A DNA stretch of 64,000 nucleotides. It comes from Candidatus Omnitrophota bacterium. Its GTDB lineage: Bacteria > Omnitrophota > Gorgyraeia > Zapsychrales > Zapsychraceae. Both the position numbers and the translations under genes were made by a program. The notes below the pieces were generated by a model, which saw only the letters and a program-made list of their open reading frames with translations, was not told where the DNA came from and did not search any database. The stretch spans positions 553 to 64,552 of the forward strand of contig JAHFGL010000002.1 in assembly GCA_023247445.1 (NCBI GenBank), in the 5' to 3' direction. Shown here piece by piece: positions 1-64,000 of the stretch (the first letter of the stretch is position 1; each line of letters starts with the position of its first letter).

Positions 1-577
1 GATCCTCGCCTTTATTGGCCTACATTATTCTTCCAGTTTGAATGTAGAGGAATTGGGGCCCTATTTTCAATTAGCGATAGGAATTGTCATCATTGGATTA
101 GCCTGTTGGATGCTTTTTCGGACTCGGCAGGCGCAGAAAGAAATTCATCATCAACATGATCATGTTCATGATCATGAATTGGAAGGCGTCGAGTTCGGAG
201 ATGCCCATGCGCGCGCGCACGCTGCAGAAATGCAGAAGCAATTGATTAATCAACAGATCACAACCTGGCAGATTATTTTGTTTGGCTTAACCGGCGGGTT
301 ACTGCCATGTCCTTCGGCCTTTGCGGTTTTATTGGTTTGTTTACAGCTGAAGAAAGTTTCCTTGGGTTTTGCATTGGTACTCGGTTTTAGTATTGGTTTA
401 GCCATTACATTGGTCACCATTGGAACGATTGCCGCCATTTCTGTGAAGCACGCAAGTAAAAGATTTAAGGAATTTGGAGAATTTGCCCGTAAAGTTCCTT
501 ACGCGAGTTCGATTGTGTTAATATTGATTGGTTTATTGGTTGTTATGCAAGGCTTGCGACATCTGATAGGGAAGTAG
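1..577 (+). CDS. rcnA: Ni/Co efflux transporter, RcnA/HoxN-like, 5'-partial (reading frame is open to the window edge)
   Basis: His-rich loop HHQHDHVHDHELEGVEFGDAHARAHAAE followed by TMs with the GLTGGLLPCP motif; aligns with the C-terminal half of E. coli RcnA from memory. The frame of ORF 38..577 stays open back to nt 2. Confidence 0.8.
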   Translation, partial: ILAFIGLHYSSSLNVEELGPYFQLAIGIVIIGLACWMLFRTRQAQKEIHHQHDHVHDHELEGVEFGDAHARAHAAEMQKQLINQQITTWQIILFGLTGGLLPCPSAFAVLLVCLQLKKVSLGFALVLGFSIGLAITLVTIGTIAAISVKHASKRFKEFGEFARKVPYASSIVLILIGLLVVMQGLRHLIGK

Positions 578-770
578 GATAGTTGGTTTAAAAGTGATCT
601 TTGCCGATTTGGTTACTGGCATAGCGATGGCCGTTAGTTGGGTTAATCTTGTCGGAAATTTTTTAAGATTACGAAGAATTAAATTATGACATTGCGATCG
701 AGAGAGTCTCTTAGAGTAATTTGAAAAAGTTTAATTTCAATTTTATGTATCCCACATCCCAAATTTAGTG

Positions 771-799
771 TTGACAATTGTCATGACAATTGATATATT
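771..799 (+). promoter_or_regulatory. sigma70-like promoter (TTGACA-17-TATATT) with an embedded perfect 18-bp palindrome CAATTGTCA|TGACAATTG, a likely operator
   Basis: The hexamers and the palindrome can be read directly; they lie 30 nt upstream of a small HTH gene with RBS AGGTGA. Confidence 0.5.
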
Positions 800-830
800 T
801 AGCGCCGTTGTGTACAGAAGGGTTAGGTGA

Positions 831-1004
831 ATGTCTCAAGATCTTATTGAACAGCTAGAAGAATTTCGGCTCCAAAATAGTTTGACGTACGCGCAACTGG
901 CCCATCAGCTAGAGATCCCGGAAACGTATCTGTACCGTTGGAGAAAGAAAAAAGGCGTCAGCGGCATTTACGCCAGATTCATCAAAATGTTTTTGGAAAG
1001 ATAG
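831..1004 (+). CDS. 57-aa helix-turn-helix DNA-binding protein (XRE/Cro-like), below the ORF-track size cutoff
   Basis: ATG at 831 preceded by AGGTGA. Translation is MSQDLIEQLEEFRLQNSLTYAQLAHQLEIPETYLYRWRKKKGVSGIYARFIKMFLER; TYAQLAHQLEIPETYLYRW is a typical HTH. Stop TAG at 1002-1004. Confidence 0.55.
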   Translation: MSQDLIEQLEEFRLQNSLTYAQLAHQLEIPETYLYRWRKKKGVSGIYARFIKMFLER

Positions 1005-1032
1005 TAAATTTTAATATATGAAGGAAGTTACC

Positions 1033-1212
1033 ATGAATCGCAAAGAGGTTATCTTAGAGAGAGTAAAAGAAGGACGCACCCACCGAAGCGTCCTTAAGAG
1101 CTCATGTTGTCTTCACAGCGACATCATTGAGATCTTACATCAACGACTCATGCGTTGGAAGGTCCCCATGGACATCGACGCATTGTATTCCCAAGTCGTT
1201 GATAAAAGATAA
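1033..1212 (+). CDS. hypothetical small protein (59 aa), possible partner of the upstream HTH gene
   Basis: ORF 1018..1212. The internal ATG at 1033 has RBS GAAGGAAG, whereas 1018 has none. No recognisable domain. Confidence 0.35.
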   Translation: MNRKEVILERVKEGRTHRSVLKSSCCLHSDIIEILHQRLMRWKVPMDIDALYSQVVDKR

Positions 1213-1357
1213 TCTGCTTTAATCTTCTGTTTTAATCCCAGTTAAAAATAGTCAACGATAAGAAGCAGAACCAATGCCAGGAAGAATCTTTGCTTTTGGG
1301 CAGGATTTTTTAATTTTAAATGTCTTGGCTTGTTATGTAAGGAAAGGAGGTGACGTT

Positions 1358-1417
1358 ATGACAGAAATTATGAACATTGTTAGTCTGGTTTCTCTGTTTG
1401 GATTTTTTACAGTGTAG
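1358..1417 (+). CDS. 19-aa hydrophobic micro-ORF (MTEIMNIVSLVSLFGFFTV), a candidate leader peptide or small membrane peptide
   Basis: Strong RBS GGAAAGGAGGTGA 8 nt upstream. The stop codon lies inside the 5' arm of a hairpin at 1411-1464. Confidence 0.3.
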   Translation: MTEIMNIVSLVSLFGFFTV

Positions 1418-1464
1418 GAAAGGATAAACCTTTCCTAACTGCTTAAAATTCCTTTCCTACACAG
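1411..1464 (+). promoter_or_regulatory. stem-loop with alternative pairings (TGTAGGAAAGG ... CCTTTCCTACA, plus an internal CCTTTCCT)
   Basis: An 11-bp perfect inverted repeat encloses a 27-nt loop. The loop contains a second copy of CCTTTCCT that could pair with AGGAAAGG locally instead. No U-tract follows. Confidence 0.4.
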
Positions 1465-1568
1465 CAAAGAAGATATGATGACCGAAGGGAGGAATTTTCT
1501 TGGAAATAAGAGAGCGCTGGAGAATTCCAGGAAGAAAGAAAAAAGTAGGTAAATAAAAAGAAAGTGAG

Positions 1569-1829
1569 GTGATTAAAATGAAAAGTTCCTTAGTGCCGCA
1601 AGAGAATCAAGTACAGAAAGACGGAGCCAACCAAATGGTTAAGGCCACTTCTTTACTGTATTTGAAAGAGGCCTTAATTAATGAGGCTTACGAAGAATGT
1701 GCGCAGCTGATTGCCGTCGCCAAAGATAATGGCGCCGATCAGAAAGAAATTTCTGAGGCAATTGACGCACACATTAAGACGGTTAAGGGACGCTATGGAA
1801 AACAAACTTATGGGTTTCGTAAGCCCTAA
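1569..1829 (+). CDS. hypothetical 86-aa alpha-helical protein
   Basis: ORF with RBS GTGAGGTGA and a strong terminator downstream. No recognised motif. Confidence 0.5.
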   Translation: MIKMKSSLVPQENQVQKDGANQMVKATSLLYLKEALINEAYEECAQLIAVAKDNGADQKEISEAIDAHIKTVKGRYGKQTYGFRKP

Positions 1830-1866
1830 AGGAGATTAACCTTATGTGTCTTTTAGCTTCACCGTA

Positions 1867-1903
1867 AAGAGGACAGGGATCCTTCAACCCTGTCCTCTTT
1901 TTG
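1867..1903 (+). terminator. rho-independent terminator
   Basis: AAGAGGACAGGG-loop-CCCTGTCCTCTTTTTG. Confidence 0.7.
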
Positions 1904-2133
1904 TTTCATTTATAGCAAAGGCAAGATTAAAGGAAGATTAATTTTAAGTTAGAAGTTTTAAGAGAGCTTCTTCGCAGGAATGGAAACCTACACTGGACGA
2001 AATGGGAAAAGATTGTTAGAATTCTGAAATTCTAAATTAATTAATACAAATAATATGGCCAAGGCCGCCAACTTATTATTTTTGGAAGTTGGCGAGCCTC
2101 GCCACACAAAATAATAAAAGGCGGGAGAAACAT

Positions 2134-2724
2134 ATGGTTAGAAAAATGATGTTTGGTGTATTATGTTTTCTGTTTGTTGTGGCAGCCCCAGTATTTGTTG
2201 GATCAGAAGAAGAGCAAGTTAACGAAAATCAACCGCAGGTAAAATCGGAGGAAAGTATGATCGTTGTTCTTGAAACTACGCAAGGCAATATCGAGATTAA
2301 ATTGTTTAATGACGTTGCTCCTAAAACGGTTGAAAATTTTACCGGACTTGTTAAAAAGGGTTATTACAACGGACTTATTTTTCATCGTGTTATCAAGGGC
2401 TTTATGATTCAAGGTGGCGACCCAACGGGAACCGGACGTGGTGGACAGAGCATCTGGGGAAAACCATTTGAAGATGAATTTAGTGCCAAAGTTAAATTTG
2501 ATCGTCCTGGAATTTTGGCGATGGCTAATTCTGGCCCAAACACCAATGGCAGCCAATTTTTTATTACAACAGTTCCAACATCGTGGTTGAATATGAAACA
2601 TACCATTTTCGGTGAAGTAGTTAGTGGTTATGATTTTGTGACCGCTCTTGAAAAGACAAACGTTGGCCCCGGCGACCGTCCTATTACTGATCAAAAAATT
2701 ATTAAAGCGTACATGAAAGAATAA
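2134..2724 (+). CDS. cyclophilin-type peptidyl-prolyl cis-trans isomerase with N-terminal signal peptide
   Basis: HRVIKGFMIQGGDPTGTGRGG, GPNTNGSQFFITT and HTIFGEV motifs. The start is taken at the internal ATG 2134 (RBS GGCGGGAGAAA), with a hydrophobic N-terminus. Confidence 0.9.
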   Translation: MVRKMMFGVLCFLFVVAAPVFVGSEEEQVNENQPQVKSEESMIVVLETTQGNIEIKLFNDVAPKTVENFTGLVKKGYYNGLIFHRVIKGFMIQGGDPTGTGRGGQSIWGKPFEDEFSAKVKFDRPGILAMANSGPNTNGSQFFITTVPTSWLNMKHTIFGEVVSGYDFVTALEKTNVGPGDRPITDQKIIKAYMKE

Positions 2725-3441
2725 ATGATTAACTTGATTGACGGTGGTATACAACATTCCAATCTCTTCTTACATATGCCTTTGTTTGATGAGGTTTGTT
2801 ATCAAGGCTTCTTAGAGGGGAAGGTCCGAAAGTATAAAGCCATCCGTGAAGATCAGCCTTGTCAGATTCTCGCCTTAAATGTAATTAGAAAAGATGAAGA
2901 TGTTATTTGGGATGGGTTAGAGGATTTGATCAAGCGCGCGGTCACGCAAGCAATCTCGCTTGTTCATGGCGTTTATGTTTTTGATGTGCTGACAATAGAC
3001 ATTCATAAAGAAATAAAAACCTTTAACATCAATGAACTATCAGAAGTGATTGTTAATCATTCGCGGAAGCTAACCCCAGGATCCACACGATTGGTTAAAT
3101 ATTCAACCCTTTATGGGTTGTTACAGAAGCTTGTACACGAAGACTGGGGGAAAATCGCCTTTAAAACTTCAGTCGAGGTTTTTAAGGATAAGCCGAGTTA
3201 TTTGGACCTATTAATTAAGCAACTTACGAAGAATTTTGAATTTGCGCATGATCCGGGAATTCTTCTTTTAAATGATCTTAGTCAAGAACCGATTTTTGAT
3301 CCCAACGATGCACTTCAGCAGGAACGTTTAAAGAAGATAATTGCGGCCCAAATACCAAATACGATCGAATTTCCACCAGAAGTTTATGTTCAGGATAGGA
3401 AGGGTGTGCGGGAACTGCTTTCAGGATCAGTGATTGCGTAA
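2725..3441 (+). CDS. hypothetical 238-aa protein, translationally coupled to the cyclophilin gene (TAAATG)
   Basis: Long ORF on the same strand, starting one nucleotide after the cyclophilin stop. No recognised domain. Confidence 0.5.
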   Translation: MINLIDGGIQHSNLFLHMPLFDEVCYQGFLEGKVRKYKAIREDQPCQILALNVIRKDEDVIWDGLEDLIKRAVTQAISLVHGVYVFDVLTIDIHKEIKTFNINELSEVIVNHSRKLTPGSTRLVKYSTLYGLLQKLVHEDWGKIAFKTSVEVFKDKPSYLDLLIKQLTKNFEFAHDPGILLLNDLSQEPIFDPNDALQQERLKKIIAAQIPNTIEFPPEVYVQDRKGVRELLSGSVIA

Positions 3442-3626
3442 AGAGGTTGAAATAAAAACAAAAAATATAGTTGACAGGAGAGATAAAATAGGGCATAGTT
3501 ATCACGAAGTAAATGAGGGAAAGAAAGCTTTAAGCCGCAACGGTAGCGAGTATATTTGCCTTGCGGTTTTTTTATTTCCCTTAAAAAATGTTTGCTTTAA
3601 TGTTAGGAAAAGGAGGAGTCAAGAAC

Positions 3627-3827
3627 ATGGTTAGAGGAAAAGTAAAGTGGTTCAATAATCAAAAAGGTTATGGTTTTATTACACCTGAATCTGGCAACGA
3701 TGTATTCGTTCATCACAGCGCAATTCAAGGGAATGGTTACAAATCTTTAGATGAAGGACAGGCTGTTGAGTTTGAAATTACAAACGGCCCTAAAGGTGAA
3801 CAAGCCCAAAATGTAGTAAAAATATAA
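3627..3827 (+). CDS. cspA: cold-shock protein (CspA family)
   Basis: [33 protein letters not shown] with the RNP1/RNP2 motifs; RBS AAGGAGG. A long 5'UTR follows a TTGACA box at ~3471. Confidence 0.95.
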
Positions 3828-3843
3828 TCACCAATTAGCGAAG

Positions 3844-3874
3844 AAGGCCCGAGAGTAATCTCGGGCCTTTTTTG
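3844..3874 (+). terminator. rho-independent terminator after cspA
   Basis: AAGGCCCGAGAGTAATCTCGGGCCTTTTTTG. Confidence 0.8.
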
Positions 3875-3951
3875 TAAAATAATTTTTGGACACGATACCC
3901 AATTCCTTAATTCCTAGTTTTGGAATCATGTATTGTGTCCCGATTTCCTTT

Positions 3952-4368
3952 TTAAATGATCAATTCAACACTCTTGAGCTCATTCTTGGCAGGCGCGTAT
4001 AACCGTTTGTCAGACGTGATAAAAACATCCGGTTTGGCCACACACGCGGCAGCCAATTGAATGGCGTCTAAACTTCTTAAGTTGTATCTCTCAATCAATT
4101 CCAACCCTTTTTCCTCAACAGCATCCGCCCAGATGACTTTCTCAAAAAAATTGAAATCCTTGGTTATTTCAGCCCTAAGAAAATTTAATTGCTCCCGGGT
4201 TAAAGTTCTCTCGTAAAGACGTCGATACAAGACAGAATTGATCTCCAGCCAGCAGATGGGGGAGACAATAATATTGGATGTTTGTTCGAGCAAGCGGAGG
4301 AATTTGTCTCTGCCTTCTTCCAATATATATTTTTTAGTCAGGGTTGAGGTGTCAACAAAGGATCGCAT
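3952..4368 (-). CDS. vapC: PIN-domain toxin (VapC-like)
   Basis: FVDTS near the N-terminus and SDKRL near the C-terminus; 138 aa; overlaps the upstream antitoxin gene. Confidence 0.8.
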   Translation of the reverse strand: MRSFVDTSTLTKKYILEEGRDKFLRLLEQTSNIIVSPICWLEINSVLYRRLYERTLTREQLNFLRAEITKDFNFFEKVIWADAVEEKGLELIERYNLRSLDAIQLAAACVAKPDVFITSDKRLYAPAKNELKSVELII

Positions 4369-4601
4369 CAGGCCCTGTTTTCCTCGCGCATGCGAACAAT
4401 CGTTTTCGATAACGCTTCGCCTTTAATCTTAATGGGTTCAATATTTCTTTTCCAGCCAGGCTGAGCGATATTTTCATTGTGAGGGATGAGATCAGCGATG
4501 GGTTTGTTGCGTTCCATGATCACGATGCGCTCGCCCACTTTTACTTTTTTTAGGTAGGACGAAAAGTTATGGGTCAATTCACGTATATTGATAGATACCA
4601 T
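4368..4601 (-). CDS. Phd/YefM-type antitoxin in the VapB position
   Basis: 77 aa, MVSINIRELTHNFSSYLKKVKVGERIVIMERNKPIADLIP. Its stop/start overlaps vapC, and a palindrome ATAACATTATGTTAT sits at its promoter (4628-4645). Confidence 0.75.
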   Translation of the reverse strand: MVSINIRELTHNFSSYLKKVKVGERIVIMERNKPIADLIPHNENIAQPGWKRNIEPIKIKGEALSKTIVRMREENRA

Positions 4602-4933
4602 AAGAGATGTCTCCTTTCTAGAAAAAGGATAACATTATGTTATGCATTTGTCAAACATATGTTAAATATATGTTAAAGCTTACAGCCGGCAGTTAACAGC
4701 CTGGTGGCTTAATGTGGAATTAAATTGAGCTCTTCCCGACTTCTTCAATTGATTCCGGGATTAATTCGGAGATAATCAAATAAATCATTGCGCCATCCCC
4801 AAAAGCAATAAAATCGCTGGATTTAAGGAACCGTTTCCTTTGAAATGTTTAATAATCATAATTATCGTCGATAAATGGACAAATTAAGAGACATGTGTGT
4901 TTTAAAAAATAAATATTTTTTGATGTGGAGGCC

Positions 4934-4962
4934 TTGACGCAGGCAATTTACATGTTATGGTT
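4934..4962 (+). promoter_or_regulatory. putative sigma70 promoter (TTGACG-17-TATGGT) driving a ~300-nt leader of gene 5276/5631
   Basis: Hexamers with 17-bp spacing are read directly. It is the only good promoter match in the 675-bp intergenic region. Confidence 0.4.
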
Positions 4963-4999
4963 TAAGCGCATGTATTTGCTCTTTAAAATTTAGGATTTC

Positions 5000-5230
5000 A
5001 CGAAAAGGTAAACCATTCTGCTACGTTCAAGCATTTTTATGTGTGAGCTTCGCAGAAATGCTCCTACGAAGCTCACAAACGAAAGTTTTGGAGCGAAGTA
5101 GAGCATTCGAAAGAATGGGGCACAAAGCTATAGGGCCCGAAAAGGCAGCCTAGCTACCGAAGAAATCAGGTGAACAAAATTCGGATGAACACACAAAGCC
5201 CATTCTTTAAAGAGTGGGTTTTTTTATTTG
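5000..5230 (+). promoter_or_regulatory. conserved 5'-leader element, copy A. It has a CGAAAAGGYAAACC box, a hairpin, the box GAGCGWAGTAG...GGGGCA.AAGCTA.AGG, and an AGCCTRGYTACCGAA box, followed by the terminator-like hairpin AAAGCCCATTCTTTAAAGAGTGGGTTTTTTT
   Basis: Homologous copies lie at 48754-48987 and, rearranged, at 33197-33440. Each is upstream of a giant secreted-protein gene, and each is followed by a U-tract hairpin and then the RBS. Confidence 0.6.
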
Positions 5231-5275
5231 AGCTTACCCCCCGTCAAAAAGGCGAGGGATAACTAAAAGGAAAGA

Positions 5276-5491
5276 ATGAACATTACAAATTTTTTACTTA
5301 ACAGATTCATTCAACGTTTGTTAATCGCAATTTTAATGACATGCTTTTTGGCTCCGGCCGCCCAAGCCCAGGCTACTGCTAATAATGATATTGATAAAGA
5401 CGGGGTCGTTAATATGGTAGATAATTGCCCCCTGGTCCATAACACATATCATAGAGAACACCAATTCAACCGCCTATGGCGATGCCTGTGA
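5276..5491 (+). CDS. signal peptide plus thrombospondin-type-3-like Ca-binding repeat (DKDGVVNMVDNCP); very likely the frameshifted 5' end of gene 5631-8489
   Basis: RBS AAAAGGAAAG. The TSP3 motif continues as ...YGDACEP in the frame of the downstream gene, which is open from 5421. Confidence 0.55.
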   Translation: MNITNFLLNRFIQRLLIAILMTCFLAPAAQAQATANNDIDKDGVVNMVDNCPLVHNTYHREHQFNRLWRCL

Positions 5492-5630
5492 GCCGCTTAA
5501 ACTGGTTGATATTCCTATAGGTGGTTTAGAAAATATCACATCGTTTCAAATATCTCCAGATTCCAGTAAAGTTGTCTATCGAAAAGGACGCGATACCGCA
5601 CAAAATTTATTTGTATCTAGTCTTGATCAA

Positions 5631-8489
5631 TTGAATCCTATCCAGGTGAATCCTTCTGTAGTCGTTAACGTTGATTCTTTTAAAATCTCGGAGAATTCGC
5701 AAAAGCTTATTTTTATTGATAGTAATCTTGGGTTACAGAGTGCCAATATGGATGGCCAATATATTGGTAGTATTAATGATACCGATAAAAGAACTAGTGA
5801 AGCCAAATTTACGCTGGCACAGGATCAAGCTATCTTTAAGTCGCTGAATAATCTTTTTGCCGTTAAATTAGAAGGAGGCGAGAATAAAAGATTGATCAAT
5901 AACCATTCTGGGTATGTTGCAGATTTTAAAATAGTTCCTTCTGATGTGCCTCAAACACCTTTTATGTATTTCTGTCTTAATAATCAAATTTTTAGAGAAC
6001 CATTACGGGAACCGTTTCAAATATTAAATGAGTTACAACTTACACCAAACAGCGAAACAGTCGCGTGCCAATTAGATAATTCTATAAAAGATGGAAACAT
6101 TTATTACATGTCCTTGGACCCTGTCGATGGTAGAGGTAATAATTTATATATGTTTTATGGTCCAGGAAGCAGTTTAATTAATGGCTCAGGAAGAGTTGAA
6201 AAGTTTGCGCTGACTCCTGATCTTTCAAGACTTGTTATGTTGGAAGGAAATTTGGCTGATCCAACTAAATTTGATATTTTAGTTCGCCATGTATCAGGTT
6301 CACCTCAATTTAGGCTCAATGCCGCCGCAACTAATATTGTAGAGAAATTTGATGCGTGGGTTGTTACGCCCGATTCAAAGAGAATAATTTATCAAGACAA
6401 TAATGCCTTATATGTAAGAAATCTCGATGATACAGCCGGAACAACTAAGGTCTTCTTATTAGGGAATCTGGCTAGTGTCGCGCAATACGCAAAGATTGTT
6501 GTAACCGCCGATTCATCCAAGATTATTTACGTTAAAGGGACGACGGCAGGGTATAGTCTTTATGCCAAAGGGTTAGATGGTTCGGCAGAACAAAAAATTA
6601 GTGGAGATATTAATATAGAAGGCAGTATTCTAAATTTTCAGGTTTCTTCGGATTCCAAAAGAGCTGTTTATCGAACAAGTAGAAATGTTCTTTATGCGGC
6701 CGAGATAGATGGAAGTTTTCAAACTAAAATCAACGCAGTTGAACATCCTGATATGAGAATTGCATCTGATTTTAGCATTTCTCCTGATTCTAAAAGGGTT
6801 GCTTATACGTCGTATCTTTTAGCGGTCGGCGGTTTTGGAGAAAATCAAACTTATAAAAAATCCATGCATACGGTGACTATTAATTCAGCTACAGTCACAC
6901 AACCTAATGCAGCCCCAGTTTGGCGTACAGTGCAGAATCAAACCAGTATATTTGGGCAGGGCAGTGTAATTTCTATACCGGTGAGTGATGAGGATTCAAG
7001 ATTATCTATAAATATCACCGCTCGTCACCGTACACGAACTGATTTACCGGCTTTGGATAGGATATATTATACGACTGCGAAGGAGTTTCCTTGGCCTGCA
7101 ACAGCCGAAGTTGGAGTATGGGATGTGACGGCAACGGCTGCAGATGCTGGCGGGTTATCCGCAACATCGAATCCTTTTACAGTTACGGTCATACAGCCCA
7201 ACCGCCCACCGGAATTTACAGATTCTACTCCTATTTCTCGAACGGTAGAGGCTGGGAAACCGATGGCTACCATTATCTTGCCGGTTAGTGATCCAGATGG
7301 AGACATTTTAGAATTTTTGGAATATTCTCCAGTAGGAACGCTCCCATCTAATAATTGCTTATTTCCAATATTTAGTAAATCAGCAACGACGCCGGTTCAA
7401 TACAAAGTTGATTGGACACCATCAACTTTGGCTTGTAATCCTGGGAACTACACCTTTAAGGTTCTCATGAGAGACCCAAGTGGGTTACCTGTGACCTCTC
7501 CAGATATTACAATCACGGTCACACAACCTAATCGTGCACCGGAATTTACAGATTCTACTCCTATTTCTCGAACGGTAGAGGCTGGGAAACCGATGGCTAC
7601 CATTATCTTGCCGGTTAGTGATCCAGATGGGGACATCTTAGAATTTGTGGAATATTCTCCAGTAGGAACGGTCCCGTCTAATAATTGCTTATTCCCAGTA
7701 TCTAGCAAATCAGCAACGACGCCGGTTCAATACAAAGTTGATTGGACACCATCAACTTTGGCTTGTAATCCTGGAAACTACGCCTTTAAGGTTCTTATGA
7801 GAGATCCTGGTGGGTTAAGTGTGGCTTCTCCAACCATTACAGTAACTGTAACTAATCCTCCTAAAACACCCGAGGTGACTATTAATGGAACGCTCGTTAA
7901 TGGAACTAAGTTTACAGCCAGCACAGTGACTGTGAGGGGTAGTTTTATTACCTCTACTAAAGTTGCGACTGGTTTTCAAGGGTTTTCCGACAAAATAACA
8001 GAAGGTAGCCCTGATGGTGCGATTATTAAAAATTGGACAAGCCTTCCAGGAAACGCGTCCCAATTCGTAAATATAGCTATTACTGCATCAGGATTTACTT
8101 CTAATCTTGTTTCGGGTAGTAAAACTTATTATCTTTCCGTCAAAGCGCAGGATCGTATGGGGATTTATAGCAGTGTTGGCTCCGCAGCGTTTAAGGTTGA
8201 CGCCGTTAAGCCAAATGCTCCCCTGATTAATACGTTAAGACCTAGTAGTGTTTCTTCAATAACTGCCCAATGGACAATTCCCACGGATATGCCATCAAAT
8301 GGCTCGGGCATTGCCGGGTATGAGTATGAATTGTATAAAGGGTCAACCAGGGCCATACCTCTTACCTCGATAGGTGTTAATCAAAAAATCTTTACAGGGT
8401 TAAGTCGAGGAGCCTACACCTTGAGAGTACGAGCAATCGATAAGGTAGGTAATGGAAGCGATTTTGTAAGTAGAAGTATAACATTGTAA
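5631..8489 (+). CDS. giant secreted protein with PD40 (TolB-like) beta-propeller repeats, 2x tandem Ig/cadherin-like (He_PIG-like) domains and fibronectin-III-like domains
   Basis: Repeated SPDSKRVAY, TPDSKRIIY and SSDSKRAVY motifs; two ~110-aa near-identical PxFTDSTPISRTVEAGKP...DPDGD modules; a C-terminal FN3-like region. The track start 5631 is an alternative start; the true N-terminus is probably at 5276 with a frameshift. Confidence 0.8.
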   Translation: MNPIQVNPSVVVNVDSFKISENSQKLIFIDSNLGLQSANMDGQYIGSINDTDKRTSEAKFTLAQDQAIFKSLNNLFAVKLEGGENKRLINNHSGYVADFKIVPSDVPQTPFMYFCLNNQIFREPLREPFQILNELQLTPNSETVACQLDNSIKDGNIYYMSLDPVDGRGNNLYMFYGPGSSLINGSGRVEKFALTPDLSRLVMLEGNLADPTKFDILVRHVSGSPQFRLNAAATNIVEKFDAWVVTPDSKRIIYQDNNALYVRNLDDTAGTTKVFLLGNLASVAQYAKIVVTADSSKIIYVKGTTAGYSLYAKGLDGSAEQKISGDINIEGSILNFQVSSDSKRAVYRTSRNVLYAAEIDGSFQTKINAVEHPDMRIASDFSISPDSKRVAYTSYLLAVGGFGENQTYKKSMHTVTINSATVTQPNAAPVWRTVQNQTSIFGQGSVISIPVSDEDSRLSINITARHRTRTDLPALDRIYYTTAKEFPWPATAEVGVWDVTATAADAGGLSATSNPFTVTVIQPNRPPEFTDSTPISRTVEAGKPMATIILPVSDPDGDILEFLEYSPVGTLPSNNCLFPIFSKSATTPVQYKVDWTPSTLACNPGNYTFKVLMRDPSGLPVTSPDITITVTQPNRAPEFTDSTPISRTVEAGKPMATIILPVSDPDGDILEFVEYSPVGTVPSNNCLFPVSSKSATTPVQYKVDWTPSTLACNPGNYAFKVLMRDPGGLSVASPTITVTVTNPPKTPEVTINGTLVNGTKFTASTVTVRGSFITSTKVATGFQGFSDKITEGSPDGAIIKNWTSLPGNASQFVNIAITASGFTSNLVSGSKTYYLSVKAQDRMGIYSSVGSAAFKVDAVKPNAPLINTLRPSSVSSITAQWTIPTDMPSNGSGIAGYEYELYKGSTRAIPLTSIGVNQKIFTGLSRGAYTLRVRAIDKVGNGSDFVSRSITL
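7190..7850 (+). repeat. near-identical tandem duplication (2 x 330 bp) inside the giant gene, encoding two He_PIG-like domains
   Basis: GGAATTTACAGATTCTACTCC... occurs at 7211 and 7541 with about 95% nucleotide identity over ~250 bp. This also duplicates antisense ORFs 7067-7306 and 7448-7708. Confidence 0.85.
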
Positions 8490-8544
8490 AAAGTGATTGC
8501 TCGATGTCTACAAAGATTCAAAATAGGAGATCCGGGATTTTTTC

Positions 8545-9420
8545 TCAGCGATACGTCCCGCTCCAAAGTTCCTGCAGAAAATTTTTGTAGGGAATGATTT
8601 CAATATTTTTAATACGTCGTCGTTTTTTTCTAGGGATACACACACGTAACGTTTCAAATTTTTTTTCTGATAGAATGGCTAATGACTTGAGGTCTTGAGA
8701 AGTTATATTATTTTTGGCCTTGACTTCAATGGCCGTGTGATCACCCAGAATAAAATCCACCTCAAATCCTGAAAGAGATCTCCAGTAGTGGAGAGGCTCA
8801 GCTATTTTGTAATCCCGATAGGCCATCAGTTCATGCATAAAGAATGTTTCCAAGGCTTCGCCAAACTCAGGGCTTCCCGGAGTAAAGGTGCGGTTTTGTA
8901 AGATCCTCGCCAGGCCAATATCAAGAAAATAATATTTTGAGGATACAATGGGCTTCCGTTTTTTAGGTTTATCCCAAGCGGGAAGTTCATGCAAGATCAA
9001 GGTGTCTTTTAAAATTTCAAAATATTCATAAACGGTGGTTCGCTTGACCTGGGCGTCATTGGCAAGATTAGTGAAATTGACAATCGTTGAGTTACAAAAA
9101 GACACTGTTTTTAAAAAACGACTGAAAGCGGGAATATTGCGCACCGCGGCTTCGGCAACAATCTCTTCTTGGAGGTAAGATCCTGCATAGCTTTGAAGAT
9201 CAGTTTGCGGGTCTTCTGAAAAATAAATAGAAGGAAGAAGGCCACGATTAAGCGCTTTGGATAAATCAAAATGTTCACCGAGTTCATAATCCCTTCGGAT
9301 ACAATTATCGTGCAGAATATTGATAAGCTTAAAGTGATGGATTAAATCACTTTTAGGACTTTCGCGTTTTTTGGGATAAAGAACAAAATTATCGTAATGG
9401 AAATTTGTGTGGATCGAGCG
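8545..9420 (-). pseudogene. DUF4143-family AAA+ ATPase, 5'-truncated remnant lacking Walker A
   Basis: The C-terminal 199 aa (ORF 8545-9144) match DUF4143. The frame stays open 92 more codons upstream to a stop at 9421-9423 with no ATG/GTG/TTG. Expected length is ~400 aa, and the missing part would overlap the MFS gene end. Confidence 0.6.
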
Positions 9421-10636
9421 TTAGTTGGCGTAGCTTCGGCGCAAGGATGGTTGTTGCAGAAACAACAAGTAAGGTTATAACGCCTCCAACCCAAACGCAA
9501 GGAATTGTTCCAATGAGATGCGCAACAAATCCACTCTCAAAGGCCCCAATTTCATTTGAAGCTCCAATAAAGATCCATGAGACTGAGGCGACTCGCCCTC
9601 GCATATGATCTGGTGAGAAAAGTCGAACCAATGATCGTCGGATTATCATGCTAACCCCATCAAAAATTCCGCTAAATAATAGCGCAACAAATGATAGCCA
9701 GAAATTTTTGGAAAAGGCAAAGATAATGATGCTAATTCCAAAACCAGCTACACAAATTAATAGATTGCGTCCGGCACGGCGAATTGGTGGATGGTGAGTT
9801 GAGACAAGCATAATAACAAGTGCGCCAATCGCTGGAGCCGCATTAAGGATTCCTAATCCTTTGGCTCCAACATGAAGAATGTCGGTGGCAAAAATTGGAA
9901 GAAGGGCCATCGCGCCACCGAAAAGGACAGCAAATAAATCAAGCGCCATTGAGCCAATCAAAATTTGTTCGCCAAAGACAAATTTTAATCCAACGGCGAT
10001 ACTGGTAAAGATGGATTCACCACGCGTGATCGTTGGTGTCGGTTTTGGTTTAATAAAGAGCATACAAAACCATGAAAGACCAAAGACAAAGGCGATGATC
10101 ATGTACGTGATTATTGGTCCAAAGAGTTCATAAGAGAAACCAGCTAAAACCGGTCCAATGACAGAACATGAAAGCCAGGTGCTGCCGATCCAAGAGGCGG
10201 CGTTGACGGTGAGTTCCCGAGGAACAACTTGGGCTTCAAAGGCGGTTGTGGCGGGATCTGCAAAGCCTCGGGCGATTCCAGCTAAAAAAATTACACCATA
10301 CAGCGCTAAGACGCTTGCGGCATCGGCATCACGCGAAATTATCGCGAGCAACAAGGCACAGATTACGGAAACTATTCGAGCAAGCAAAAGAATTAATCGC
10401 CGATCAGTGCGATCCGCAACATAGCCACCTAAAAGCGATAAAGAAATAGCTGGAATCGCCTCAACTAATCCCAACCATCCTAAGGCCAGTGGACTTTTGG
10501 TTAATTGATAAATTTGAAAGCCGATGACCACAGCGACGGCACGGCTGGCCAAGGTAAAGAGGGAGATGGATCCTAAAAATAATTTTACTTCAGGAAGTCT
10601 TAAAGAAGCTAATGGGTGATGGTTAGTGTCGGTCAT
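9389..10636 (-). CDS. MFS transporter (12 TM)
   Basis: 415 aa, hydrophobic throughout, with MFS-like motifs (GYVADRTDRR after TM2). Confidence 0.8.
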   Translation of the reverse strand: MTDTNHHPLASLRLPEVKLFLGSISLFTLASRAVAVVIGFQIYQLTKSPLALGWLGLVEAIPAISLSLLGGYVADRTDRRLILLLARIVSVICALLLAIISRDADAASVLALYGVIFLAGIARGFADPATTAFEAQVVPRELTVNAASWIGSTWLSCSVIGPVLAGFSYELFGPIITYMIIAFVFGLSWFCMLFIKPKPTPTITRGESIFTSIAVGLKFVFGEQILIGSMALDLFAVLFGGAMALLPIFATDILHVGAKGLGILNAAPAIGALVIMLVSTHHPPIRRAGRNLLICVAGFGISIIIFAFSKNFWLSFVALLFSGIFDGVSMIIRRSLVRLFSPDHMRGRVASVSWIFIGASNEIGAFESGFVAHLIGTIPCVWVGGVITLLVVSATTILAPKLRQLTLDPHKFPLR

Positions 10637-10733
10637 AATGTAATTAAGGACTGTAGTATATCATCGACTACTTGTCAATTCTTTGGAAATCAGATAATAT
10701 CAGTCTTCAGGATTTCTTAAAAAGGTCATTTAT

Positions 10734-12341
10734 ATGTTTTATTATCTTGCCATTATCGTTATTGCCTTTTCCCTCTATCTTAAGAGTTTATTTTTTGGTT
10801 ATAGCTATTCAGACGACAATATTTGGATATTGAATCATTACTTTATCCTTAAAGATTTTTCTTATCTTCCGCAGTTTTTTACCCAGCCCGATTTCGTTGG
10901 ACATATTTTTTATCGTCCCATCCTTTGTCTCTCCTTTATGGTAGATGCACATTTTTATGGAACAGAACCTTTGGGGTATCATCTTACCAATATTGTGATG
11001 CACGTTATTAGTACGGGGTTACTTTTTATCATTTTAAATAAATTGCATTACAACAAAGAGATAAGTTTTTTGATGAGTCTTATTTTTCTTGTCCATCCGG
11101 TTTTAACCAATGCTGTTGTCTGGATTCCAGGGCGAACAGATTCGCTTTTAGCTATGCCGCTTTTATCGTCGTTTATATTGTTTATGGAGTATGTGGAAAA
11201 ACGGAAGATTGTTTATTTGTTAGGTCATTTTCTTTTATTTATTGTTGCCCTTCTAACAAAGGAATTGGCCGTTATTCTTCCTGTCATTTGTTTTCTGTAC
11301 ATTGTATTCATTGAAAAAGCAGGGAGCATCTTTACAAAAAATAAATGGATAATAGGTGGGTGGATCTTAAGCGTCGGCGGATGGCTTTGGGTTAGAACAT
11401 TAATTTTGAAACACGCCTTGGGAAATGGAGTAAGTCCGAGTCTGGCGATTAAGACAATTTTATCTAATGGGTCAGCATTTCTTACCTATTTAGGAAAAAT
11501 TATTTTTCCTATCAATCTTTCGGTGAGCCCTATTCCGGTCGATATGAGCCTTATCTATGGCGTTATTGCTGTGATTATTTTGAGTTCGCTGTTAATCGTA
11601 TCAAAACATAAACGTAACAATTATATCCTTTTTGGCATGAGCTGGTTTGTTGTGTTTTTAGTTCCATCTTTTGTGATCAGCTATGTGAAATATGAATATA
11701 GAGTTTATCTTCCTATGATTGGATTATTAATTGTATTTCTTGAGCTAGAGTTAACTTATTGGTTTCAAAAGGCTAAATTGTTTTGCGTGGGCGCTTTAAC
11801 CTGCATCATTATTTCGTGTGCGATTGTTTCTTTTAACTATAGTGATAGTTATGAAAATGGAGTTAAGTATTGGCAAAATGCAGCTAAGAATTCTCCACAT
11901 TTAGCCTTGGCTCATCGTAATTTAGGGGCGATGTATTATTTGGCGAATGATTTAGATCAAGCCCAATTAACTTATGAGAAAGCTTTAGAAGTTAATCCCA
12001 CAGAGCCCATGGTTCATAATAATTTAGGACTTATTTATGCACGGAAGAAAATGTTTAAAGAAGCTGAACGAGAATATGTTTTAGAGATTAACAACAATCC
12101 TCGCTATCCAAATTCTTATTATAATTTAGGATTAATGCGGTATTTTGAAAATAAATCTAATGACACCGTCAAATTGTGGAATAAAACTTTGGAGTTAGAC
12201 CCGAATTTTATCGATGCGTATGTTAATTTGGCAAAATTATACGCAAGCGTCGGTCAATTGGACAAGGCCAAATTTTATATTCATCAAATGCAGCAAAAAG
12301 GGATGGCTGTTCCTGCAGGTTTGTTGGAAGTTTTAAAATGA
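10734..12341 (+). CDS. integral-membrane TPR-repeat protein, TMTC/PMT-like putative glycosyltransferase
   Basis: N-terminal multi-TM region with YRPILCLSFMVD...HLTNIVMH; C-terminal TPR repeats (HRNLGAMYYLANDLDQAQLTYEKALEVNP ...). Confidence 0.6.
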   Translation: MFYYLAIIVIAFSLYLKSLFFGYSYSDDNIWILNHYFILKDFSYLPQFFTQPDFVGHIFYRPILCLSFMVDAHFYGTEPLGYHLTNIVMHVISTGLLFIILNKLHYNKEISFLMSLIFLVHPVLTNAVVWIPGRTDSLLAMPLLSSFILFMEYVEKRKIVYLLGHFLLFIVALLTKELAVILPVICFLYIVFIEKAGSIFTKNKWIIGGWILSVGGWLWVRTLILKHALGNGVSPSLAIKTILSNGSAFLTYLGKIIFPINLSVSPIPVDMSLIYGVIAVIILSSLLIVSKHKRNNYILFGMSWFVVFLVPSFVISYVKYEYRVYLPMIGLLIVFLELELTYWFQKAKLFCVGALTCIIISCAIVSFNYSDSYENGVKYWQNAAKNSPHLALAHRNLGAMYYLANDLDQAQLTYEKALEVNPTEPMVHNNLGLIYARKKMFKEAEREYVLEINNNPRYPNSYYNLGLMRYFENKSNDTVKLWNKTLELDPNFIDAYVNLAKLYASVGQLDKAKFYIHQMQQKGMAVPAGLLEVLK

Positions 12342-12444
12342 TCATCGTCAATGGTCGTGGCTGCGATCAAATAATCAAATCTTGCATAAAGCCCCAACCC
12401 AAGCTAAAATCGAACATTCTAAGAAGCTAAAAATTTAGGACATT

Positions 12445-13497
12445 ATGAGTAAAAATAATCATTTATATGTTGTTATTTTAGCGGGTGGGTCGGGCACGCG
12501 GTTTTGGCCGCTGAGCAGGCGTCATAAGCCGAAACAGTTTTTGAATATTATGGCGGATGGGACGTTACTTGAGAAAACCATCGAACGTGTTTTGCCCATT
12601 GTTGATCCTCGCCAAATTTTGATCGTTACCAACGCGGCGTATAAGAAAGATATTCTCAGTCATGCCCGCAATGTTGGTATTCCTGATGACAATATCTTTT
12701 GGGAACCTTCTGGAAAGAATACTGCCCCGGCAGTTTTATGGGCGGCAACCGCGATTCATAAGCTTGACCCATCGGCGGTGATGGTCGTTCTGCCTTCTGA
12801 TCATTTGATTTTAAATAGTATTGAGTTTCTTCAGGTTTTAGGTAAGGCTGATGCGTTGGCCAGGGAAAATTATTTGGTGACGCTTGGCATTGTGCCAACG
12901 CGGCCGGATACAGGCTTTGGATATCTAAAGACGAAGAAATCAAAAGATAAAAAAGTTTTGATCGTTGAAAAGTTTACAGAAAAACCAAATTTAGCCAAGG
13001 CCAAGCAATTTCTAAAGAATAAAAACTATTTTTGGAATAGTGGGATGTTTATATGGAAGACTTCTGCGATTCTTGGCGCATTTGAAAAATATTTGCCGCA
13101 GGCTTATCGTTTGATGGACCAAAATATTAATAACGTTAAACGTGTATGGCCCAAGCTGCCCAGCATCTCAGTTGATTACGCTATTCTAGAGAAGGCCACC
13201 AACGTCGCCGCGGTTGCCGCCCCAAATATTCAGTGGTCAGATGTGGGAAGCTGGGAATCGTTGGCCGATGTGCTTGCCAAAGATCAATGTGGCAATATTC
13301 ATCGTGGAGAAGTGCTTGCGCTCGACTGTCAAAACACACTTATTATTGGACACGAAAAGCTCATCGCCACGGTTGGCCTGAAAGATTTTATTGTCATTGA
13401 TACGAAAGATGCGTTACTTATTTGCCCCAAAAATGCCTCACAAAAAGTAAAGGACATTGTTTTAACCCTCCAGCGTGATAATCCAACGTTAACTTGA
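12445..13497 (+). CDS. manC: mannose-1-phosphate guanylyltransferase
   Basis: VILAGGSGTRFWPLSR...KQF N-terminal nucleotidyltransferase motif; 350 aa. Confidence 0.85.
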   Translation: MSKNNHLYVVILAGGSGTRFWPLSRRHKPKQFLNIMADGTLLEKTIERVLPIVDPRQILIVTNAAYKKDILSHARNVGIPDDNIFWEPSGKNTAPAVLWAATAIHKLDPSAVMVVLPSDHLILNSIEFLQVLGKADALARENYLVTLGIVPTRPDTGFGYLKTKKSKDKKVLIVEKFTEKPNLAKAKQFLKNKNYFWNSGMFIWKTSAILGAFEKYLPQAYRLMDQNINNVKRVWPKLPSISVDYAILEKATNVAAVAAPNIQWSDVGSWESLADVLAKDQCGNIHRGEVLALDCQNTLIIGHEKLIATVGLKDFIVIDTKDALLICPKNASQKVKDIVLTLQRDNPTLT

Positions 13498-14585
13498 CGA
13501 TGAGTTTTAAAGAAAATCCCCCTCAGAAGATTTTGATTATCAATATTTTTGGTATTGGTGATGTTTTATTTACCACGCCACTTATCAGCAATTTAAAGGC
13601 TCAGTATCCAAATATCAAAATCGGATATCTCTGTAATCGTCGGACAGAATCGGTTCTGCGAAGTTACTCTAAGGTTGATCAGGTTTTTGTCTACGAGCGC
13701 GATGAGTTTAATCAGCTTTACCGTAAGTCCAAAATTGGTTTCGTCAAAGCCATGCTTGAATTTTGGCGAACGATTAAAAGAGAACGTTATGATGTGGTGA
13801 TTGATGTTTCGTTAAGTAGTTTTACTTCGTTTTTTACGTGGGCCATTGGTATTAAGGAACGCATTGGATTTAATTACAAAAATCGTAGTCGATGGTTGAG
13901 TAAAAAAATTAATTTAGAAGGATACGAAGGTCGGCATGTGGTTGATTATTATTTGAGCTTGCTCGATGATTTAGGTGTTGCCAGTAAGGTAAGAGATTTA
14001 GAAATTCCTATTTCTATCCAAGATGAGGAATGGGTCGGGTCGTTTTTAAAGAATAATAAAATAGCGGATAAAAAATATCTTATTGGTTTGGTTCCTGGCG
14101 GCGGCGCAAGTTGGGGAAAGGATGCGATCTACAAGCGTTGGGCGCCGGCTAATTATGCGAAATTAGCCGACAAAATGATTGAAAAATATGCGGCCGTTAT
14201 TATACTGGTTGGAGATCAGAAAGAAGAGGCGCTTTGTCGTGAAGTTTCTCGCCTCATGCAGCATCCTTCGTTGGTCGTCTGTGGACAAACCACTATCAGT
14301 CAATTCGGGGCGCTTGCTAAAAAAAGTTCTTTGATGGTTTTAAACGACGGTGGACCGCTGCACATGGCGGTGGCCGCTGGCGCTAAAACTATTTCCATTT
14401 TTGGACCGGTGGATGAAAAAGTGTATGGTCCTTATTCAAGTCAAGGAAGGCATGTGGTTGTTACTAAAAATTTGCCGTGTCGACCCTGTTATAGGCAGTT
14501 TCGCCGCGCGAGTTGTACACATATCAGCTGTCTTCAACAAATAACCGTAGAGGATGTTTTATCCCTCGTTTCATTAGATTTGTAA
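13494..14585 (+). CDS. glycosyltransferase family 9 (LPS heptosyltransferase-like)
   Basis: ILIINIFGIGDVLFTTPLI and a C-terminal GPLHMAVAAGAKTISIFGP motif; overlaps manC (ATGA). Confidence 0.8.
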   Translation: MTMSFKENPPQKILIINIFGIGDVLFTTPLISNLKAQYPNIKIGYLCNRRTESVLRSYSKVDQVFVYERDEFNQLYRKSKIGFVKAMLEFWRTIKRERYDVVIDVSLSSFTSFFTWAIGIKERIGFNYKNRSRWLSKKINLEGYEGRHVVDYYLSLLDDLGVASKVRDLEIPISIQDEEWVGSFLKNNKIADKKYLIGLVPGGGASWGKDAIYKRWAPANYAKLADKMIEKYAAVIILVGDQKEEALCREVSRLMQHPSLVVCGQTTISQFGALAKKSSLMVLNDGGPLHMAVAAGAKTISIFGPVDEKVYGPYSSQGRHVVVTKNLPCRPCYRQFRRASCTHISCLQQITVEDVLSLVSLDL

Positions 14586-14688
14586 TATATAAAATAAATT
14601 AGAAAGACGAGGGATAATACCGCGCTCTTCTAAAATTAAATGTTGCAAATATTTTGAAGCGCGGTATAGGAAAGGTAGAGCAATTGTT

Positions 14689-15792
14689 ATGAACGTTCCA
14701 TTTATAGATTTTACTGAGCAATATCAGTTAATTAAAGATGAAGTTAATAGCGGTTTAAAAACCGTTTTTGAAAAAGCAAATTTTATTCTCGGCAAAGAAG
14801 TTGTCGATTTTGAAAATCAATTCGCCCGTTACTGCGATGCCAAATATGGCGTCGGGGTAAACTCTGGAACGGACGCGCTATATCTGGCGATGGCCGCCCT
14901 TAATCTTGAACCGGGGGATGAAGTAATTGTTCCTTCATTTACCTTTATTGCCACTGCACTTTGTGTTTCTTATACTGGTGCGACTGTTGTTTTTGCTGAT
15001 ATTGAAGATGAGACCTACAACATTGATCCTGTCAAATTAAGCAAAATTATTACCAAAAAGACAAAGGCCATTATTCCTGTTCATATTTACGGTCAGCCGT
15101 CGAATATGAAAGAGATTATGATTTTGGCCAAGAAAAATAAAATCACAGTTGTTGAAGATGCCGCTCAGGCGCATGGCGCAACATATCAGGGGAAAAGAGT
15201 AGGCGCGCTTGGCGACATTTCTTGTTTTAGTTTTTATCCAACGAAAAGTTTGGGCGCATTTGGTGATGCGGGCATGTTAGTTACAAACGACGAAAAGATT
15301 GCCAGGACCGCCGAGATGTTACGCGATTATGGTCGCAGCAGTCGCTATGATCACAAGGTTAAAGGTTACAATTCTCGAATGGATACGATTCAGGCGGTTG
15401 TCCTTTTGGAAAAATTAAAACATTTGGATGGATGGAACAAGATGCGTAACGACGCAGCGGCTTATTATTGTCAGCTATTAAAAGGCGTCAAGGCCGTTAC
15501 GACCCCAACGATTAAGTCAGATCGAACCCATGTTTTTCAAACGTTTGCAGTTCGTGTGAAAAATCGCGACAAGGTTGTGGAATCGCTTAAGAAAAAAGGA
15601 ATTAGCGTTTTGGTTCATTATCCGATTCCACTTCACCTTCAAGAAGCGTATGCAGATTTGGGTTACAAACGCGGCGATTTTCCTGTTTCTGAAAAAATCT
15701 CTAATGAAATTCTTTCATTACCGATGTATCCACATATTAAAAAAGAACAGATTGAATATGTCTGTGACTCTTTAAAAGAATTGGTTAAATAA
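14689..15792 (+). CDS. DegT/DnrJ/EryC1/StrS-family PLP-dependent sugar aminotransferase
   Basis: GDEVIVPSFTFIAT, the DAAQAHG motif, and the PLP lysine context SFYPTKSLGAFGDAG. Confidence 0.85.
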   Translation: MNVPFIDFTEQYQLIKDEVNSGLKTVFEKANFILGKEVVDFENQFARYCDAKYGVGVNSGTDALYLAMAALNLEPGDEVIVPSFTFIATALCVSYTGATVVFADIEDETYNIDPVKLSKIITKKTKAIIPVHIYGQPSNMKEIMILAKKNKITVVEDAAQAHGATYQGKRVGALGDISCFSFYPTKSLGAFGDAGMLVTNDEKIARTAEMLRDYGRSSRYDHKVKGYNSRMDTIQAVVLLEKLKHLDGWNKMRNDAAAYYCQLLKGVKAVTTPTIKSDRTHVFQTFAVRVKNRDKVVESLKKKGISVLVHYPIPLHLQEAYADLGYKRGDFPVSEKISNEILSLPMYPHIKKEQIEYVCDSLKELVK

Positions 15793-15793
15793 T

Positions 15794-16567
15794 ATGAGTA
15801 AAGTCCCGTTAGCAGTTGTTGTCATTACTAAAAATGAAGAAGCCAATATCGACATGTGCTTAGGAAGTGTGTATGGTTGGGCGGATGAGATTATTGTTGT
15901 TGATGATGAAAGCCGCGACCGCACAGTTGAGCTCAGCAAAAAATATACCAATAAAATTTTTCATCGCAAGATGGATAATGAAGGCAAGCATCGCAATTGG
16001 GCCTACGCGCAGGCGAAGAATGAATGGGTCTTAAGTTTAGATGCCGATGAATATGTCAGCGATCAGTTAAAAGAAGAGATCGCAAAGACGCTGGCTAACA
16101 CAAAATTTCATGCCTTTTCAATTCCACTTCGTAATTACATTGGAACATATTGGGTTCAGCATTCTGGCTGGTATCCCGCTGGGAAGCTGCGACTTTTCAT
16201 GAGAAGCCGGTTTAAATATGAAGAAGTCGAAGTTCATCCACGCGTATTTCTAGAAGGCGACACGGGTCATTTGACCAAAGATATTGTTCATAAAGGCTAT
16301 CCAGACTTTGAACATTTCTTGGGAAGTTTAAATCGGCAGACCACACTTGAAGCACGAAAATGGATTCAAACCGGACGCAAGATGAGTTTAGGTCGAGCGA
16401 TCTGGCGCACGATTGATCGTTTTCCACGATCATTCATCGGTAAGAAAGGTTACAAAGACGGATTTGTTGGTTTTATGATTGCTTTTTTTGCGTCGTTGTA
16501 TCAAATCATGAGCTACGCCAAATATTGGGAAATGAAAAATTTACATCAGGACAATATAAAACACTAA
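15794..16567 (+). CDS. family-2 glycosyltransferase (WaaE/KdtX-like LPS core GT)
   Basis: VVVITKNEEANIDMCLGSV...DEIIVVDDESRDRT DxD region. Confidence 0.8.
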   Translation: MSKVPLAVVVITKNEEANIDMCLGSVYGWADEIIVVDDESRDRTVELSKKYTNKIFHRKMDNEGKHRNWAYAQAKNEWVLSLDADEYVSDQLKEEIAKTLANTKFHAFSIPLRNYIGTYWVQHSGWYPAGKLRLFMRSRFKYEEVEVHPRVFLEGDTGHLTKDIVHKGYPDFEHFLGSLNRQTTLEARKWIQTGRKMSLGRAIWRTIDRFPRSFIGKKGYKDGFVGFMIAFFASLYQIMSYAKYWEMKNLHQDNIKH

Positions 16568-16679
16568 ACACAAAACTCTAAATAAACTTAAAATCCAAAT
16601 GCTAAAGTTTTAAACTTTTAGTTTTGTATTTTGAGTTTATTTAGAGTTTAGAGTTTTGGATTTAGGGTTTTCAAAAAAG
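16568..16679 (+). repeat. intergenic bipartite AT-rich element (a G-free ~39-nt half with AAATCCAAA, then a C-poor half with TTTGGATTT and AGTTTATTTAGAGTTT), forming nested hairpins
   Basis: ACAAAACTCTAAATAAACT pairs with AGTTTATTTAGAGTTT and AAAATCCAAAT pairs with TTTTGGATTT. The same half-site style is seen in the elements at 27766 and 59020. Confidence 0.5.
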
Positions 16680-17276
16680 ATGAAACTAGTTTTCTTAGAT
16701 AGAGATGGCGTCATTAATGAATTTCCAGGTAATGGAAATTACGTCACTAAATTAAAAGAGTTCCATTTTATTCCTGGATCGCTTGATGCCTTGCGTCTGT
16801 TATCTAATGAAGGGTATTCGATTTTTGTCATTTCAAATCAGGCTGGCGTTGGCAAAGGCATTTACTCGAAACAAAAATTAAATCATATTACTCGTAACAT
16901 GCTTAAGGAAGTTAAAAGCGTTGGGGCTAAGATTAAGAAAGTATTTTATTGTATGCATCCATCTAGCGCAGGCTGCGATTGTAGAAAGCCAGGGATTGGA
17001 TTACTTCGCCGGGCACTTGAATCAATGAACAAGAGTATCCATGCGGCAAAGAAGGCCTTTTTTGTCGGTGACACCGAAGTCGATATTTTAGCCGGACACA
17101 ACGCTGGATGTAAAACAATCTTTGTTTTGTCGGGCCGTGAAGATTATCGTCATATGCGCGGCTGGAAAGTGCGACCAGATTACGTTGCCAAAGATCTTTT
17201 AGAGGCGGCGCTGATCATTAATCAGGAAAGTTCATCGCGTTCTGCGCTAAGTAGAAAACGAGCTTCAAGAAAATAA
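16680..17276 (+). CDS. gmhB: D,D-heptose 1,7-bisphosphate phosphatase (HAD family)
   Basis: MKLVFLDRDGVIN... DxD motif, and the Zn-finger-like CDC in CMHPSSAGCDCRKP. Confidence 0.85.
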   Translation: MKLVFLDRDGVINEFPGNGNYVTKLKEFHFIPGSLDALRLLSNEGYSIFVISNQAGVGKGIYSKQKLNHITRNMLKEVKSVGAKIKKVFYCMHPSSAGCDCRKPGIGLLRRALESMNKSIHAAKKAFFVGDTEVDILAGHNAGCKTIFVLSGREDYRHMRGWKVRPDYVAKDLLEAALIINQESSSRSALSRKRASRK

Positions 17277-17291
17277 ATCTCTTCACTATTT

Positions 17292-18377
17292 ATGAAAATT
17301 CTCGTTGTTCATGCCAGTGCTGGTGCCGGTCATACGAAAGCTGCAGAGGCGCTCTATCAAGGCTTAATTAAAAATCCTGCCAATAAAGTAACCATTATTG
17401 ATTCTCTTGATTACACAAGTCCGTCATTTAAGAATTTATATCGCGGCAGTTATACTTTTTTTGTTACGAAAATTCCTGGGGTGTGGGGATTTTGTTTTTG
17501 GCTTCTCGATCAGGACTGGTTGCAGCCGTTGGTCAAGCTTGGTCGTCGGATATACAATGGTTGTAATGCTGGGAAATTAGAGAAACTTCTTAAGGAAGAA
17601 AATTTTGATTACATTTTTTCTACACATTTTTTGGCCAGTGAAGTCGCTCCGGCGTTAAAACGCAAGGGACTGATTACTTCTAAGATTGTAACAATCGTAA
17701 CAGATTTTGATGTCCACCGAATTTGGTTAGCCCAAGGCACAGATTCTTATACTGTCGCCAGTCCATGGACAAAGGAAAAGATAAAAAGTTTGGGCGTTGA
17801 TGATAAACAAATTTTTGTCACCGGCATTCCAACGGATGAGAAATTTGCCAGACAATTTGATAAATTAGAAGCAAAGAAGAAGCTTGGGCTCGAGCCTAAT
17901 GCCTTTACAGTTTTGATGGCGACCGGTTCGTTTGGAACAGGACCACTTGAAGAAATTTTAGAAGCCCTCAAAGGTTTCCAGGTCGTCGTTGTCTGTGGAC
18001 ACAATAAAGCTCTTTATGAAAAATTAAGTCAGACACAAAGACCACTCGTTAAGATTCTGGGTTTGGTTAATAATATGCCAGATATCATGGCTGCGGCGGA
18101 TGTGATGGTCACCAAGCCGGGTGGATTATCTATTTCGGAGGCCTTGATCAGTTTTTTGCCACTTATTTTCTTTAATCCCATTCCTGGACAAGAGACGAAT
18201 AATATAATGGTTCTTAAAAAATATGGCATCGGTATTAGTGATTGCACGATTCCACAGATAGCTGACGAACTTCAAAAGTTTCGATCATCACCCGATTTAT
18301 TTGTAACGGCCGTTAAAAAGACTCAGCTTTTAGCTTGCCCAAATGCTGTCCGTGATATTATTGCGTTAATAAAATGA
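17292..18377 (+). CDS. GT28-family glycosyltransferase (MGDG synthase / MurG-like)
   Basis: MKILVVHASAGAGHTKAAEAL N-terminus and the C-terminal GT-B motif KPGGLSISEAL. Confidence 0.65.
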   Translation: MKILVVHASAGAGHTKAAEALYQGLIKNPANKVTIIDSLDYTSPSFKNLYRGSYTFFVTKIPGVWGFCFWLLDQDWLQPLVKLGRRIYNGCNAGKLEKLLKEENFDYIFSTHFLASEVAPALKRKGLITSKIVTIVTDFDVHRIWLAQGTDSYTVASPWTKEKIKSLGVDDKQIFVTGIPTDEKFARQFDKLEAKKKLGLEPNAFTVLMATGSFGTGPLEEILEALKGFQVVVVCGHNKALYEKLSQTQRPLVKILGLVNNMPDIMAAADVMVTKPGGLSISEALISFLPLIFFNPIPGQETNNIMVLKKYGIGISDCTIPQIADELQKFRSSPDLFVTAVKKTQLLACPNAVRDIIALIK

Positions 18378-20221
18378 ACCCCGCCATTGCCCAAGTTGTC
18401 GTCGGCCTTCCGGTTGAAGGCCCCTTCGATTATTCCATTCCGGAAAATTTAAAAGAACAGATAGCCGTTGGTCAGCGCGTCCGCGTATCTTTTGCTAGGC
18501 GGATTTCGATTGGATATATCGTTGGCTTTAAAGAGAAAAGTTCTTTTCCGAAACTAAATCCTATCTTGTCGCTACTTGATTCTGCGCCAACACTCGATCA
18601 AAGAGCCCTACAACTTACCAAACAATTAAGCGAATACTACAGCTGCAGTTGGGGAGAGGCCATCGAGGCTTATTTGCCGACGCCGCTTCGCAAAGTTAAA
18701 GAATTTAATTTTTCATTGCCTCTTAAAGCGAGTTCCCTATCTACGTCGTCAAAAGAAATTACACTTTTGCATGATGTTAGTTTAGATAAACGTTGGCCAT
18801 TTTTGATTGAGCAAATTAAAAAGCGGTTAACCAACAAAGAGAGTGTTCTTTTTCTTATCCCTGAGATATCGTTAGCGGGTGCGATTGAATCGAAACTTAA
18901 AACATCCATCGATGCGGCTATGATCATTTCAGAACGTCCAACGAACGATAAAAAAGATTTGGAACATTGGTGCAAAGTGCAAGATGGTAATGCGTATCTT
19001 TGTTTGGGAACACGATCAGCTGTTTTTACACCCCTTTCAAAACTTGGATTAATTATTATTTATGACGAGGAGAATGGCAGTTATAAACAAGAACAAATCC
19101 CGCATTACCATGTCCATCAAGTTGCGTTCATGCGACAAGAGTTAGAGGGATGTGAAATTATTTTTGTCAGCGCGGCCCCTTGTGCAGAAACATGGGGTGA
19201 AGCTAAGAAAGAAAAATGGACACGCGTTGACTTTAGTAATGATCAGCCAGCCGCTGTGCAGATGGTTGATATGACCAATTACAATCCGCAAAAAACATCG
19301 ATTCTTTCTTTCCCGTTACAAAATAGCATTCAAAAGATATTGGAAAATCGAGGACGGATAATTCTTTTTATGAATAGGCGAGGATTTTCGACCCTCACGC
19401 GGTGCAATCAATGTGGCTTTACCGTTAAGTGTCAACGTTGTGATGTTAACTTAACGTATCTTTATTCAAAGAAGATGATGGTTTGCCGGCATTGTAATTT
19501 TACACAAGAACTCCCAAAGCTTTGTCCATCTTGTCACGGATCATATTTGCGTTCGATGGGAACAGGGATGGAAAAATTAGAAAGTGAATTGGCGCGGCTT
19601 TATCCGTATGCGAAGGTCAGCCTTTATGATCAAGATACAACACAGTTTCCACAGATGTCGAATATTATTATTGCCACGCAGGCTATATTAAGAGAAAAAG
19701 AAAATATCCGCGCAGATTTGGTTGCGATGATGAATTTTGATGCTGAGCTCAATCGTCTAGATTTTCGATCAGCACAAAAGGCGTTTTCCTTGTTGGTTCA
19801 TTTGCGACTACTCGCCAAAGAAAAATTTGTCATCCAGACTCGGATGATTGATAGTTATTGTTTTCCAGCGATTTCAAAGTTTGATTTCAACCTTTTTTAC
19901 AATAAAGAGTTAGTCTTTAGAAAAGAATTGCAATTGCCGCCGTATAAACATTTGGTGGCGATAAATTTGCGCGGGGCGAAAGAAGATGTTGTCTTTGAGC
20001 AAAGTAAGATTTTATATCAGAGTTTAACAGCCCAAACACCGTCGGCCATTGAGGTTTCTGATCTTCATCCTGACATTTTGCCAAAGCTGCGGGATAAGTA
20101 TCGATATTCTATAATGTTGAAAGGTAAATCGGTTAAAGGTATATTAGCTTTTGCCAAGAAAGTATTGAAAGATTTTAAACGAAGAGGCAAAGTCATATTA
20201 ACCATTAATGTGGATCCGTAA
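18374..20221 (+). CDS. priA: primosomal protein N' (PriA)-like with degenerate helicase motifs
   Basis: N-terminal 3'BD-like domain; Cys4 zinc region CNQCGF...CQRCD...CRHCNF...CPSCHG. The Walker A position reads DVSLDKRW, DEEH reads DEEN, and motif VI is HLRLLAKE. Confidence 0.75.
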   Translation: MNPAIAQVVVGLPVEGPFDYSIPENLKEQIAVGQRVRVSFARRISIGYIVGFKEKSSFPKLNPILSLLDSAPTLDQRALQLTKQLSEYYSCSWGEAIEAYLPTPLRKVKEFNFSLPLKASSLSTSSKEITLLHDVSLDKRWPFLIEQIKKRLTNKESVLFLIPEISLAGAIESKLKTSIDAAMIISERPTNDKKDLEHWCKVQDGNAYLCLGTRSAVFTPLSKLGLIIIYDEENGSYKQEQIPHYHVHQVAFMRQELEGCEIIFVSAAPCAETWGEAKKEKWTRVDFSNDQPAAVQMVDMTNYNPQKTSILSFPLQNSIQKILENRGRIILFMNRRGFSTLTRCNQCGFTVKCQRCDVNLTYLYSKKMMVCRHCNFTQELPKLCPSCHGSYLRSMGTGMEKLESELARLYPYAKVSLYDQDTTQFPQMSNIIIATQAILREKENIRADLVAMMNFDAELNRLDFRSAQKAFSLLVHLRLLAKEKFVIQTRMIDSYCFPAISKFDFNLFYNKELVFRKELQLPPYKHLVAINLRGAKEDVVFEQSKILYQSLTAQTPSAIEVSDLHPDILPKLRDKYRYSIMLKGKSVKGILAFAKKVLKDFKRRGKVILTINVDP

Positions 20222-20223
20222 AA

Positions 20224-21189
20224 ATGATGATTCTCGCTCAAAGGTTTTTGTTTCTTATAATGTTTCTGGTGTGTCCAATCGTTGCATTGGCCCAGACAGA
20301 AGTTGAGGTCGTTTTTTCTTCGGGGGCGGTTGAGGTTGATCCTAGTGGCCATGACGGATTTCAGATGGCCAAGGAAGGGATGCTGCTTTCAACAGGCGCT
20401 GTGATTCGAACATCTGCTGGCAGTTACGCGCAACTGAGTTTTGATGAGGATGATCAAAATATTGTGCGTGTTGAAGAAAATACAACCGCTGTTGTTATCA
20501 TTAAAGATAATGAAAAAATTGAGTTACTAAAGGGCGAAGTCTTTGCGATTATTCACAAATTGCCTTCGGGCACGTCTTTTGAAATAAAAACGCCCACGGC
20601 TGTGGCAGGGGCACGGGGAACAGAATGGGTCACACGTTTTAATAACGATATGACAGAAGTAGAGGCTTATGATGACAATCCTTTTGTTAAAACCATTGAT
20701 GAAAAAGGGCAAGTAAGCCAAGAAGAAACACCGGTCAAAACTGGTTATGCGACATCCGTTAAACGTTTTGAGCGGCCCAAAGAATTTAAACAAATTCCAG
20801 TTCATCGACAACAAAGGTGGCAGGCGCTACGCCAAGAAGTTAGACACCGTACAGAAGCTGAAAGAAAACGTAGAGGTCATCCAGAACGCAAGCAACAAAA
20901 TCTTCCTCATCGCGCAAACGCCAGTGGATTGCCAAATCAAAATATTGAGAAAGCTCGTAAGCAAGGCGATAATACATTGAATGGCGCAAAGCGCATACAA
21001 TTTTTAAATAAACAAAACGAGCAAATAAAAAAAGAAATTAAGAACAACTCTCCACAATCGTCAATGAAACAGGAATATGAACGTAAAATGAAATTAATGG
21101 AAGAGAGAAAGAAAACAGTTCCTTCAATGACATCGAGTAGTAATGAGAATTTACGAAAAAATAATTTAAAACCCCGACCCATAAAATGA
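20224..21189 (+). CDS. FecR-domain protein with signal peptide and a K/R/E-rich C-terminal tail
   Basis: Signal peptide MMILAQRFLFLIMFLVCPIVALA; FecR-like beta region; low-complexity charged tail. Confidence 0.55.
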   Translation: MMILAQRFLFLIMFLVCPIVALAQTEVEVVFSSGAVEVDPSGHDGFQMAKEGMLLSTGAVIRTSAGSYAQLSFDEDDQNIVRVEENTTAVVIIKDNEKIELLKGEVFAIIHKLPSGTSFEIKTPTAVAGARGTEWVTRFNNDMTEVEAYDDNPFVKTIDEKGQVSQEETPVKTGYATSVKRFERPKEFKQIPVHRQQRWQALRQEVRHRTEAERKRRGHPERKQQNLPHRANASGLPNQNIEKARKQGDNTLNGAKRIQFLNKQNEQIKKEIKNNSPQSSMKQEYERKMKLMEERKKTVPSMTSSSNENLRKNNLKPRPIK

Positions 21190-21195
21190 GGTTGT

Positions 21196-22200
21196 ATGTC
21201 GACGGCCTGTTACGCTGCTTATAAAGCCAAAGATTTGTTAAAACCATTTTCTTATGAGCCTAAGATCTTGGGGCCGTGGGATGTGGATATTAAAATCACC
21301 CATTGCGGAGTTTGTCATAGCGATATTCATTTGATTGATGGTGATTGGCGTAAGGATATTTATCCGCTAGTGCCGGGGCATGAAATTATTGGGATTGTGA
21401 CCGCGCGAGGAAAGAACGTTACGCAATTAAAAAAGGGTGATCGCGTTGGCGTCGGTTGGCAGTCTGCTTCTTGTTTAAAATGTGAGTGGTGTAAAAAGGG
21501 CGAAGAGAATCTTTGCAATAATTATCAAGCCACCTGTGTTGGAAAACATGGCGGATTTTCCCAGCGCATTATTACCGACAGCCGTTTTGCATTTGCCATT
21601 CCACAGGCGCTTGACTCAGAACATGCGGCCCCGCTTATGTGCGCGGGTATTACTGTTTATTCACCGCTGCGACGGTTTGTTAGTCCGGCGATGAAAGTTG
21701 GTGTGATTGGCATAGGCGGGTTAGGTCACTTGGCGCTGCAATTTGCGCACGCGATGGGGGCTTCTGTCACCGCTTTTTCTACCTCAGCGGTAAAAATAAA
21801 AGAAGCTAAAGAGTTAGGAGCCGATCATTTTGTTTTGATCAACGATAAAAAACAAATGAAAGAGGCGGCAAGTTCTTTAGATTTTATTCTTTCTACCGTT
21901 AATGTTCATTTAGATTGGGCGGCATTCTTAAAAATTTTACGCCCCAATGGAAAACTTTGTTTGGTGGGGGCTTTACCCGGTGACATAAAGTTTCCTTTTG
22001 ATGCTATTTTGGGTGATCAAAAAACTGTTGTGGGGAGTGTTATTGGCAGTCGTAAGATGATTAAAGAAATGCTTTCCTTCGCTGCGAAACACAAGATTAA
22101 AGCAAAAACACAAAGTGTGCCTTTGGCGGACGTTAATGTCGCCATTAAAAAAGTCAAAGCTAATGAAGTCCGATATCGTATGGTTTTAACGTGTAACTAA
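21196..22200 (+). CDS. Zn-dependent alcohol dehydrogenase (cinnamyl-alcohol-dehydrogenase-like MDR)
   Basis: GVCHSDIH, GHEIIG, structural zinc CLKCEWCKKGEENLC, and the NAD-binding GIGGLGH motif. Confidence 0.85.
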   Translation: MSTACYAAYKAKDLLKPFSYEPKILGPWDVDIKITHCGVCHSDIHLIDGDWRKDIYPLVPGHEIIGIVTARGKNVTQLKKGDRVGVGWQSASCLKCEWCKKGEENLCNNYQATCVGKHGGFSQRIITDSRFAFAIPQALDSEHAAPLMCAGITVYSPLRRFVSPAMKVGVIGIGGLGHLALQFAHAMGASVTAFSTSAVKIKEAKELGADHFVLINDKKQMKEAASSLDFILSTVNVHLDWAAFLKILRPNGKLCLVGALPGDIKFPFDAILGDQKTVVGSVIGSRKMIKEMLSFAAKHKIKAKTQSVPLADVNVAIKKVKANEVRYRMVLTCN

Positions 22201-22239
22201 AAAAGTATCATTGAGCCAAAATTATAGGAGAAGAATTAT

Positions 22240-23277
22240 ATGAGTATCAGTCCAATCATTCAGACCTTATTCCCAGTTATTGTTTTTGTTTTAGTCTTTT
22301 TGATGGGGATGATTGTTCGCGCCCTTTTGTTTCGCAGTTTCTCCCATTGGGCGAAGAATACTAAAACCGAAATAGATGATATTGTTATTTCTTCTGTTAG
22401 TGGACCATCAATTATTTGGTGTTTAATGTTGGCCATTTATTTGGCCCTTGCCATCTCATCTCTTCCTACCAATTTAGTTGAGATTCTAGGGAAAGTATTA
22501 TTAGTCTTAGGAATTTTTTCTGTAACGTTAGTTTTGGCGAATATGACTTCCCGTCTAGCAAAAAAATATGCTGCGCAAATAGATTCAGCGTTACCGGTAA
22601 CATCATTGACGGAAAATATTTCTAGGATCATCATTTTTGGGGTAGGCATTCTTATTGTTTTAAACAGTTTAGGGATTTCAATCACCCCCATTTTAGCCAC
22701 CTTAGGTGTTGGTGGATTGGCGGTGGCGTTGGCGCTTCAAGATACTTTATCTAATTTGTTTGCAGGTTTTCATGTTCTAGCTAGCGGCCAAGTTCGTATT
22801 GGTGATTATATTAAACTGGAATCCGGAGAAGAAGGATATGTTACCGATATTAATTGGCGAACAACAAAAGTTCGCACGCTTCCTAACAGTGTTATTCTTG
22901 TTCCCAACGCAAAACTTGCCCAGGCAATCATTGTTAATTATTATCTGCCAGATCGCGAGATGGCCGTTTTAGTTGAGGTGGGTGTTGCTTGTGAAAGTGA
23001 TTTGAAGAAAGTGGAAAAGATCACATCGCTGGTTGCTAAAGAAGTCATGAAAGAGGCCGCCGGAGGAGTTCCTGGGTTCGATCCATTTATTCGATATCAT
23101 ACACTTGCTGATTCGAGTATTAATTTTACGGTTGTTTTAAGATGTAAAGAGTTTACTGATCAGTATTTGATTAAACATGAATTTATTAAAAAATTGGTCG
23201 AACGTTATGCCCAGGAAGGCATCATGATGCCTTATCCGACACGGACAGTTTATTTAAAACAGGAGAAAGGGGCATGA
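22240..23277 (+). CDS. mechanosensitive ion channel MscS family
   Basis: N-terminal TMs followed by the MscS beta domain (GDYIKLESGEEGYVTDINWRTTKVRT). Confidence 0.8.
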   Translation: MSISPIIQTLFPVIVFVLVFLMGMIVRALLFRSFSHWAKNTKTEIDDIVISSVSGPSIIWCLMLAIYLALAISSLPTNLVEILGKVLLVLGIFSVTLVLANMTSRLAKKYAAQIDSALPVTSLTENISRIIIFGVGILIVLNSLGISITPILATLGVGGLAVALALQDTLSNLFAGFHVLASGQVRIGDYIKLESGEEGYVTDINWRTTKVRTLPNSVILVPNAKLAQAIIVNYYLPDREMAVLVEVGVACESDLKKVEKITSLVAKEVMKEAAGGVPGFDPFIRYHTLADSSINFTVVLRCKEFTDQYLIKHEFIKKLVERYAQEGIMMPYPTRTVYLKQEKGA

Positions 23278-24029
23278 AAATTATTTCGTGGAATGTAAAT
23301 GGAATTCGCGCGGCGCTCAAAAAAGGATTTGTCGATTTTGTTAAGAAATATGATCCCGATATTTTGTGTCTGCAAGAAACCAAAGCGCCAGCCGATGGAA
23401 AGGTAGATATCGATTTAAAAGGATATGAGCTGTATTGGAACAATGCCAAGCGTCCGGGCTATTCAGGAACAGCTATTTTTACAAAAATTAAACCGATAGC
23501 GGTTGTTAATGGCATCGACATCGAGAAACATGATCAAGAAGGCCGAGTCATGACCGCGGAGTTTAAGGATTTTTATCTGGTGAATGTTTATGTTCCTAAT
23601 TCCAAACGAGAGTTGGAACGTTTACCATATCGTGAAAAAGAATGGGATGTGGATTTTTTAAAATATTTAAGAAATTTAGAGAAGAAAAAACCGGTTGTAT
23701 TTTGCGGCGATATGAACGTGGCGCATAAGGAGATTGATTTAACGTATCCCAAAGCCAATGTTAATAATCACGGATTCACCCCGCAAGAGCGTATGGGGTT
23801 TGATAACATTGTTAAGGCTGGGTTTATTGATACCTTTCGCGAATTTGAAACCGCCGGCGGGCATTATACGTGGTGGAGCCCGATGGGTGGATGTCGAGCG
23901 AAGAACATCGGTTGGCGTATTGATTATTTTTGTGTTTCATCATCGTTAAAAGTAAAACTTAAAACGAGTTGTATTTATCCTGATGTCATGGGCTCCGATC
24001 ATTGCCCAATTGAACTTGTTTTAAAATAG
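23274..24029 (+). CDS. xthA: exodeoxyribonuclease III
   Basis: MKIISWNVNGIRA...CLQETK...SDHCPI motifs; overlaps the mscS stop. Confidence 0.9.
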   Translation: MKIISWNVNGIRAALKKGFVDFVKKYDPDILCLQETKAPADGKVDIDLKGYELYWNNAKRPGYSGTAIFTKIKPIAVVNGIDIEKHDQEGRVMTAEFKDFYLVNVYVPNSKRELERLPYREKEWDVDFLKYLRNLEKKKPVVFCGDMNVAHKEIDLTYPKANVNNHGFTPQERMGFDNIVKAGFIDTFREFETAGGHYTWWSPMGGCRAKNIGWRIDYFCVSSSLKVKLKTSCIYPDVMGSDHCPIELVLK

Positions 24030-24207
24030 TGCCAGAAATTTATAAAAAATATTGAATTGTTTCTGAAGGGACGTTGGTCCAACGAGCCGCATGGATTCAG
24101 GCGAGGAAGGACCACCGAGCGAAGCTTGCCTCGCCGGGGCAAGCGAGCGATCCCGGAAGAAATAATTCAATATTTTTACAGAATCAAGATTAATAAGGAA
24201 AACGATT

Positions 24208-24618
24208 ATGAAAAAAACAGAAACAGCAGGCGGGATTGTTCTTAATTCTAAAGGATTGGTTTTAGTTGTCAGTCAGCACGGAACGTCTTGGTCATTACCC
24301 AAGGGCCATATTGATCAAGGAGAAGATCAGCTAACCGCAGCTCGAAGAGAAATTTTGGAAGAGTCAGGAATTAGCAGCTTAAAGCTTATTAAAGAGTTGG
24401 GAGTTTACGAACGATATCGAATTGGATTAAATGGCGGTGATGATCGTTCAGAGCTTAAAAAAATTTATATGTTTTTGTTTAAGACAGAGCAAGAAGACCT
24501 AAAACCGACTGATCCTCATAATCCTGAGGCGCGATGGGTTGATAAAAAGAAAGTTGCTGAGTTACTTACGCATAAGAAGGATAAGGAATTTTATCTGCAG
24601 GCGATGGCAAGCTTCTAA
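24208..24618 (+). CDS. NUDIX hydrolase
   Basis: Nudix box GEDQLTAARREILEESGI. Confidence 0.8.
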   Translation: MKKTETAGGIVLNSKGLVLVVSQHGTSWSLPKGHIDQGEDQLTAARREILEESGISSLKLIKELGVYERYRIGLNGGDDRSELKKIYMFLFKTEQEDLKPTDPHNPEARWVDKKKVAELLTHKKDKEFYLQAMASF

Positions 24619-24630
24619 TGTAGAAAAGTT

Positions 24631-25131
24631 TTAAACCATTTCTTTGGGCCGCCAAAGATGGATGAGTTTTCCGCAAGGCTTCATTTGTAGTTCCCGCCAG
24701 TGATTAGTGGAAAGTTCCACGTAGGCGAGTGCCCCAGTTGACAAGGATTCGAATTTATCCGTTAATAAGCTAAGAAATTCTTCGTGCGCAGGATTGTGGC
24801 CAACAATCATGACTGTTTGGGATTCATCGGGAAGATCTTGTAGAGCTTCAAAATATTTTTTCATGTTAGATTCATAAAGCTCATCAGTGTAGATAAATTT
24901 TCCCGAGAATCCAATTACCTTGGCCATCAGTTCCGCCGTTTGGCGGGTACGCAGTGCCGTTGAGCTAAGAATTAGATCCGGTTTAAGGCCTTCTTTCGTG
25001 AGCATCTTGGCAACGCTCGGAATTTGCACCTGACCGATTTCATTAAGCGGTCGCTCGTGGTCTTTTAAATTCGGATCGCCTTTACTAGCCTTGGCGTGAC
25101 GTAAAATAAGTAAAGTTTTCATTGGGTTCAT
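24631..25131 (-). CDS. sixA: histidine-phosphatase superfamily protein (SixA-like phosphohistidine phosphatase)
   Basis: LLILRHAKA (RHG-type motif) and HNP in MIVGHNPAHEEF. The start is taken at internal ATG 25131 (MNPMKT...); the ORF track gives 25161. Confidence 0.7.
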   Translation of the reverse strand: MNPMKTLLILRHAKASKGDPNLKDHERPLNEIGQVQIPSVAKMLTKEGLKPDLILSSTALRTRQTAELMAKVIGFSGKFIYTDELYESNMKKYFEALQDLPDESQTVMIVGHNPAHEEFLSLLTDKFESLSTGALAYVELSTNHWRELQMKPCGKLIHLWRPKEMV

Positions 25132-25256
25132 TGTAATAAGATTTCTATAATCTTCCAACATAAAATATCAATCAAATATTCTCTAAAATCTTTAAAAAAA
25201 TAAACATCAATTTTTTCTTATGATATACTTTAAATGAAATTATAGGGAGGAGAAGT

Positions 25257-25457
25257 ATGATAAAGATTAAAGAAAAGTATGTGAAAGATTCTAAAGGGCA
25301 TCCGATCAGTGTTGTTCTTGATATTAAACAATATCGAAAACTTTTAAAACAAGCTGAAGAATTAGAAGCGATTCGTGCGTATGACGTGGCTAAAGCTTCC
25401 GGGGATGAAGTGATCCCTTTTGATCAAGCGATTAAAGAAATCCAACGAGAACGTTGA
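25257..25457 (+). CDS. type II antitoxin (Phd/YefM-like)
   Basis: 66 aa, RBS GGGAGGAG, overlaps the downstream toxin gene (ATGA). Confidence 0.65.
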   Translation: MIKIKEKYVKDSKGHPISVVLDIKQYRKLLKQAEELEAIRAYDVAKASGDEVIPFDQAIKEIQRER

Positions 25458-25708
25458 TGAGCTACAGTGTCTCGATTCTCCGTGGGGCTCAAAAAGAACT
25501 AGCCAAGCTTCCTCAAAATATTTTTGAAAGAATTTGTGTTGAAATTCGACACCTTGCCCAAAATCCTCGACCAATAGGTTGTAAGAAATTAATTGCCAGA
25601 GAAGGTTGGCGGATTCGTATTGGAACATACCGCGTCATTTATGAGATTCATGATAAAAATAAAACAGTCCTTATTTTGCATATAGGTCACAGGCGTGATG
25701 TTTATTAA
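25454..25708 (+). CDS. relE: RelE/ParE-family toxin
   Basis: 84 aa ending ...WRIRIGTYRVIYEIHDKNKTVLILHIGHRRDVY, a typical RelE C-terminus. Confidence 0.8.
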   Translation: MMSYSVSILRGAQKELAKLPQNIFERICVEIRHLAQNPRPIGCKKLIAREGWRIRIGTYRVIYEIHDKNKTVLILHIGHRRDVY

Positions 25709-25714
25709 AATACT

Positions 25715-26647
25715 ATGAAAATTATATTTTTTGGTAGTGATGATTTCGCGAAAGCACATTTGGAATACCTTTTTAAGTCGGAACATGAGATTGTCGCTTG
25801 CGTGACTCAGCCAGATAAACCCAAGGGGCGAGGGCTTGCCGTTGTTAGTTCCCCAATTAAGGAATGGGCTGCCCAGCATAAAATTCCTGTCCTGCAGCCG
25901 GAGCAAATTAAAAATAACGACTTAATCGTAAAACTCAGAGCCTTTAATCCAGATTTGTTTGTGGTCATTGCCTACGGAAAAATTTTGCCACCGGAGCTTT
26001 TGCAAATTCCTTATGTCTGCGCGATGAATGTGCATGGATCGCTTTTGCCAAAACTGCGCGGGGCTGCGCCGATTAACTGGGCCATTATTAATGGAGAAAA
26101 AGAAACTGGGCTTTCGATTATTAAGATGAGTCCATTGATGGACAGCGGAGATATTTTTGCTCAAACGAAAATCAAGATTGAAGAGGTCGATACCGCGGTG
26201 ACGTTACGCGCTAAGATGGTCGCGCTTGGACCAGAACTTCTTTTAAAGACAATTAATTCTCTGGAAAATAATAATTACACGCTCACTGTTCAAGATTCTA
26301 GGGCGGTGACACTCGCTTCAAAATTAACGAAGGAACTAGGCCGCATCGACTGGAACAAAAAAGCTATCGAGATTCATAATCTGGTGCGCGGACTTCTTCC
26401 TTGGCCGTGCGCCCACACGTTATTTAAGGGAAAGTTATTGAAAATCATTTCGACTGAAGTTATTATGCAAGATGTTTCTACGCGTAAGCCCGGCGTGATT
26501 GTCGATATTAATCAAAAGGGTTTACTCGTCGCCACAGCGCAAAATTGTCTTTTAATTAAAGAAGTTCATTTGGAATCTTCCAAACCAATGGGTGCTAAAA
26601 TTTTTTTGTTGGGGCATCGGATTGACGTTGGTTTTAAATTTGAATGA
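25715..26647 (+). CDS. fmt: methionyl-tRNA formyltransferase
   Basis: MKIIFFGSDDFA...N-terminal formyltransferase domain with HGSLLPKLRGAAPINWAIING (SLLP motif). Confidence 0.9.
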   Translation: MKIIFFGSDDFAKAHLEYLFKSEHEIVACVTQPDKPKGRGLAVVSSPIKEWAAQHKIPVLQPEQIKNNDLIVKLRAFNPDLFVVIAYGKILPPELLQIPYVCAMNVHGSLLPKLRGAAPINWAIINGEKETGLSIIKMSPLMDSGDIFAQTKIKIEEVDTAVTLRAKMVALGPELLLKTINSLENNNYTLTVQDSRAVTLASKLTKELGRIDWNKKAIEIHNLVRGLLPWPCAHTLFKGKLLKIISTEVIMQDVSTRKPGVIVDINQKGLLVATAQNCLLIKEVHLESSKPMGAKIFLLGHRIDVGFKFE

Positions 26648-26748
26648 TTAATTGTTGATTGGGTTTCTTGAGTTGATAGGGTTATTGTGTTGTCACAACG
26701 AAATAATTTTATCAGCTCATTCAACTCAATAGACTCAAAGAACTCAAA

Positions 26749-27765
26749 ATGCCAGAATTACGTAAAGATCCGGTTGTTGGACGTTGGGTGATTATTGCAA
26801 CCGAACGTGCCCGTCGGCCAGGAAATTTTGTCGACACGACCTACATTCGTCCTCAGGGCGGCGCAAAAGATTGTCAGTTTTGCCATCCATCCGAAAAAAT
26901 TATTTACTCAGCCAAGAAATCTGCGAGTTCATCTAACTGGGATGTTTGCGTCACAGATTTTAAAGAATCCTTTTTAAACATGAATGAGCCAATTGCGCAC
27001 AAACGCCATGGTCTTTATGAAGTCGTTAATGGAGTTGGAACACATGAGGTTGTGATCGAGACCAGCACCCACGTTGCAAACATGGCTGATTTAGGTTTGG
27101 AACAGATCCGTCTTATCTTTGAAACCTATGCTGGGCGGATTACGGAGTTAGAAAAAAATCCGCAGCTGCAATATGTTCTTCCCTATAAAAATTATAGTCA
27201 AATGGCGGGTAGTCGCATGATCGGCCACACACGTTCGCATATTATTGCGACCCCGGTTAATCCTGTTCGCGTTAATGAAAAGTTGACGGGCGCCAAAGAA
27301 TATTTTGATACCAAAAAGCGCTGCATTTATTGTGATCTCATCAAACAAGATTTGGAGGAAAAGTCCCGCATTGTCGTTGAAACCGAACATTTCTTAGCGG
27401 TAATTCCTTTTGCCGCTCGATTTCTCTTTGAAACATGGATTTTACCGAAGAAACATCACTGCGATTATGCCAGTGGTGTTAAAGGTGTTGAAGGCGATTT
27501 GGCGCTTATGATGAAAACGTTATTGACCAAATTTAAAGTTGGACTTGATGATCCCGCGTATAACTATGTCATTCACACCGCACCGTTTCGTCGAATGCAG
27601 TTAAATACGAATCGTTGGGCAACGATCGAACAGGATTTTCATTGGCATATGGAGCTCATGCCACAGTTGACCTTAATGGCCGGATTTGAAAAGGGAACTG
27701 GGTTTTATATTTGTGCCGTGCCGCCGGAGCAGATGGCGGAATATTTGAGAGAAATAATAATTTAA
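26749..27765 (+). CDS. GalT-like HIT-family nucleotidyltransferase, paralog 1. The active-site stretch reads HTRSH instead of HxHxQ
   Basis: Zn motif CQFCHPSEK and N-terminal RKDPVVGRWVIIA; the position of the catalytic HxHxQ reads GHTRSHIIATP. Confidence 0.7.
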   Translation: MPELRKDPVVGRWVIIATERARRPGNFVDTTYIRPQGGAKDCQFCHPSEKIIYSAKKSASSSNWDVCVTDFKESFLNMNEPIAHKRHGLYEVVNGVGTHEVVIETSTHVANMADLGLEQIRLIFETYAGRITELEKNPQLQYVLPYKNYSQMAGSRMIGHTRSHIIATPVNPVRVNEKLTGAKEYFDTKKRCIYCDLIKQDLEEKSRIVVETEHFLAVIPFAARFLFETWILPKKHHCDYASGVKGVEGDLALMMKTLLTKFKVGLDDPAYNYVIHTAPFRRMQLNTNRWATIEQDFHWHMELMPQLTLMAGFEKGTGFYICAVPPEQMAEYLREIII

Positions 27766-27910
27766 ATACCAATAAACAAATTCCAAATACCAAACAATAT
27801 ACAAACTTCAATTAACAAATTACAAAAATTTTTTTATGTTTGGAAATTGTGATTTGTTTGTAATTTGGTGCTTAGAATTTGGGATTTTATTTTAGAAAAG
27901 GAAATTATAA
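27766..27910 (+). repeat. bipartite intergenic element: a 72-nt G-free half (AAATTCCAAATACCAAACAATATACAAA...) followed by a C-poor half (GTTTGGAAATTG...TGTAATTTGG...TTTGGGATTTT)
   Basis: Read directly. Homologous to 59020-59197, with a ~90% identical 28-mer and the shared 3' end GTAATTTGG..TTTGGGATTTT. Confidence 0.6.
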
Positions 27911-28915
27911 GTGACCGAATTCAGACGTGATCCTATCGTAGGCCAGTGGACGCTCGTTCACACGAGTAATCCCTTGGGCCCCAAAGATTTTCAAAAAGAA
28001 GAACGATTTGTGCGCGCGCCGGATCTTTGCCAATTTTGTCCGGGCAAAGAACGGATGACACCGTCAGAGGTGGACAGCGTACGTTTAAATGGATCGTTAC
28101 CGAATGCCTTTGGCTGGCAGGTTCGCGTTGTGCCCAATAAATTTCCAGCGCTTAAGATCGAAGGAAATTTGGATGCGCGTCACAGTGGTCTACTAGAATT
28201 ATCCAACGGCATCGGCGCCCACGAGGTTTTGATCGAAACACCAGATCACCACAAACATCTGGCGGATCTTTCCGTCGAAGAAGTTGGGCACGTTATAAAG
28301 AAATATCACAGTCGTTTAGTTGATTTGGCCGGCGATAAGCGCTTTAAATACATTATTATTTTTAAGAATTTTGGCGAGTCAGCGGGCGCTACCGTTGAGC
28401 ACGCGCACAGCCAGATCATTGCGCTTCCCATGGTTCCCAAATATGTTTTGGAAGAACTTGAAGGCGCTCAGCAATATTTCAATGAATGCAAATGCTGCGT
28501 CTTCTGCGACATGATCGAACAGGAATACAAAGACAAAGAACGAATCGTCACTGAGAATGAAGATTTCTTGGTGTTCACTCCGTTTGTACCGCGATACCCT
28601 TTTGAATGTTGGATCATTCCTAAAAAACACACCAGCGAATTTGCCACGATTTCAGAGAGCAGCCAACATCACTTGGCCGCGATTTTGAAAGAAACGCTGC
28701 TACGATTAAAAATTTGTTTATCGAACCCGTCGTACAATTATTATCTGCACATTGCACCCGTTAATTATGAAAAACAAGAAAGTTTTCATTGGCATATTGA
28801 AATCGTGCCGAAGCTCACCAATGTTACCGGTTTTGAATGGGGAACCGGATTTTTTGTCGTTAAAACTCCGCCGCACGTCGCCGCCAAACATCTACGAGAA
28901 GTTTCGCTTTCATAA
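27911..28915 (+). CDS. galT: GalT-like HIT-family nucleotidyltransferase (galactose-1-phosphate uridylyltransferase-like), paralog 2, with canonical HxHxQ
   Basis: CQFCPGKER zinc motif and ATVEHAHSQIIALP (HxHxQ); GTG start. Confidence 0.75.
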   Translation: MTEFRRDPIVGQWTLVHTSNPLGPKDFQKEERFVRAPDLCQFCPGKERMTPSEVDSVRLNGSLPNAFGWQVRVVPNKFPALKIEGNLDARHSGLLELSNGIGAHEVLIETPDHHKHLADLSVEEVGHVIKKYHSRLVDLAGDKRFKYIIIFKNFGESAGATVEHAHSQIIALPMVPKYVLEELEGAQQYFNECKCCVFCDMIEQEYKDKERIVTENEDFLVFTPFVPRYPFECWIIPKKHTSEFATISESSQHHLAAILKETLLRLKICLSNPSYNYYLHIAPVNYEKQESFHWHIEIVPKLTNVTGFEWGTGFFVVKTPPHVAAKHLREVSLS

Positions 28916-29033
28916 TTTCCTAAGTCTTGGTTGTTCCTGAAATTTTTTGTTGCCTTCATTTATTTGAGAAGTTATTATTAAAAATAAATAATTCCTTTCT
29001 TGATCCCCCAAAAAATTAAAAGGGGGATTTTTT

Positions 29034-29552
29034 ATGCGCAGGGTAATTACTAATGAAGGCATTGCCGATCGGATATTTATTATTCGTGGGCAAAGGGTTA
29101 TGGTTGATCGAGATTTAGCAGCGCTCTACGGTGTTTCCACAAAAAGATTGAATGAGCAGGTTAAACGAAACCCCAAACGGTTTCCAGAAGATTTTATGTT
29201 TCAATTAGGTAAAAGTGAGGCGAGTGAACTGGTCGCAAATTGCGACCGGTTCACGAGTTTAAAACACTCTTCAGTTGCCCCATATGTTTTTAGTGAACAA
29301 GGTGTAGCGATGCTATCGAGTGTTTTAAACAGTGAGCGAGCTGTTGTGGTAAATGTGCAAATCATGAGGGCATTTGTTAAGTTGCGCGAATGTATGGTTT
29401 CGCACAAAGATTTACAATATAAGATTGAGACTTTGGAAAGAAAGTTTAAAGATCATGATAATAATTTCAAAGTTGTTTTCGAAGCTATTCGGCAGCTCAT
29501 GGCGCCGCCACCAGAGAAACCAAAAACACCAATTGGATTTCATGTGAAGTGA
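29034..29552 (+). CDS. ORF6N (KilA-N-like) domain DNA-binding protein
   Basis: IRGQRVMVDRDLAALYGVSTKRLNEQVKRNPKRFPEDFMFQL. The start codon abuts a hairpin-U6 (GATCCCCC...GGGGGATTTTTT) that contains the only purine-rich RBS-like stretch. Confidence 0.7.
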   Translation: MRRVITNEGIADRIFIIRGQRVMVDRDLAALYGVSTKRLNEQVKRNPKRFPEDFMFQLGKSEASELVANCDRFTSLKHSSVAPYVFSEQGVAMLSSVLNSERAVVVNVQIMRAFVKLRECMVSHKDLQYKIETLERKFKDHDNNFKVVFEAIRQLMAPPPEKPKTPIGFHVK

Positions 29553-29707
29553 TAAAATTGACAACCACAACCAATTACGTTATAAACAGAAAGCACAGAC
29601 ATTTTTTAATACATAATCGTTTACAGCCTTATGAAATTTCCACTACGATTCTCGGTGGCCACCGAGAATTGGCACTTCAAAGGTTTCTGGCAAGGAGATA
29701 GTCGCAA

Positions 29708-30202
29708 ATGAAAGTTAAAGGGAAGAGAATTGTTTATCAACTAGAAACGCGGCGGATGCCGGACGGCCGAACGACGACGCTTGATGTGATTTATCATCCC
29801 GGGGCAGTTTTGATTGTTCCGTTTTTAAATGCGAATCAGCTTGTCTTTATCCGTCAATACCGCGCAATTTTGAAAGAATATTTATATGAACTTCCCGCCG
29901 GCACGCTTAACCCCAAAGAAAATCTTCTGTCCTGCGCCAAACGCGAATTAGCGGAAGAGATTGGCTACGGCGCAAAGAGCTGGAAGAAGCTAGGGAAAAT
30001 TTATCCTGTTCCCGGATATTCCACAGAAGTCATCCATATTTTCAAAGCACAAAAACTTTTTCCACAAAAGGCCAAGATGGATGACGATGAAATGATTGAG
30101 CCAATTGTTTTAACACGTCGGCAAGCGCAGGAGTATTTTAAGAGGGGAAAAATTGAAGACGGCAAGACGATCTGCGGTTTGGCCTTGGCCGGCTGGCTTT
30201 AA
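29708..30202 (+). CDS. NUDIX hydrolase (ADP-ribose pyrophosphatase-like)
   Basis: Nudix box LSCAKRELAEEIGYGA. Confidence 0.8.
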   Translation: MKVKGKRIVYQLETRRMPDGRTTTLDVIYHPGAVLIVPFLNANQLVFIRQYRAILKEYLYELPAGTLNPKENLLSCAKRELAEEIGYGAKSWKKLGKIYPVPGYSTEVIHIFKAQKLFPQKAKMDDDEMIEPIVLTRRQAQEYFKRGKIEDGKTICGLALAGWL

Positions 30203-30225
30203 GGAAAATTTAAAAGGGAGAAACG

Positions 30226-30468
30226 ATGTCAAAGCTAAATGAAATCATCGAGTGGCAGGAATTCGGCAGCGAGTTTAGAATATATGTGAAGCATTATCGC
30301 GGGCCAGATGATAAACTAAATATCCAAATTGTTTTTGAAGACGCGACGCACGAAAAAGTAACGGAGATCAACATCCCATCGAAGAAAGTTGTCGCCTTTC
30401 TTAAAGCGGTTAATGGAGATCTTCTCTCGAAGAAATATGAAATAAATTTAACTCAAGTAGGAGATTAA
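30226..30468 (+). CDS. hypothetical 80-aa protein
   Basis: RBS AAAGGGAGAAA; no recognised domain. Confidence 0.45.
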   Translation: MSKLNEIIEWQEFGSEFRIYVKHYRGPDDKLNIQIVFEDATHEKVTEINIPSKKVVAFLKAVNGDLLSKKYEINLTQVGD

Positions 30469-30489
30469 CATAATTACGAAAGAGGAAGT

Positions 30490-30870
30490 ATGCAAAATCC
30501 ACTACAGGTTACATTCCATGACATGCCGCACAACGAAGAAATCGAGATTATCATTGCAGAAAAGTTTGAGAAGCTAAAGATTGTCAGTCCTGACATTATC
30601 AAATGTCATGTGGTTGTTGAAAAGCTCAGCAAACATCATCAAAAAGCGAACATGGCCTGTGCGCGGCTGGATTTAAAGGTCTCGCATTTTGATGACATTG
30701 TGATTAACGAACGATGTGCTGATGACGAAGCCGCACTAAAGACGGCAGTACTTAAAATTTTTAAACGCGGGCAGGTTTTGGTGCGCGAGGGATTAAAACG
30801 TCGTCAGCATAATAAACGAATCCCCTTGCCGGATAATTTCCAAACGGAAACAGTTGAGGTTGAAGAATAA
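30490..30870 (+). CDS. hpf: ribosome hibernation promoting factor / RaiA (S30EA family)
   Basis: MQNPLQVTFHDMPHNEEIEIIIAEKFEKL... and HVVVEK...A.A.L.V..SH fit the HPF short-form fold; RBS AAGAGGAAG. Confidence 0.7.
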   Translation: MQNPLQVTFHDMPHNEEIEIIIAEKFEKLKIVSPDIIKCHVVVEKLSKHHQKANMACARLDLKVSHFDDIVINERCADDEAALKTAVLKIFKRGQVLVREGLKRRQHNKRIPLPDNFQTETVEVEE

Positions 30871-30908
30871 TAAATAGTTAAAGATAAATTTAACCAAGGG
30901 AGGCGGAT

Positions 30909-31319
30909 ATGTGCATCAACAAAAATCATCCTGAGCAAGCTTGGATTTCTTTAATCTTGCGATTAGCGATGGCAACACTTTTTGCGGTGGCTTCCATTAG
31001 TAAATTTGTCGGTGGAATTAGTACAACAGTTCATGGTTTTCAGGAAATGTTTAAAGCTACGTGGCTGCCGCTATTTTTAGTCACGCCTTATGCGTATGCC
31101 ATTGCCTTTATTGAGGCGCTTATTGTCATTTTACTTGTGACTGGGATTAAATTGCGCGAGGCGTGGATTTTGACGGCGCTGACGTTAGTTAGTTTGGCCT
31201 TTGGCATGATGGTCGCGGGGCAAGGACAAACGGCAGCGGGTATTTATACGTATCTCGTTATTACTTGCTTTGGGCTTTATGTAAGCCGACATGATGAATG
31301 CGTGTTGGGTAAGAAATAA
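30909..31319 (+). CDS. DoxX-family membrane protein
   Basis: 136 aa with 4 TMs, the usual DoxX size and topology. Confidence 0.6.
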   Translation: MCINKNHPEQAWISLILRLAMATLFAVASISKFVGGISTTVHGFQEMFKATWLPLFLVTPYAYAIAFIEALIVILLVTGIKLREAWILTALTLVSLAFGMMVAGQGQTAAGIYTYLVITCFGLYVSRHDECVLGKK

Positions 31320-31335
31320 ATAGGAACACGTATTA

Positions 31336-33108
31336 ATGGATTTTAAAAAGCCGAGTATTCTTTTTTTTATTTTTATACTGCTGTTGGGAGTTTTTCCTCA
31401 CCGATCTTTCAGTTCGAATGACACGAGTACCTTCCTTAATAATACTGTTTCTAATTTTGCGCTTCTTGATCATGAGGGGAAATTTCATGAGCTGTATTAC
31501 TACAGCGATAAAAAAGCGATTGTTTTATTTGTCCAAGGAAACAATTGTCCGATTGTTAGAAAAAGTATTCCTTATTTAAAAGAATTGCAGGAAAAATACG
31601 CACCGCAAGATGTTGTTTTCTTAATGATTAATTCCAATCCTTCGGAGAATCGCGATTTGATTAAAGAAGAGATCCGCGCCTTTTCCATCAACATGCCGAT
31701 TTTTGAAGACAAGTCGCAAACGGTGGCAAAGGCTCTTGGGTTAACTAGAACCGCTGAGGCGATTCTCATTAATCCATCGACCTGGCAGATTATTTATCGC
31801 GGCGCGCTTAATGACATTAAAAATTATTATTTGCAGGATGCTATTGATGCCGTGCTGGCGCGAAAGCCTGTAGCTGTATCTTCGAGTGCGGTCAAAGGAT
31901 GTTTACTGAGTTGGGAAGATCGAGGGCGTTTGTATGAATATAAAAAAGATGTCGCACCTATTTTAATTCAAAAATGTTTTGTTTGTCACTCGCCGGGTGG
32001 CGTTGCCCCGTGGAGCATGAATAGTTACGAAAAAATAATGAAGTGGGCGCCGATGATCCGCGAGGTCATTCAAACAAAACGCATGCCGCCCTGGCATGCC
32101 GATCCTTATTACGGCCAATTTGAAAAGGATCTTTTCTTAACGCCGCAAGAAGTTCGAACCTTGATTAACTGGATCGATCAGGGTCTTAAAAAAACAAATG
32201 GAGTTGATCCTTTAGTCACGGCCACGGCCTCGATTAAAGATCGTCAGTGGCCTTTAGGCCAACCGGATTTAGTTTTGACAGTTCCCCAGCAAGAAATTTC
32301 AGCATCAGGGCCTGATGAATTTCGTTTCATTAAAAGTGATCATCCCATCGATAAAGATGTTTGGATACGCGCCATTGATTTTCGTTCGGGCAACGCGGCG
32401 GTTATCCATCACGCGAATGTGCTTGTCGCTTCACCCAAAGATAAGGATGACGCTGATCAAGAAACAGAATGGTATAAGAACTCCGGTGCTGGGATGGATG
32501 AAGGTCAGATGATTATGGGGTATTCGCCCGGACATCGCCCATATGTTTTGCCGACGAATACGGGCCTCTTTATTCCCAAAGGTTCTTTGTTCGAGTTTCG
32601 TATTCATTATATAAAAACCGGCAAGCCAGAGACTGATCAAACACAATTAGGTTTATATTTTCATAAAAAGAAACCGGCTTATATTCATTCGGTTGATATT
32701 ATTTCAAATCGCGATATTAAAATTCCTCCTGGAGCAAAAGATTATAAGCTGACGGCCTCAAAGACTTTTCCAAAGGCCATTATGCTAACCGCAATTCAGC
32801 CGCATGTGCATTATCGCGGCAAAAGCATGAGCTTTACGCTGCGTTATCCCAATGGGAAACAGGAAGTCATTCTTTCTGTGCCGCATTACAAGTTTGGATG
32901 GCAAAGACAATATATTTTAAAACATCCCAAATTTTTGCCAGCAGGGACGGCGATTGTTGTCGATGGCGCATATGATAATTCTGCTCAAAATTACGCCAAT
33001 CCTGATCCTTCGCAGGAAGTGTCTTACGGCCCCACGAGTGATCATGAAATGTTTACCGGGGTTATTTCTTATTTCATGCCTGATCATAGTGAATATGAGC
33101 ATAAATAA
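31336..33108 (+). CDS. secreted fusion protein: redoxin (AhpC/TSA-like) domain + c-type cytochrome (CFVCHS) + copper type-II monooxygenase-like His-rich domain
   Basis: Signal peptide; QGNNCPIVRKS thioredoxin-fold region; CxxCH at CFVCHSPGG; His clusters VIHHANV, HVHYRGKSM and HEMFTG. Confidence 0.55.
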   Translation: MDFKKPSILFFIFILLLGVFPHRSFSSNDTSTFLNNTVSNFALLDHEGKFHELYYYSDKKAIVLFVQGNNCPIVRKSIPYLKELQEKYAPQDVVFLMINSNPSENRDLIKEEIRAFSINMPIFEDKSQTVAKALGLTRTAEAILINPSTWQIIYRGALNDIKNYYLQDAIDAVLARKPVAVSSSAVKGCLLSWEDRGRLYEYKKDVAPILIQKCFVCHSPGGVAPWSMNSYEKIMKWAPMIREVIQTKRMPPWHADPYYGQFEKDLFLTPQEVRTLINWIDQGLKKTNGVDPLVTATASIKDRQWPLGQPDLVLTVPQQEISASGPDEFRFIKSDHPIDKDVWIRAIDFRSGNAAVIHHANVLVASPKDKDDADQETEWYKNSGAGMDEGQMIMGYSPGHRPYVLPTNTGLFIPKGSLFEFRIHYIKTGKPETDQTQLGLYFHKKKPAYIHSVDIISNRDIKIPPGAKDYKLTASKTFPKAIMLTAIQPHVHYRGKSMSFTLRYPNGKQEVILSVPHYKFGWQRQYILKHPKFLPAGTAIVVDGAYDNSAQNYANPDPSQEVSYGPTSDHEMFTGVISYFMPDHSEYEHK

Positions 33109-33196
33109 TAGAAGAGGGTTTTAGAGCCTTTTTAAGAAAGGGTTTTCACGAAGGTTGATTTACACCCTTGTAAAAAGCTTAATGTAGTGTAATCTT

Positions 33197-33440
33197 TTAT
33201 TAGAAATATTTATCGATCTTTTAATAATTATTTTTGACGAAAAGGCAAATTGTCAGTAATGACAAGACGCAAAACCAAAGGGTCCTTTTAAAGAGGATAG
33301 CCTAGTTACCGAATCAAGATATGAAAAGTTTAGAATACAATATAAACCTATTTTTTAATTATATGAGCTGAGCTTATATTTTTAAGGAGTAGGTTTTTTT
33401 ATTGGCAGGAGGGGCTAATTAGAATCAAAGCATTAAAAAA
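33197..33440 (+). promoter_or_regulatory. conserved 5'-leader element, copy B (rearranged/divergent): CTTAATGTAGTGT, GACGAAAAGGCAAA, GATAGCCTAGTTACCGAATC, then a U-tract hairpin before the RBS
   Basis: Shares the boxes of copies A and C; lies upstream of the NHL giant gene. Confidence 0.5.
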
Positions 33441-33458
33441 GTGTTTAAGGTGGGGAAA

Positions 33459-36400
33459 ATGAGAAAAAATTTCGCAACTAAGTTACAAAGAATCTTAAGT
33501 ATGAATGTGGCGGTATTTATTTTATTAATTTATTCAGGGGTTTCTTCCTCTGTAAGCACATTTAACTTACGTCATGTTGGCTCGACCCCGATCGAAATTG
33601 TTGTCAGTTGGGATCAGGTCTCTAATGCAGAGAAATACATCTTACAGCGAAGCACCAGTTCCTCATTTAATCCTGTGGATGCTGAATTTCAGTTTTCCAA
33701 AACAATTTTAGCTTATGGAGACACGGGCCATAGTAATCCAGCTGAGCCTATGCGGTTTAAGGAAAGGGAAAAATCACTCTTATTATTGTCTCCTGAGGTG
33801 GATTATTATTATCGGGTTTTCGCTTATGATCTTAATAATAATCTATTAGCGGAAAGTACGTCTGTATTTGCTAAGCCAGACGCTGGATCCCTAACAGATG
33901 CTTCAGGGCAGAGACCTGTTATTGAAGGAGATCTTCGAGCTGATATTGTCCTTGGGCAACCTAATTTTCTTGAGTTTAATGAGCTTCAACCAAATGCCAA
34001 TGGTGGCGTCAATATCGGAGGAGTTGTCGTTGATAAATCAATTCCTGGGCAAGATCGTTTATATATACTTGATGCAAATCATAATCGTGTTTTAGGTATG
34101 CCTTCAATCAATCCGGATTCTGGTGCTACTTCAGCTACGATTGTTTTAGGGCAACCAAATTTTGAATCGGCAGCATGTAATGGCGATATGACCTACGACG
34201 GTTATCCTACTAAAAGAAATCCAAAAGAAGATACTTTATGTTTTGCTGAGCCGGGCGAAAAGAGTCCTAGAGAAGTCGTGGTTTGGTCAATCATGAGTGT
34301 TGATTTGGATGGTAATTTGTATGTCGCAGACTTCTTAAATCAACGTGTTTTAAAGTATGTAAAGCCATTTGAAACAAATATGGTTGCAGATGAGGTTTGG
34401 GGGCAAGGAGAAGGTGTGGATAAGTTTACATCCAATACTTGTAATAAAGAAGGGCTCAGTGCTTCGTCTCTTTGTTTGCTTAAAGGATTTCCTATGGATC
34501 ATATGACGGCCAGTGTTCATATCGACCGAAATGGTAATTTATGGGTTGTGGATTTAGGTAATCGTAGAGTTTTAAGATACCCAAAAATTGGCAATGAAAT
34601 TTCTAAGATAGCGGATTTGGTTTTGGGTCAGGATAATTTTACGACCATCAAAGAAAACATCCCTGTTGATAGTCTTAAGTATTTGTATTACCCAAAATTT
34701 GTTGTCAGCGATGAGTCATCAGGGGACATTTATGTAGGCGATCAAGGAGATGAAACTCATCCTACGAGGATTTTAAAGTATGCTGCAGAAAATATTCCAT
34801 TAGCAGGACAAGGTGGAGAGAGTGCATTAACTGCTCAAGAGATTATATTTGGAAATACTTCTACGTTACCAAATCAGACAAACAATCATTGGCGAATTAC
34901 TAGCTTATCCTATGATTCGACAAGGCATGGCCTGTGGATTCAGGCAGAGGGGAAGAATTATCTTTATAATTTTTTAAATAATAGTGTAACTAAAATTGTT
35001 CTCTCTGGATATGACCCCCGGGGAGTGGATGTTGATTCTAGGGGAAATCTTATCACTGTAGGATCCTATGATGACCTTCGTGATGTCAATTTATTTTTGG
35101 CAACGGATATTGATAACGTAAATGTAACTGCTCAGAACCCTCTCACTTCAGATAATAGAAAGAATATTTTTAGAACTGGCCCTTCATTAGTGATGGATCA
35201 CGGGTTAAGTGGTTTAAAGAATGTTACTGGGTTGACTATTGCTGGGAATCAGTTGGTAATTAGCGATTTTGGTCGACTTCTTTTTTGGAATGATTACCGT
35301 ATTCTTTCTACAGGTCAATCAGCCGATGGGGAATGGGCTTATGGTTATGATAAGAATATGGCTTCTCCAAGAGTCGATGCGCAAAATAGATTGTGGTTTT
35401 CAAGTCTTTTGCCACTTAATTCGGATGTTCCCACTCAAGGTGAAAATTGTTCAGAAGAGTCTTGCCTGCATGCGGTGTTGCTTCCTCTGGCACCCGACTC
35501 ATCTTTAGTTAAGAGTTTTCCAATAAATAAAGTTGAATTACGAGCTAAAAGAAAATTTATGACTGGCATTGAATATCAGGATTTTATACGGTTTTATCCA
35601 TCAACGGATCGAAGTGGAAATGGGGTTTTATGGATTGCTACACACAATAAAGGTGTATTTCGTTTAGTAAATATTAATAAAGAAAAGGATGCGAGTCGTG
35701 GTCCATATGTTGATGTTGTCTTGGGTCGGGCAAATAAGTTAGATCAGGTCTGTTCTTCTGAGGCAGGTTATAATCCAACCGCCAGTACTATCTGTAACGC
35801 TAATGATGTCCGTGTTGATTCGGAAGGGAATGTATGGGTTGTCGATAAACCTTACGGAGAGGATGAGGAATTTACTAGATTACTTATGTTTTCATCTATT
35901 TCGATTCCTGATTCTGATGATATTCGCCATGAAACAGTGTTTGGCATTCCAGCTTCTAAGGTCTATGGGACCGGAGGTGATTTTCTGCGCCGAACGAATC
36001 CAGAATTAGATGTTGATGCGAGCCCTTTTGTTCCATCTATTTCGACAGAAAAAAGATCAATGATATTAGATACTCATTATGATGACTCAATCTTTCCTTT
36101 GGTTTATTTAGATTATGATAATGTCAATATCCCGCAATTTTCTCTAGGAGACGCAACTATGTTTGGCATTGATTCTACCTTTGATCCCGAGGGTAATTTT
36201 TATATGGGGGACAAGGTTTGGAATCGTGTGCTTATTTATAAAAAGCCGTTACTAAACGTTACCAAATATAATCATCCTCCTCAATTAAATATGCCCAATC
36301 AGATTCCTGTTATTGAAGGGGTAAATATTTCATTTCAAGTAACGGGTTATGATTTAGATGGAGACATATTTACTGTTTCTGCAAACGGATTGCCTTTAGG

Positions 36401-37367
36401 GGCGCATTTTGACCCTGTAACTCGACGATTTGACTGGACGCCCACATTGGAGCAAGCTGGCACTTATCAAATTACCTTTCAGGCCTCTGACACAAAAGGG
36501 GGCATTTCCACAAACAGCATTTCGATCACCGTAATAGATAGTGTGCTTTTATCGCCAAGTAATTTGTCGGCTAGGACATTGAATACACCGGTTGTTGGAT
36601 TAACTTGGGTTGATAATTCTAATTGTGAAAATTCTTTTAGTATTGAGCAAAGCGTGGATGGAATTAATTATCAAGTGGTGGGAAGTGCCTCTGCCAATAC
36701 TACCTCTTATAATGTACAACCGAGCGTAATGAACCAAACTCTTTATTATCGTGTTCGAGCTATGCGAGGCAGCATGGGATCAGACCCTTCTGATGCGATT
36801 GCTGTTAATGATCCTCTCTATGTAAAAGTAGTCGAAAAAGGAACAGGGACTCCTTTGGCGTTTATTCAGGTATCTTTGCGGGGAGTAAGAGCAAGTGATG
36901 GGAAATTAATTAAAGTTCAAGGACTGACGGACGCTGATGGCTATGTTGTTTTAAGAAACGTAACTTCTCCGAAATTCAATTATCGAGTAAGGGGTAAAGC
37001 GATAAGACTCGAAGCGAAGTATCAAATCAAGACCATGACCGTTACAGATATCAATCACCTTATTTCTATGGAAGGAGCATTAAGTGGCGTTGGTCAGGGT
37101 TCTCAAACCGGTCAATTTACTTTAGATGGATATGTTACTAGCTCGGATGAAACTTTTGCGATTGCCGACGCGGAAATTGCATTGATACAACTAGATGGGG
37201 CCAAGATTCGTTTAACGGTCAGAAGCGGTAGTGATGGATATTTTGCATTTAATAATTTGAAAAATGGTCGGTATAGGGTTGTGGTTACTAAAAAGGGTTA
37301 TCGATTTAATGAGCAGACAGATATTATTAATAATGAAAACTTCGAGATGAATTTTATAGCGAAATAA
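33459..37367 (+). CDS. giant secreted NHL-repeat beta-propeller protein with He_PIG Ig-like domain, FN3 and C-terminal CarboxypepD_reg-like domains
   Basis: GNLYVADFLNQRVLKY and GNLWVVDLGNRRVLRY NHL blades; the HPPQLNMPNQIPVIEG...DLDGD Ig-like module; C-terminal beta-sandwich repeats. The start is taken at ATG 33459 (RBS AGGTGGGG). Confidence 0.8.
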   Translation: MRKNFATKLQRILSMNVAVFILLIYSGVSSSVSTFNLRHVGSTPIEIVVSWDQVSNAEKYILQRSTSSSFNPVDAEFQFSKTILAYGDTGHSNPAEPMRFKEREKSLLLLSPEVDYYYRVFAYDLNNNLLAESTSVFAKPDAGSLTDASGQRPVIEGDLRADIVLGQPNFLEFNELQPNANGGVNIGGVVVDKSIPGQDRLYILDANHNRVLGMPSINPDSGATSATIVLGQPNFESAACNGDMTYDGYPTKRNPKEDTLCFAEPGEKSPREVVVWSIMSVDLDGNLYVADFLNQRVLKYVKPFETNMVADEVWGQGEGVDKFTSNTCNKEGLSASSLCLLKGFPMDHMTASVHIDRNGNLWVVDLGNRRVLRYPKIGNEISKIADLVLGQDNFTTIKENIPVDSLKYLYYPKFVVSDESSGDIYVGDQGDETHPTRILKYAAENIPLAGQGGESALTAQEIIFGNTSTLPNQTNNHWRITSLSYDSTRHGLWIQAEGKNYLYNFLNNSVTKIVLSGYDPRGVDVDSRGNLITVGSYDDLRDVNLFLATDIDNVNVTAQNPLTSDNRKNIFRTGPSLVMDHGLSGLKNVTGLTIAGNQLVISDFGRLLFWNDYRILSTGQSADGEWAYGYDKNMASPRVDAQNRLWFSSLLPLNSDVPTQGENCSEESCLHAVLLPLAPDSSLVKSFPINKVELRAKRKFMTGIEYQDFIRFYPSTDRSGNGVLWIATHNKGVFRLVNINKEKDASRGPYVDVVLGRANKLDQVCSSEAGYNPTASTICNANDVRVDSEGNVWVVDKPYGEDEEFTRLLMFSSISIPDSDDIRHETVFGIPASKVYGTGGDFLRRTNPELDVDASPFVPSISTEKRSMILDTHYDDSIFPLVYLDYDNVNIPQFSLGDATMFGIDSTFDPEGNFYMGDKVWNRVLIYKKPLLNVTKYNHPPQLNMPNQIPVIEGVNISFQVTGYDLDGDIFTVSANGLPLGAHFDPVTRRFDWTPTLEQAGTYQITFQASDTKGGISTNSISITVIDSVLLSPSNLSARTLNTPVVGLTWVDNSNCENSFSIEQSVDGINYQVVGSASANTTSYNVQPSVMNQTLYYRVRAMRGSMGSDPSDAIAVNDPLYVKVVEKGTGTPLAFIQVSLRGVRASDGKLIKVQGLTDADGYVVLRNVTSPKFNYRVRGKAIRLEAKYQIKTMTVTDINHLISMEGALSGVGQGSQTGQFTLDGYVTSSDETFAIADAEIALIQLDGAKIRLTVRSGSDGYFAFNNLKNGRYRVVVTKKGYRFNEQTDIINNENFEMNFIAK

Positions 37368-37526
37368 ATATAGGTAAATATAAAGACACGTACCTTTTTT
37401 CGTTAAGGTATGTGTTTCTATTTAGTTTTCCTACTTAATTCCTCTTGACAACAACGGCGCGTGGTTATATTTTACTTGGGTTTCGTTAGGATCATTCATC
37501 TATCAATTCAATGAGTTTAAATATAA

Positions 37527-38537
<1,011 letters not shown>

Positions 38538-38565
38538 GCATAGAAATTATTCTTCTTTAAATAAA

Positions 38566-38607
38566 CCCTCGAAATTAAACAAAAATTTCGGGGGTTTATT
38601 TTTTTAT
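38566..38607 (+). terminator. rho-independent terminator after gap
   Basis: CCCTCGAAATT-loop-AATTTCGGGGG followed by T-rich TTTATTTTTTT. Confidence 0.75.
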
Positions 38608-38680
38608 CCGCCTTCGCAGAAGACCACGGGCTTTGCCCGTGGGGCTCCATTATTTGTCCTAGTCTGTCCTGGACTGAGTC

Positions 38681-38709
38681 TTGACAGCCTTACATAATGT
38701 TTTATACTT
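38681..38709 (+). promoter_or_regulatory. sigma70 promoter TTGACA-16/17-TATACT upstream of the LVIVD giant gene
   Basis: Consensus hexamers are read directly. Confidence 0.55.
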
Positions 38710-38751
38710 TCCGCGTATTTCCCCAAGAATAAAAAAAGGATTATTATCTCG

Positions 38752-41700
38752 ATGAATAAAAAACTATTACGAAGAAATCTTTTTATTAGTTTAATTGTCT
38801 TATCCTTTTCCTTCCCATCGTACGCCGAGATTAATATCCAAGACATTGAATCACCCGCCCAAGTGGCGAGCCCCACACCTGATCCAGGCTATCAACAACA
38901 TTGGCAGCTAAAACAGCAACAGATGCTTCAACCAAGAAGTGTGGTGAGCGCTCAAGTGAGCACTCAGCCTTCCTTTGGAAAAGCAACCGGCGCTGGATTT
39001 AATGATACGAGTTTGTATTTTGCTGGAGATATTGCCGTCTCTATATTCTTTACCGCAGGCTTAGATGGCGCGTGGAATACCACCGATATGGAATCCACGA
39101 TTCAGAAAATTCGTAGCGCCTTAGATGAATTTAAAACAATTGAGCCCAATGCACGAATCAACTTTACCTATATTAAGGAAGTGGACGCATTAGGTAATCC
39201 AAAACCTTTTCCTGCAACACCACTCGAAGAAAGAGAATATGCCAACGATTTAAGAAATTTAAATAATACCCATTGGGCATTTTTGATTGTTATTAAAAAT
39301 GAATCTGGCGGTGTAACCAAACCAGCTTATTCTTTTGTGAATGGACCTTCAGTTCATCTTTACAAAAATCATTTGGATCCTTTAATTATCCGTCATGAAA
39401 CGATGCATATTTTTGGAGCGCTTGATCAATATATCCCGAGCTCAACGACCCAAGGACCGACGAACACCGCTGGATATTTAAATGTCGTCAATGCTAATAG
39501 TTTAACGAGTAGTGGCAAGGGTTTTTTTGCAGGCACAGGAGAAGGAAAATCTGATTTAATGATGTCGAGATTAAGTTCTACCATTGGAACGTATTCCCGA
39601 GGACAAGTTGGATGGAGGGATAGTGATGGCGATGGTATCTTTGATCCTCTAGATACAATCCCTGAAACAAAAATTTTATCTGTGACCGGCAATAATCCTT
39701 ATACCATTTTGGGAACGGTTGTGGATCAAGGTATTCCCAATGAATTAGAGAATGCCTTTGCTTTTTCAAGGGCCAGGGTTTCAGTTAATACGATTACACA
39801 AATTCAATTTCGTGTCGATAACGGCGTGTGGGTGGATGTTTTGGCTAGTGACGGTAATTTAAATTCTGGTAGGGAAGATTTTAATCTTACAATTCCCGCT
39901 TTACCCAAAGCAGCGCATACACTTGAAATTCGTGCCATCAATTCTGTCGGTAATATCGAAACATCTTATGCCAAAGAAAGAATTGTGGTGACGACAAGCT
40001 CTGTGACCATGATGCCGACTTTTAAAGCTTCGCCAATTAAACCTCTATTTAACGCCTTAACAGCTTCTTTTATTGTTACTCCTGAGAATTATCACGGTGA
40101 TAGTTTACCAACGTATACTGTTGCGTTAGATGCCAACACATCTTTTGATATGGAAGATCCTGTGTCCTCGCTTAAAGTGCGTTGGGATTTTGAGGGAGAT
40201 GGAATTTGGGATACAGGTTATTCGACTACTAAAACGATAAATTATAATTATTTATTAGATAAGTCATATGACCATACACTTTTTGCGACGTCGAATAATG
40301 CTTATGATGTCGCGGTGGCTGGCAACATGGCCTATGTGGCGGGTAATTCTTTAAAAGTTGTCAACATTGCTAATCCGGCGAGTCCGGTGCTTTTGAGTAC
40401 ACTTTCAACCGGAACGATATTAACGAATGTTTGTGTCGTCAATAATTATGTGTATTTGATAGATCAAGGCAGTCGGTTTTATGTGGTCGATGTGACTAAC
40501 CCGTTAGCTCCAGTTCTAAAAAATCCATCTGGCTTAAGCATGCCGGGATTAGCAACAAGTATGACGGCCATGGGTTCTTATGTTTATGTGGGGCTTTCGT
40601 TTCAAAGTGAGGTAAGGGTGATTAACGTTACTAATCCAGTTGCTCCAGTTATTGCTGGCCAAATTAACACGACTTTTTATGTTAATGACATTTTTGCTCT
40701 TAACAACAATTTGTATGTTATTTCTAATGGTTCTCTACAAATATTTAATATTTCTAATCCGTTGGCAGCAACATTAACAGGAAAATTAAGCGGGTTTATT
40801 GTTGCCAGTAAAATTTTTGTTAAAGGTTCTTTAGTTTATGTTGGTGATAATAACTTTGGTTTAAAGATTGTTAGCGCCAGTAACTTAGCCAGTCCACAGC
40901 TTGTCGGCAGCTACGCACTCGCTTCTCCGGTACCAGCTATTAATAGTCTTGTCGTGGTTGGTAACACGGCCATTCTTTCGCTGGGGAGCAAAACAATCAT
41001 GATGCTAGATGTTACTAATACGGCTAATCCTGTATTAATCGGTCAGAAAGAAATGGTTTCTTTTGCTTATGGCCTCGATGGGAACACTCAAAATGCTTAT
41101 CTGGCCAACGGCAGCAGTGGCTTAGCTATTTTTGATATGACCAAACAAGGCCTTGTGCCAACCACGTTAAGTAAGAAAATTTTGATGGAGGTGATGGACA
41201 CCGCTGGCAATATCGCTAAGACTTCACGCAATGTCTGGGCGGTAACTTATAATCATCCACCGAAAATTGACTCCATCGAAGCCACCGATACCCACGGCGT
41301 TCAATTTGAATTAGCGGGTGTTTATGCCAACAACTATCGACTTTCGATTCGAGACATGTTTACGACGGGTTCCTATTTATACATCCTTTATGAAGAATTG
41401 TTGAGTGTGGGTTCTCGTTATGGATTTCAAATCATTAATATTACAAATCCTTCTTCGCCATATCCTATTGCCAGCCCATATCTTAGTTCAATTGCGAATC
41501 GTGATGTTTTTGCCAGCGGAGATCTTGTGTATGTGGTGGATGATCATGGTTTAAAGATTTTTAATACATCGAATCCAAATCAAGTGATGGGGGCTTTTGC
41601 TAAAACAGGAGTTTTATTTGTTAAGGTGCAAGGGGCATACGCCTATTTAACGACTGAAAAGGAATTTTTGATTTTAAATGTTGGTAATCCAGCCAATCCT

Positions 41701-43533
41701 GTTTTAGTAGGGACGTATATATTTAGCCCAACGAATTTGCCTGCCAAAATTTCTGATGAGTGGATCGATGGGCGTTATGCTTATTTAGCCGATGCCACCT
41801 ATGGATTAAAAGTTATTGATACGATTGATCCCGCGAATCCAAAGTTGGTTGGCTTTCCACCGTATTATCCCAACGATATTATTTCCATCGACAACGGATA
41901 TCTTTACACGCGTGAGTCGGATATGATGAGAATTTATGATCTTATCAATCCTATTAATCCTCAATTTATAACAAACTATGGTCCGGTCACTGATCTTGCT
42001 AAAGGTTTTAAATTAGCCGATGTAATTTATTGTCCTGTTAAATTTAAAAAGATTATCCAAATGATCGATGTGTCGAACCCCCGTCAGCCAAGCTTTATGA
42101 AAGAATATACGGTTACAACAGATGTAGATCAGATGTGTGGTTTAACGGATAAGCTTTATGTTTCCATTCCTAACTACAGCACAAAGGCCTTGTTTTATAT
42201 TTTTAGCTCACGGGTTGGAAAATTGGCACAGATGCTCAGTGCCTCTGATCCAGATCAAGCAACGACATGGGATGGGTTACTAGAATACCGCTGGGATTTT
42301 AATAACGATGGCATTTGGGATACAGAATATGATCCAACCTATCAAACGATTATTTATCCTGATTTAAATGATAATGTTTTAGGGCAAACCCTTCTATGTG
42401 AAATTAAAGATCGTTTTCATGCAACAAAGAAGATGAGTTATTTTATTGCTCCTATTAATCATCGACCGACGCTCAATCCGATTAGTCCGCAATTTATCAA
42501 AGAGGGCGATTTGATCAATATTAAAATTACTGGAAGCGATCCTGATGATGATCCATTAACATATTCGGCGAGCGGGTTGCCGGTCGGCGCTAGCTTTGAT
42601 CAAAATACACAAATGTTTAGATGGCCGGCGAATTATGGTCAGGCGGGGCATTATTCCATTACATTTAATGTTGTTGATTCTAAAGGATTGGTCGCTGTGC
42701 CACAAACGATGTCCATTGATGTCGCCATCGTTAGCCCAACTGTTTTATTAACGTTAAATACAAATTCTACTTCTCCTGCCGCACTTTTTTCGTTAACGGT
42801 TTCGGGATCAACACCAGCCAAGCTGTCTTCTCTATATTGGGTGGTGGTTGATAAGAATAATCCTTCGAATACAAATATTCCTGGGACTGTTTATGGTGAA
42901 GCGCGCAATTTGGCTATGCCGCAAGATGTGGGGATGGGACTTGGTCAGACCGCTTATGTTCTTTCTCGGGCGGTAACAATTACCAATCCGGGAACATATG
43001 AAGTTCGAGCTTTTGCGCAAGATAGTTTATATGCGAGTTTGGGTGGAGCGCATCAAACCTCGGTTAGCCAAACAATCAGCGTTATCTCGCCGATTACTCG
43101 AAAATGGCTAGCCAATGGAAATTCAACTCGGTCACTCGATTTTGATTGGAAATTTTTGGTTAAAGTTTCAGACCCTCAAGCTAAAAAGATTGTAATCGCT
43201 GGATGGAAAACTGGTTATTCGGGTTTAGATGTTAATCTTTCAGGAGATCCTTTAGCCGCTAATTCCACAGCGAATTATAAAGTTGATTTGCAACCTACCA
43301 GCTGTACGATTACTGATAGTCCGTCGGCATGGAAGACAGACGCGTCATTAAAAAAGGCGTGTTATGTTATTCCTGTGAACATAAGTTGGACGGCCCCCAC
43401 AACGATAGGCGCTTCAGATTCATTATACTCCGCTTGCCAAATCCGCTATAACGCGTCCACGAAAAATATTGAGTATAAAGATTTCTCGGCAAGTTATGAT
43501 TGCGGCGTCGCTGTTTTTTCGATGAGTCAGTAA
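38752..43533 (+). CDS. giant secreted protein: N-terminal zincin-like metallopeptidase domain (HETMHIFGALD = HExxHxxGxxD, snapalysin-like), multiple LVIVD-repeat beta-propellers, and an Ig-like He_PIG domain
   Basis: Signal peptide; the HExxH motif at aa ~215; many YVAGNSLKVVNIANPASP and YVYLIDQGSRFYVVDVTNPLAP LVIVD repeats; INHRPTLNPI...DPDDDPLTY Ig-like module. Confidence 0.8.
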   Translation: MNKKLLRRNLFISLIVLSFSFPSYAEINIQDIESPAQVASPTPDPGYQQHWQLKQQQMLQPRSVVSAQVSTQPSFGKATGAGFNDTSLYFAGDIAVSIFFTAGLDGAWNTTDMESTIQKIRSALDEFKTIEPNARINFTYIKEVDALGNPKPFPATPLEEREYANDLRNLNNTHWAFLIVIKNESGGVTKPAYSFVNGPSVHLYKNHLDPLIIRHETMHIFGALDQYIPSSTTQGPTNTAGYLNVVNANSLTSSGKGFFAGTGEGKSDLMMSRLSSTIGTYSRGQVGWRDSDGDGIFDPLDTIPETKILSVTGNNPYTILGTVVDQGIPNELENAFAFSRARVSVNTITQIQFRVDNGVWVDVLASDGNLNSGREDFNLTIPALPKAAHTLEIRAINSVGNIETSYAKERIVVTTSSVTMMPTFKASPIKPLFNALTASFIVTPENYHGDSLPTYTVALDANTSFDMEDPVSSLKVRWDFEGDGIWDTGYSTTKTINYNYLLDKSYDHTLFATSNNAYDVAVAGNMAYVAGNSLKVVNIANPASPVLLSTLSTGTILTNVCVVNNYVYLIDQGSRFYVVDVTNPLAPVLKNPSGLSMPGLATSMTAMGSYVYVGLSFQSEVRVINVTNPVAPVIAGQINTTFYVNDIFALNNNLYVISNGSLQIFNISNPLAATLTGKLSGFIVASKIFVKGSLVYVGDNNFGLKIVSASNLASPQLVGSYALASPVPAINSLVVVGNTAILSLGSKTIMMLDVTNTANPVLIGQKEMVSFAYGLDGNTQNAYLANGSSGLAIFDMTKQGLVPTTLSKKILMEVMDTAGNIAKTSRNVWAVTYNHPPKIDSIEATDTHGVQFELAGVYANNYRLSIRDMFTTGSYLYILYEELLSVGSRYGFQIINITNPSSPYPIASPYLSSIANRDVFASGDLVYVVDDHGLKIFNTSNPNQVMGAFAKTGVLFVKVQGAYAYLTTEKEFLILNVGNPANPVLVGTYIFSPTNLPAKISDEWIDGRYAYLADATYGLKVIDTIDPANPKLVGFPPYYPNDIISIDNGYLYTRESDMMRIYDLINPINPQFITNYGPVTDLAKGFKLADVIYCPVKFKKIIQMIDVSNPRQPSFMKEYTVTTDVDQMCGLTDKLYVSIPNYSTKALFYIFSSRVGKLAQMLSASDPDQATTWDGLLEYRWDFNNDGIWDTEYDPTYQTIIYPDLNDNVLGQTLLCEIKDRFHATKKMSYFIAPINHRPTLNPISPQFIKEGDLINIKITGSDPDDDPLTYSASGLPVGASFDQNTQMFRWPANYGQAGHYSITFNVVDSKGLVAVPQTMSIDVAIVSPTVLLTLNTNSTSPAALFSLTVSGSTPAKLSSLYWVVVDKNNPSNTNIPGTVYGEARNLAMPQDVGMGLGQTAYVLSRAVTITNPGTYEVRAFAQDSLYASLGGAHQTSVSQTISVISPITRKWLANGNSTRSLDFDWKFLVKVSDPQAKKIVIAGWKTGYSGLDVNLSGDPLAANSTANYKVDLQPTSCTITDSPSAWKTDASLKKACYVIPVNISWTAPTTIGASDSLYSACQIRYNASTKNIEYKDFSASYDCGVAVFSMSQ

Positions 43534-44069
43534 TTAAGAGTCACGATCTATTCTTTCTATCCTAAGATTTTTTATCCATTTAAAGGAAACGGTTTCTCAA
43601 ATCTGCATTTACCCTCTTGTTTTCTACCAGCCCATGTGCAATATTTAAAACAAGCAGTTCAGAAAATTAAACAAAAAATAACAGAACACCAAAATACGAA
43701 GATCATGGTTATCTCTAAGTTAAGTTTACCTTTATATATAACAATCACTCAAAGCCTAATTCACCAGATAAGATATTTAGTATATATCTTTATCGGGAAT
43801 GTTTTACCGTTACGGCTTTTTGGGATTGCTTGTTTAGTTAAACGTATTTAGAGTAAGCACGATTTTCGGCAGCAAGGATTGAAGATGAACGTTTGGACCT
43901 TGTTACTGAGAAAAGAAACAAAAGTAATCAATAAAGAATTCTTAAGGAACCTATTTCTAGAAATTAGAAATAGGTTTTTTTGTTTAGTTCTTGGAAAAAG
44001 TCAACCATCGCCGATCCTTGTAAAAGATTGGTTTTTATTTCAACCAATGAACAATAGAGGAGAATTCAA

Positions 44070-46475
44070 ATGAAGAATAAATATAAATCATTATTGTATA
44101 TTGTTTCAATAATTGTTTTTCTAGTGACGACAAGCTTAAGCAATGTCCAACCGCTTTTTGCTGACCATGCTGAGGAAGATTCAGAAATGATTGTCTTAAC
44201 CAATGGTCTGCTTAATCAAGTTAAACGATTGATGAAGGCCCAAGGTTTAGATAGGCAAAAACAAGTCGAAAGGATCACCAATCAAATTACTAAAAGAAAA
44301 GCCAAGATTGTTGATCTGCTGAAGAAAAACCCTAAACAAGCCTTGCGTCATATTTTACCGGCAAACACTTTATCGAGTTTCCCTCCTGAAATAAGAGAAT
44401 TATTAGAAGTAAATGTCGATTTTACCGGGGAATTAACAACTAGTATCATTAACTTCAATGATGGGACAACCAAGGTGGTGTATTCTTTTAAAAACGCGAG
44501 TGAACCAAATAAGGTTTACGAAATTTATTTTGCCGATAATGCCCCTATTTTACCTTCGGGATCTAAGGTAAGGATTCATGCCAATAAAATTGACACCAAT
44601 GTTGCACTGGTAGGAGGAACAACGGATGTTCAACCTATAGCAGTTACTCCTAACATCGTTACTGGTGAACAAAAAACCATTGTAATTCCTGTTAATTTTC
44701 AAGATAAAGTTTTGGCATGTTCTGATGCAGATATTGCATCTTCTTTTTTTACAAGTGCCAATTCTGTAAAGAATTATTTCTCTGAAAGTTCATATAATAA
44801 TATAAATATCACGGGAGATGTCGCCCCTCGCGTGACAGTCCCTTATAAGAGTACGGACAGTTGTCCCTCTTTTTTTGCGGTGACTGACGCGGCTGATCAA
44901 GCTGTCACAGCGCTGGGAATTAATCTCAACAATTATAATCGAAGGGTTTATGAACTTCCTAAAGCAACTTGCAATTATGCTGGGATAGCAACGATCGGCG
45001 GAAATCCTAGTCGAGCACTTACTTATCTTTGTCAGACCCCGTCTGTCGTGGCTCACGAATTTGGTCACAACCTTGGTTGGTATCATGCCGCGACTGGAAC
45101 TTTGACAGCCCCTATTTCAGAGTATGGGGATACTTCTTGTGTTATGGGATCATCTAGTGCTACTGGGATTCGTCAACCCAATACTCCACATAAAATAGAG
45201 GCAGGGTGGATTCCTGTTGGGCGTGTCAGAACGGTAATAGCCAATCAAACGGAGTCAGCTGATCATACGTACACAATTTATAATTCAGAAAATGGTAACA
45301 CGAGTGAAGTTCAGGCTTTGAAATTTCATAAATCAGATACTAATGAAGATTATTATTTATCTTATCGACATCCAGTTGGTTTTGACACCGTTTTAGCAAG
45401 TCAGTATGCCGATAAAACCAGCATTCATCGTTGGAAGGGAGTTCCTGGGAATCGAACATTTTTTCTTCAATCCCTTTCAGATGGGATGACTTTTGCTGAC
45501 CCGACTAATGGAATTGTTGTTAAGCAATTAAGTCATGATGCGAATGTGTCTGTTGTCTCTGTCGATTTTAGTGGTGGATCACAATGTAATGTTTTCGCCC
45601 CATCGGTAAACATCGCGCCTGTAAGCCAAAGTGGTAGTCATGGACAACAATTATCTTACACGGTTTCGGTTACTAATAATGATTCATCGATTTGTGGTAA
45701 TAGCGTTTTTAATTTAACTTCATCGGTTCCTTCAGGCTGGTCAGGTCAATTCTCGGTAAACCAATTAACCTTAGCGCCAGGAGCTAGTGGTTCAGTTAAT
45801 ATGAACGTTACCTCTAAGGACACAGCGCTTGACGGGGTTTATACTATTACCGTTAATGCAGCGGATCTGATGAATCCAACTCATGTTGCCAGTGCAACTG
45901 CTTCTTATGTTATTTTTGTCTTTGGTGAGGTTCGCGGGCATGTAATAGATGAAAAAACTAAGACCCCGATTGCAGGAGCACGTGTTACCGTCATGGGAAA
46001 AGATGAGTATAACAACAGAATAGCTGTTCGAGTGATGACGGACGCTCAGGGGAATTTTAAAATAACCAATTTACCATCTCCTGCATCAAAATATAGCTTG
46101 AAGATTAGAGCTCAACGCGGGAGAGCTTCCTATCAATTCCAACGGGAATTATGTGTTACAAGCAATGATTCTTCCTTAGGAGATATCGCGGGGAAATTGA
46201 TTCGTTCTGAAAATCCCGCAGGGTATGCCGGAGATAATACTGTCAGTGGATTTTATGGAATATATCAACATAACCTAACTCTATCTGGGAAGGATAGTAA
46301 TGGAAACCCCGTTAAATTAAAAATAATAAGTGATAAAGACGGATACTTTCTATTTGAAAATGTATATTCTGGACAGTACAAGCTAAAAGTATTAGACGCT
46401 CCTGTCATGGGGGGCTTTAGTATAGATGTCGTGGTGAATTCCCAAGATGTTGACTTGGGACAATTGTATCGATGA
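44070..46475 (+). CDS. secreted metzincin-like zinc metalloprotease (HEFGHNLGWYH) with CARDB/NEW-like and two CarboxypepD_reg-like C-terminal domains
   Basis: Signal peptide; HExxHxxGxxH at VVAHEFGHNLGWYHA; C-terminal GEVRGHVIDEKTKTPIAGARVTV... and KIISDKDGYFLFENVYSGQYKLKV beta-sandwich modules. Confidence 0.8.
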   Translation: MKNKYKSLLYIVSIIVFLVTTSLSNVQPLFADHAEEDSEMIVLTNGLLNQVKRLMKAQGLDRQKQVERITNQITKRKAKIVDLLKKNPKQALRHILPANTLSSFPPEIRELLEVNVDFTGELTTSIINFNDGTTKVVYSFKNASEPNKVYEIYFADNAPILPSGSKVRIHANKIDTNVALVGGTTDVQPIAVTPNIVTGEQKTIVIPVNFQDKVLACSDADIASSFFTSANSVKNYFSESSYNNINITGDVAPRVTVPYKSTDSCPSFFAVTDAADQAVTALGINLNNYNRRVYELPKATCNYAGIATIGGNPSRALTYLCQTPSVVAHEFGHNLGWYHAATGTLTAPISEYGDTSCVMGSSSATGIRQPNTPHKIEAGWIPVGRVRTVIANQTESADHTYTIYNSENGNTSEVQALKFHKSDTNEDYYLSYRHPVGFDTVLASQYADKTSIHRWKGVPGNRTFFLQSLSDGMTFADPTNGIVVKQLSHDANVSVVSVDFSGGSQCNVFAPSVNIAPVSQSGSHGQQLSYTVSVTNNDSSICGNSVFNLTSSVPSGWSGQFSVNQLTLAPGASGSVNMNVTSKDTALDGVYTITVNAADLMNPTHVASATASYVIFVFGEVRGHVIDEKTKTPIAGARVTVMGKDEYNNRIAVRVMTDAQGNFKITNLPSPASKYSLKIRAQRGRASYQFQRELCVTSNDSSLGDIAGKLIRSENPAGYAGDNTVSGFYGIYQHNLTLSGKDSNGNPVKLKIISDKDGYFLFENVYSGQYKLKVLDAPVMGGFSIDVVVNSQDVDLGQLYR

Positions 46476-46490
46476 CCTACGGGAAAGATA

Positions 46491-46541
46491 AAATAGGGAC
46501 ACGTACCTTTTCTAAAAAAGGTACGTGTCCCTATTTTATTA
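46491..46541. terminator. bidirectional perfect hairpin terminator (AATAGGGACACGTACCTTTT / AAAAGGTACGTGTCCCTATT)
   Basis: A 20-bp perfect inverted repeat flanked by A/T runs. A related GACACGTACCTTTT hairpin follows the NHL gene at 37372-37420. Confidence 0.75.
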
Positions 46542-46612
46542 ATAAATCTCATCTTTCTTGCTGAAGCATAATGAGGATGATGATATTATGTTTTCATTAA
46601 CTGGGAGCGGAT

Positions 46613-47029
46613 ATGTCTGATCATGTAAAAATTGTCAACCAATACAAAAACATCTTAAAATGTTTCTTTATTTTCATATTTAGTGTCATTTTGTATATGG
46701 CGGTTATTGTTACACAGTCAGAAGAAGTGTTTGTTAACTCAGTTTCCTTTTATATGTTTTTTGGCCATTATCTGATTCTGTTATTTTTGATCTTAACCTT
46801 TGCGATTGTCATCACGGCGCGGCTTTACCGTCTTTCTAAATTACTTTATGAAGTTAATCTGATCAGCCTTAAGCCAACCTTTGTGATGTTGGGATATATC
46901 TTGTCTTTTGCTGCACCACTACTCCTAAAACCTCGCATTGCTATTTGCATTCTGCCCGCAACATTTTTATCCTATCTTATGGCCTTCTGGGTGTTGGGAA
47001 ATAAATATTTAAAGATTTTACCTAAATAG
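46613..47029 (+). CDS. small polytopic membrane protein (138 aa); its last ~24 codons form copy 1 of the 72-bp direct repeat
   Basis: Four hydrophobic segments; ends ...FLSYLMAFWVLGNKYLKILPK. Confidence 0.55.
   Translation: MSDHVKIVNQYKNILKCFFIFIFSVILYMAVIVTQSEEVFVNSVSFYMFFGHYLILLFLILTFAIVITARLYRLSKLLYEVNLISLKPTFVMLGYILSFAAPLLLKPRIAICILPATFLSYLMAFWVLGNKYLKILPK
46957..47029 (+). repeat. 72-bp direct repeat, copy 1 (the native 3' end of the membrane-protein gene)
   Basis: CGCAACATTTTTATCCTATCTTATGGCCTTCTGGGTGTTGGGAAATAAATATTTAAAGATTTTACCTAAATAG. Confidence 0.85.
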
Positions 47030-47105
47030 AAGAGAAGAAGTCGGAAAGTATGACTTGATATACTATTTAACTTGTGGCATACTTTGTAAGGAGGAGGGAA
47101 ATAAT

Positions 47106-47372
47106 ATGACTATTACAAAACTAAAAACCAAGAATCAAATTACAATTCCTGCACTAATCGTCAAGCGCCTGGGTATTAAGCCCAATGAACTATTCTCTGT
47201 GGATATAAAGGATAATTACATCATCTTGATGCCTGTTCATATGGAGCCGAAATATAGTGTTGAGGAATTAAATGCCATCGATGGCATTGTTGAAAAAGAG
47301 AAAAAATCAGCTAAAAAATTAAAAGCAGGAGGAGAATTCTCTAGCTATCTTAAAGGATTGGCTAAGAAATGA
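47106..47372 (+). CDS. AbrB/MazE (SpoVT-AbrB fold) antitoxin
   Basis: MTITKLKTKNQITIPALIVKRLGIKPNELFSV, a swapped-hairpin AbrB-type motif; RBS AAGGAGGAGGG; overlaps the toxin gene. Confidence 0.7.
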   Translation: MTITKLKTKNQITIPALIVKRLGIKPNELFSVDIKDNYIILMPVHMEPKYSVEELNAIDGIVEKEKKSAKKLKAGGEFSSYLKGLAKK

Positions 47373-47656
47373 AATACGTTGTCCCGCTATCCTCTTTTGA
47401 AAGATTCTTCAAGAAACTTAATACCAAGGAGCAAGATTTAGTCAGGGATGGTTTATCCAAATTTAATGAATTCTTGGTGTCAGGGCAATTCTCATCTGGG
47501 CTTGGATTTAAGAAGATTAATCATGATAAATACGAATTTCGAATTAATATCCGCTTAAGGGTTATTTTAAAGCTAGAAGGAGATATCTTTTATTTGGTCT
47601 TAGTTGGCAATCATGATGATGTTAGAAAATATTTAAGAAATTATAGGGGAAAATAA
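47369..47656 (+). CDS. RelE/ParE-superfamily toxin
   Basis: 95 aa ending ...YEFRINIRLRVILKLEGDIFYLVLVGNHDDVRKYL. Confidence 0.65.
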   Translation: MKYVVPLSSFERFFKKLNTKEQDLVRDGLSKFNEFLVSGQFSSGLGFKKINHDKYEFRINIRLRVILKLEGDIFYLVLVGNHDDVRKYLRNYRGK

Positions 47657-47692
47657 TACTCCAAGATTCTGCTTAGCTTTTTTCATTCTTTT

Positions 47693-47764
47693 CGCAACAT
47701 TCTTTCCTATCTTATGACCCTCTGGGTATTGGGAAATAAATACCTAAAGACTTTACCTAAATAA
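47693..47764 (+). repeat. 72-bp direct repeat, copy 2 (an orphan in-frame 3' fragment ...LMTLWVLGNKYLKTLPK*)
   Basis: About 88% identical to copy 1; retains an open frame and the stop codon. Confidence 0.85.
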
Positions 47765-47868
47765 TATTAGTTCTTTCATGAATATCCTGAATATAGTTCT
47801 GTGAAAAAGTCTAATTTATGGTATATTTTTAATAAACGTAGATAGTCACCGACAAGGAGTTAAAGACT

Positions 47869-48093
47869 ATGAAGAAGAATATTTCCATGTCTGAAGTCTT
47901 AAAATTGAGTGTGGCCGAGAGAATTCAATTAGTGGAAGATGTTTGGGATAGTATTGCTGCAATTCCTGAGGCCGTACCATTAACGTCAAAAGAAAAAGCA
48001 GCGCTTGACCTTCGGTTAGAGGCTTATCATAAAAATCCTTCGGCAGGTTCTCCCTGGCGAGAAATTAAGAAAAAGATTCTTTCCCAAGCATGA
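47869..48093 (+). CDS. addiction-module antitoxin (TIGR02574-like, pairs with ParE/RelE toxins)
   Basis: LSVAERIQLVEDVWDSIA...LTSKEKAALDLRLEAY motif; RBS AAGGAG. Confidence 0.65.
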   Translation: MKKNISMSEVLKLSVAERIQLVEDVWDSIAAIPEAVPLTSKEKAALDLRLEAYHKNPSAGSPWREIKKKILSQA

Positions 48094-48260
48094 AGTACTC
48101 CGTTGTTATTCGCCCTGAAGCAGAGGCTGATCTACAAAATACCTTCGAGTGGTACGAAGAACAAGAAAAAGGACTTGGGTTAGAAGAGCACAGGATTGTT
48201 GTTCTTGCTGTTTTACATGTAAGACGACATCCAATACGTTGGAAGAAAAGAACACAATAG
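48090..48260 (+). pseudogene. internally deleted ParE/RelE-like toxin remnant (56 aa)
   Basis: MKYSVVIRPEAEADLQNTFEWYEEQEKGLGLE|EHRIVVLAVLHVRRHP. The N-terminal and C-terminal signatures are present but the ~40-aa middle is missing; ATGA overlap with the antitoxin. Confidence 0.55.
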
Positions 48261-48272
48261 TTTTGTTCTCTC

Positions 48273-48340
48273 CGCAACATTTTTATCTTATGGCCTTTTG
48301 GGTATTGGGAAATAAATACCTAAAAACTATCTCAAAATAA
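48273..48340 (+). repeat. 72-bp direct repeat, copy 3 (...FYLMAFWVLGNKYLKTISK*)
   Basis: CGCAACATTTTTATCTTATGGCCTTTTGGGTATTGGGAAATAAATACCTAAAAACTATCTCAAAATAA. Confidence 0.85.
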
Positions 48341-48538
48341 GAGTTTTTTGACGTAAATCCCTGTTTAAGGCAAAAAAGCAAGGGGGAGGGTTGTTTTTAG
48401 TGTAAGCCCATCAATGGTCAAAGTGCTGGCGAAACATCCTGCGCTTCATGGTGGTGCACGGGCTGTTCTTGTTACTCCGGTTGTGAAATTTTCACAATGG
48501 ATGATGAATAAATAACAGTAGATCATAGTAAATCAAAA

Positions 48539-48580
48539 TCAACCCCAGCGCGAAGTTAGCTCTGGGGTTGATTTTTTTTA
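48539..48580 (+). terminator. rho-independent terminator (CAACCCCAGCGCGAAGTTAGCTCTGGGGTTG + T8)
   Basis: Read directly. Confidence 0.75.
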
Positions 48581-48753
48581 ATCAAAATTAAGGGGCAGTT
48601 TTTAATATAGCTAATTCATTGTAATCAAATAAGTTCTGTCTCTACTAGAAGAAACCGATTTCTTGAGGGTGGATAAACCCTCTTGCGGTTAGGCAAATAT
48701 GTGGCATAGTTATAGTAGAGAAGTGTAGCTGATCTTTATATAAACTAATTTTA

Positions 48754-48986
48754 AACGACAAAGGCAAACCTATCGTAAGGTAGGGACCCCTACTTCGCCA
48801 AATACTTAATGTGTTTGGCTTCGTAGGGCTCTACGAAACTCAATGCGAAAGCAATTGAGCGTAGTAGGGGCAAAGCTAAGGATCCCAATGAGGACAGCCT
48901 GGTTACCGAATCTAAAATCTAGTAGTTTGTTTAAAACCTATCTTTCCGTAGGGAGGGATGGGTTTTCTTTTTTTATAGGAGGTCAA
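48754..48986 (+). promoter_or_regulatory. conserved 5'-leader element, copy C
   Basis: The boxes CGACAAAGGCAAACC, CTTAATGTGTTTGGCTTCGTAGGGCTCTACGAAACTCA, GAGCGTAGTAGGGGCAAAGCTAAGG and AGCCTGGTTACCGAATC are collinear with copy A. The track ORF 48843 runs through it in frame, but the real start with signal peptide is ATG 48987. Confidence 0.6.
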
Positions 48987-51731
48987 ATGAAAAGAATATT
49001 ACTGAGTATCAGTTTTGTGTGGACAGTCATGGCTTCTCTATTATTAGGCCAGGTCGCCCAAGCCTATCAGGATGTTAAAGTAGAAGGTGGGCAATTAGTG
49101 GCGGATTTTGATCACGATGGTCTTTATCATCCCTATTTTATCAAAGGGGTTGATTATAGTCCTTATCCTATCGGCCGTTATCCAAGTGATTTAGGATGGC
49201 CTGACGTTAAAGATCCACGACCAGATAATATTTTAGATGACCCCGCTATTTTGGAAAGAGACTTTAAATACCTTCAAGCAATGCATGCGAATACAATTCG
49301 TATTGTAAAAGGCGATGATACGTCCATGGTTGTTAAGGCCGGTGAGCCAGCTCGTTTTCCTGTCAAATTGACACAGTATACTTTAGATATGGCAAAGAAA
49401 AATGGTTTGAAAGTTATCGCTGGATTTGCCGTCGATAATGAGAAGGTATTAGATTGGAATCTTAATTCTAATAACCCGAAATATTCTGTTCCAATTGATT
49501 TTACGAATGAGGATGTTAAAAAAGATATTAGGACACGTTTTGAAAAATATGTAAGAAGTTTTACAGATACTTCAGCGATTTTAATGTGGGCCTTAGCGGA
49601 TGGAAATAATTTATATATTACGGATCCTAAACAGCTAAAGGCATTTTATTCTTTGATGAACGAATTAGCTGGGATAGCGCATACAGTTGAAACCCAAAGT
49701 GATAGCGTTCACCCCGTCGCATTAATTAATTTTGAGGTGGGAAATCTTGATCAGGTTGCTTTGGGTACAGATGATGTGTCGATGAGTAATATTGATATTT
49801 GGGGAATGAATGCCATGCGCGGGATTTCCTTCGGTAATTTATTTGATGATTATAAAAAGTTTTCTAAGAAACCTTTGTGGTTCGCCACATTTGGTACAGA
49901 TGGGTGGAATACAACTAATCTCAGTAATCCCAAACAAGGGAACGAAGATTCTAAAACACAAGCCAATTGGGATACGCATTTGTGGGATGAAATCGCGGCT
50001 CACAAAGATGTGACCATCGGCGGAACAATTGCTGAATATTCTGATGAATGGTGGCGAGGAGCTGACCCTGATTGTATTCAAAAAGATAAGCAGAATGAGA
50101 AGTGCGCGCTACAACACGATTATTCTGGATTTGGTCCAAAGGAATTAGGCTGTGATATAAAAAATCCATCTGTTTGCGTTGGAAGCCCCGATTATTTTAT
50201 TAACTTAGAATGGTTTGGTTTGATGTCGGTTGAATTGAATCCTGTTAAGTATGGCGCCGATATTTTAAAACCTCGTCAAGCATATACTGATTTACAAGGT
50301 AAATTTGCGTTGGAAAAAATTGAAGGGACCATTCTTGATAAGACCGCTCAGAACAGTGCCAGCGGCTTAAAAGAAGTAGATGTGACTATCGAAGATGACA
50401 ATGGCGAAATTTTACAAACAGTAAAAACTGATGCGAATGGCCATTATGAGAGTAGCCTTTTAAAACATGGCAAGTATTATGTTCGCCCAGTTTTGCCTCA
50501 TTATGCATTTTATCAAAATGGAAAAACGGTCGAGTATTCTGAGGTGGAATACAAGGTTGATCAATCATTTGGACACGTCGATTTTACCGCCATACAAACA
50601 CAACAAATGATCCAAGGGCAGGTTTTGGATGTTGGACTTAATGCTAATCTTGGACTAAGTAATGTTTTCATTAGTGTTACAAGTATAGAGGGGGCATTGC
50701 TGGAGACGGTCTTAACAGATTCGCAAGGCCATTTTAAAACAAGTTATTTTAATCATGGCTCTTATATGGTTCGGCCTCAATTGCGACATTATAGTTTTTA
50801 TCAAGACGGCAAAGCCATTTCCGCCCTTAATGTTGTTTTGAAAGCGGGGGAATTATCAAAGCCGATTTATTTGGAAGCAGCGCAAACGCAGTATCAGGTG
50901 GAAGGAAATGTTGTTGATATTACAGATTTAAGAAAAACAGTGAACCTGGCCCACGTAAAAGTTAATATTATGAGCAATGGTCGACGGGTTGATATTGCCA
51001 GAACCGATGACCAAGGACACTTTAAGTCGATCTATCTGTCGGTGGGTAACTATACATTTGTGCCAGAATTAGGAAAGTATAAATTTTATCCTAAGAAACA
51101 GGATGTGAATATTGCGCGCGGTATTAAACCCAAGGCCATGAACTTTCAAGCGGATCAATTAGTCGCCGCCTTAAGTGGATATGTTTTAGAAAATGGTTCA
51201 GGTAAGCCCATTGTTGGGGCCAAGGTTACCGTTCGCGGCAAACGCCACGCTGATGGTAAGAATATTGTGATGAGGGTTCTTACGGATCAAAATGGTTATT
51301 TCAAAATTTATAATCTGACGGAACCAAAGAAATTATATCGTGTCATTGCGAAGTATCAAAAAGGCACAACGCGGTATAAATTTCCTAAGATAAAGATTAC
51401 GAATCTTGCCTCGCCACTAACGATCGAAGGGGTGCTCAATAAAGAGAAGAAACCTGCAACAGCCGGGGATTTGGATATTATGGGAACCATTACCTCAAAT
51501 GACGAAGAATCTAATGCTGGTCTTTCGGATGTTCAGGTAGTGCTTAAGGAAAAGAAAGGTAATCGCGTGGTTTTGATTACGCGCAGCGATGACGATGGAT
51601 TCTTTACCTTTGAAAACCTTTTGCCAGGCGAATATATAGTGGAAGCCAGTGCCAAAGGTTTCCAATACGACCCCGTCGCACCTATTACACTTGTTGATGA
51701 CATTGATTCATTAGAAATTCATAGAAAGTAG
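48987..51731 (+). CDS. secreted glycoside-hydrolase-like (clan GH-A TIM barrel?) protein with five CarboxypepD_reg-like C-terminal domains
   Basis: Signal peptide MKRILLSISFVWTVMASLLLGQVAQA (RBS GGAGG); FIKGVDYSPYP...WALADGNNLY...LWFATFGTDGW TIM-barrel-like region. The expected NEP/GNE acid reads GNN. Five internal repeats of the type TD.QGHFK...HG.Y.VRP.L.HY.FYQ.GK. Confidence 0.7.
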   Translation: MKRILLSISFVWTVMASLLLGQVAQAYQDVKVEGGQLVADFDHDGLYHPYFIKGVDYSPYPIGRYPSDLGWPDVKDPRPDNILDDPAILERDFKYLQAMHANTIRIVKGDDTSMVVKAGEPARFPVKLTQYTLDMAKKNGLKVIAGFAVDNEKVLDWNLNSNNPKYSVPIDFTNEDVKKDIRTRFEKYVRSFTDTSAILMWALADGNNLYITDPKQLKAFYSLMNELAGIAHTVETQSDSVHPVALINFEVGNLDQVALGTDDVSMSNIDIWGMNAMRGISFGNLFDDYKKFSKKPLWFATFGTDGWNTTNLSNPKQGNEDSKTQANWDTHLWDEIAAHKDVTIGGTIAEYSDEWWRGADPDCIQKDKQNEKCALQHDYSGFGPKELGCDIKNPSVCVGSPDYFINLEWFGLMSVELNPVKYGADILKPRQAYTDLQGKFALEKIEGTILDKTAQNSASGLKEVDVTIEDDNGEILQTVKTDANGHYESSLLKHGKYYVRPVLPHYAFYQNGKTVEYSEVEYKVDQSFGHVDFTAIQTQQMIQGQVLDVGLNANLGLSNVFISVTSIEGALLETVLTDSQGHFKTSYFNHGSYMVRPQLRHYSFYQDGKAISALNVVLKAGELSKPIYLEAAQTQYQVEGNVVDITDLRKTVNLAHVKVNIMSNGRRVDIARTDDQGHFKSIYLSVGNYTFVPELGKYKFYPKKQDVNIARGIKPKAMNFQADQLVAALSGYVLENGSGKPIVGAKVTVRGKRHADGKNIVMRVLTDQNGYFKIYNLTEPKKLYRVIAKYQKGTTRYKFPKIKITNLASPLTIEGVLNKEKKPATAGDLDIMGTITSNDEESNAGLSDVQVVLKEKKGNRVVLITRSDDDGFFTFENLLPGEYIVEASAKGFQYDPVAPITLVDDIDSLEIHRK

Positions 51732-51745
51732 TTTATTGGTTTAAT

Positions 51746-51795
51746 GAAAGCCCTGCTTAAAGTTTGACTAAGTGGGGCTTTCATCTGTTTTAAAT
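51746..51795 (+). terminator. terminator-like hairpin (GAAAGCCC ... GGGCTTTC) with a T-rich tail
   Basis: Read directly; the U-tract is imperfect. Confidence 0.5.
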
Positions 51796-51908
51796 TTGAT
51801 TATTAAATTATTCATTTGTTTGTTGTTCGCCGCGATTATTTCTTTATAATACCCATAAATATATTTTTTAATTGTGCTGCCCTATAATCCTAAAAGGAGA
51901 AAGAGTTT

Positions 51909-54900
51909 ATGAACAAGATTAACTGCTGCCAAAGCCGCAATATTTTTTTACCCGTTTTAAGTTTTATAATATTTTCCTTTGCCCTTTTGTTTAGCGTAAA
52001 TTCTCAGGCCGCAGAGTTTCATGTCACCAAATGCGATGATCTTCGGTATGTTAATGCTCATCTCCAGGATACAATTATTCTTGACAATGATATTGATTGT
52101 AAAGGTCCAGCTATTTTGTGGCCGATTGGCTTGAATGCATTGCCAAATGGTTTTCAGGGAACATTTAATGGCCAAAATCATACGATCAGTAATATTACAT
52201 TGTCTATGTATAAAAACCCGGGTGAGCTAATGCCGGCCGGATTCTTTGCTGCTACCTCAGGGGCTACGATTTCTAATTTGAATTTAGATAATATCAGTGT
52301 AGTAGGTAACAGGTGCGTTGGAGCTTTGGTTGGGAATGCTGCTGGTGGAACCATAACTAATGTTATTGTAACTGGAAAAATCAGCGGACCTAAGTTTGGG
52401 GCCGATGCTAATCCACAGGCGGTTGGTGGGTTAGTTGGATGTAATAGTGCGACAATTTCACAGTCTGCTACTTACGTTATCGTTGAGGGTGGGAATACCA
52501 TGGGAGGATTAGTTGGGATTAATGATGCCGGAGGAAATATTACGCAGAGTTTTGCTAATGGTCGAATTGATGCCAATGCTGCAATTAATTGGGATGACAC
52601 TGACGTATTAGGTGGATTAGTTGGTAATAATAATGGAGGGTCGGTAACGGATTCATATGCAATGGTTCGTGGATTTTTATTAAAGGCTCAAGCTGCCATT
52701 AAATATGTTTGGGGAGGATTTGGTGGCAATAATAGTGGAAGTAATACGAATACTTTTGCGACTCATGGTTTTAAACGAGGTAGCTTTACCCAGACTGACG
52801 GAATTAATTGGGATGATACTGATGTGTTATCGGGAGGATTGGTAGGGACATCAAATAACATGCCAGTCAGTTCTTTTTGGGATATTCAATTAAGTGGCCA
52901 TAATACCAGCGCTGGTGGGGTTGGCAAGACAACAGTGGAGATGAAACAACAATCCACTTATCAGAATTGGGATTTTGCACAAAATTGGTCAGCCTGTGAA
53001 GGGAAAGATACTCCAGTTTTGCAATCGAGTGGGGTCGGATGTGCATCTCCTGTTCTTCAAAATACTTTACTTGATCCCGATCAAACCTCTGGAACTCAGA
53101 CAGAAACTTCTTTTGGTAAGAAGGTAGCTATTGATGATAATATTTTGGTAGTAAGTGATACCGGTGATCGTGGGTATAATCAAGGGGCGGTTTATATATA
53201 TAGAAAAAATAACGATCAGTGGTCATTAGCCAATACTATTTTTCCTACCGATGGAGTAAATTTAGAATATTTCGGACATGAATTTTTCTTAGAAGGGAAT
53301 TTATTATATGTATTTAAAACAACGCAAACAAGAACAGTCAAAGATGTTTATACTTTTATTTATTCGAAAGAAACAGGACAATGGCAACAAATAAAGAAGC
53401 AAACTCTTAATCTCGGGACAGGAAGTGATAATTATTTGACAGCAGTAACTAGTAACATGCTAGCCATTCGTTCTTTGTCGAGCAGTTCTCGAAATATAAA
53501 AATTTTCGAAAATGGGCCTACGGGCTGGCAATTAATATCTACCATAACGCCGGTAGCATCAATGACTGCAAGTATTAACGCAGATATTGATGGTGATAAC
53601 GTTGTTGTTCGAACTTTAGACTATAGTGGTCTTGCGCGTATTTACATTTATACTAAAACAGGTCAGTTAAAACAGGTCATTCAAGATCCTTTGCTTTCCA
53701 ATTATTTTGGAAACACGGTATCTTTAAATGGTGATACCTTGGTCGTTTCTTCTGGTCGAGGAGATTGTACGTCATCACCTAAACCTCTTCCTTCAGTTTA
53801 TAAATATGCTGGAACCCAATGGAGTTTCGTTCAGCGTTTATATGAACGTGGAACTTCGTTAATAGAGGCCAATTCCGTGATTGATGATTTTAAGGATGGT
53901 AATATTGTTATTACTTATCCATGGGCAGCGGGATGTTTACCTCCTAACACAGGTGCAATTGCTCGGCCTACAGCTGGAGTTAATGTTTATCAAAATAAAA
54001 ATGGTCAATGGAAACCAGCATACAGTTTAGATATTCCTGACCAGAGCACTAGTGGTCCTGTAGCGGCGGTAAGTGGAAATACTCTGGCTGTTGGTTCTTT
54101 TAATAGTGGTCTTTCCGCGAATAAGATCTTAGTTTATTCGTTGGGTGGAGAGAATAAGGGAAAAATTAAGGGAACTGTTAGAGATTCTCAGGGAAATCCA
54201 AGTTTAGGAGCTACCGTTGAGATTAGTGGTCCTTCAGGGGTAGTAACTTTAACCACAGGTCTCTTTGGGCAATATGAAACGGCATTCTTATCTGCAGGGA
54301 CTTATCAGGTAACAGCTAAGAATTCAAACCATACTTTTAATCCTCCAACTAGTTCTGTAACTATTCCTTCCAATGATACGTTTGTTGACTTTACTGAGGA
54401 GATGACACAAGGCACTAAAATTCAAACAACGGTTAAGAACACTTCAAATCAAGGGGTTTCTGGTATCGTTGTTAAGATTCAGCAAGGCAGTAATGTTTTA
54501 GAATCAGGATTAACGGATGCTAGTGGCATTTATACGTCGGCCAACACCTATGCACCCGGATCTTATGATGTCGTTGTGTCAAGCGCCCAATATTGCTTTA
54601 CGCCGATTCTAAATTCTCAACCAATCACAATTCCTGCGCAAAGTTCACCTACGGTGTCAGCGAATTTTACGGCGTATAATTTGTTGGTGGGGAAATTGGT
54701 GGATTCTGCTGGTCAGCCGATTGCGGCGGCCAAGATATATCTGAGAGGGACAACATCATCATTCGGGACTGATGCTAACGGATATTTTTATGTTCCAGAT
54801 AATAGCACTACGCGATCTCTCCCGTATAGATTTTATAAAATGATGAAGCCTTCCGGTGGATGGTATAGTTTCGGTCCGGATGTGTTTGTCTATAGTAAAC

Positions 54901-54935
54901 GACAGCCGAATCTAACCATAACCGGTGTCAGGTAA
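51909..54935 (+). CDS. giant secreted GLUG-motif repeat protein with beta-propeller-like middle region and CarboxypepD_reg-like C-terminal domains
   Basis: Signal peptide; repeated GGLVG.NxG.I motifs (the GLUG motif as in IgA-protease-like adhesins); C-terminal GTVRDSQGNPSLGATVEISG... beta-sandwich modules. Confidence 0.75.
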   Translation: MNKINCCQSRNIFLPVLSFIIFSFALLFSVNSQAAEFHVTKCDDLRYVNAHLQDTIILDNDIDCKGPAILWPIGLNALPNGFQGTFNGQNHTISNITLSMYKNPGELMPAGFFAATSGATISNLNLDNISVVGNRCVGALVGNAAGGTITNVIVTGKISGPKFGADANPQAVGGLVGCNSATISQSATYVIVEGGNTMGGLVGINDAGGNITQSFANGRIDANAAINWDDTDVLGGLVGNNNGGSVTDSYAMVRGFLLKAQAAIKYVWGGFGGNNSGSNTNTFATHGFKRGSFTQTDGINWDDTDVLSGGLVGTSNNMPVSSFWDIQLSGHNTSAGGVGKTTVEMKQQSTYQNWDFAQNWSACEGKDTPVLQSSGVGCASPVLQNTLLDPDQTSGTQTETSFGKKVAIDDNILVVSDTGDRGYNQGAVYIYRKNNDQWSLANTIFPTDGVNLEYFGHEFFLEGNLLYVFKTTQTRTVKDVYTFIYSKETGQWQQIKKQTLNLGTGSDNYLTAVTSNMLAIRSLSSSSRNIKIFENGPTGWQLISTITPVASMTASINADIDGDNVVVRTLDYSGLARIYIYTKTGQLKQVIQDPLLSNYFGNTVSLNGDTLVVSSGRGDCTSSPKPLPSVYKYAGTQWSFVQRLYERGTSLIEANSVIDDFKDGNIVITYPWAAGCLPPNTGAIARPTAGVNVYQNKNGQWKPAYSLDIPDQSTSGPVAAVSGNTLAVGSFNSGLSANKILVYSLGGENKGKIKGTVRDSQGNPSLGATVEISGPSGVVTLTTGLFGQYETAFLSAGTYQVTAKNSNHTFNPPTSSVTIPSNDTFVDFTEEMTQGTKIQTTVKNTSNQGVSGIVVKIQQGSNVLESGLTDASGIYTSANTYAPGSYDVVVSSAQYCFTPILNSQPITIPAQSSPTVSANFTAYNLLVGKLVDSAGQPIAAAKIYLRGTTSSFGTDANGYFYVPDNSTTRSLPYRFYKMMKPSGGWYSFGPDVFVYSKRQPNLTITGVR

Positions 54936-54988
54936 AGACGGGTTATAACGGTAACAGCTATTTTATTGTTTACACCTAGAATGTTTAG

Positions 54989-55023
54989 AAAGGCCCGCTT
55001 TGTATTAAGAAGCGGGCCTTTTG
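54989..55023 (+). terminator. rho-independent terminator after the GLUG gene
   Basis: AAAGGCCCGCTTTGTATTAAGAAGCGGGCCTTTTG. Confidence 0.8.
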
Positions 55024-55048
55024 CTTGACTCGATTTTTAACTGTCAAC

Positions 55049-55104
55049 TTGCAAATACAATTTCCGTCTATATAATTGAATCTATATCCTGACAATTATA
55101 GATT
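55049..55104 (+). promoter_or_regulatory. putative promoter (TTGCAA-17-ATAATT) followed by the palindrome AATCTATA-N10-TATAGATT, directly upstream of gspE
   Basis: Read directly; the palindrome ends 17 nt before the gspE ATG. Confidence 0.4.
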
Positions 55105-55121
55105 TATATTTTTAAAATATT

Positions 55122-56819
55122 ATGGCCATCAAAACAAAATTTCCTATCGGTCAGCTTCTCATCGAGAAGAAGATCATTACCCCCGAACAATTAGAGATAG
55201 CGCTTAAGAAACAAAAAGAAACCAACGAGCCGCTGGGCGTAACCCTCATTAAATTAGGTTTTATTGAAGAAGAAACGATTTTTTTGCCCGTTTTAGCCGG
55301 ACAAATGGGTGTTGATTATGTGAATTTGAAAGATATTGAAATCCCTCCCGAGGTCTTAAGCAAAATTCCCGCCAAGTTTGCCAGTCATTATAAAATTATG
55401 CCGTTTGCCTTTAGGAGTAATACGATTTCGATTGCAACGGCCGTTCCCATCGACATTCATCTGCTGGATGAAATTGGATTGGTTGTTAATTATCCACTGC
55501 AATCTGTTTTAGCGAGCGAAAAAGATATATTGGAAGCCATCCGAAAATATTATGGAGTTGGGGCGGAGACGATTGAAAAAATGATGGGCTCGGTGCAGAA
55601 GTCGAATCAACAGGAAACAGAAATTGCGGAGATTGACGAAACAGGTTCCGAGGCCTCGATTAGCAAATTTTTAAATCAAATTCTTCTGCAGGCTTATCGT
55701 GATCGCGCCAGTGATATCCATATTGAACCCTTTGAAGATAATTTGCAAATTCGTTATCGAGTTGATGGCATCCTTTATGATGCCAAAGTTCCTCCTAACA
55801 TTAAACATTTTAAAGATGAAATTAATTCTCGGATTAAAATCTTATCAAATCTTAACATCGCCGAGAAACGGTTGCCTCAGGACGGCCGTTTTAAAGTACG
55901 AGTTAAGGATGTTGATATTGATCTTCGCGTTTCATTTTTGCCAACGCCGTATGGAGAGAGTGTTGTCTTACGCGTTTTGAATTCGACCCGCTTATTTAGT
56001 TTTGAAGAATTAGGACTGATCGATTATGAACGCAAAATTCTTGAAGAGTTAGTTAAGAAGCCTCACGGAATTATTTTTTTAACCGGGCCAACCGGAAGTG
56101 GAAAGACAACGACACTTTATTCGTGTCTTTCTCAAGTGAACACAGAAGATAGAAAAATTATCACAATTGAAGATCCGATTGAATATCAACTTAAAGGCAT
56201 TACGCAAATTCAAACTAATCCCAGAATTGGATTAACCTTTGCCCATGGACTACGTTCGATGCTTCGTCATGATCCTGATATTATGATGGTCGGAGAAGTT
56301 CGGGATCGTGAAACAGCGGAAATTGCGATTCAAGTGGCTTTAACTGGGCATTTAATTTTTTCAACACTGCATACCAATGACGCGGCCAGCGGCGTTACGC
56401 GTTTGCTCGATATGGGGGTTGAGCCATTTCTGGTGACGAGCACCATCGAATGTTTTATTGCTCAACGATTGATCCGCATGTTGTGTTCGAAATGTAAACA
56501 GCCAACGAAATTAAATGATCAGCTTCTTAAAGATTTTGAAGGTCAGGTTGAAATTCCTAAAGATATGACGATTTATGAAGGCAAAGGTTGCGAGTCCTGT
56601 AAAATGACCGGTTATATTGGTCGAGAAGCCATTTATGAGTTTTTGCTAATGACAGAACCGATTCGACAACTGATTATGCAACGCGCGACCGTTAATCAGA
56701 TTAAAGAAAAAGCGATCGAGCAAGGAATGAAAACACTGCGGCAGTCGGGATGGGATAAGGTTGTGCATGGATTAACGACGCCGGAAGAAGTTGTCAGGGT
56801 CACTAAAGAAGAAACTTAG
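55122..56819 (+). CDS. gspE: type II secretion / type IV pilus assembly ATPase (GspE/PilB family) with N-terminal T2SSE_N domain
   Basis: Walker A GPTGSGKTTT, the Asp box, Walker B, and the Cys4 cluster CSKCKQ...CESCKMTG. Confidence 0.9.
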   Translation: MAIKTKFPIGQLLIEKKIITPEQLEIALKKQKETNEPLGVTLIKLGFIEEETIFLPVLAGQMGVDYVNLKDIEIPPEVLSKIPAKFASHYKIMPFAFRSNTISIATAVPIDIHLLDEIGLVVNYPLQSVLASEKDILEAIRKYYGVGAETIEKMMGSVQKSNQQETEIAEIDETGSEASISKFLNQILLQAYRDRASDIHIEPFEDNLQIRYRVDGILYDAKVPPNIKHFKDEINSRIKILSNLNIAEKRLPQDGRFKVRVKDVDIDLRVSFLPTPYGESVVLRVLNSTRLFSFEELGLIDYERKILEELVKKPHGIIFLTGPTGSGKTTTLYSCLSQVNTEDRKIITIEDPIEYQLKGITQIQTNPRIGLTFAHGLRSMLRHDPDIMMVGEVRDRETAEIAIQVALTGHLIFSTLHTNDAASGVTRLLDMGVEPFLVTSTIECFIAQRLIRMLCSKCKQPTKLNDQLLKDFEGQVEIPKDMTIYEGKGCESCKMTGYIGREAIYEFLLMTEPIRQLIMQRATVNQIKEKAIEQGMKTLRQSGWDKVVHGLTTPEEVVRVTKEET

Positions 56820-56868
56820 TAATCGTATTTCGTATTTAGTACATCGTACTTCGCTGAGGATTGATGAG

Positions 56869-57228
56869 ATGGAGAAGATTAAAAATTTTAAAGAATTGAG
56901 GATATGGCAGAAAGGGATAGAAATTGTTAAAGATGTTTATTCGATGACCAAAGATTTTCCCAAAGAAGAATTGTATGGTTTAACAAGTCAAATGAGACGC
57001 TCTGCAATTTCAATACCATCTAATATTGCCGAAGGATTTAAAAGATTTCATGATAAAGAGTATAAGCAGTTTTTGCATATCACTTTAGGATCTGCTGCTG
57101 AATTAGAAACACAGATTATTATCTCTAAGGAACTTAATTTTATAGACCAAGAGAAGTTAGATAACATTCTAGAAAAATTAGATCATTTGGCCAAAATGAT
57201 TTCTTCTCTTTTAAATAAAATACAATAA
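56869..57228 (+). CDS. four-helix-bundle protein (23S rRNA intervening-sequence protein family, TIGR02436-like)
   Basis: MEKIKNFKELRIWQKGIEIVKDVY...ELYGLTSQMRRSAISIPSNIAEGF...GSAAELETQ, the canonical 4HB signature; ~119 aa from ATG 56869. Confidence 0.8.
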   Translation: MEKIKNFKELRIWQKGIEIVKDVYSMTKDFPKEELYGLTSQMRRSAISIPSNIAEGFKRFHDKEYKQFLHITLGSAAELETQIIISKELNFIDQEKLDNILEKLDHLAKMISSLLNKIQ

Positions 57229-57264
57229 CGATGTACGAAGTACGAATGACGAAATACGAAGTAT

Positions 57265-58503
57265 ATGCCAAGATTCCACTACAAAGCCAAAGAAGGTCCA
57301 ACCAAAATTATTGATGGAACCATCGAGGCTGATACGCTCGATGGGGCGATCAGTAAAATTATTGGTCTTAGGTTAACACCCCTTGATGTCGTTTTAGAAA
57401 ATCAACAGGAAGTAGAGAAGAAGGCCAAGGCAACAGCGCTTCTTAAAACGGACTTTAACTTTTTTAAGCGCGTTGGATTAAAAGATGTCGTTTTATTTAC
57501 GCGACAGATGAGTGATTTAATTGAGGCCTCAGTACCGCTACTGCGTTCAATACAAATCGTCAGCAATCAGACACAAAATATTTATTTTAAAGGGTTGATC
57601 CAAAATATGGCGACCTTTGTCAAAGATGGTGGATCATTTTCTGAAAGTTTATCCAAACATCCGCAGATTTTTTCTAACCTTTATGTCAATATGGTTAAGA
57701 CAGGCGAAGTCGGTGGACAGTTGGAACTTGTTTTAAAGCGTCTGGCCATTTATTTGGAGAAAGAACATGAGACGCGTTCTAAAGTTCGCTCGAGTTTGGC
57801 CTATCCTGCATTGATTCTCGTTGTCGGGGTTATCACTATTTTTGTGCTTTTGACCTTTGTTATTCCGCGACTGACCGTTATGTTTGAAGATCTTAATCAA
57901 TCTTTGCCCACACCAACCCTGATTCTTATTCAGATGAGTAATGTCTTTGCTCAGTATTGGTGGCTGATGATTATTGTTGTGGTTTTGGTTGCGGTGTATT
58001 TTAAAAAATGGAGTAATTCGGAAAATGGTCGACTCTGGTTAGATTCATCGTTATTAAAAATTCCTTTATTAGGGAATTTTATTCGCATTGTTGAAGTGGG
58101 CCGGTTAGCGAGGACTTTGGGAACATTGCTAGAAAGTGGTGTAACGATGACTAAGGCGTTAAAATCGGTTGCTGGACTGATTGATAATGTTGTCTTACGG
58201 GAGGAAGTTAGAAGAATGTCAGAAGAGGTGACGCAAGGATCTAGTTTAAGAAATGCCTTGAAACAATGTTCGTATTTTCCTGAAATGGCTGTTAATATGA
58301 TTTCCGTCGGTGAAGAGACGGGACGATTGGATCACAGCCTTTATAAAGTCGCTGAGACCTTTGAACGTGAGGCTGATGAAACGGTAAAAAGTATCGTGTC
58401 CTTGGTGGGGCCACTGGTTTTAGTTGTTGTTATTTCTATTGTTGGTTTTGTTGTTATTTCAATGTTACTTCCTATTTTTCAAATGAATTTAATTGTTCAA
58501 TAG
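57265..58503 (+). CDS. gspF: type II secretion inner-membrane platform protein (GspF/PilC family)
   Basis: Two GspF repeats, 3 TMs, N-terminal MPRFHYKAKEG...GL.PLDV. Confidence 0.85.
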   Translation: MPRFHYKAKEGPTKIIDGTIEADTLDGAISKIIGLRLTPLDVVLENQQEVEKKAKATALLKTDFNFFKRVGLKDVVLFTRQMSDLIEASVPLLRSIQIVSNQTQNIYFKGLIQNMATFVKDGGSFSESLSKHPQIFSNLYVNMVKTGEVGGQLELVLKRLAIYLEKEHETRSKVRSSLAYPALILVVGVITIFVLLTFVIPRLTVMFEDLNQSLPTPTLILIQMSNVFAQYWWLMIIVVVLVAVYFKKWSNSENGRLWLDSSLLKIPLLGNFIRIVEVGRLARTLGTLLESGVTMTKALKSVAGLIDNVVLREEVRRMSEEVTQGSSLRNALKQCSYFPEMAVNMISVGEETGRLDHSLYKVAETFEREADETVKSIVSLVGPLVLVVVISIVGFVVISMLLPIFQMNLIVQ

Positions 58504-58575
58504 TAAGGTCATCAACTTTTTAACTTTGAAGTGGTGGATCTTGCTAAACAAAAATAATAAAAGGCGGGAGGCGTT

Positions 58576-59019
58576 ATGAATTTCAAAACAAAGAATGCAT
58601 TTACATTAATTGAAATCATGTTGGTGGTTGTGATCATTGGTATTTTGGCAGCGATGATTGTTCCTAATATCGCTGGCCGAGGCGAGCAGGCCCGTAAATC
58701 CACCGCCAGGACGGATATTGAAGCTAATCTTCCATCAGCCCTGGATCTTTATGAAATGGATAATGGCCGTTTTCCAACAACGGAACAGGGACTTAAGGCC
58801 TTGATTCAAAAACCATCAACCACGCCTGAGGCAACCAACTGGAGTGGTCCTTATTTGAAAAAGAAAAAAATGCCTCTGGATCCTTGGGGACATGAATATA
58901 TTTATAGTTCTCCCGGCGCGCATAACACGGATGATTACGATTTATCGTCCTATGGTCAAGATGGAATTGAAAGTAAGGATGATGTGACGAATTGGGGGAT
59001 TGATACTTCCAAGAAATAA
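58576..59019 (+). CDS. gspG: major pseudopilin GspG
   Basis: Prepilin signal KNAFTLIEIMLVVVIIGILAA; GRFPTTEQGLKAL; DPWG..Y.Y..PG. Confidence 0.9.
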   Translation: MNFKTKNAFTLIEIMLVVVIIGILAAMIVPNIAGRGEQARKSTARTDIEANLPSALDLYEMDNGRFPTTEQGLKALIQKPSTTPEATNWSGPYLKKKKMPLDPWGHEYIYSSPGAHNTDDYDLSSYGQDGIESKDDVTNWGIDTSKK

Positions 59020-59197
59020 ATTCCAATATACAAATCTTAAACACCAAACAATACAATAAATTCCAATTACCAAATAATATACAAATCCCAATGGCTAAGA
59101 TTTACATTTAGTTTTGTATTTTGTTAATTGGAATTTGTTTGGTATTTGTGATTTTGGATTTGTATATTGCCTGTAATTTGGGATTTGGGATTTTAAA
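59020..59197 (+). repeat. bipartite intergenic element (a ~72-nt G-free half, then a ~100-nt C-poor half), homologous to 27766-27910
   Basis: AAATTCCAATTACCAAATAATATACAAATCCCAAT ... TTGGAATTTGTTTGGTATTTGTGATTTTGGATTTGTATATT...TGTAATTTGGGATTTGGGATTTT. Confidence 0.6.
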
Positions 59198-59692
59198 ATG
59201 CAGATATTCAAGTCCAAACAAGCCGCGTTTACTTTAATAGAAATAATTTTAGTTGTTCTTATTTTATCTGTCATCGCCTGCTTAGCCATTCCCAACTTTG
59301 GCCAAACATATTCACAGCTGCAGCTTAAACAAACGACGGAAGATTTGGCTTATTTAATGCGTTATGCGCAGACTTTCGCCATCAGTAACAGTCAAAATGT
59401 TCAGTTAGAATTTGATTCTGAATTTTCATCTTACTGGTTGAACAAAAGTACGGCAGATACGTCGGTGGCCGATTCTTCTTTTGTCCGAATTAATGGGCGT
59501 ATGGGGCGGACATTTGATATTCCAAGGACAATAAAGATTAAAGCAGAAAACGCCTATATTCTTTTTTATCCCGATGGAAAAATAGATAAGGTTCGTATCG
59601 ATGTGTGTCAGGAACAAAAATGTCTGGCGATTTCAACCAAAGAACAAAAAGGATATGTGAGGGTATTTGATGCGAGTTTATTGGATGATTAA
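59198..59692 (+). CDS. gspH: minor pseudopilin GspH-like
   Basis: Prepilin motif KQAAFTLIEIILVVLIL. Confidence 0.75.
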   Translation: MQIFKSKQAAFTLIEIILVVLILSVIACLAIPNFGQTYSQLQLKQTTEDLAYLMRYAQTFAISNSQNVQLEFDSEFSSYWLNKSTADTSVADSSFVRINGRMGRTFDIPRTIKIKAENAYILFYPDGKIDKVRIDVCQEQKCLAISTKEQKGYVRVFDASLLDD

Positions 59693-59713
59693 AAGGGTCA
59701 TGGGTCAAGGGTC

Positions 59714-60151
59714 ATGAGAGTGCCTTGCGCCTTGCGCCTTGCCCCTTTTAAGATTTTAAGAAATTGTAAACAAGGTTCTTTACTGCTTGAGGCCTTATTA
59801 TCTGTTGTCATCCTTTCGGTTAGCATTTCCGTCATTATTCAGGCCATGACAGCTAGCTTAAGATCGACGATTTATAGCGCTGAATATACGAAGGCAATGA
59901 TTCTGTTGGAAAATAAAATGGTAGGACTTATGCAACAATCAATAGGGCAGAGCTCAACGGATACACCGACTGATGATTCAGTGACAGACGAAAAGTTTCA
60001 ATATTTGATAACGGAAGATTCATTGCCCGGCGATGATGCCAAAAATTTAGAAAAGGTTGCGCTGGCGATATCTTGGAAGAGCAAAGGAAAAAGCAATAAT
60101 ATTTCTGTAAGTACGTATAAATTTAATCCACCTGAATTGGCATCTCAATGA
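59714..60151 (+). CDS. gspI: minor pseudopilin GspI-like (the start codon is uncertain; the prepilin site is G|SLLLEALL)
   Basis: KQG-SLLLE matches the G/(F,M,S)xxxE prepilin peptidase motif. The track start 59714 gives an unusually long leader, and a TTG at ~59735 is an alternative start. Confidence 0.65.
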   Translation: MRVPCALRLAPFKILRNCKQGSLLLEALLSVVILSVSISVIIQAMTASLRSTIYSAEYTKAMILLENKMVGLMQQSIGQSSTDTPTDDSVTDEKFQYLITEDSLPGDDAKNLEKVALAISWKSKGKSNNISVSTYKFNPPELASQ

Positions 60152-60861
60152 GACTTAGACAAAAAGGTTTTACATTAATTGAACTTCTTCTTGGGCTAAC
60201 GATTTTTTCGCTCATCATTACATGTATCTATAGCACCTTAGCCGGGGGGATTCATCTAAGTCGTCGTAGTCAGCAGCAGAATGATATCTACCGCGAGATG
60301 CGTTGGTCGCTTAACTGGATGAGTAAAGATTTGGAAAATATGGTGCCCTATAATTTTACCAATTCTTATCCCGAAATATTTGCTTGCATGGGTGATGATA
60401 AAAAGATTACGTTTCTTTTGCCAACGGATGATGGGTTAAAGGTTGTCAGTTATTATTTAGCGTCTACGCAAGGAGGAAGCATTCATAAGGTAACCATTGG
60501 CCAGACTTACAAGAAAAATGTTTCAACGATGACAAAATACGAGGAGAAATATCGAGTTGATAGTTTGGTTAGAGAAGAGTTTGATTTTGCTGATTATTTG
60601 CAAGACCCAGCGCAAGCCAAGGGCGAGATCGAAATTGTTGCCAGTAATGTCCGAGAAAATGGACTTAAATATTCTTATGGATATCTAGAGGGAGAAAAAA
60701 GTGCGACGGTTGCTTGGAAAAATAATTGGAGTTCGAACAATCTTCCTCGCTATGTTCGTATTGATATCGATTTCCAATCAGCGCAAAAACCATTTCAACT
60801 GCATTCATTAACAAAAGACATTTGGATCCCAACAGGATCTTTAAGTGATCAACAATCGTAG
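60148..60861 (+). CDS. gspJ: minor pseudopilin GspJ-like
   Basis: QKGFTLIELLLGLTIFSLI prepilin motif; 237 aa; ATGA overlap with gspI. Confidence 0.75.
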   Translation: MRLRQKGFTLIELLLGLTIFSLIITCIYSTLAGGIHLSRRSQQQNDIYREMRWSLNWMSKDLENMVPYNFTNSYPEIFACMGDDKKITFLLPTDDGLKVVSYYLASTQGGSIHKVTIGQTYKKNVSTMTKYEEKYRVDSLVREEFDFADYLQDPAQAKGEIEIVASNVRENGLKYSYGYLEGEKSATVAWKNNWSSNNLPRYVRIDIDFQSAQKPFQLHSLTKDIWIPTGSLSDQQS

Positions 60862-60864
60862 GCC

Positions 60865-61959
60865 ATGATACGAAAATTATTACGAAGTTCTCATAAGATT
60901 AAAAATGATTCTGGTATAATAATCATCATTGTATTATGGGCGATGGTCATTTTAACGACGTTGGTTGTAAGTTTGGGTCGAAATACCTCTATCGAACTAT
61001 CGTTAACCAAATATGCCCTGGGAGATCTTAAGGCTAAATATTTGGCCTGGGCGGGTTTAAACTTCGCGATGAACCAAATCAAAATTGATTCTGACGATCA
61101 ATTATCGAACTCCTTCGATAATTTATACTATTGTGCTATTTCCAGTAGCCAGGAGGATTCCACGGAACAATTATTTAAGCATAAAGAATTGGGTCAGGGG
61201 TATTTTGATATTCGTTATGTCTATAAAGGTTCATCGGGCGCTCAGAAGTTAGATTTTTATGGGATGCAAGATGAAGAGCGCAAGATCAATATTAATACAC
61301 TAAACAATGTGGCTATCTTAAATTCATTGTTGGAGATTTTGGGAGTTGATGCCACAACCGCCCAAACGATTTCGTATTCGATTCTTGACTGGAAAGACGC
61401 CGACAAAGATTTGAGTCAGAACAATTTTGGAGCGGAAGATGAATATTATACCGGCCAAACCCCATCGTATCATTGTAAGAATGCGCCTTTTGATTCATTG
61501 GAAGAGCTTTTATTAGTGAGGGGGATGACAAAGGAAATTTATAGTAAGGTTAAAGATTATCTAACAGTTTTTCCCAAGGACGGCCCATTTGTAATTAATT
61601 TTAATACGGCTTCTAAAACTGTTTTACAATCGGTTGCCCGGTGGGGGATCAGTCAATCACCTACTAACGATGTCGCGGATGCCGATTCTCTTGTTGATAA
61701 TATTTTAAGATATCGGGCTGGGGATGATTTAGAAGACGGGACTAAAGATGATCGATCTATTAATGTTGGGCAGTTTGGACTTGGTCTTAATGCCAAAGAA
61801 GGTTTTTTATTTTCGGTTATTTCCCAAATGGGAAACGAGAAATCAAATTATATTCGTGTTAGCGTTCTTGGCGTTGACAACGCCTCGCATGTTAAAGTTC
61901 CTATTGAAGCTGTAATCCGTCGAGATGACTTCGCCATTATCGATTGGCGAAGGTTTTAG
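60865..61959 (+). CDS. gspK: minor pseudopilin GspK-like
   Basis: N-terminal TM GIIIIIVLWAMVILTTLVVSL and a large periplasmic domain, ~360 aa, typical of GspK. Confidence 0.7.
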   Translation: MIRKLLRSSHKIKNDSGIIIIIVLWAMVILTTLVVSLGRNTSIELSLTKYALGDLKAKYLAWAGLNFAMNQIKIDSDDQLSNSFDNLYYCAISSSQEDSTEQLFKHKELGQGYFDIRYVYKGSSGAQKLDFYGMQDEERKININTLNNVAILNSLLEILGVDATTAQTISYSILDWKDADKDLSQNNFGAEDEYYTGQTPSYHCKNAPFDSLEELLLVRGMTKEIYSKVKDYLTVFPKDGPFVINFNTASKTVLQSVARWGISQSPTNDVADADSLVDNILRYRAGDDLEDGTKDDRSINVGQFGLGLNAKEGFLFSVISQMGNEKSNYIRVSVLGVDNASHVKVPIEAVIRRDDFAIIDWRRF

Positions 61960-61966
61960 TTATCCT

Positions 61967-63397
61967 ATGGCCAAAACAATTACAACTGTCATTGAAATTA
62001 GCGATACGCATGTAAAGCTTTTTCAATCGAAAGAAATTCAGGGCAAGCCCACCATATCGGCCTGTGACATTCGGCCAATTAAAAATTATACAGATGAAGA
62101 AATCGTTAGAGTGCTACTTGATCTTTCTCGGTCGAAAAACATTTCTCCGGATTCTTTGATCGTGGCTGTTGCCAGGCGGTTTACTATTTTAAAACAGATG
62201 AAGTTACCTTCCCAAAATGAAATAGAACTGAAGAAAATGATTGAGTTGCAACTTGTCAGCCAAATTCCTTATCCAGTGGAAGACGTTGTCTATGATTATT
62301 CTCCATTAGAAAAGGACGCCTCAGGGTATACTCAGCTTTTGATTACGGTCGCGCATAAGGATATTGCACGACGATATTTGAAAATTCTAAATACAGTTGG
62401 GATTAATTCTGGCAAATTAACATTAGGATCTTTAGGAATTTGGGGTTGGCTTAATTATCAAGAAAAATATAAGAAGATTGATCCTAATCAATCAATCGTT
62501 GTGATCAATATTGATCTAGGGCAATCTGAAATTTGTTTTTGTCATAATAAAAAGATGCTTTTTTCGCGGAGCATTAATTTTGGCGCTCGAGATTTAAATG
62601 GTGACAGTGTTTTAGCCATTTATAAACAAATCGAGCTTAGCTTATCAACTTATCAAAAAGAAAATTTTGGACCTGACGTTAAGAAAGTTATTTTATTATC
62701 GGGGCCGCAAGAGACATTAATCCTTAGAGATCGAATTGAACGAGAACTGAGCTTGCCCGTTGAGATCTGGTCTCCACTGGATAATGTTGTTTGTCAGAAA
62801 TATGTTGCGGTGGGAGATTTAAAAGAAATTCCCGTTGGGGCGCTAACCGTAGGCTTTGGACTTTTGTTTTCTGATTCTAAGAAATTGATGAATCTTACTC
62901 CGCAGGAGATTCATAATACACAAAAGAACAAGCAACGAAAAATTCAGTGGATTCAGTTTTCTGTTCTTCTAGGACTGACACTGATATTTGTGTTTTTGAT
63001 TTGGGGTGGCGAACTTTATCAAAAGATCAATCATTTAAATAGTATCAAAGCAAAAATTGATCAGACCAAGCCCCTTTTTAAAGAAGCCGAGCGTAAGATT
63101 CAGTTTGTTAAGGTATTAACGGATGAGTTAAATAATGGAATTTTTGTTCCGGATCTTATTAATGATTTGTATAAGTTAGCCCCAGAAGACATTTCGCTAC
63201 GATCACTTAATCTAGATGAACGAGGGACTTTTAGTATTCAGGGGTATGCTTTGACGCGCAGTGGGCTTAACACATTTCAGGCGAATCTAGTTCAATCGCC
63301 TAGATTAAAAGAGGTCAATTTGCAATTCTCGACAGAACGTAAGATTTTTAACATGGATGTGATTGATTTTCAGATTAACAGTCAGCTAAAAAAGTAA
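61967..63397 (+). CDS. gspL: GspL-like assembly protein: a PilM-type actin-like cytoplasmic domain fused via one TM to a PilN-like periplasmic domain
   Basis: N-terminal actin-like ATPase-fold region, TM IQFSVLLGLTLIFVFLIWGG at aa ~340, and a C-terminal coiled region. The start is taken at ATG 61967. Confidence 0.65.
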   Translation: MAKTITTVIEISDTHVKLFQSKEIQGKPTISACDIRPIKNYTDEEIVRVLLDLSRSKNISPDSLIVAVARRFTILKQMKLPSQNEIELKKMIELQLVSQIPYPVEDVVYDYSPLEKDASGYTQLLITVAHKDIARRYLKILNTVGINSGKLTLGSLGIWGWLNYQEKYKKIDPNQSIVVINIDLGQSEICFCHNKKMLFSRSINFGARDLNGDSVLAIYKQIELSLSTYQKENFGPDVKKVILLSGPQETLILRDRIERELSLPVEIWSPLDNVVCQKYVAVGDLKEIPVGALTVGFGLLFSDSKKLMNLTPQEIHNTQKNKQRKIQWIQFSVLLGLTLIFVFLIWGGELYQKINHLNSIKAKIDQTKPLFKEAERKIQFVKVLTDELNNGIFVPDLINDLYKLAPEDISLRSLNLDERGTFSIQGYALTRSGLNTFQANLVQSPRLKEVNLQFSTERKIFNMDVIDFQINSQLKK

Positions 63398-63407
63398 AAC
63401 AACGGTT

Positions 63408-63962
63408 ATGATTAAACGATTAACAAAACGTGAACAAGTAATCTTTATTGTTTGTCTACTACTTGTTTTGGTCTATGTGGGTTATCGAGCTGTCGCCAAA
63501 CCTTTAGAAGAGAAACTGTTTTTTTTGGACGATGAGATTGAGGCCCAGCAAAAGAAATTAAAGAAGAATTTAGGTGTTATTAACAAGGCCAAGGGCTTAA
63601 GTCAGCAGTACAGTAAATATCTAGAGGGGATGAAACAATCCGGCACCAATGAACAGGTGATGACATCACTTTTGGCGGAAATTCAAGAAATTGCAGCTCA
63701 ATTGGGCTTAAAGATTTCTGATTTAAAGCCAAAACGGGTTAAGAAGGAGGAATATTATAATTATTTTTCCGTTAGTCTTACCCTGGATGGGGACTTGAAA
63801 GAAATTCTTCAGTTTGTTTATATTTTGCAAAAAGAACCGCATCTTTTTCACGTGAATGAATTCAATTTTGAAAAAGGCGCACAGCGCAATTCTCAAGAAA
63901 TTAAAACACGGCTTATTTTAAGTCGAATTTTGATTCCTGAAACCAAAGAATTATCGCAATAA
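63408..63962 (+). CDS. gspM: GspM/PilO-like bitopic protein
   Basis: Short cytoplasmic N-terminus, single TM VIFIVCLLLVLVYVGY, a coiled coil, and a C-terminal ferredoxin-like region; 184 aa. Confidence 0.6.
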   Translation: MIKRLTKREQVIFIVCLLLVLVYVGYRAVAKPLEEKLFFLDDEIEAQQKKLKKNLGVINKAKGLSQQYSKYLEGMKQSGTNEQVMTSLLAEIQEIAAQLGLKISDLKPKRVKKEEYYNYFSVSLTLDGDLKEILQFVYILQKEPHLFHVNEFNFEKGAQRNSQEIKTRLILSRILIPETKELSQ

Positions 63963-64000
63963 TATTCTGAAATTGCGTTGACATTGAAATCATCGTATAC

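Follow-up and report, generated by a model that had tools for sequence, protein, structure and literature searches.

The locus described here belongs to Candidatus Omnitrophota and lies in a 64-kb stretch of DNA, referred to below as the window. It is delimited by two hairpins. The left one, a perfect hairpin with 24-bp arms (46488-46539), is a bidirectional terminator at the end of the M11-peptidase gene on the upstream side; a related copy of this hairpin is found at 37372-37423. The right one, a hairpin followed by a T run (48535-48575), is situated 3' of the orphan 3' end of a CFI-box-CTERM protein gene (48369-48515), of which about 48 codons and the stop codon remain. Apart from the left hairpin, all parts of the locus are given for the + strand. 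Between these limits the window carries an intact gene for a small membrane protein of 138 aa with approximately four hydrophobic segments (46613-47029), followed by two toxin-antitoxin (TA) cassettes, each with a copy of the 3' end of the membrane-protein gene directly behind it.

A repeat search of the window detected a direct array of three copies (46965-47028, 47700-47763 and 48276-48339). A 35-nt degenerate core matched these three sites and no other position in the 64 kb, while 100 shuffles gave 0 matches; by chance, not a single such copy of the membrane-gene 3' end would be expected. An earlier note on this DNA had reported three copies of about 72 bp with 85-90% identity. The three direct copies are indeed present, but they extend further to the left. 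Copy 1 (46921-47029) corresponds to the last ~108 bp of the membrane-protein gene, TAG included, copy 2 (47657-47764) is an orphan gene end of ~108 bp with a 1-nt deletion and a terminal TAA, and copy 3 (48261-48340) is an orphan end of ~80 bp with a 5-nt deletion, also terminated by TAA. Copies 1 and 2 align over the whole ~108 bp with 80% identity. The identities given earlier were slightly generous, as the same 72-bp coordinates yield 87.7% for copies 1-2, 78.1% for 1-3 and 83.3% for 2-3, or 84-89% among the copies if gap columns are left out.

In all three copies the right edge of the likeness is the stop codon. The sequences past the stop codons are no more similar than shuffles (p 0.15-0.8), and a similarity running on beyond them was dropped as not significant. 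On the left, copy 2 begins directly behind the native stop codon of toxin 1 and copy 3 directly behind that of toxin 2, therefore there is no spare DNA between module and repeat. Copy 1 had been interpreted as the native C-terminus of the membrane protein, and rightly so: it completes the intact ORF, and the segment encoded by the repeat is the conserved C-terminal motif (YL..FW(V/I)L.NK.L) of a small, genuine family of membrane proteins. The view of copies 2 and 3 as orphans in frame with their own stop codons is correct for the last 18 codons (YLMTLWVLGNKYLKTLPK and YLMAFWVLGNKYLKTISK, each followed by the stop codon), but not upstream of these, where the 1-nt and the 5-nt deletion, respectively, break the frame.

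Within the last 57 nt, copy 1 has five private changes, four of them synonymous or in the stop codon and one a replacement, while both private changes of copy 2 are replacements. This pattern would fit both a selected gene end accompanied by drifting orphans and the descent of copy 1 from a different functional allele. In the alignment, changes private to one copy are interleaved with those of the others and form no blocks, therefore no crossover point is visible, and the divergence is star-like. A diversity-generating retroelement, with the repeats serving as template and variable repeats, was also considered and rejected: the differences between the copies are mostly transitions and are not adenine-specific. 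The bAvd-like match at 56791-57228 is a 23S-rRNA-intervening-sequence protein encoded inside a type II secretion operon, and the adjacent 412-aa gene encodes GspF, not a reverse transcriptase.

The cassettes placed between the repeats measure 627 and 496 bp, in agreement with the ~500-660 bp estimated before. The first of them (TA1) starts with a promoter/operator region (47030-47105) with a -35 TTGATA, a TG-extended -10 CATACT and flanking inverted AAGTATG/CATACTT motifs. Antitoxin 1 (47106-47372, 88 aa) is of the AbrB/MazE type (MazE_antitoxin/AbrB match), and its gene shares an ATGA overlap (47369-47372) with that of toxin 1 (47369-47656, 95 aa). No Pfam match was obtained for toxin 1; its AlphaFold model (pLDDT 88) predicts a RelE/YafQ/YoeB fold, with HP0892, RelE, YafQ and YoeB as the top Foldseek matches. 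The named members of the toxin 1 family found in the search all come from Candidatus Omnitrophota. Sequence comparison of toxins 1 and 2 with the PDB, profile included, returned nothing. Judging from its overlapping genes, DNA-binding antitoxin and, in the model, known toxin fold, cassette 1 is predicted to be a type II TA module.

The second cassette (TA2) begins with an AT-rich leader (47765-47868) with a plausible extended -10 (TGGTATATT) read from the sequence, which was not flagged by a consensus promoter scan. A promoter-like, AT-rich region had been noted before for each of the two cassettes. Antitoxin 2 (47869-48093, 74 aa, TIGR02574/PF09720) is intact. Its partner (48090-48260, 56 aa) is the remnant of a 99-aa toxin of the RelE/ParE family, in which the 31 residues of the start (1-31) are joined to the final 25 (~75-99), ~43 internal residues having been deleted in frame. 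Both native termini and the stop codon have survived but the core is gone, so that cassette 2 lacks the intact toxin of a type II TA system, toxin 2 being inactivated by the deletion. The two pairs therefore have the composition that the earlier note had assigned to them, i.e. an AbrB-type antitoxin with a RelE-like toxin and a TIGR02574 antitoxin with a decayed ParE-like toxin. They resemble the RelBE/ParDE type II systems in the ATGA overlap, the AbrB/MazE and TIGR02574 antitoxins and the RelE-superfamily toxin folds, but differ from them in that the toxin 1 family is without a Pfam model and toxin 2 is damaged. Since the modules in the two cassettes are not related to each other, they cannot be the product of a simple tandem duplication.

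Modules of the TA1 family are also found in unrelated contexts in other Candidatus Omnitrophota contigs (L013, L021, L022 and L033), and these share 65-79% identity with TA1 from promoter to stop codon; the promoter/operator region is among the conserved parts. The homology begins at 47033-47038, i.e. 4-9 nt past the stop codon of the membrane-protein gene, and ends at ~47646, within ~10-12 nt of the toxin stop codon. In addition, a 982-bp unit of this family is 94.7% identical between two contigs with differing flanks. These comparisons support the notion that TA1 is a discrete, putatively mobile unit. Some of the other loci possess flanking direct repeats of their own (~100 nt in L022, 46 nt in L021 and L033), which are unrelated in sequence to the repeat studied here, and the L022 motif (TTGACAAATTAACAACGT) is absent from the window. 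Because the flanks of the other loci of this family show either different repeats or no repeat at all, the repeat of our locus is not a feature of the TA1 family itself. The second TA pair of L022 was examined as possible kin of cassette 2 and proved not to be related.

The state of the locus without cassettes may be represented by a distant syntenic relative (GalT-GAPDH-...-membrane gene-...-T2SS), compared through its gene table only and at 31% protein identity, in which a single membrane-gene copy has a 238-bp spacer behind it and TA genes are absent from this place. In relatives, genes of the CFI-box-CTERM type adjoin the membrane gene. At the 90% identity level every protein encoded here is a singleton, and the collections contain no close relative. 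Four contigs carry the gene; over the part of the locus that each of them covers the arrangement does not differ, the one with DNA being base-identical to the window, and no excised or empty form, or strain with other cassette content, was found in the collections. A scan of genome contigs, in a collection without the source genome, with the core TGGGTRTTGGGAAATAAATA gave six matches; the flanks of three of them were read and none resembled the repeat, and the matches were taken as unrelated for this reason. The metagenome and viral collections gave 0 matches to a codon-degenerate 36-nt repeat pattern.

TA cassettes arranged in series between similar repeats recall the chromosomal integrons, to whose attC sites the earlier note had likened the repeats. 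The corresponding explanation would be an integron-type array of the CALIN kind, which has no integrase close by, with the repeats in the role of attC sites. As in sedentary chromosomal integrons, where TA modules may stabilise the array, the cassettes are small and promoter-bearing, the layout is compact, the repeats are 80-88% identical, and the GCAAC ... GTTGGGA of copy 1 is loosely similar to R''/R' boxes. However, the repeats are direct, stem from a coding sequence and terminate with a stop codon, unlike the imperfect palindromes of integron arrays, and neither attI nor an IntI-like gene was found in the window. Single-stranded folding of the three copies, on both strands, gave z values between -0.76 and +1.63, and 51-192 of 200 shuffles equalled the native sequence in folding, so that no copy forms an attC-like hairpin better than chance. 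Moreover, the R' box (GTTRRRY) is not conserved, as GTTGGGA occurs in copy 1 only and is replaced by ATTGGGA in copies 2 and 3. The fold test and the motif test rule out the attC reading of the repeats, and an integron-type origin of the array is hardly credible.

Domain searches of 46 ORFs across the 64-kb window (41 of them of at least 90 aa) identified neither Phage_integrase nor any other recombinase or transposase domain, which bears out the earlier remark that the window holds no integrase; this covers 46 kb upstream and 15 kb downstream of the inserts. Since the cassettes and the window are free of recombinase genes, either the responsible enzyme acts in trans or host recombination is involved.

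The rebuilding of a gene end by an insertion is well known. The elements e14 and phage 21 integrate in the 3' end of the E. coli icd gene, and islands targeting tRNA genes behave likewise. The alternative 3' end brought in by e14 or phage 21 keeps the gene intact, the displaced end is left as an orphan at the far side, and the differences between the two ends are largely synonymous. These elements are kilobases long, with their own integrase beside the att site. Our locus is similar in several respects: the direct repeats contain the 3' end of the target gene, which is intact, orphan ends lie beyond the inserts, and the differences between gene ends are again largely synonymous. The cassettes might accordingly be what is left of two larger integrative elements (islands or prophages), each of which integrated in the 3' end of the gene by means of its own integrase, bringing a replacement end, and was later deleted down to the addictive TA modules. 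Direct repeats rebuilding the 3' end of a protein gene are a hallmark of such elements, TA modules are not easily lost, and at one homologous locus (L012) a member of the membrane-gene family has a tyrosine recombinase of 640 aa and a C5 methyltransferase as neighbours. On the other hand, the inserts of only 0.5-0.6 kb hold TA genes alone and no recombinase of their own, and no fragment of an integrase pseudogene was found between the repeats. On either side there are just 0-9 nt between module and repeat, and the native toxin stop codons are kept, an exactness not expected of random deletions. In L012, moreover, the recombinase gene precedes the membrane gene instead of following its 3' end. 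We therefore consider this origin unlikely.

The same exactness bears on the possibility that the repeats are scars of three paralogous membrane-protein genes split by TA modules, with only the last 80-108 bp of the second and third gene left. The region is evidently decaying, as seen in the internal deletion of toxin 2 and in the orphan CFI-box-CTERM gene end right after copy 3. Nevertheless, two independent deletions would each have to begin exactly at a toxin stop codon and spare nothing but the extreme 3' end of the gene; no trace of the upstream sequence of the membrane gene was detected elsewhere in the window, and the syntenic relative has a single copy. Such a history seems very improbable.

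Another close parallel is provided by restriction-modification gene complexes, for which insertion accompanied by a long duplication of the target has been described (Nobusato et al. 2000, Gene 259:99; Furuta, Abe & Kobayashi 2010, NAR 38:2428, PMC2853133). The resulting direct repeats are target-derived, unique in the genome and of variable length (tens to hundreds of bp), no transposase or integrase is involved, and some of the repeats described overlap a gene at its 3' end (PMC2853133). Our locus has several of the features listed by Furuta et al. 2010 (PMC2853133): selfish addiction modules, here inserts of less than 20 kb (627 and 496 bp) between direct repeats of more than 30 bp (~108 and ~80 bp), no mobility genes, and a repeat which is unique in the 64 kb and absent from the scanned collections. 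The differences are that the cargo is a TA pair, that two different modules are stacked at one point with a common repeat boundary, and that the repeats are old, with 80-88% identity versus 94-100%.

It is thus possible, though we think it doubtful, that both modules were inserted in situ with long target duplication, using neither an att site nor a dedicated recombinase. Linear TA DNA would have been joined to breaks offset by 80-108 bp, or to two sister chromosomes at positions offset from each other, and gap filling would have duplicated the stretch between the joints, a mechanism that has been put forward for restriction-modification gene complexes. The star-like, interleaved divergence fits copies that were once identical, and long flanking direct repeats accompany other TA1-family modules, as described above for L022, L021 and L033. 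Against this, two independent events would need an identical right-hand joint, at the base after the stop codon. Furthermore, the private changes of copy 1 are mostly synonymous and, small as the numbers are, more numerous than expected at the age of the orphans. The flanks of L021 and L033 are carried with the unit and are not target-derived, therefore no target duplication is demonstrated by them.

Our preferred explanation, held tentatively (probability about 0.42), is the serial insertion of TA modules with a rebuilt gene end, likely through crossover of circular cassettes and not of integron type. Serial insertion with reconstitution of the target had already been proposed in the earlier note, and it is upheld by the unrelated nature of the modules, their position at the same point after the stop codon, the gene-end copy directly behind each of them and the TA-less syntenic relative. 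We infer that two autonomous type II TA modules with their own promoters entered in turn at the base after the stop codon of the membrane gene. With each entry the terminal 80-108 bp of the gene would come to lie on the far side of the module as well, and because of this the gene would always keep a complete 3' end. The likeliest route would be recombination of the gene 3' end with a copy of it on a small circle composed of gene end, promoter, antitoxin and toxin, either in an att-like manner or by a Campbell-type single crossover, catalysed by host homologous recombination or by a recombinase from another part of the genome. After entry, toxin addiction would hold the modules in place. The older, distal module may later have lost the core of its toxin by the in-frame deletion, while the two orphan gene ends would have decayed by frameshifts and non-synonymous changes.

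Entry as cassettes is favoured by the edges of the repeats, as a shared right edge and unlike left edges (108 vs 80 bp) are expected of cassettes with different lengths of homology to the target. It is less easily reconciled with the 80-88% identity of the copies, which are now too diverged for efficient homologous recombination, or with the fact that neither a recombinase, nor a further repeat copy, nor a crossover point was identified.

A more far-reaching version would be a cassette-insertion system of these poorly sampled bacteria, distinct from integrons, in which minimal promoter-bearing modules such as TA pairs are captured in series just past the stop codon by a trans-acting recombinase and the gene end is rebuilt each time. 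We regard it as improbable. Such an enzyme would recognise a site in the last ~80 bp of the gene, perhaps an 11-8-11 inverted repeat, which is the sole candidate core site; it is present in copies 2 (p 0.07) and 3 (p 0.007) and degenerate in the gene-attached copy 1. The right-aligned repeat array around the TA1-family module of L022 could be a second instance of such capture.

The insertion of selfish modules with long target duplication is already known for restriction-modification systems, and the locus is a clean example that lacks a recombinase. How chromosomal TA modules move without a transposase or integrase is still poorly understood, and here two bare modules sit at one base-precise point between long target duplications, so that TA systems join the restriction-modification genes, the main documented users of this mode of entry. 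The phylum concerned is one for which metagenomes are almost the sole source of knowledge. If no variants of the array are present among reads or strains, the locus would represent the neat relic of two old insertions. If, on the other hand, the cassettes come and go, it might constitute a compact model for capture driven by homology or by a recombinase acting in trans.

The gene at 46613-47029 encodes a hydrophobic protein of 138 aa, for which no Pfam or NCBIfam family was found. A word-indexed search with this protein matched only itself, an exhaustive HMMER search gave seven small homologues at 31-47% identity and one weaker match (a 588-aa protein), and a profile search added one further homologue, P0017. 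The family alignments revealed a conserved C-terminal motif, YL..FW(V/I)L.NK.L, and it is exactly this part that the repeat encodes; therefore copy 1, as the earlier note had proposed, is the native end of the gene and is not supplied only by the repeat. Another database member of the family, P0014 (195 aa; contig L011, 176-763), was translated with TGA read as W. Under table 11 the gene stops at this codon, 12 codons past the conserved motif (...KYLKQDMS, stop), so the long C-terminal extension of P0014 is a gene-calling artefact.

The repeat finder located three direct copies, at 46965-47028, 47700-47763 and 48276-48339, and these were the only matches of a 35-nt degenerate core in 64 kb (0 matches in 100 shuffles). 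The initial description of three copies of ~72 bp with 85-90% identity holds for their number, but gapped alignments showed that they are longer: copies 1 and 2 are homologous across ~108 bp (46921-47029 versus 47657-47764, 80% identity) and copy 3 extends over ~80 bp (48261-48340), while the identities inside the original 72-bp limits are 87.7%, 78.1% and 83.3%. The right end of every copy is a stop codon (TAG in copy 1, TAA in copies 2 and 3), and similarity of the flanks behind it was not above shuffled controls (p 0.15-0.8). Copies 2 and 3 start at the base directly 3' of the stop codons of the first and second toxin gene, respectively. The earlier note described both as in frame with their own stop, which is true of the last 18 codons; upstream of these, copy 2 lacks 1 nt and copy 3 lacks 5 nt, which breaks the frame in each.

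Cassette 1 (47030-47656) consists of an AbrB/MazE-type antitoxin gene (PF04014, TIGR01439) and, overlapping it through ATGA, a gene for a 95-aa partner. The partner has no Pfam match and no PDB sequence match; its relatives number more than 220 (55-67% identity), some are labelled RelE, and those with a named source come from Candidatus Omnitrophota/Omnitrophica. Its AlphaFold model (pLDDT 88) resembles the structures of HP0892, RelE, YafQ and YoeB. Cassette 2 (47765-48260) encodes a TIGR02574/PF09720 antitoxin, which shares 50% identity with its counterpart in an annotated pair from the Anabaena plasmid pANACY.01, and a 56-aa toxin ORF. Residues 1-31 of this ORF align to the start of the 99-aa RelE/ParE toxin of the pANACY.01 pair and the last 25 residues to its end, so the toxin has lost ~43 core residues in frame and has kept its native stop. 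Domain matches, fold match and alignments thus bear out the two toxin-antitoxin (TA) cassettes, the second with a decayed toxin. A PIN-domain (VapC-type) toxin gene at 3952-4368 (minus strand) probably marks a further TA locus in the window.

As the two modules are unrelated to each other, they entered separately, and as both hold the same base-precise position at a gene-end copy, with no spare DNA, a fixed insertion point is favoured. This supports the idea of serial insertion in which the gene end was rebuilt each time. Random trimming of larger elements is disfavoured on these grounds, as are deletion scars of paralogous genes. The earlier note's analogy to integron attC sites is rejected: the repeats do not fold, the GTTRRRY box is not conserved, and the locus lacks the structure of an integron.

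It is plausible that the gene end recombined with its own copy borne on a small circular cassette, in a reaction that would be catalysed by a recombinase acting in trans or would proceed by homologous recombination. A cassette-borne gene end would explain why the repeats coincide at their right edge but differ at the left (108 versus 80 bp), as well as the compactness of the array, and the private changes of copy 1, of which 4/5 are synonymous, agree with it. Within the best-conserved stretch of the repeat there is an 11-8-11 inverted repeat (TTTTGGGTATT-GGGAAATA-AATACCTAAAA), with 10/11 positions matching in copy 3 (48295-48324, p 0.007) and 9/11 in copy 2 (47719-47748, p 0.07), degenerate or lost in the gene-attached copy 1. 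Its layout resembles a tyrosine-recombinase core site, and it could be either a relic of such a site or a product of chance.

Insertion in situ with a long target duplication is also plausible, by analogy with the mode of entry known from restriction-modification genes (Nobusato 2000; Furuta 2010, PMC2853133). It would account for the star-like, interleaved divergence of the three copies, for the locus-specific repeats and for the absent recombinase: a domain scan of 46 ORFs across the window, 41 of them 90 aa or longer, gave no recombinase or transposase match, in line with the initial failure to see an integrase there. However, it requires one joint to have been used twice. We rank the cassette-borne gene end slightly higher, although the data cannot separate the two. 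The window contains no tRNA gene.

Repeat scans of representative genomes, JGI metagenomes and viral contigs yielded nothing related. The organism is poorly sampled, all proteins tested, GAPDH included, being singletons at 90% identity. The other three contigs with the gene, one of them known only from a collapsed entry, keep this arrangement over the part that each covers, and one of the three, compared as DNA, is base-identical to the window. The nearest approach to an empty site is a distant syntenic relative, represented by its gene table alone: GalT-like, GAPDH, large secreted protein, membrane gene, 238-bp gap, two large secreted proteins and T2SS GspE, with no TA genes behind the membrane gene. 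The window itself has two neighbouring paralogous galactose-1-phosphate uridylyltransferase-like genes (26749-28915), and between gspE and gspF of its type II secretion operon lies a gene (56791-57228, overlapping the gspE end by 29 nt) for a 23S-rRNA-intervening-sequence protein, a four-helix bundle with a weak bAvd-like match.

Modules of the cassette 1 family are present in other contigs in unrelated contexts. Their homology to the window starts at 47033-47038, i.e. 4-9 nt past the stop of the membrane gene, includes the promoter boxes and continues through the toxin gene. Contigs L021 (3558-4538) and L033 (2060-3038) have in common a 982-bp unit (94.7% identity) composed of a hairpin, promoter, AbrB antitoxin, RelE-fold toxin and second palindrome. 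Because this unit sits between unrelated flanks, the family moves as a ~1-kb unit without its own recombinase gene. The right-hand palindrome recurs at 6848-6874 of L021. In contig L022, a module of this family is flanked by ~100-nt direct repeats (207-308, 985-1087) of unrelated sequence, and a third copy (1936-1962), shorter and right-aligned, stands behind the next, PAS-domain gene. The copies, which end in TTGACAAATTAACAACGT, bound the module and then the PAS-domain gene, also in L023-L029. The third copy, which pairs with an inverted copy (1846-1867) in a ~112-nt hairpin (z -2.9 and -3.8), could represent a transposon (MITE/IS) end or else the boundary of a cassette; a number of long contigs end a short way upstream. 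In contig L013, an ORF6N-domain gene lies between 49-nt direct repeats (4370-4418 and 5072-5120, 98% identity), themselves terminator-like hairpins; at the corresponding position of L015 no ORF6N gene was called and the repeat spacing is slightly larger (779 versus 702 nt). The window has an ORF6N gene at 29034-29552.

Directly after copy 3, sequence matches mark the orphaned 3' end of a gene with a CFI-box-CTERM domain (48369-48515, ~48 codons and stop; tblastn E 0.002-0.004 against the tails of two relatives, NCBIfam NF041770 E 0.054), followed by a terminator (48535-48575, hairpin and T run). This third consecutive orphan gene end is probably the deletion leftover of a neighbouring secreted-protein gene. 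As members of the membrane family directly follow a CFI-box-CTERM gene in the relatives L008 and L011, the remnant indicates that the neighbourhood has eroded. Members of the membrane family lie 5-110 bp 3' of another gene in L008 (159-2554), L009 (2-2403) and L011 (3-652); the preceding gene encodes a CFI-box-CTERM protein in L008 and L011 and a large protein in L009. Judging from this gene order, the family might be a sorting or anchoring partner of the CFI-box C-terminal signal; a literature search for CFI-box-CTERM gave nothing. In L012 (10-3768) three features directly precede a homologue, namely the C-terminus of a C5 cytosine methyltransferase, an ORF of 144 aa and a tyrosine recombinase of 640 aa, and in L010 a PIN toxin gene ends 24 bp ahead of another, so the family often adjoins mobile or selfish DNA.

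Upstream of the membrane gene, an M11-type peptidase gene is closed by a perfect 24-bp hairpin. The hairpin at 46488-46539 (24-bp arms) has a 77-81% similar copy at 37372-37423, after a 1308-aa gene, and could represent a terminator that recurs, or else a REP-like element. Further downstream, a sub-threshold c-di-GMP-I-type (GGC-like) aptamer (48754-48911), which precedes the next gene for a large secreted protein, spans 158 nt versus 80 positions of the model. Two above-threshold c-di-GMP-I riboswitches occur at 5087-5161 and 33234-33313, and all three sites precede genes for very large secreted or surface proteins, a layout also seen in L011. A 952-aa surface-protein gene contains a 300-nt internal tandem repeat (7152-7781, 90% identity).

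No sign of present insertion activity, and no enzyme for it, was found within the window. Among published systems, the closest analogue is the insertion of restriction-modification genes with long target duplication, with which the locus shares the repeats and the lack of a mobility gene. Functionally, the closest are e14 and phage 21, which rebuild the 3' end of a protein gene, icd; unlike the locus, they carry their own integrase. What is new is that bare TA modules, not restriction-modification systems, are involved, that two of them are stacked at one point, and that this occurs in a lineage known only from metagenomes. The locus is thus a clean case bearing on how TA modules move.

Follow-up and report, generated by a model that had tools for sequence, protein, structure and literature searches.

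A probable IVS-type mobile cassette with complementary heptamer arrays in the gspE-gspF spacer of an Omnitrophota type II secretion operon

Knowledge of intervening sequences (IVSs) in 23S rRNA and of their four-helix-bundle (4HB) ORFs goes back to about 1990, and thousands of standalone genes are annotated as 'four helix bundle protein', while we know of no accepted function or origin for either the IVSs or their ORFs. One such gene lies in a type II secretion system (T2SS) operon of a Candidatus Omnitrophota bacterium, between gspE and gspF, where it is bracketed by inverted repeats. This locus raises the question of whether the gene is a resident of the operon or part of an insertion that brought its repeats along, and what such repeats could do in a messenger RNA. 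The window analysed here is the whole stretch of 64,000 nt from contig JAHFGL010000002.1, and the features at issue within it are the following.

55122-56819, + strand: GspE/PilB-type secretion ATPase gene, upstream host gene (PF00437 E 8.7e-133; TIGR02533 605 bits, just below the cut-off of 630)
56817-56819, + strand: gspE stop codon TAG, 1-3 nt ahead of the cassette
56820-57264, + strand: complete inserted cassette (5' arm, leader, 4HB ORF, 3' arm), occupying the whole gspE-gspF spacer
56821-56853, + strand: 5' arm, tandem heptamer array (TRF period 7, 4.4 copies; inverted repeat I1)
56854-56868, + strand: leader with SD-like GAGGA at 56856-56860 (read from the sequence and the fold)
56869-57228, + strand: 4HB gene of the 23S rRNA IVS protein family, 119 aa (HMM and structure-database matches)
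57229-57263, + strand: 3' arm, complementary heptamer array (TRF period 7, 5.1 copies)
57265-58503, + strand: gspF, downstream host gene (PF00482 E 3.6e-61; TIGR02120 377 bits)

The order gspE, 4HB gene, gspF, proposed in an earlier sequence-only reading of this DNA, is confirmed by the ORF coordinates and by HMM calls on the neighbours. The same reading held that the 4HB ORF fills the junction, which stands, and that it lies 50 and 37 nt from its neighbours, which is one too many in each case, the spacers measuring 49 nt (56820-56868) and 36 nt (57229-57264). The SD-like GAGGA is placed 8 nt ahead of the 4HB ATG and positioned in the loop, outside the stem described below. The 3' arm begins directly after the 4HB stop codon and its last base is 1 nt ahead of the gspF ATG, hence the arm covers the gspF translation-initiation region. 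A 145-aa ORF starting with TTG at 56791 was ruled out, as homologues start at MEKIKNFKEL and have a length of 119-121 aa. Neither promoter-like nor terminator-like sites were found within the cassette on the + strand, their counts equalling those in shuffles, and therefore the cassette most likely shares the transcript of the T2SS operon through read-through. Rfam gave no match in the cassette and no rRNA in the 64-kb window.

Assignment of the gene to the 23S rRNA IVS protein family, also part of the sequence-only reading, holds with three models above their cut-offs: PF05635 (23S_rRNA_IVP; E 3.4e-41, 140.2 bits, cut-off 33.8; residues 8-112 aligned to 1-105 of the 106 profile positions), TIGR02436 (134.6 bits, cut-off 24) and NF008911 (156.5 bits, cut-off 137). 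The fold described for the family is a four-helix bundle that assembles into a homopentamer, and the closest solved structure by sequence match is 2GSC (XCC0516; E 1.5e-22, residues 8-118). For PF05635/TIGR02436 proteins the family motif GxxRxxxSxxxNxxE has been described (PMC3936711), and the protein studied here has RxxxSxxxNxxE within the stretch ...QMRRSAISIPSNIAEG..., with the leading G displaced (GLTSQMR). Judged by a dN/dS of 0.07-0.14 (versus the relatives at loci L081, L084 and L086; dS saturated), the protein is functional and under strong purifying selection. It is matched solely by 4HB-family models and not by those of the RAYT type (HUH Y1 transposase), PADLOC defence models gave no match, and no relatives were found on viral contigs.

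When orthologous gspE-gspF junctions were compared, the 4HB gene was missing from 84 of 84: it is absent within 4 kb of gspE in 80 of 80 genomes and from between gspE and gspF in the four nearest GspF relatives (60-62% identical), one of which was recovered from samples that also yielded the window. In the nearest relatives, gspE and gspF overlap (TAATG) or lie 8-14 nt apart. Because the gene is missing from 84 orthologous junctions and the genes of the nearest relatives abut or overlap, the cassette is an insertion, which bears out the earlier suggestion of a small insertion element, and it landed in a formerly tight or overlapping junction. The exact protein is confined to contigs of the source organism. 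No recent filled/empty site was found among closer relatives, the nearest GspF being only 65% identical, so that the insertion is not datable and no target-site duplication is definable. The nearest 4HB homologue is saturated at synonymous sites, and no recent transposition event was thus caught. Both ends of the cassette are flanked by a TA dinucleotide, indistinguishable from the repeat units, and no transposase, reverse transcriptase or recombinase linked to the cassette was found in the surrounding genes. The ORF has a GC content of 0.29 versus 0.40-0.42 in the flanking genes; since 4HB ORFs are 11 GC points under their flanks in every host, with ORF GC following host GC (r = 0.84), and amino-acid composition could contribute, this is weak evidence of foreign origin.

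The inverted-repeat arms were reproduced with exactly the sequences and coordinates first reported. A repeat search yields an inverted repeat 56823-56853 / 57229-57259 of 31 nt and 84% complementarity, as well as two further registers, offset by ~7 nt, for the same arms. Folding of 56815-57270, proposed at that time as a check of long-range arm pairing, pairs the arms in both the MFE and the centroid structure, with an arm-arm duplex of -32.8 kcal/mol that was reached by none of 1000 dinucleotide shuffles of the right spacer (mean -17.3, sd 3.6) and, in 2000 placements of the same geometry drawn at random across the window, not once. The 5' arm reads TCGTATT TCGTATT TAGTACA TCGTACT TCG, with T-N-G-T at 7-nt steps, and the 3' arm reads cgatg TACGAAG TACGAAT GACGAAA TACGAAG ta, with TACGAAG-type units; both are intergenic head-to-tail arrays for which TRF gives period 7, as in cyanobacterial STRRs. 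Seven of the eight matches to the TACGAAG-type motif in the window fall in the cassette arms, with 1.15 expected. As in MITEs and IS elements, the ends are terminal inverted repeats (31-nt arms), here built of tandem units whose sequence differs among elements. The heptamer-array make-up of the arms and their periodic core did not figure in the sequence-only reading.

That the arms belong to the gene is indicated by its relatives in other operons. Between xerC and hslV (L118) and between fabG and acpP (L122), two 4HB proteins are 88% identical, arms and leader are the same, and the limits of homology coincide with the outer ends of the arms. TACGAAG-type arms are common to the window, L081 and L083, three unrelated contexts, the L083 site being the ilvD-ilvB junction of a genome of ~65% GC. 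Sharing of arm 6-mers grows with protein identity, non-syntenic pairs included. At L084, homologous arms and leader recur without the gene in the next spacer; this copy is considered to be derived from a full element because the leader is retained. By these comparisons, the arms travel together with the ORF into unrelated operons, as one unit.

The architecture was followed in 64-67 close 4HB homologues from metagenomes. Complementary flanks at z < -2.5 are found at 58% of 67 4HB genes versus 12% of 165 neighbouring ORFs (Mann-Whitney p = 2e-14 for flank complementarity), while ~40% of the close homologues have no significant arm pairing within 80-nt flanks. Cognate arm pairs have a mean of -35.8 kcal/mol, reached in 0 of 10000 permutations, versus -24.4 for non-cognate ones. 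Since arm complementarity is locus-specific across ~60 relatives, the predicted long-range stem formed by the two arms is supported. A period of 7 scores best for 26 of 27 arrays on the upstream side and for 30 of 30 on the downstream side (56 of 57 scored among the relatives). All 35 units of the 5' arms contain CGT or AGT (chance 0.24) and 32 of 34 units of the 3' arms contain ACG or ACT, the reciprocal trinucleotides occurring in 1 of 35 and 4 of 34 units, respectively. Aligned 5' arms (alignment A1) have invariant T.GT columns at 7-nt spacing, aligned 3' arms (A2) have AC.A at each 7 nt, and G exceeds C in the 5' arm at 33 of 37 loci. Conservation of this core extends to comparisons in which synonymous sites have reached saturation. 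Of 40 4HB genes, 30 lie between two co-directional neighbours, at distances of ~56 and 62 nt. Period-7 arrays near 4HB ORFs are enriched 16-fold over the rest of the same contigs, a comparison set of mostly coding sequence, so that a lower figure would be expected against intergenic DNA. Unpaired stem positions had no 7-nt periodicity of the kind expected of bases regularly flipped out for an oligomeric binder, in the RNAduplex structures, which are noisy. The family-wide spread of the arm architecture is a further point on which the sequence-only reading had been silent.

The nearest known counterparts of this unit are the 23S rRNA IVSs with an S23p/4HB ORF (Leptospira, Coxiella, Xanthomonas, Brucella, Azospirillum), with which it shares the protein family, a ~30-bp (in the cassette, predicted) stem of terminal inverted repeats that encloses the ORF in its loop, tandem heptamers adjoining the ORF (Coxiella, Azospirillum) and, probably, read-through transcription from the host unit. 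In Coxiella, RNase III sites have been mapped in the terminal stem of the IVS, which is 28 bp long, and tandem heptamers (GACAGAT) lie 5' of the ORF (PMC4990558). In an Azospirillum 23S IVS, whose LSU rRNA was confirmed by Rfam, a 4HB-family ORF lies between complementary heptamer arrays of CAGAGGA/CGGATGA. The differences concern the site, which is the mRNA spacer separating the protein-coding genes gspE and gspF, and not helix 25 or 45 of a 23S rRNA gene, and the heptamer core, which is (C/A)GT in the cassette whereas the rRNA IVSs have purine-rich units. Excision by RNase III is proven for rRNA IVSs, whereas for the cassette it is proposed by analogy.

We thus read 56820-57264 as probably an IVS-type mobile cassette in an mRNA spacer, a four-part unit that would consist of a 5' array (~5 heptamers with a (C/A)GT core), an SD leader, a 119-aa PF05635 ORF and a complementary 3' array. 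In the transcript, the arms are predicted to pair into a ~31-bp stem with the ORF in its loop. On the analogy with rRNA IVSs, the chances that this stem is cut by RNase III appear about evenly balanced; such a cut would produce separate gspE, 4HB and gspF-M RNAs and would free the gspF start region from the 3' arm, so that the insertion would stay non-polar. This suggests that insertion may avoid polarity through self-excision at the RNA level. A search for RNase III signatures, which covered the 64-kb window of this genome, gave no hit. Avd of DGRs is a distant homologue of the 4HB fold; its pentamer binds an imperfect RNA stem-loop of 11 bp through flipped-out bases, and DGR RNA also pairs stretches upstream and downstream of the cargo (bioRxiv 10.1101/2023.10.23.563531). 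Purifying selection on the 4HB gene, conservation of the core despite saturation and the stem-loop binding by Avd together make it conceivable, if only tentatively, that a 4HB oligomer binds its own arms and serves maintenance or spread of the cassette.

Taken together, the locus and its relatives indicate that rRNA IVSs represent one of the landing sites used by a general cassette, made of an ORF, a leader and two complementary heptamer arrays, which colonises tight operon junctions as well (T2SS, clp, ilv, fab, hsl, cas). The cassette acquires a concrete anatomy, with a trinucleotide core per 7 nt and the other positions covarying between the arms, and 4HB genes described as 'associated' with cas and other operons are accounted for. 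In annotation, the arms can be treated as predicted RNA-processing sites within operons.

Alternatively, the arms may act as DNA, being terminal inverted repeats or folded single-stranded sites for a transposase or recombinase supplied in trans and acting at multiple (C/A)GT sites, with RNA pairing and RNase III cleavage incidental. This reading, which is compatible with the cassette explanation, is unlikely. It accords with the mobility of the unit (L118, L122) and with a core trinucleotide every 7 bp that points inward at both ends, as in multi-site transposon ends. Duplex energy does not differ between sense and antisense strands either (23 vs 26 loci; Wilcoxon p = 0.29), hence the mRNA strand shows no preference for G-U over A-C mismatches, and DNA rather than RNA could be under selection. 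However, the four non-core heptamer positions vary among elements yet remain complementary between the arms, a pattern that suggests that pairing itself is selected, and not a single invariable sequence of the ends. In addition, the stems of rRNA IVSs are demonstrably RNase III substrates (PMC4990558), and no transposase was found with the cassette among the surrounding genes.

A more clearly unlikely view is that the heptamer hairpin is an older spacer element of the host, into whose loop a bare 4HB ORF later entered, the arms marking the target. Gene-less hairpins do exist in spacers: four lie in the window (16558-16671, 27770-27881, 59020-59197 and 59689-59751), each beginning at the upstream stop codon, others, made of heptamers and with no 4HB gene nearby, were found in many gspE-gspF spacers of other Omnitrophota (L003, L004, L008, L034, L048), and loci picked regardless of 4HB genes carry 0.4-0.6 heptamer arrays per 10 kb. 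Yet the hairpins of the window have the opposite arm polarity (C-rich 5' arm), and the TACGAAG-type motif is essentially confined to the cassette within the window. Co-inheritance of arms and leader with the ORF in unrelated operons, and the leader retained in the gene-less copy at L084, also argue against this order of events, as do the arrays in the true 23S rRNA IVS of Azospirillum, because to our knowledge no heptamer arrays are expected in an uninterrupted helix 45. Two of the four gene-less hairpins of the window are in the T2SS operon that holds the cassette, and they were absent from the sequence-only reading.

It is very improbable that the 4HB protein is a domesticated T2SS accessory factor whose stem sets the ratio of GspE to GspF-M: the cassette sits exactly at the junction of ATPase and platform genes with the gspF start region under its 3' arm, in a second contig, of metagenomic origin (L103), GspE/PilB-like and GspF/PilC-like genes also enclose a 4HB gene, and another locus (L088) has one directly 5' of a GspF/PilC-like gene, but the 84 orthologous operons lack the gene, close homologues are hosted by ilv, clp, fab, hsl, cas and sigma-factor operons, and the ORF is 11 GC points under the host genes. 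The gene can scarcely be the DGR accessory gene Avd or its remnant, since its weak matches (bAvd PF22296, 29.2 bits; NF033474, 28.5 bits; PHROG 3206 'Avd protein of DGR', 6e-11) fall below the curated cut-offs of 40 bits for PF22296 and 80 bits for NF033474 while models of the IVS family give 135-156 bits, and no reverse transcriptase is among the genes within ~6 kb, the neighbours all being T2SS or surface-protein genes.

Among other known systems, Correia/nemis elements of Neisseria and MITE-like hairpins are small, inverted-repeat-bounded, co-transcribed insertions whose stems are RNase III substrates; Correia elements are not known to carry an ORF, have fixed-sequence terminal repeats without tandem short units, and are multi-copy and near-identical. 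The cassette thus shares inverted-repeat ends with them and differs in having an ORF and tandem-unit arms. REPIN-RAYT systems resemble the cassette in combining one gene with inverted flanking repeat units that recur without the gene as spacer hairpins, although the gene there encodes an HUH/Y1 transposase and here a 4HB protein with repeats differing from locus to locus. A bolder and rather doubtful extension of the cassette explanation is that PF05635 proteins bind periodic heptamer arrays in a sequence-specific manner, as RNA stems or DNA ends, with clade-specific cores ((C/A)GT per 7 nt here, purine-rich in cyanobacterial and proteobacterial clades), which would drive or protect the spread of cassettes and gene-less hairpins to rRNA helices and the spacers of operons; mobilisation might be performed by a trans-acting reverse transcriptase, as with Avd, or a nuclease. 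If true, rRNA IVSs, scattered 4HB paralogues and some heptanucleotide repeats, including STRRs, would form one RAYT/REPIN-like system.

Like the arms, cyanobacterial STRRs and other heptanucleotide repeats (TAACTGA in Beggiatoaceae; PMC4679880) are intergenic tandem 7-mers, and heptanucleotide repeats are the commonest simple repeats of 5-11 nt in prokaryotes generally (PMC4679880), so that period 7 alone is not 4HB-specific. STRRs have been described as direct arrays without a gene, in contrast to the two complementary arrays around an ORF in the cassette, and a literature search found no published link between heptanucleotide repeats and 4HB genes. In the cyanobacterial plasmids examined, heptamer arrays directly flank 4HB genes. 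Culturable carriers include Nostoc sp. PCC 7120, Nostoc edaphicum (pNe_5), Riemerella anatipestifer and Picosynechococcus PCC 7003, the last with its 4HB gene between cmr2 and cmr3. In cyanobacteria and Bacteroidota, heptamer arrays beside a 4HB gene were found in Nostoc, Geminocystis, Leptolyngbya, Picosynechococcus, Stanieria, Pseudanabaena, where they are direct and not inverted, and Riemerella, and Gemmatirosa (Gemmatimonadota) has an equivalent layout with 8-base units.

The locus is an element of the intervening-sequence (IVS) type, as found in 23S rRNA genes, placed in the spacer of an mRNA operon with the order gspE-F-G-H-I-J-K-L/M-like. At the operon head stand three genes:

55122-56819, GspE/PilB-type ATPase, 5' neighbour of the four-helix-bundle (4HB) gene
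56869-57228, + strand, 4HB ORF, 119 aa, N-terminus MEKIKNFKELRIWQKG
57265-58503, GspF, 3' neighbour of the 4HB gene

The 4HB ORF matches PF05635 (23S_rRNA_IVP) with an E value of 3.4e-41 and TIGR02436 'four helix bundle protein' with 134.6 bits (cut-off 24), scores under the cut-offs of the models for Avd, the accessory protein of diversity-generating retroelements (DGRs), and has 2GSC (XCC0516 of Xanthomonas, E 1.5e-22) as the nearest solved structure to its product. The family assignment made in the sequence-only reading is hence borne out, and direct reading confirmed the sequence as described there. Spacers of 49 nt on the gspE side and 36 nt on the gspF side surround the ORF, with an SD-like GAGGA in the cassette 8 nt 5' of its ATG. 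The GC content of the ORF is 0.29 as compared to 0.41 in its flanks in the window, and lies a mean of 11 points under the flanks in every host. The dN/dS value of 0.07 against the nearest homologue, with synonymous sites saturated, shows that the protein is under purifying selection.

The ORF is bracketed by two arms of 31 nt each (56823-56853 and 57229-57259) with a complementarity of 84%, and the long-range stem predicted earlier was recovered upon RNA folding, the arms being paired in the MFE and centroid structures of the 456-nt fold alike. Neither any of 1000 dinucleotide shuffles nor any of 2000 randomly chosen window positions of identical geometry reached the arm-arm duplex energy of -32.8 kcal/mol. 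Both arms, as the earlier reading had missed, are tandem heptamer arrays of period 7 (4.4 copies in the 5' arm and 5.1 in the 3' arm), which allows three alternative stem registers offset by about 7 nt.

Examination of orthologous gspE-gspF junctions established that the cassette is an insertion, an idea already raised from the sequence. The window itself stems from a metagenome-derived, Omnitrophota-like genome. No 4HB gene was present within 4 kb of the GspE relative in any of 80 genomes (GspE identity 43-73%), and the gspE-gspF gap is 14 nt in the closest GspE relative and 8 nt, or a TAATG stop/start overlap, in the four relatives nearest by GspF (60-62% identity), one of which was recovered from the two samples that also yielded the organism of the window. 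Taking out 56820-57264 would rebuild a junction of this relative type (...GAAGAAACTTAG joined to ATGCC...). In another Omnitrophota MAG (L009), a gspE-gspF spacer of 1.1 kb contains a c-di-GMP-I riboswitch (5804-5926, 39.3 bits) in a segment with inverted repeats, ~40 nt long, at its ends (CCAATCGGGAAC...), and thus this one junction has received distinct inserts in separate lineages. Among the other comparison loci, a 4HB gene without detected arm pairing (z = +0.7) lies between GspE/PilB-like and GspF/PilC-like genes in L103 (898-1275), and another lies immediately 5' of a GspF/PilC-like gene in L088 (191-550).

That arms and ORF are inherited as one unit is shown by loci sharing the element in different contexts. 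L118 (xerC-hslV spacer) and L122 (fabG-acpP spacer) encode proteins 88% identical and have arms and leader in common, with homology bounded by the outer ends of the 5' and 3' arms. TACGAAG-type arms are common to the window, L081 (79%) and L083 (74%; ilvD-ilvB junction of a genome with a GC content of ~65%), in three unrelated contexts. Among non-syntenic pairs, sharing of arm 6-mers rises from 0.05-0.06 at 30-60% protein identity to 0.17-0.21 at identities of at least 70%. In L084, a complete cassette occupies the clpP-clpX spacer, while the clpX-lon spacer (4715-4900) contains a gene-less copy that has TATCGTA-type arms like those of the full cassette and ~65 nt of homologous leader without an ORF, which is a MITE-like derivative of the neighbouring cassette.

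The same architecture was observed among 80 metagenomic loci with close homologues of the window 4HB (52-79% identical), using for each gene the 80 nt 5' of the ATG and the 80 nt 3' of the stop. Complementary flanks (z < -2.5) were found for 58% of 67 testable 4HB genes, whose duplex energies range from -30 to -70 kcal/mol, versus 12% of 165 neighbouring ORFs (Mann-Whitney p = 2e-14 for flank complementarity); in ~40% of homologues arm pairing was undetectable. Arms mostly abut the ORF (median gap 2 nt past the stop codon and 9 nt ahead of the ATG), and of 40 4HB genes with ORFs on both sides, 30 run in the direction of both neighbours, at median distances of 56 and 62 nt. As the arms cannot be aligned, a comparison of cognate with non-cognate arm pairs stands in as the covariation test: mean duplex energies are -35.8 versus -24.4 kcal/mol, and 0 of 10000 permutations reach the observed mean, showing that complementarity is locus-specific.

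The best period is 7 in 26 of 27 upstream and all 30 downstream arrays that score. The heptamers vary by locus (TCGTATG, TAGTATA, GCGTGAA, TAGTCGT, GAGTATT and others); the consensus units nevertheless contain CGT or AGT in the 5' arm at 35/35 (chance 0.24) and ACG or ACT in the 3' arm at 32/34, the reciprocal counts being 1/35 and 4/34, and G exceeds C in the 5' arm at 33 of 37 loci. When five elements, each from a different context, were aligned, T.GT proved invariant at 7-nt spacing in the 5' arm, as did AC.A in the 3' arm, and nothing outside the arms was conserved. Since synonymous sites are saturated even against the nearest homologue, this periodic core is constrained in sequence and not just in pairing. 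Period 7 is dominant, not absolute, given the 8-nt units AACCGGCT / GGTTACCC around a sigma/4HB/anti-sigma block in L109 (~2300-2360 and 4165-4250) and GGGCAGGA / CTCCTGCC in L167 (Gemmatirosa).

Among simple repeats with units of 5-11 nt, heptanucleotides are the commonest across prokaryotes as a whole, and polymerase slippage has been proposed as the cause (PMC4679880). Period-7 arrays per 10 kb number 0.4-0.6 in gspE-selected loci, 3.3 in 4HB loci and 26.7 within 120 nt of a 4HB ORF. Sense and antisense arm duplexes do not differ in energy, and hence selection might act on DNA. Gene-less spacer hairpins of the window have an arm polarity reversed relative to 4HB cassettes, with a C-rich 5' arm. 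Two of them, in the same T2SS operon, extend from the upstream stop codon: 59020-59197 (gspG-gspH; A/C-rich 5' arm with CCAAATA-like units, G/T-rich 3' arm with ATTTGGG and ATTTGTG) and 59689-59751 (gspH-gspI; GGGTCAT x3 paired with GCCTTGC x3.7). In the nearest relatives (GspF identity 60-62%; P0124 contig, L173) gspG and gspH overlap, leaving no space for a hairpin. Long imperfect hairpins between co-directional genes at 16558-16671 and 27770-27881 have arms of up to 52 nt, 79% complementary, with ~7-nt units (AAACACT, AAATACC) in an A/C-rich 5' arm and a G/T-rich 3' arm.

The proposed IVS-like anatomy was upheld by a true IVS. Annotated 4HB genes were found in plasmid records by tblastn, and twelve were examined; one of them, from replicon AZO_p2 of Azospirillum lipoferum 4B, sits within a 23S rRNA gene (Rfam LSU, 2139 bits), with CAGAGGA/CGGATGA-type heptamers upstream and their complements downstream (z = -7.9). 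Uninterrupted helix 45 of 23S rRNA is expected to lack heptamer arrays, in which case those seen here are part of the inserted element rather than of its target. Arrays adjoining 4HB genes in other records are:

Nostoc edaphicum, GGGAACA / TGTTCCC, complementary, z = -8.5
Geminocystis, AAAAGGG / CTTTTCC, complementary, z = -10.9
Riemerella, AGGTTTA / AACCTTG, complementary, z = -5.0
Leptolyngbya, Stanieria and Picosynechococcus (between cmr2 and cmr3), complementary, weaker (z ~ -3)
Gemmatirosa, 8-base units flanking the 4HB gene
Pseudanabaena galeata pPg_01 (L161, between cas6 and cas4), direct, not inverted

In L161, the 4HB gene is directly preceded by AAAGCTA x14 and followed by AAAGCCA x10, with the complement TAGCTTT farther upstream, a direct layout that differs from the inverted one of Omnitrophota cassettes. 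4HB genes inside cas operons, e.g. cmr3/cmr2, were earlier interpreted as a functional association (PMC3936711), for which the cassette model gives a simpler reason. The Coxiella IVS has a 28-bp terminal stem, with RNase III ends mapped inside it, and 3-4 tandem GACAGAT heptamers 5' of the ORF in strain-variable number (PMC4990558). With moderate confidence, these heptamers are the only partial precedent found for 4HB-flanking arrays: in full-text literature, mostly outside subscription journals, we found neither a description of standalone 4HB genes bracketed by complementary heptamer arrays nor a link of 4HB genes to repeats of the STRR type (cyanobacterial tandem heptanucleotide repeats).

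Since no promoter-like or terminator-like site was found inside the cassette, it is presumably co-transcribed with the operon. The arms, from their predicted pairing, would form a stem in the mRNA, which by analogy with rRNA IVSs may be cut by RNase III to yield separate gspE, 4HB and gspF-M RNAs. As the 3' arm ends 1 nt ahead of the gspF start codon, cleavage would free this codon, so that the insertion would have no polar effect and would amount to an intron lacking the ligation step. The DGR Avd pentamer, for which a resemblance to S23 proteins has been noted, binds an imperfect RNA stem-loop of 11 bp by way of flipped-out bases held between protomers (bioRxiv 10.1101/2023.10.23.563531), which offers a precedent for a 4HB oligomer that may bind its own arms. 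The L158 contig encodes, besides a close homologue, a divergent 4HB paralogue (5144-5503, - strand) whose flanking ATAGACC / GTCTATG heptamers lack the (C/A)GT core. This is a hint that the core goes with the protein clade and not with the host, and that the arms are recognised by the 4HB protein and not by a host factor.

Elsewhere in the window, c-di-GMP-I riboswitch aptamers (Rfam RF01051) at 5087-5161 (44.8 bits) and 33234-33313 (63.5 bits) each lie 5' of a large ORF (5631-8489 and 33441-37367, the latter of 1308 aa). Within the former, of 952 aa, a 330-bp unit occurs twice in tandem (7177-7832, 91% identity), suggestive of a surface protein with an internally duplicated domain. At 46488-46539, just 3' of an 801-aa ORF ending at 46475, stands a perfect palindrome (24 bp, loop of 4 nt), probably a terminator or protein-binding site.
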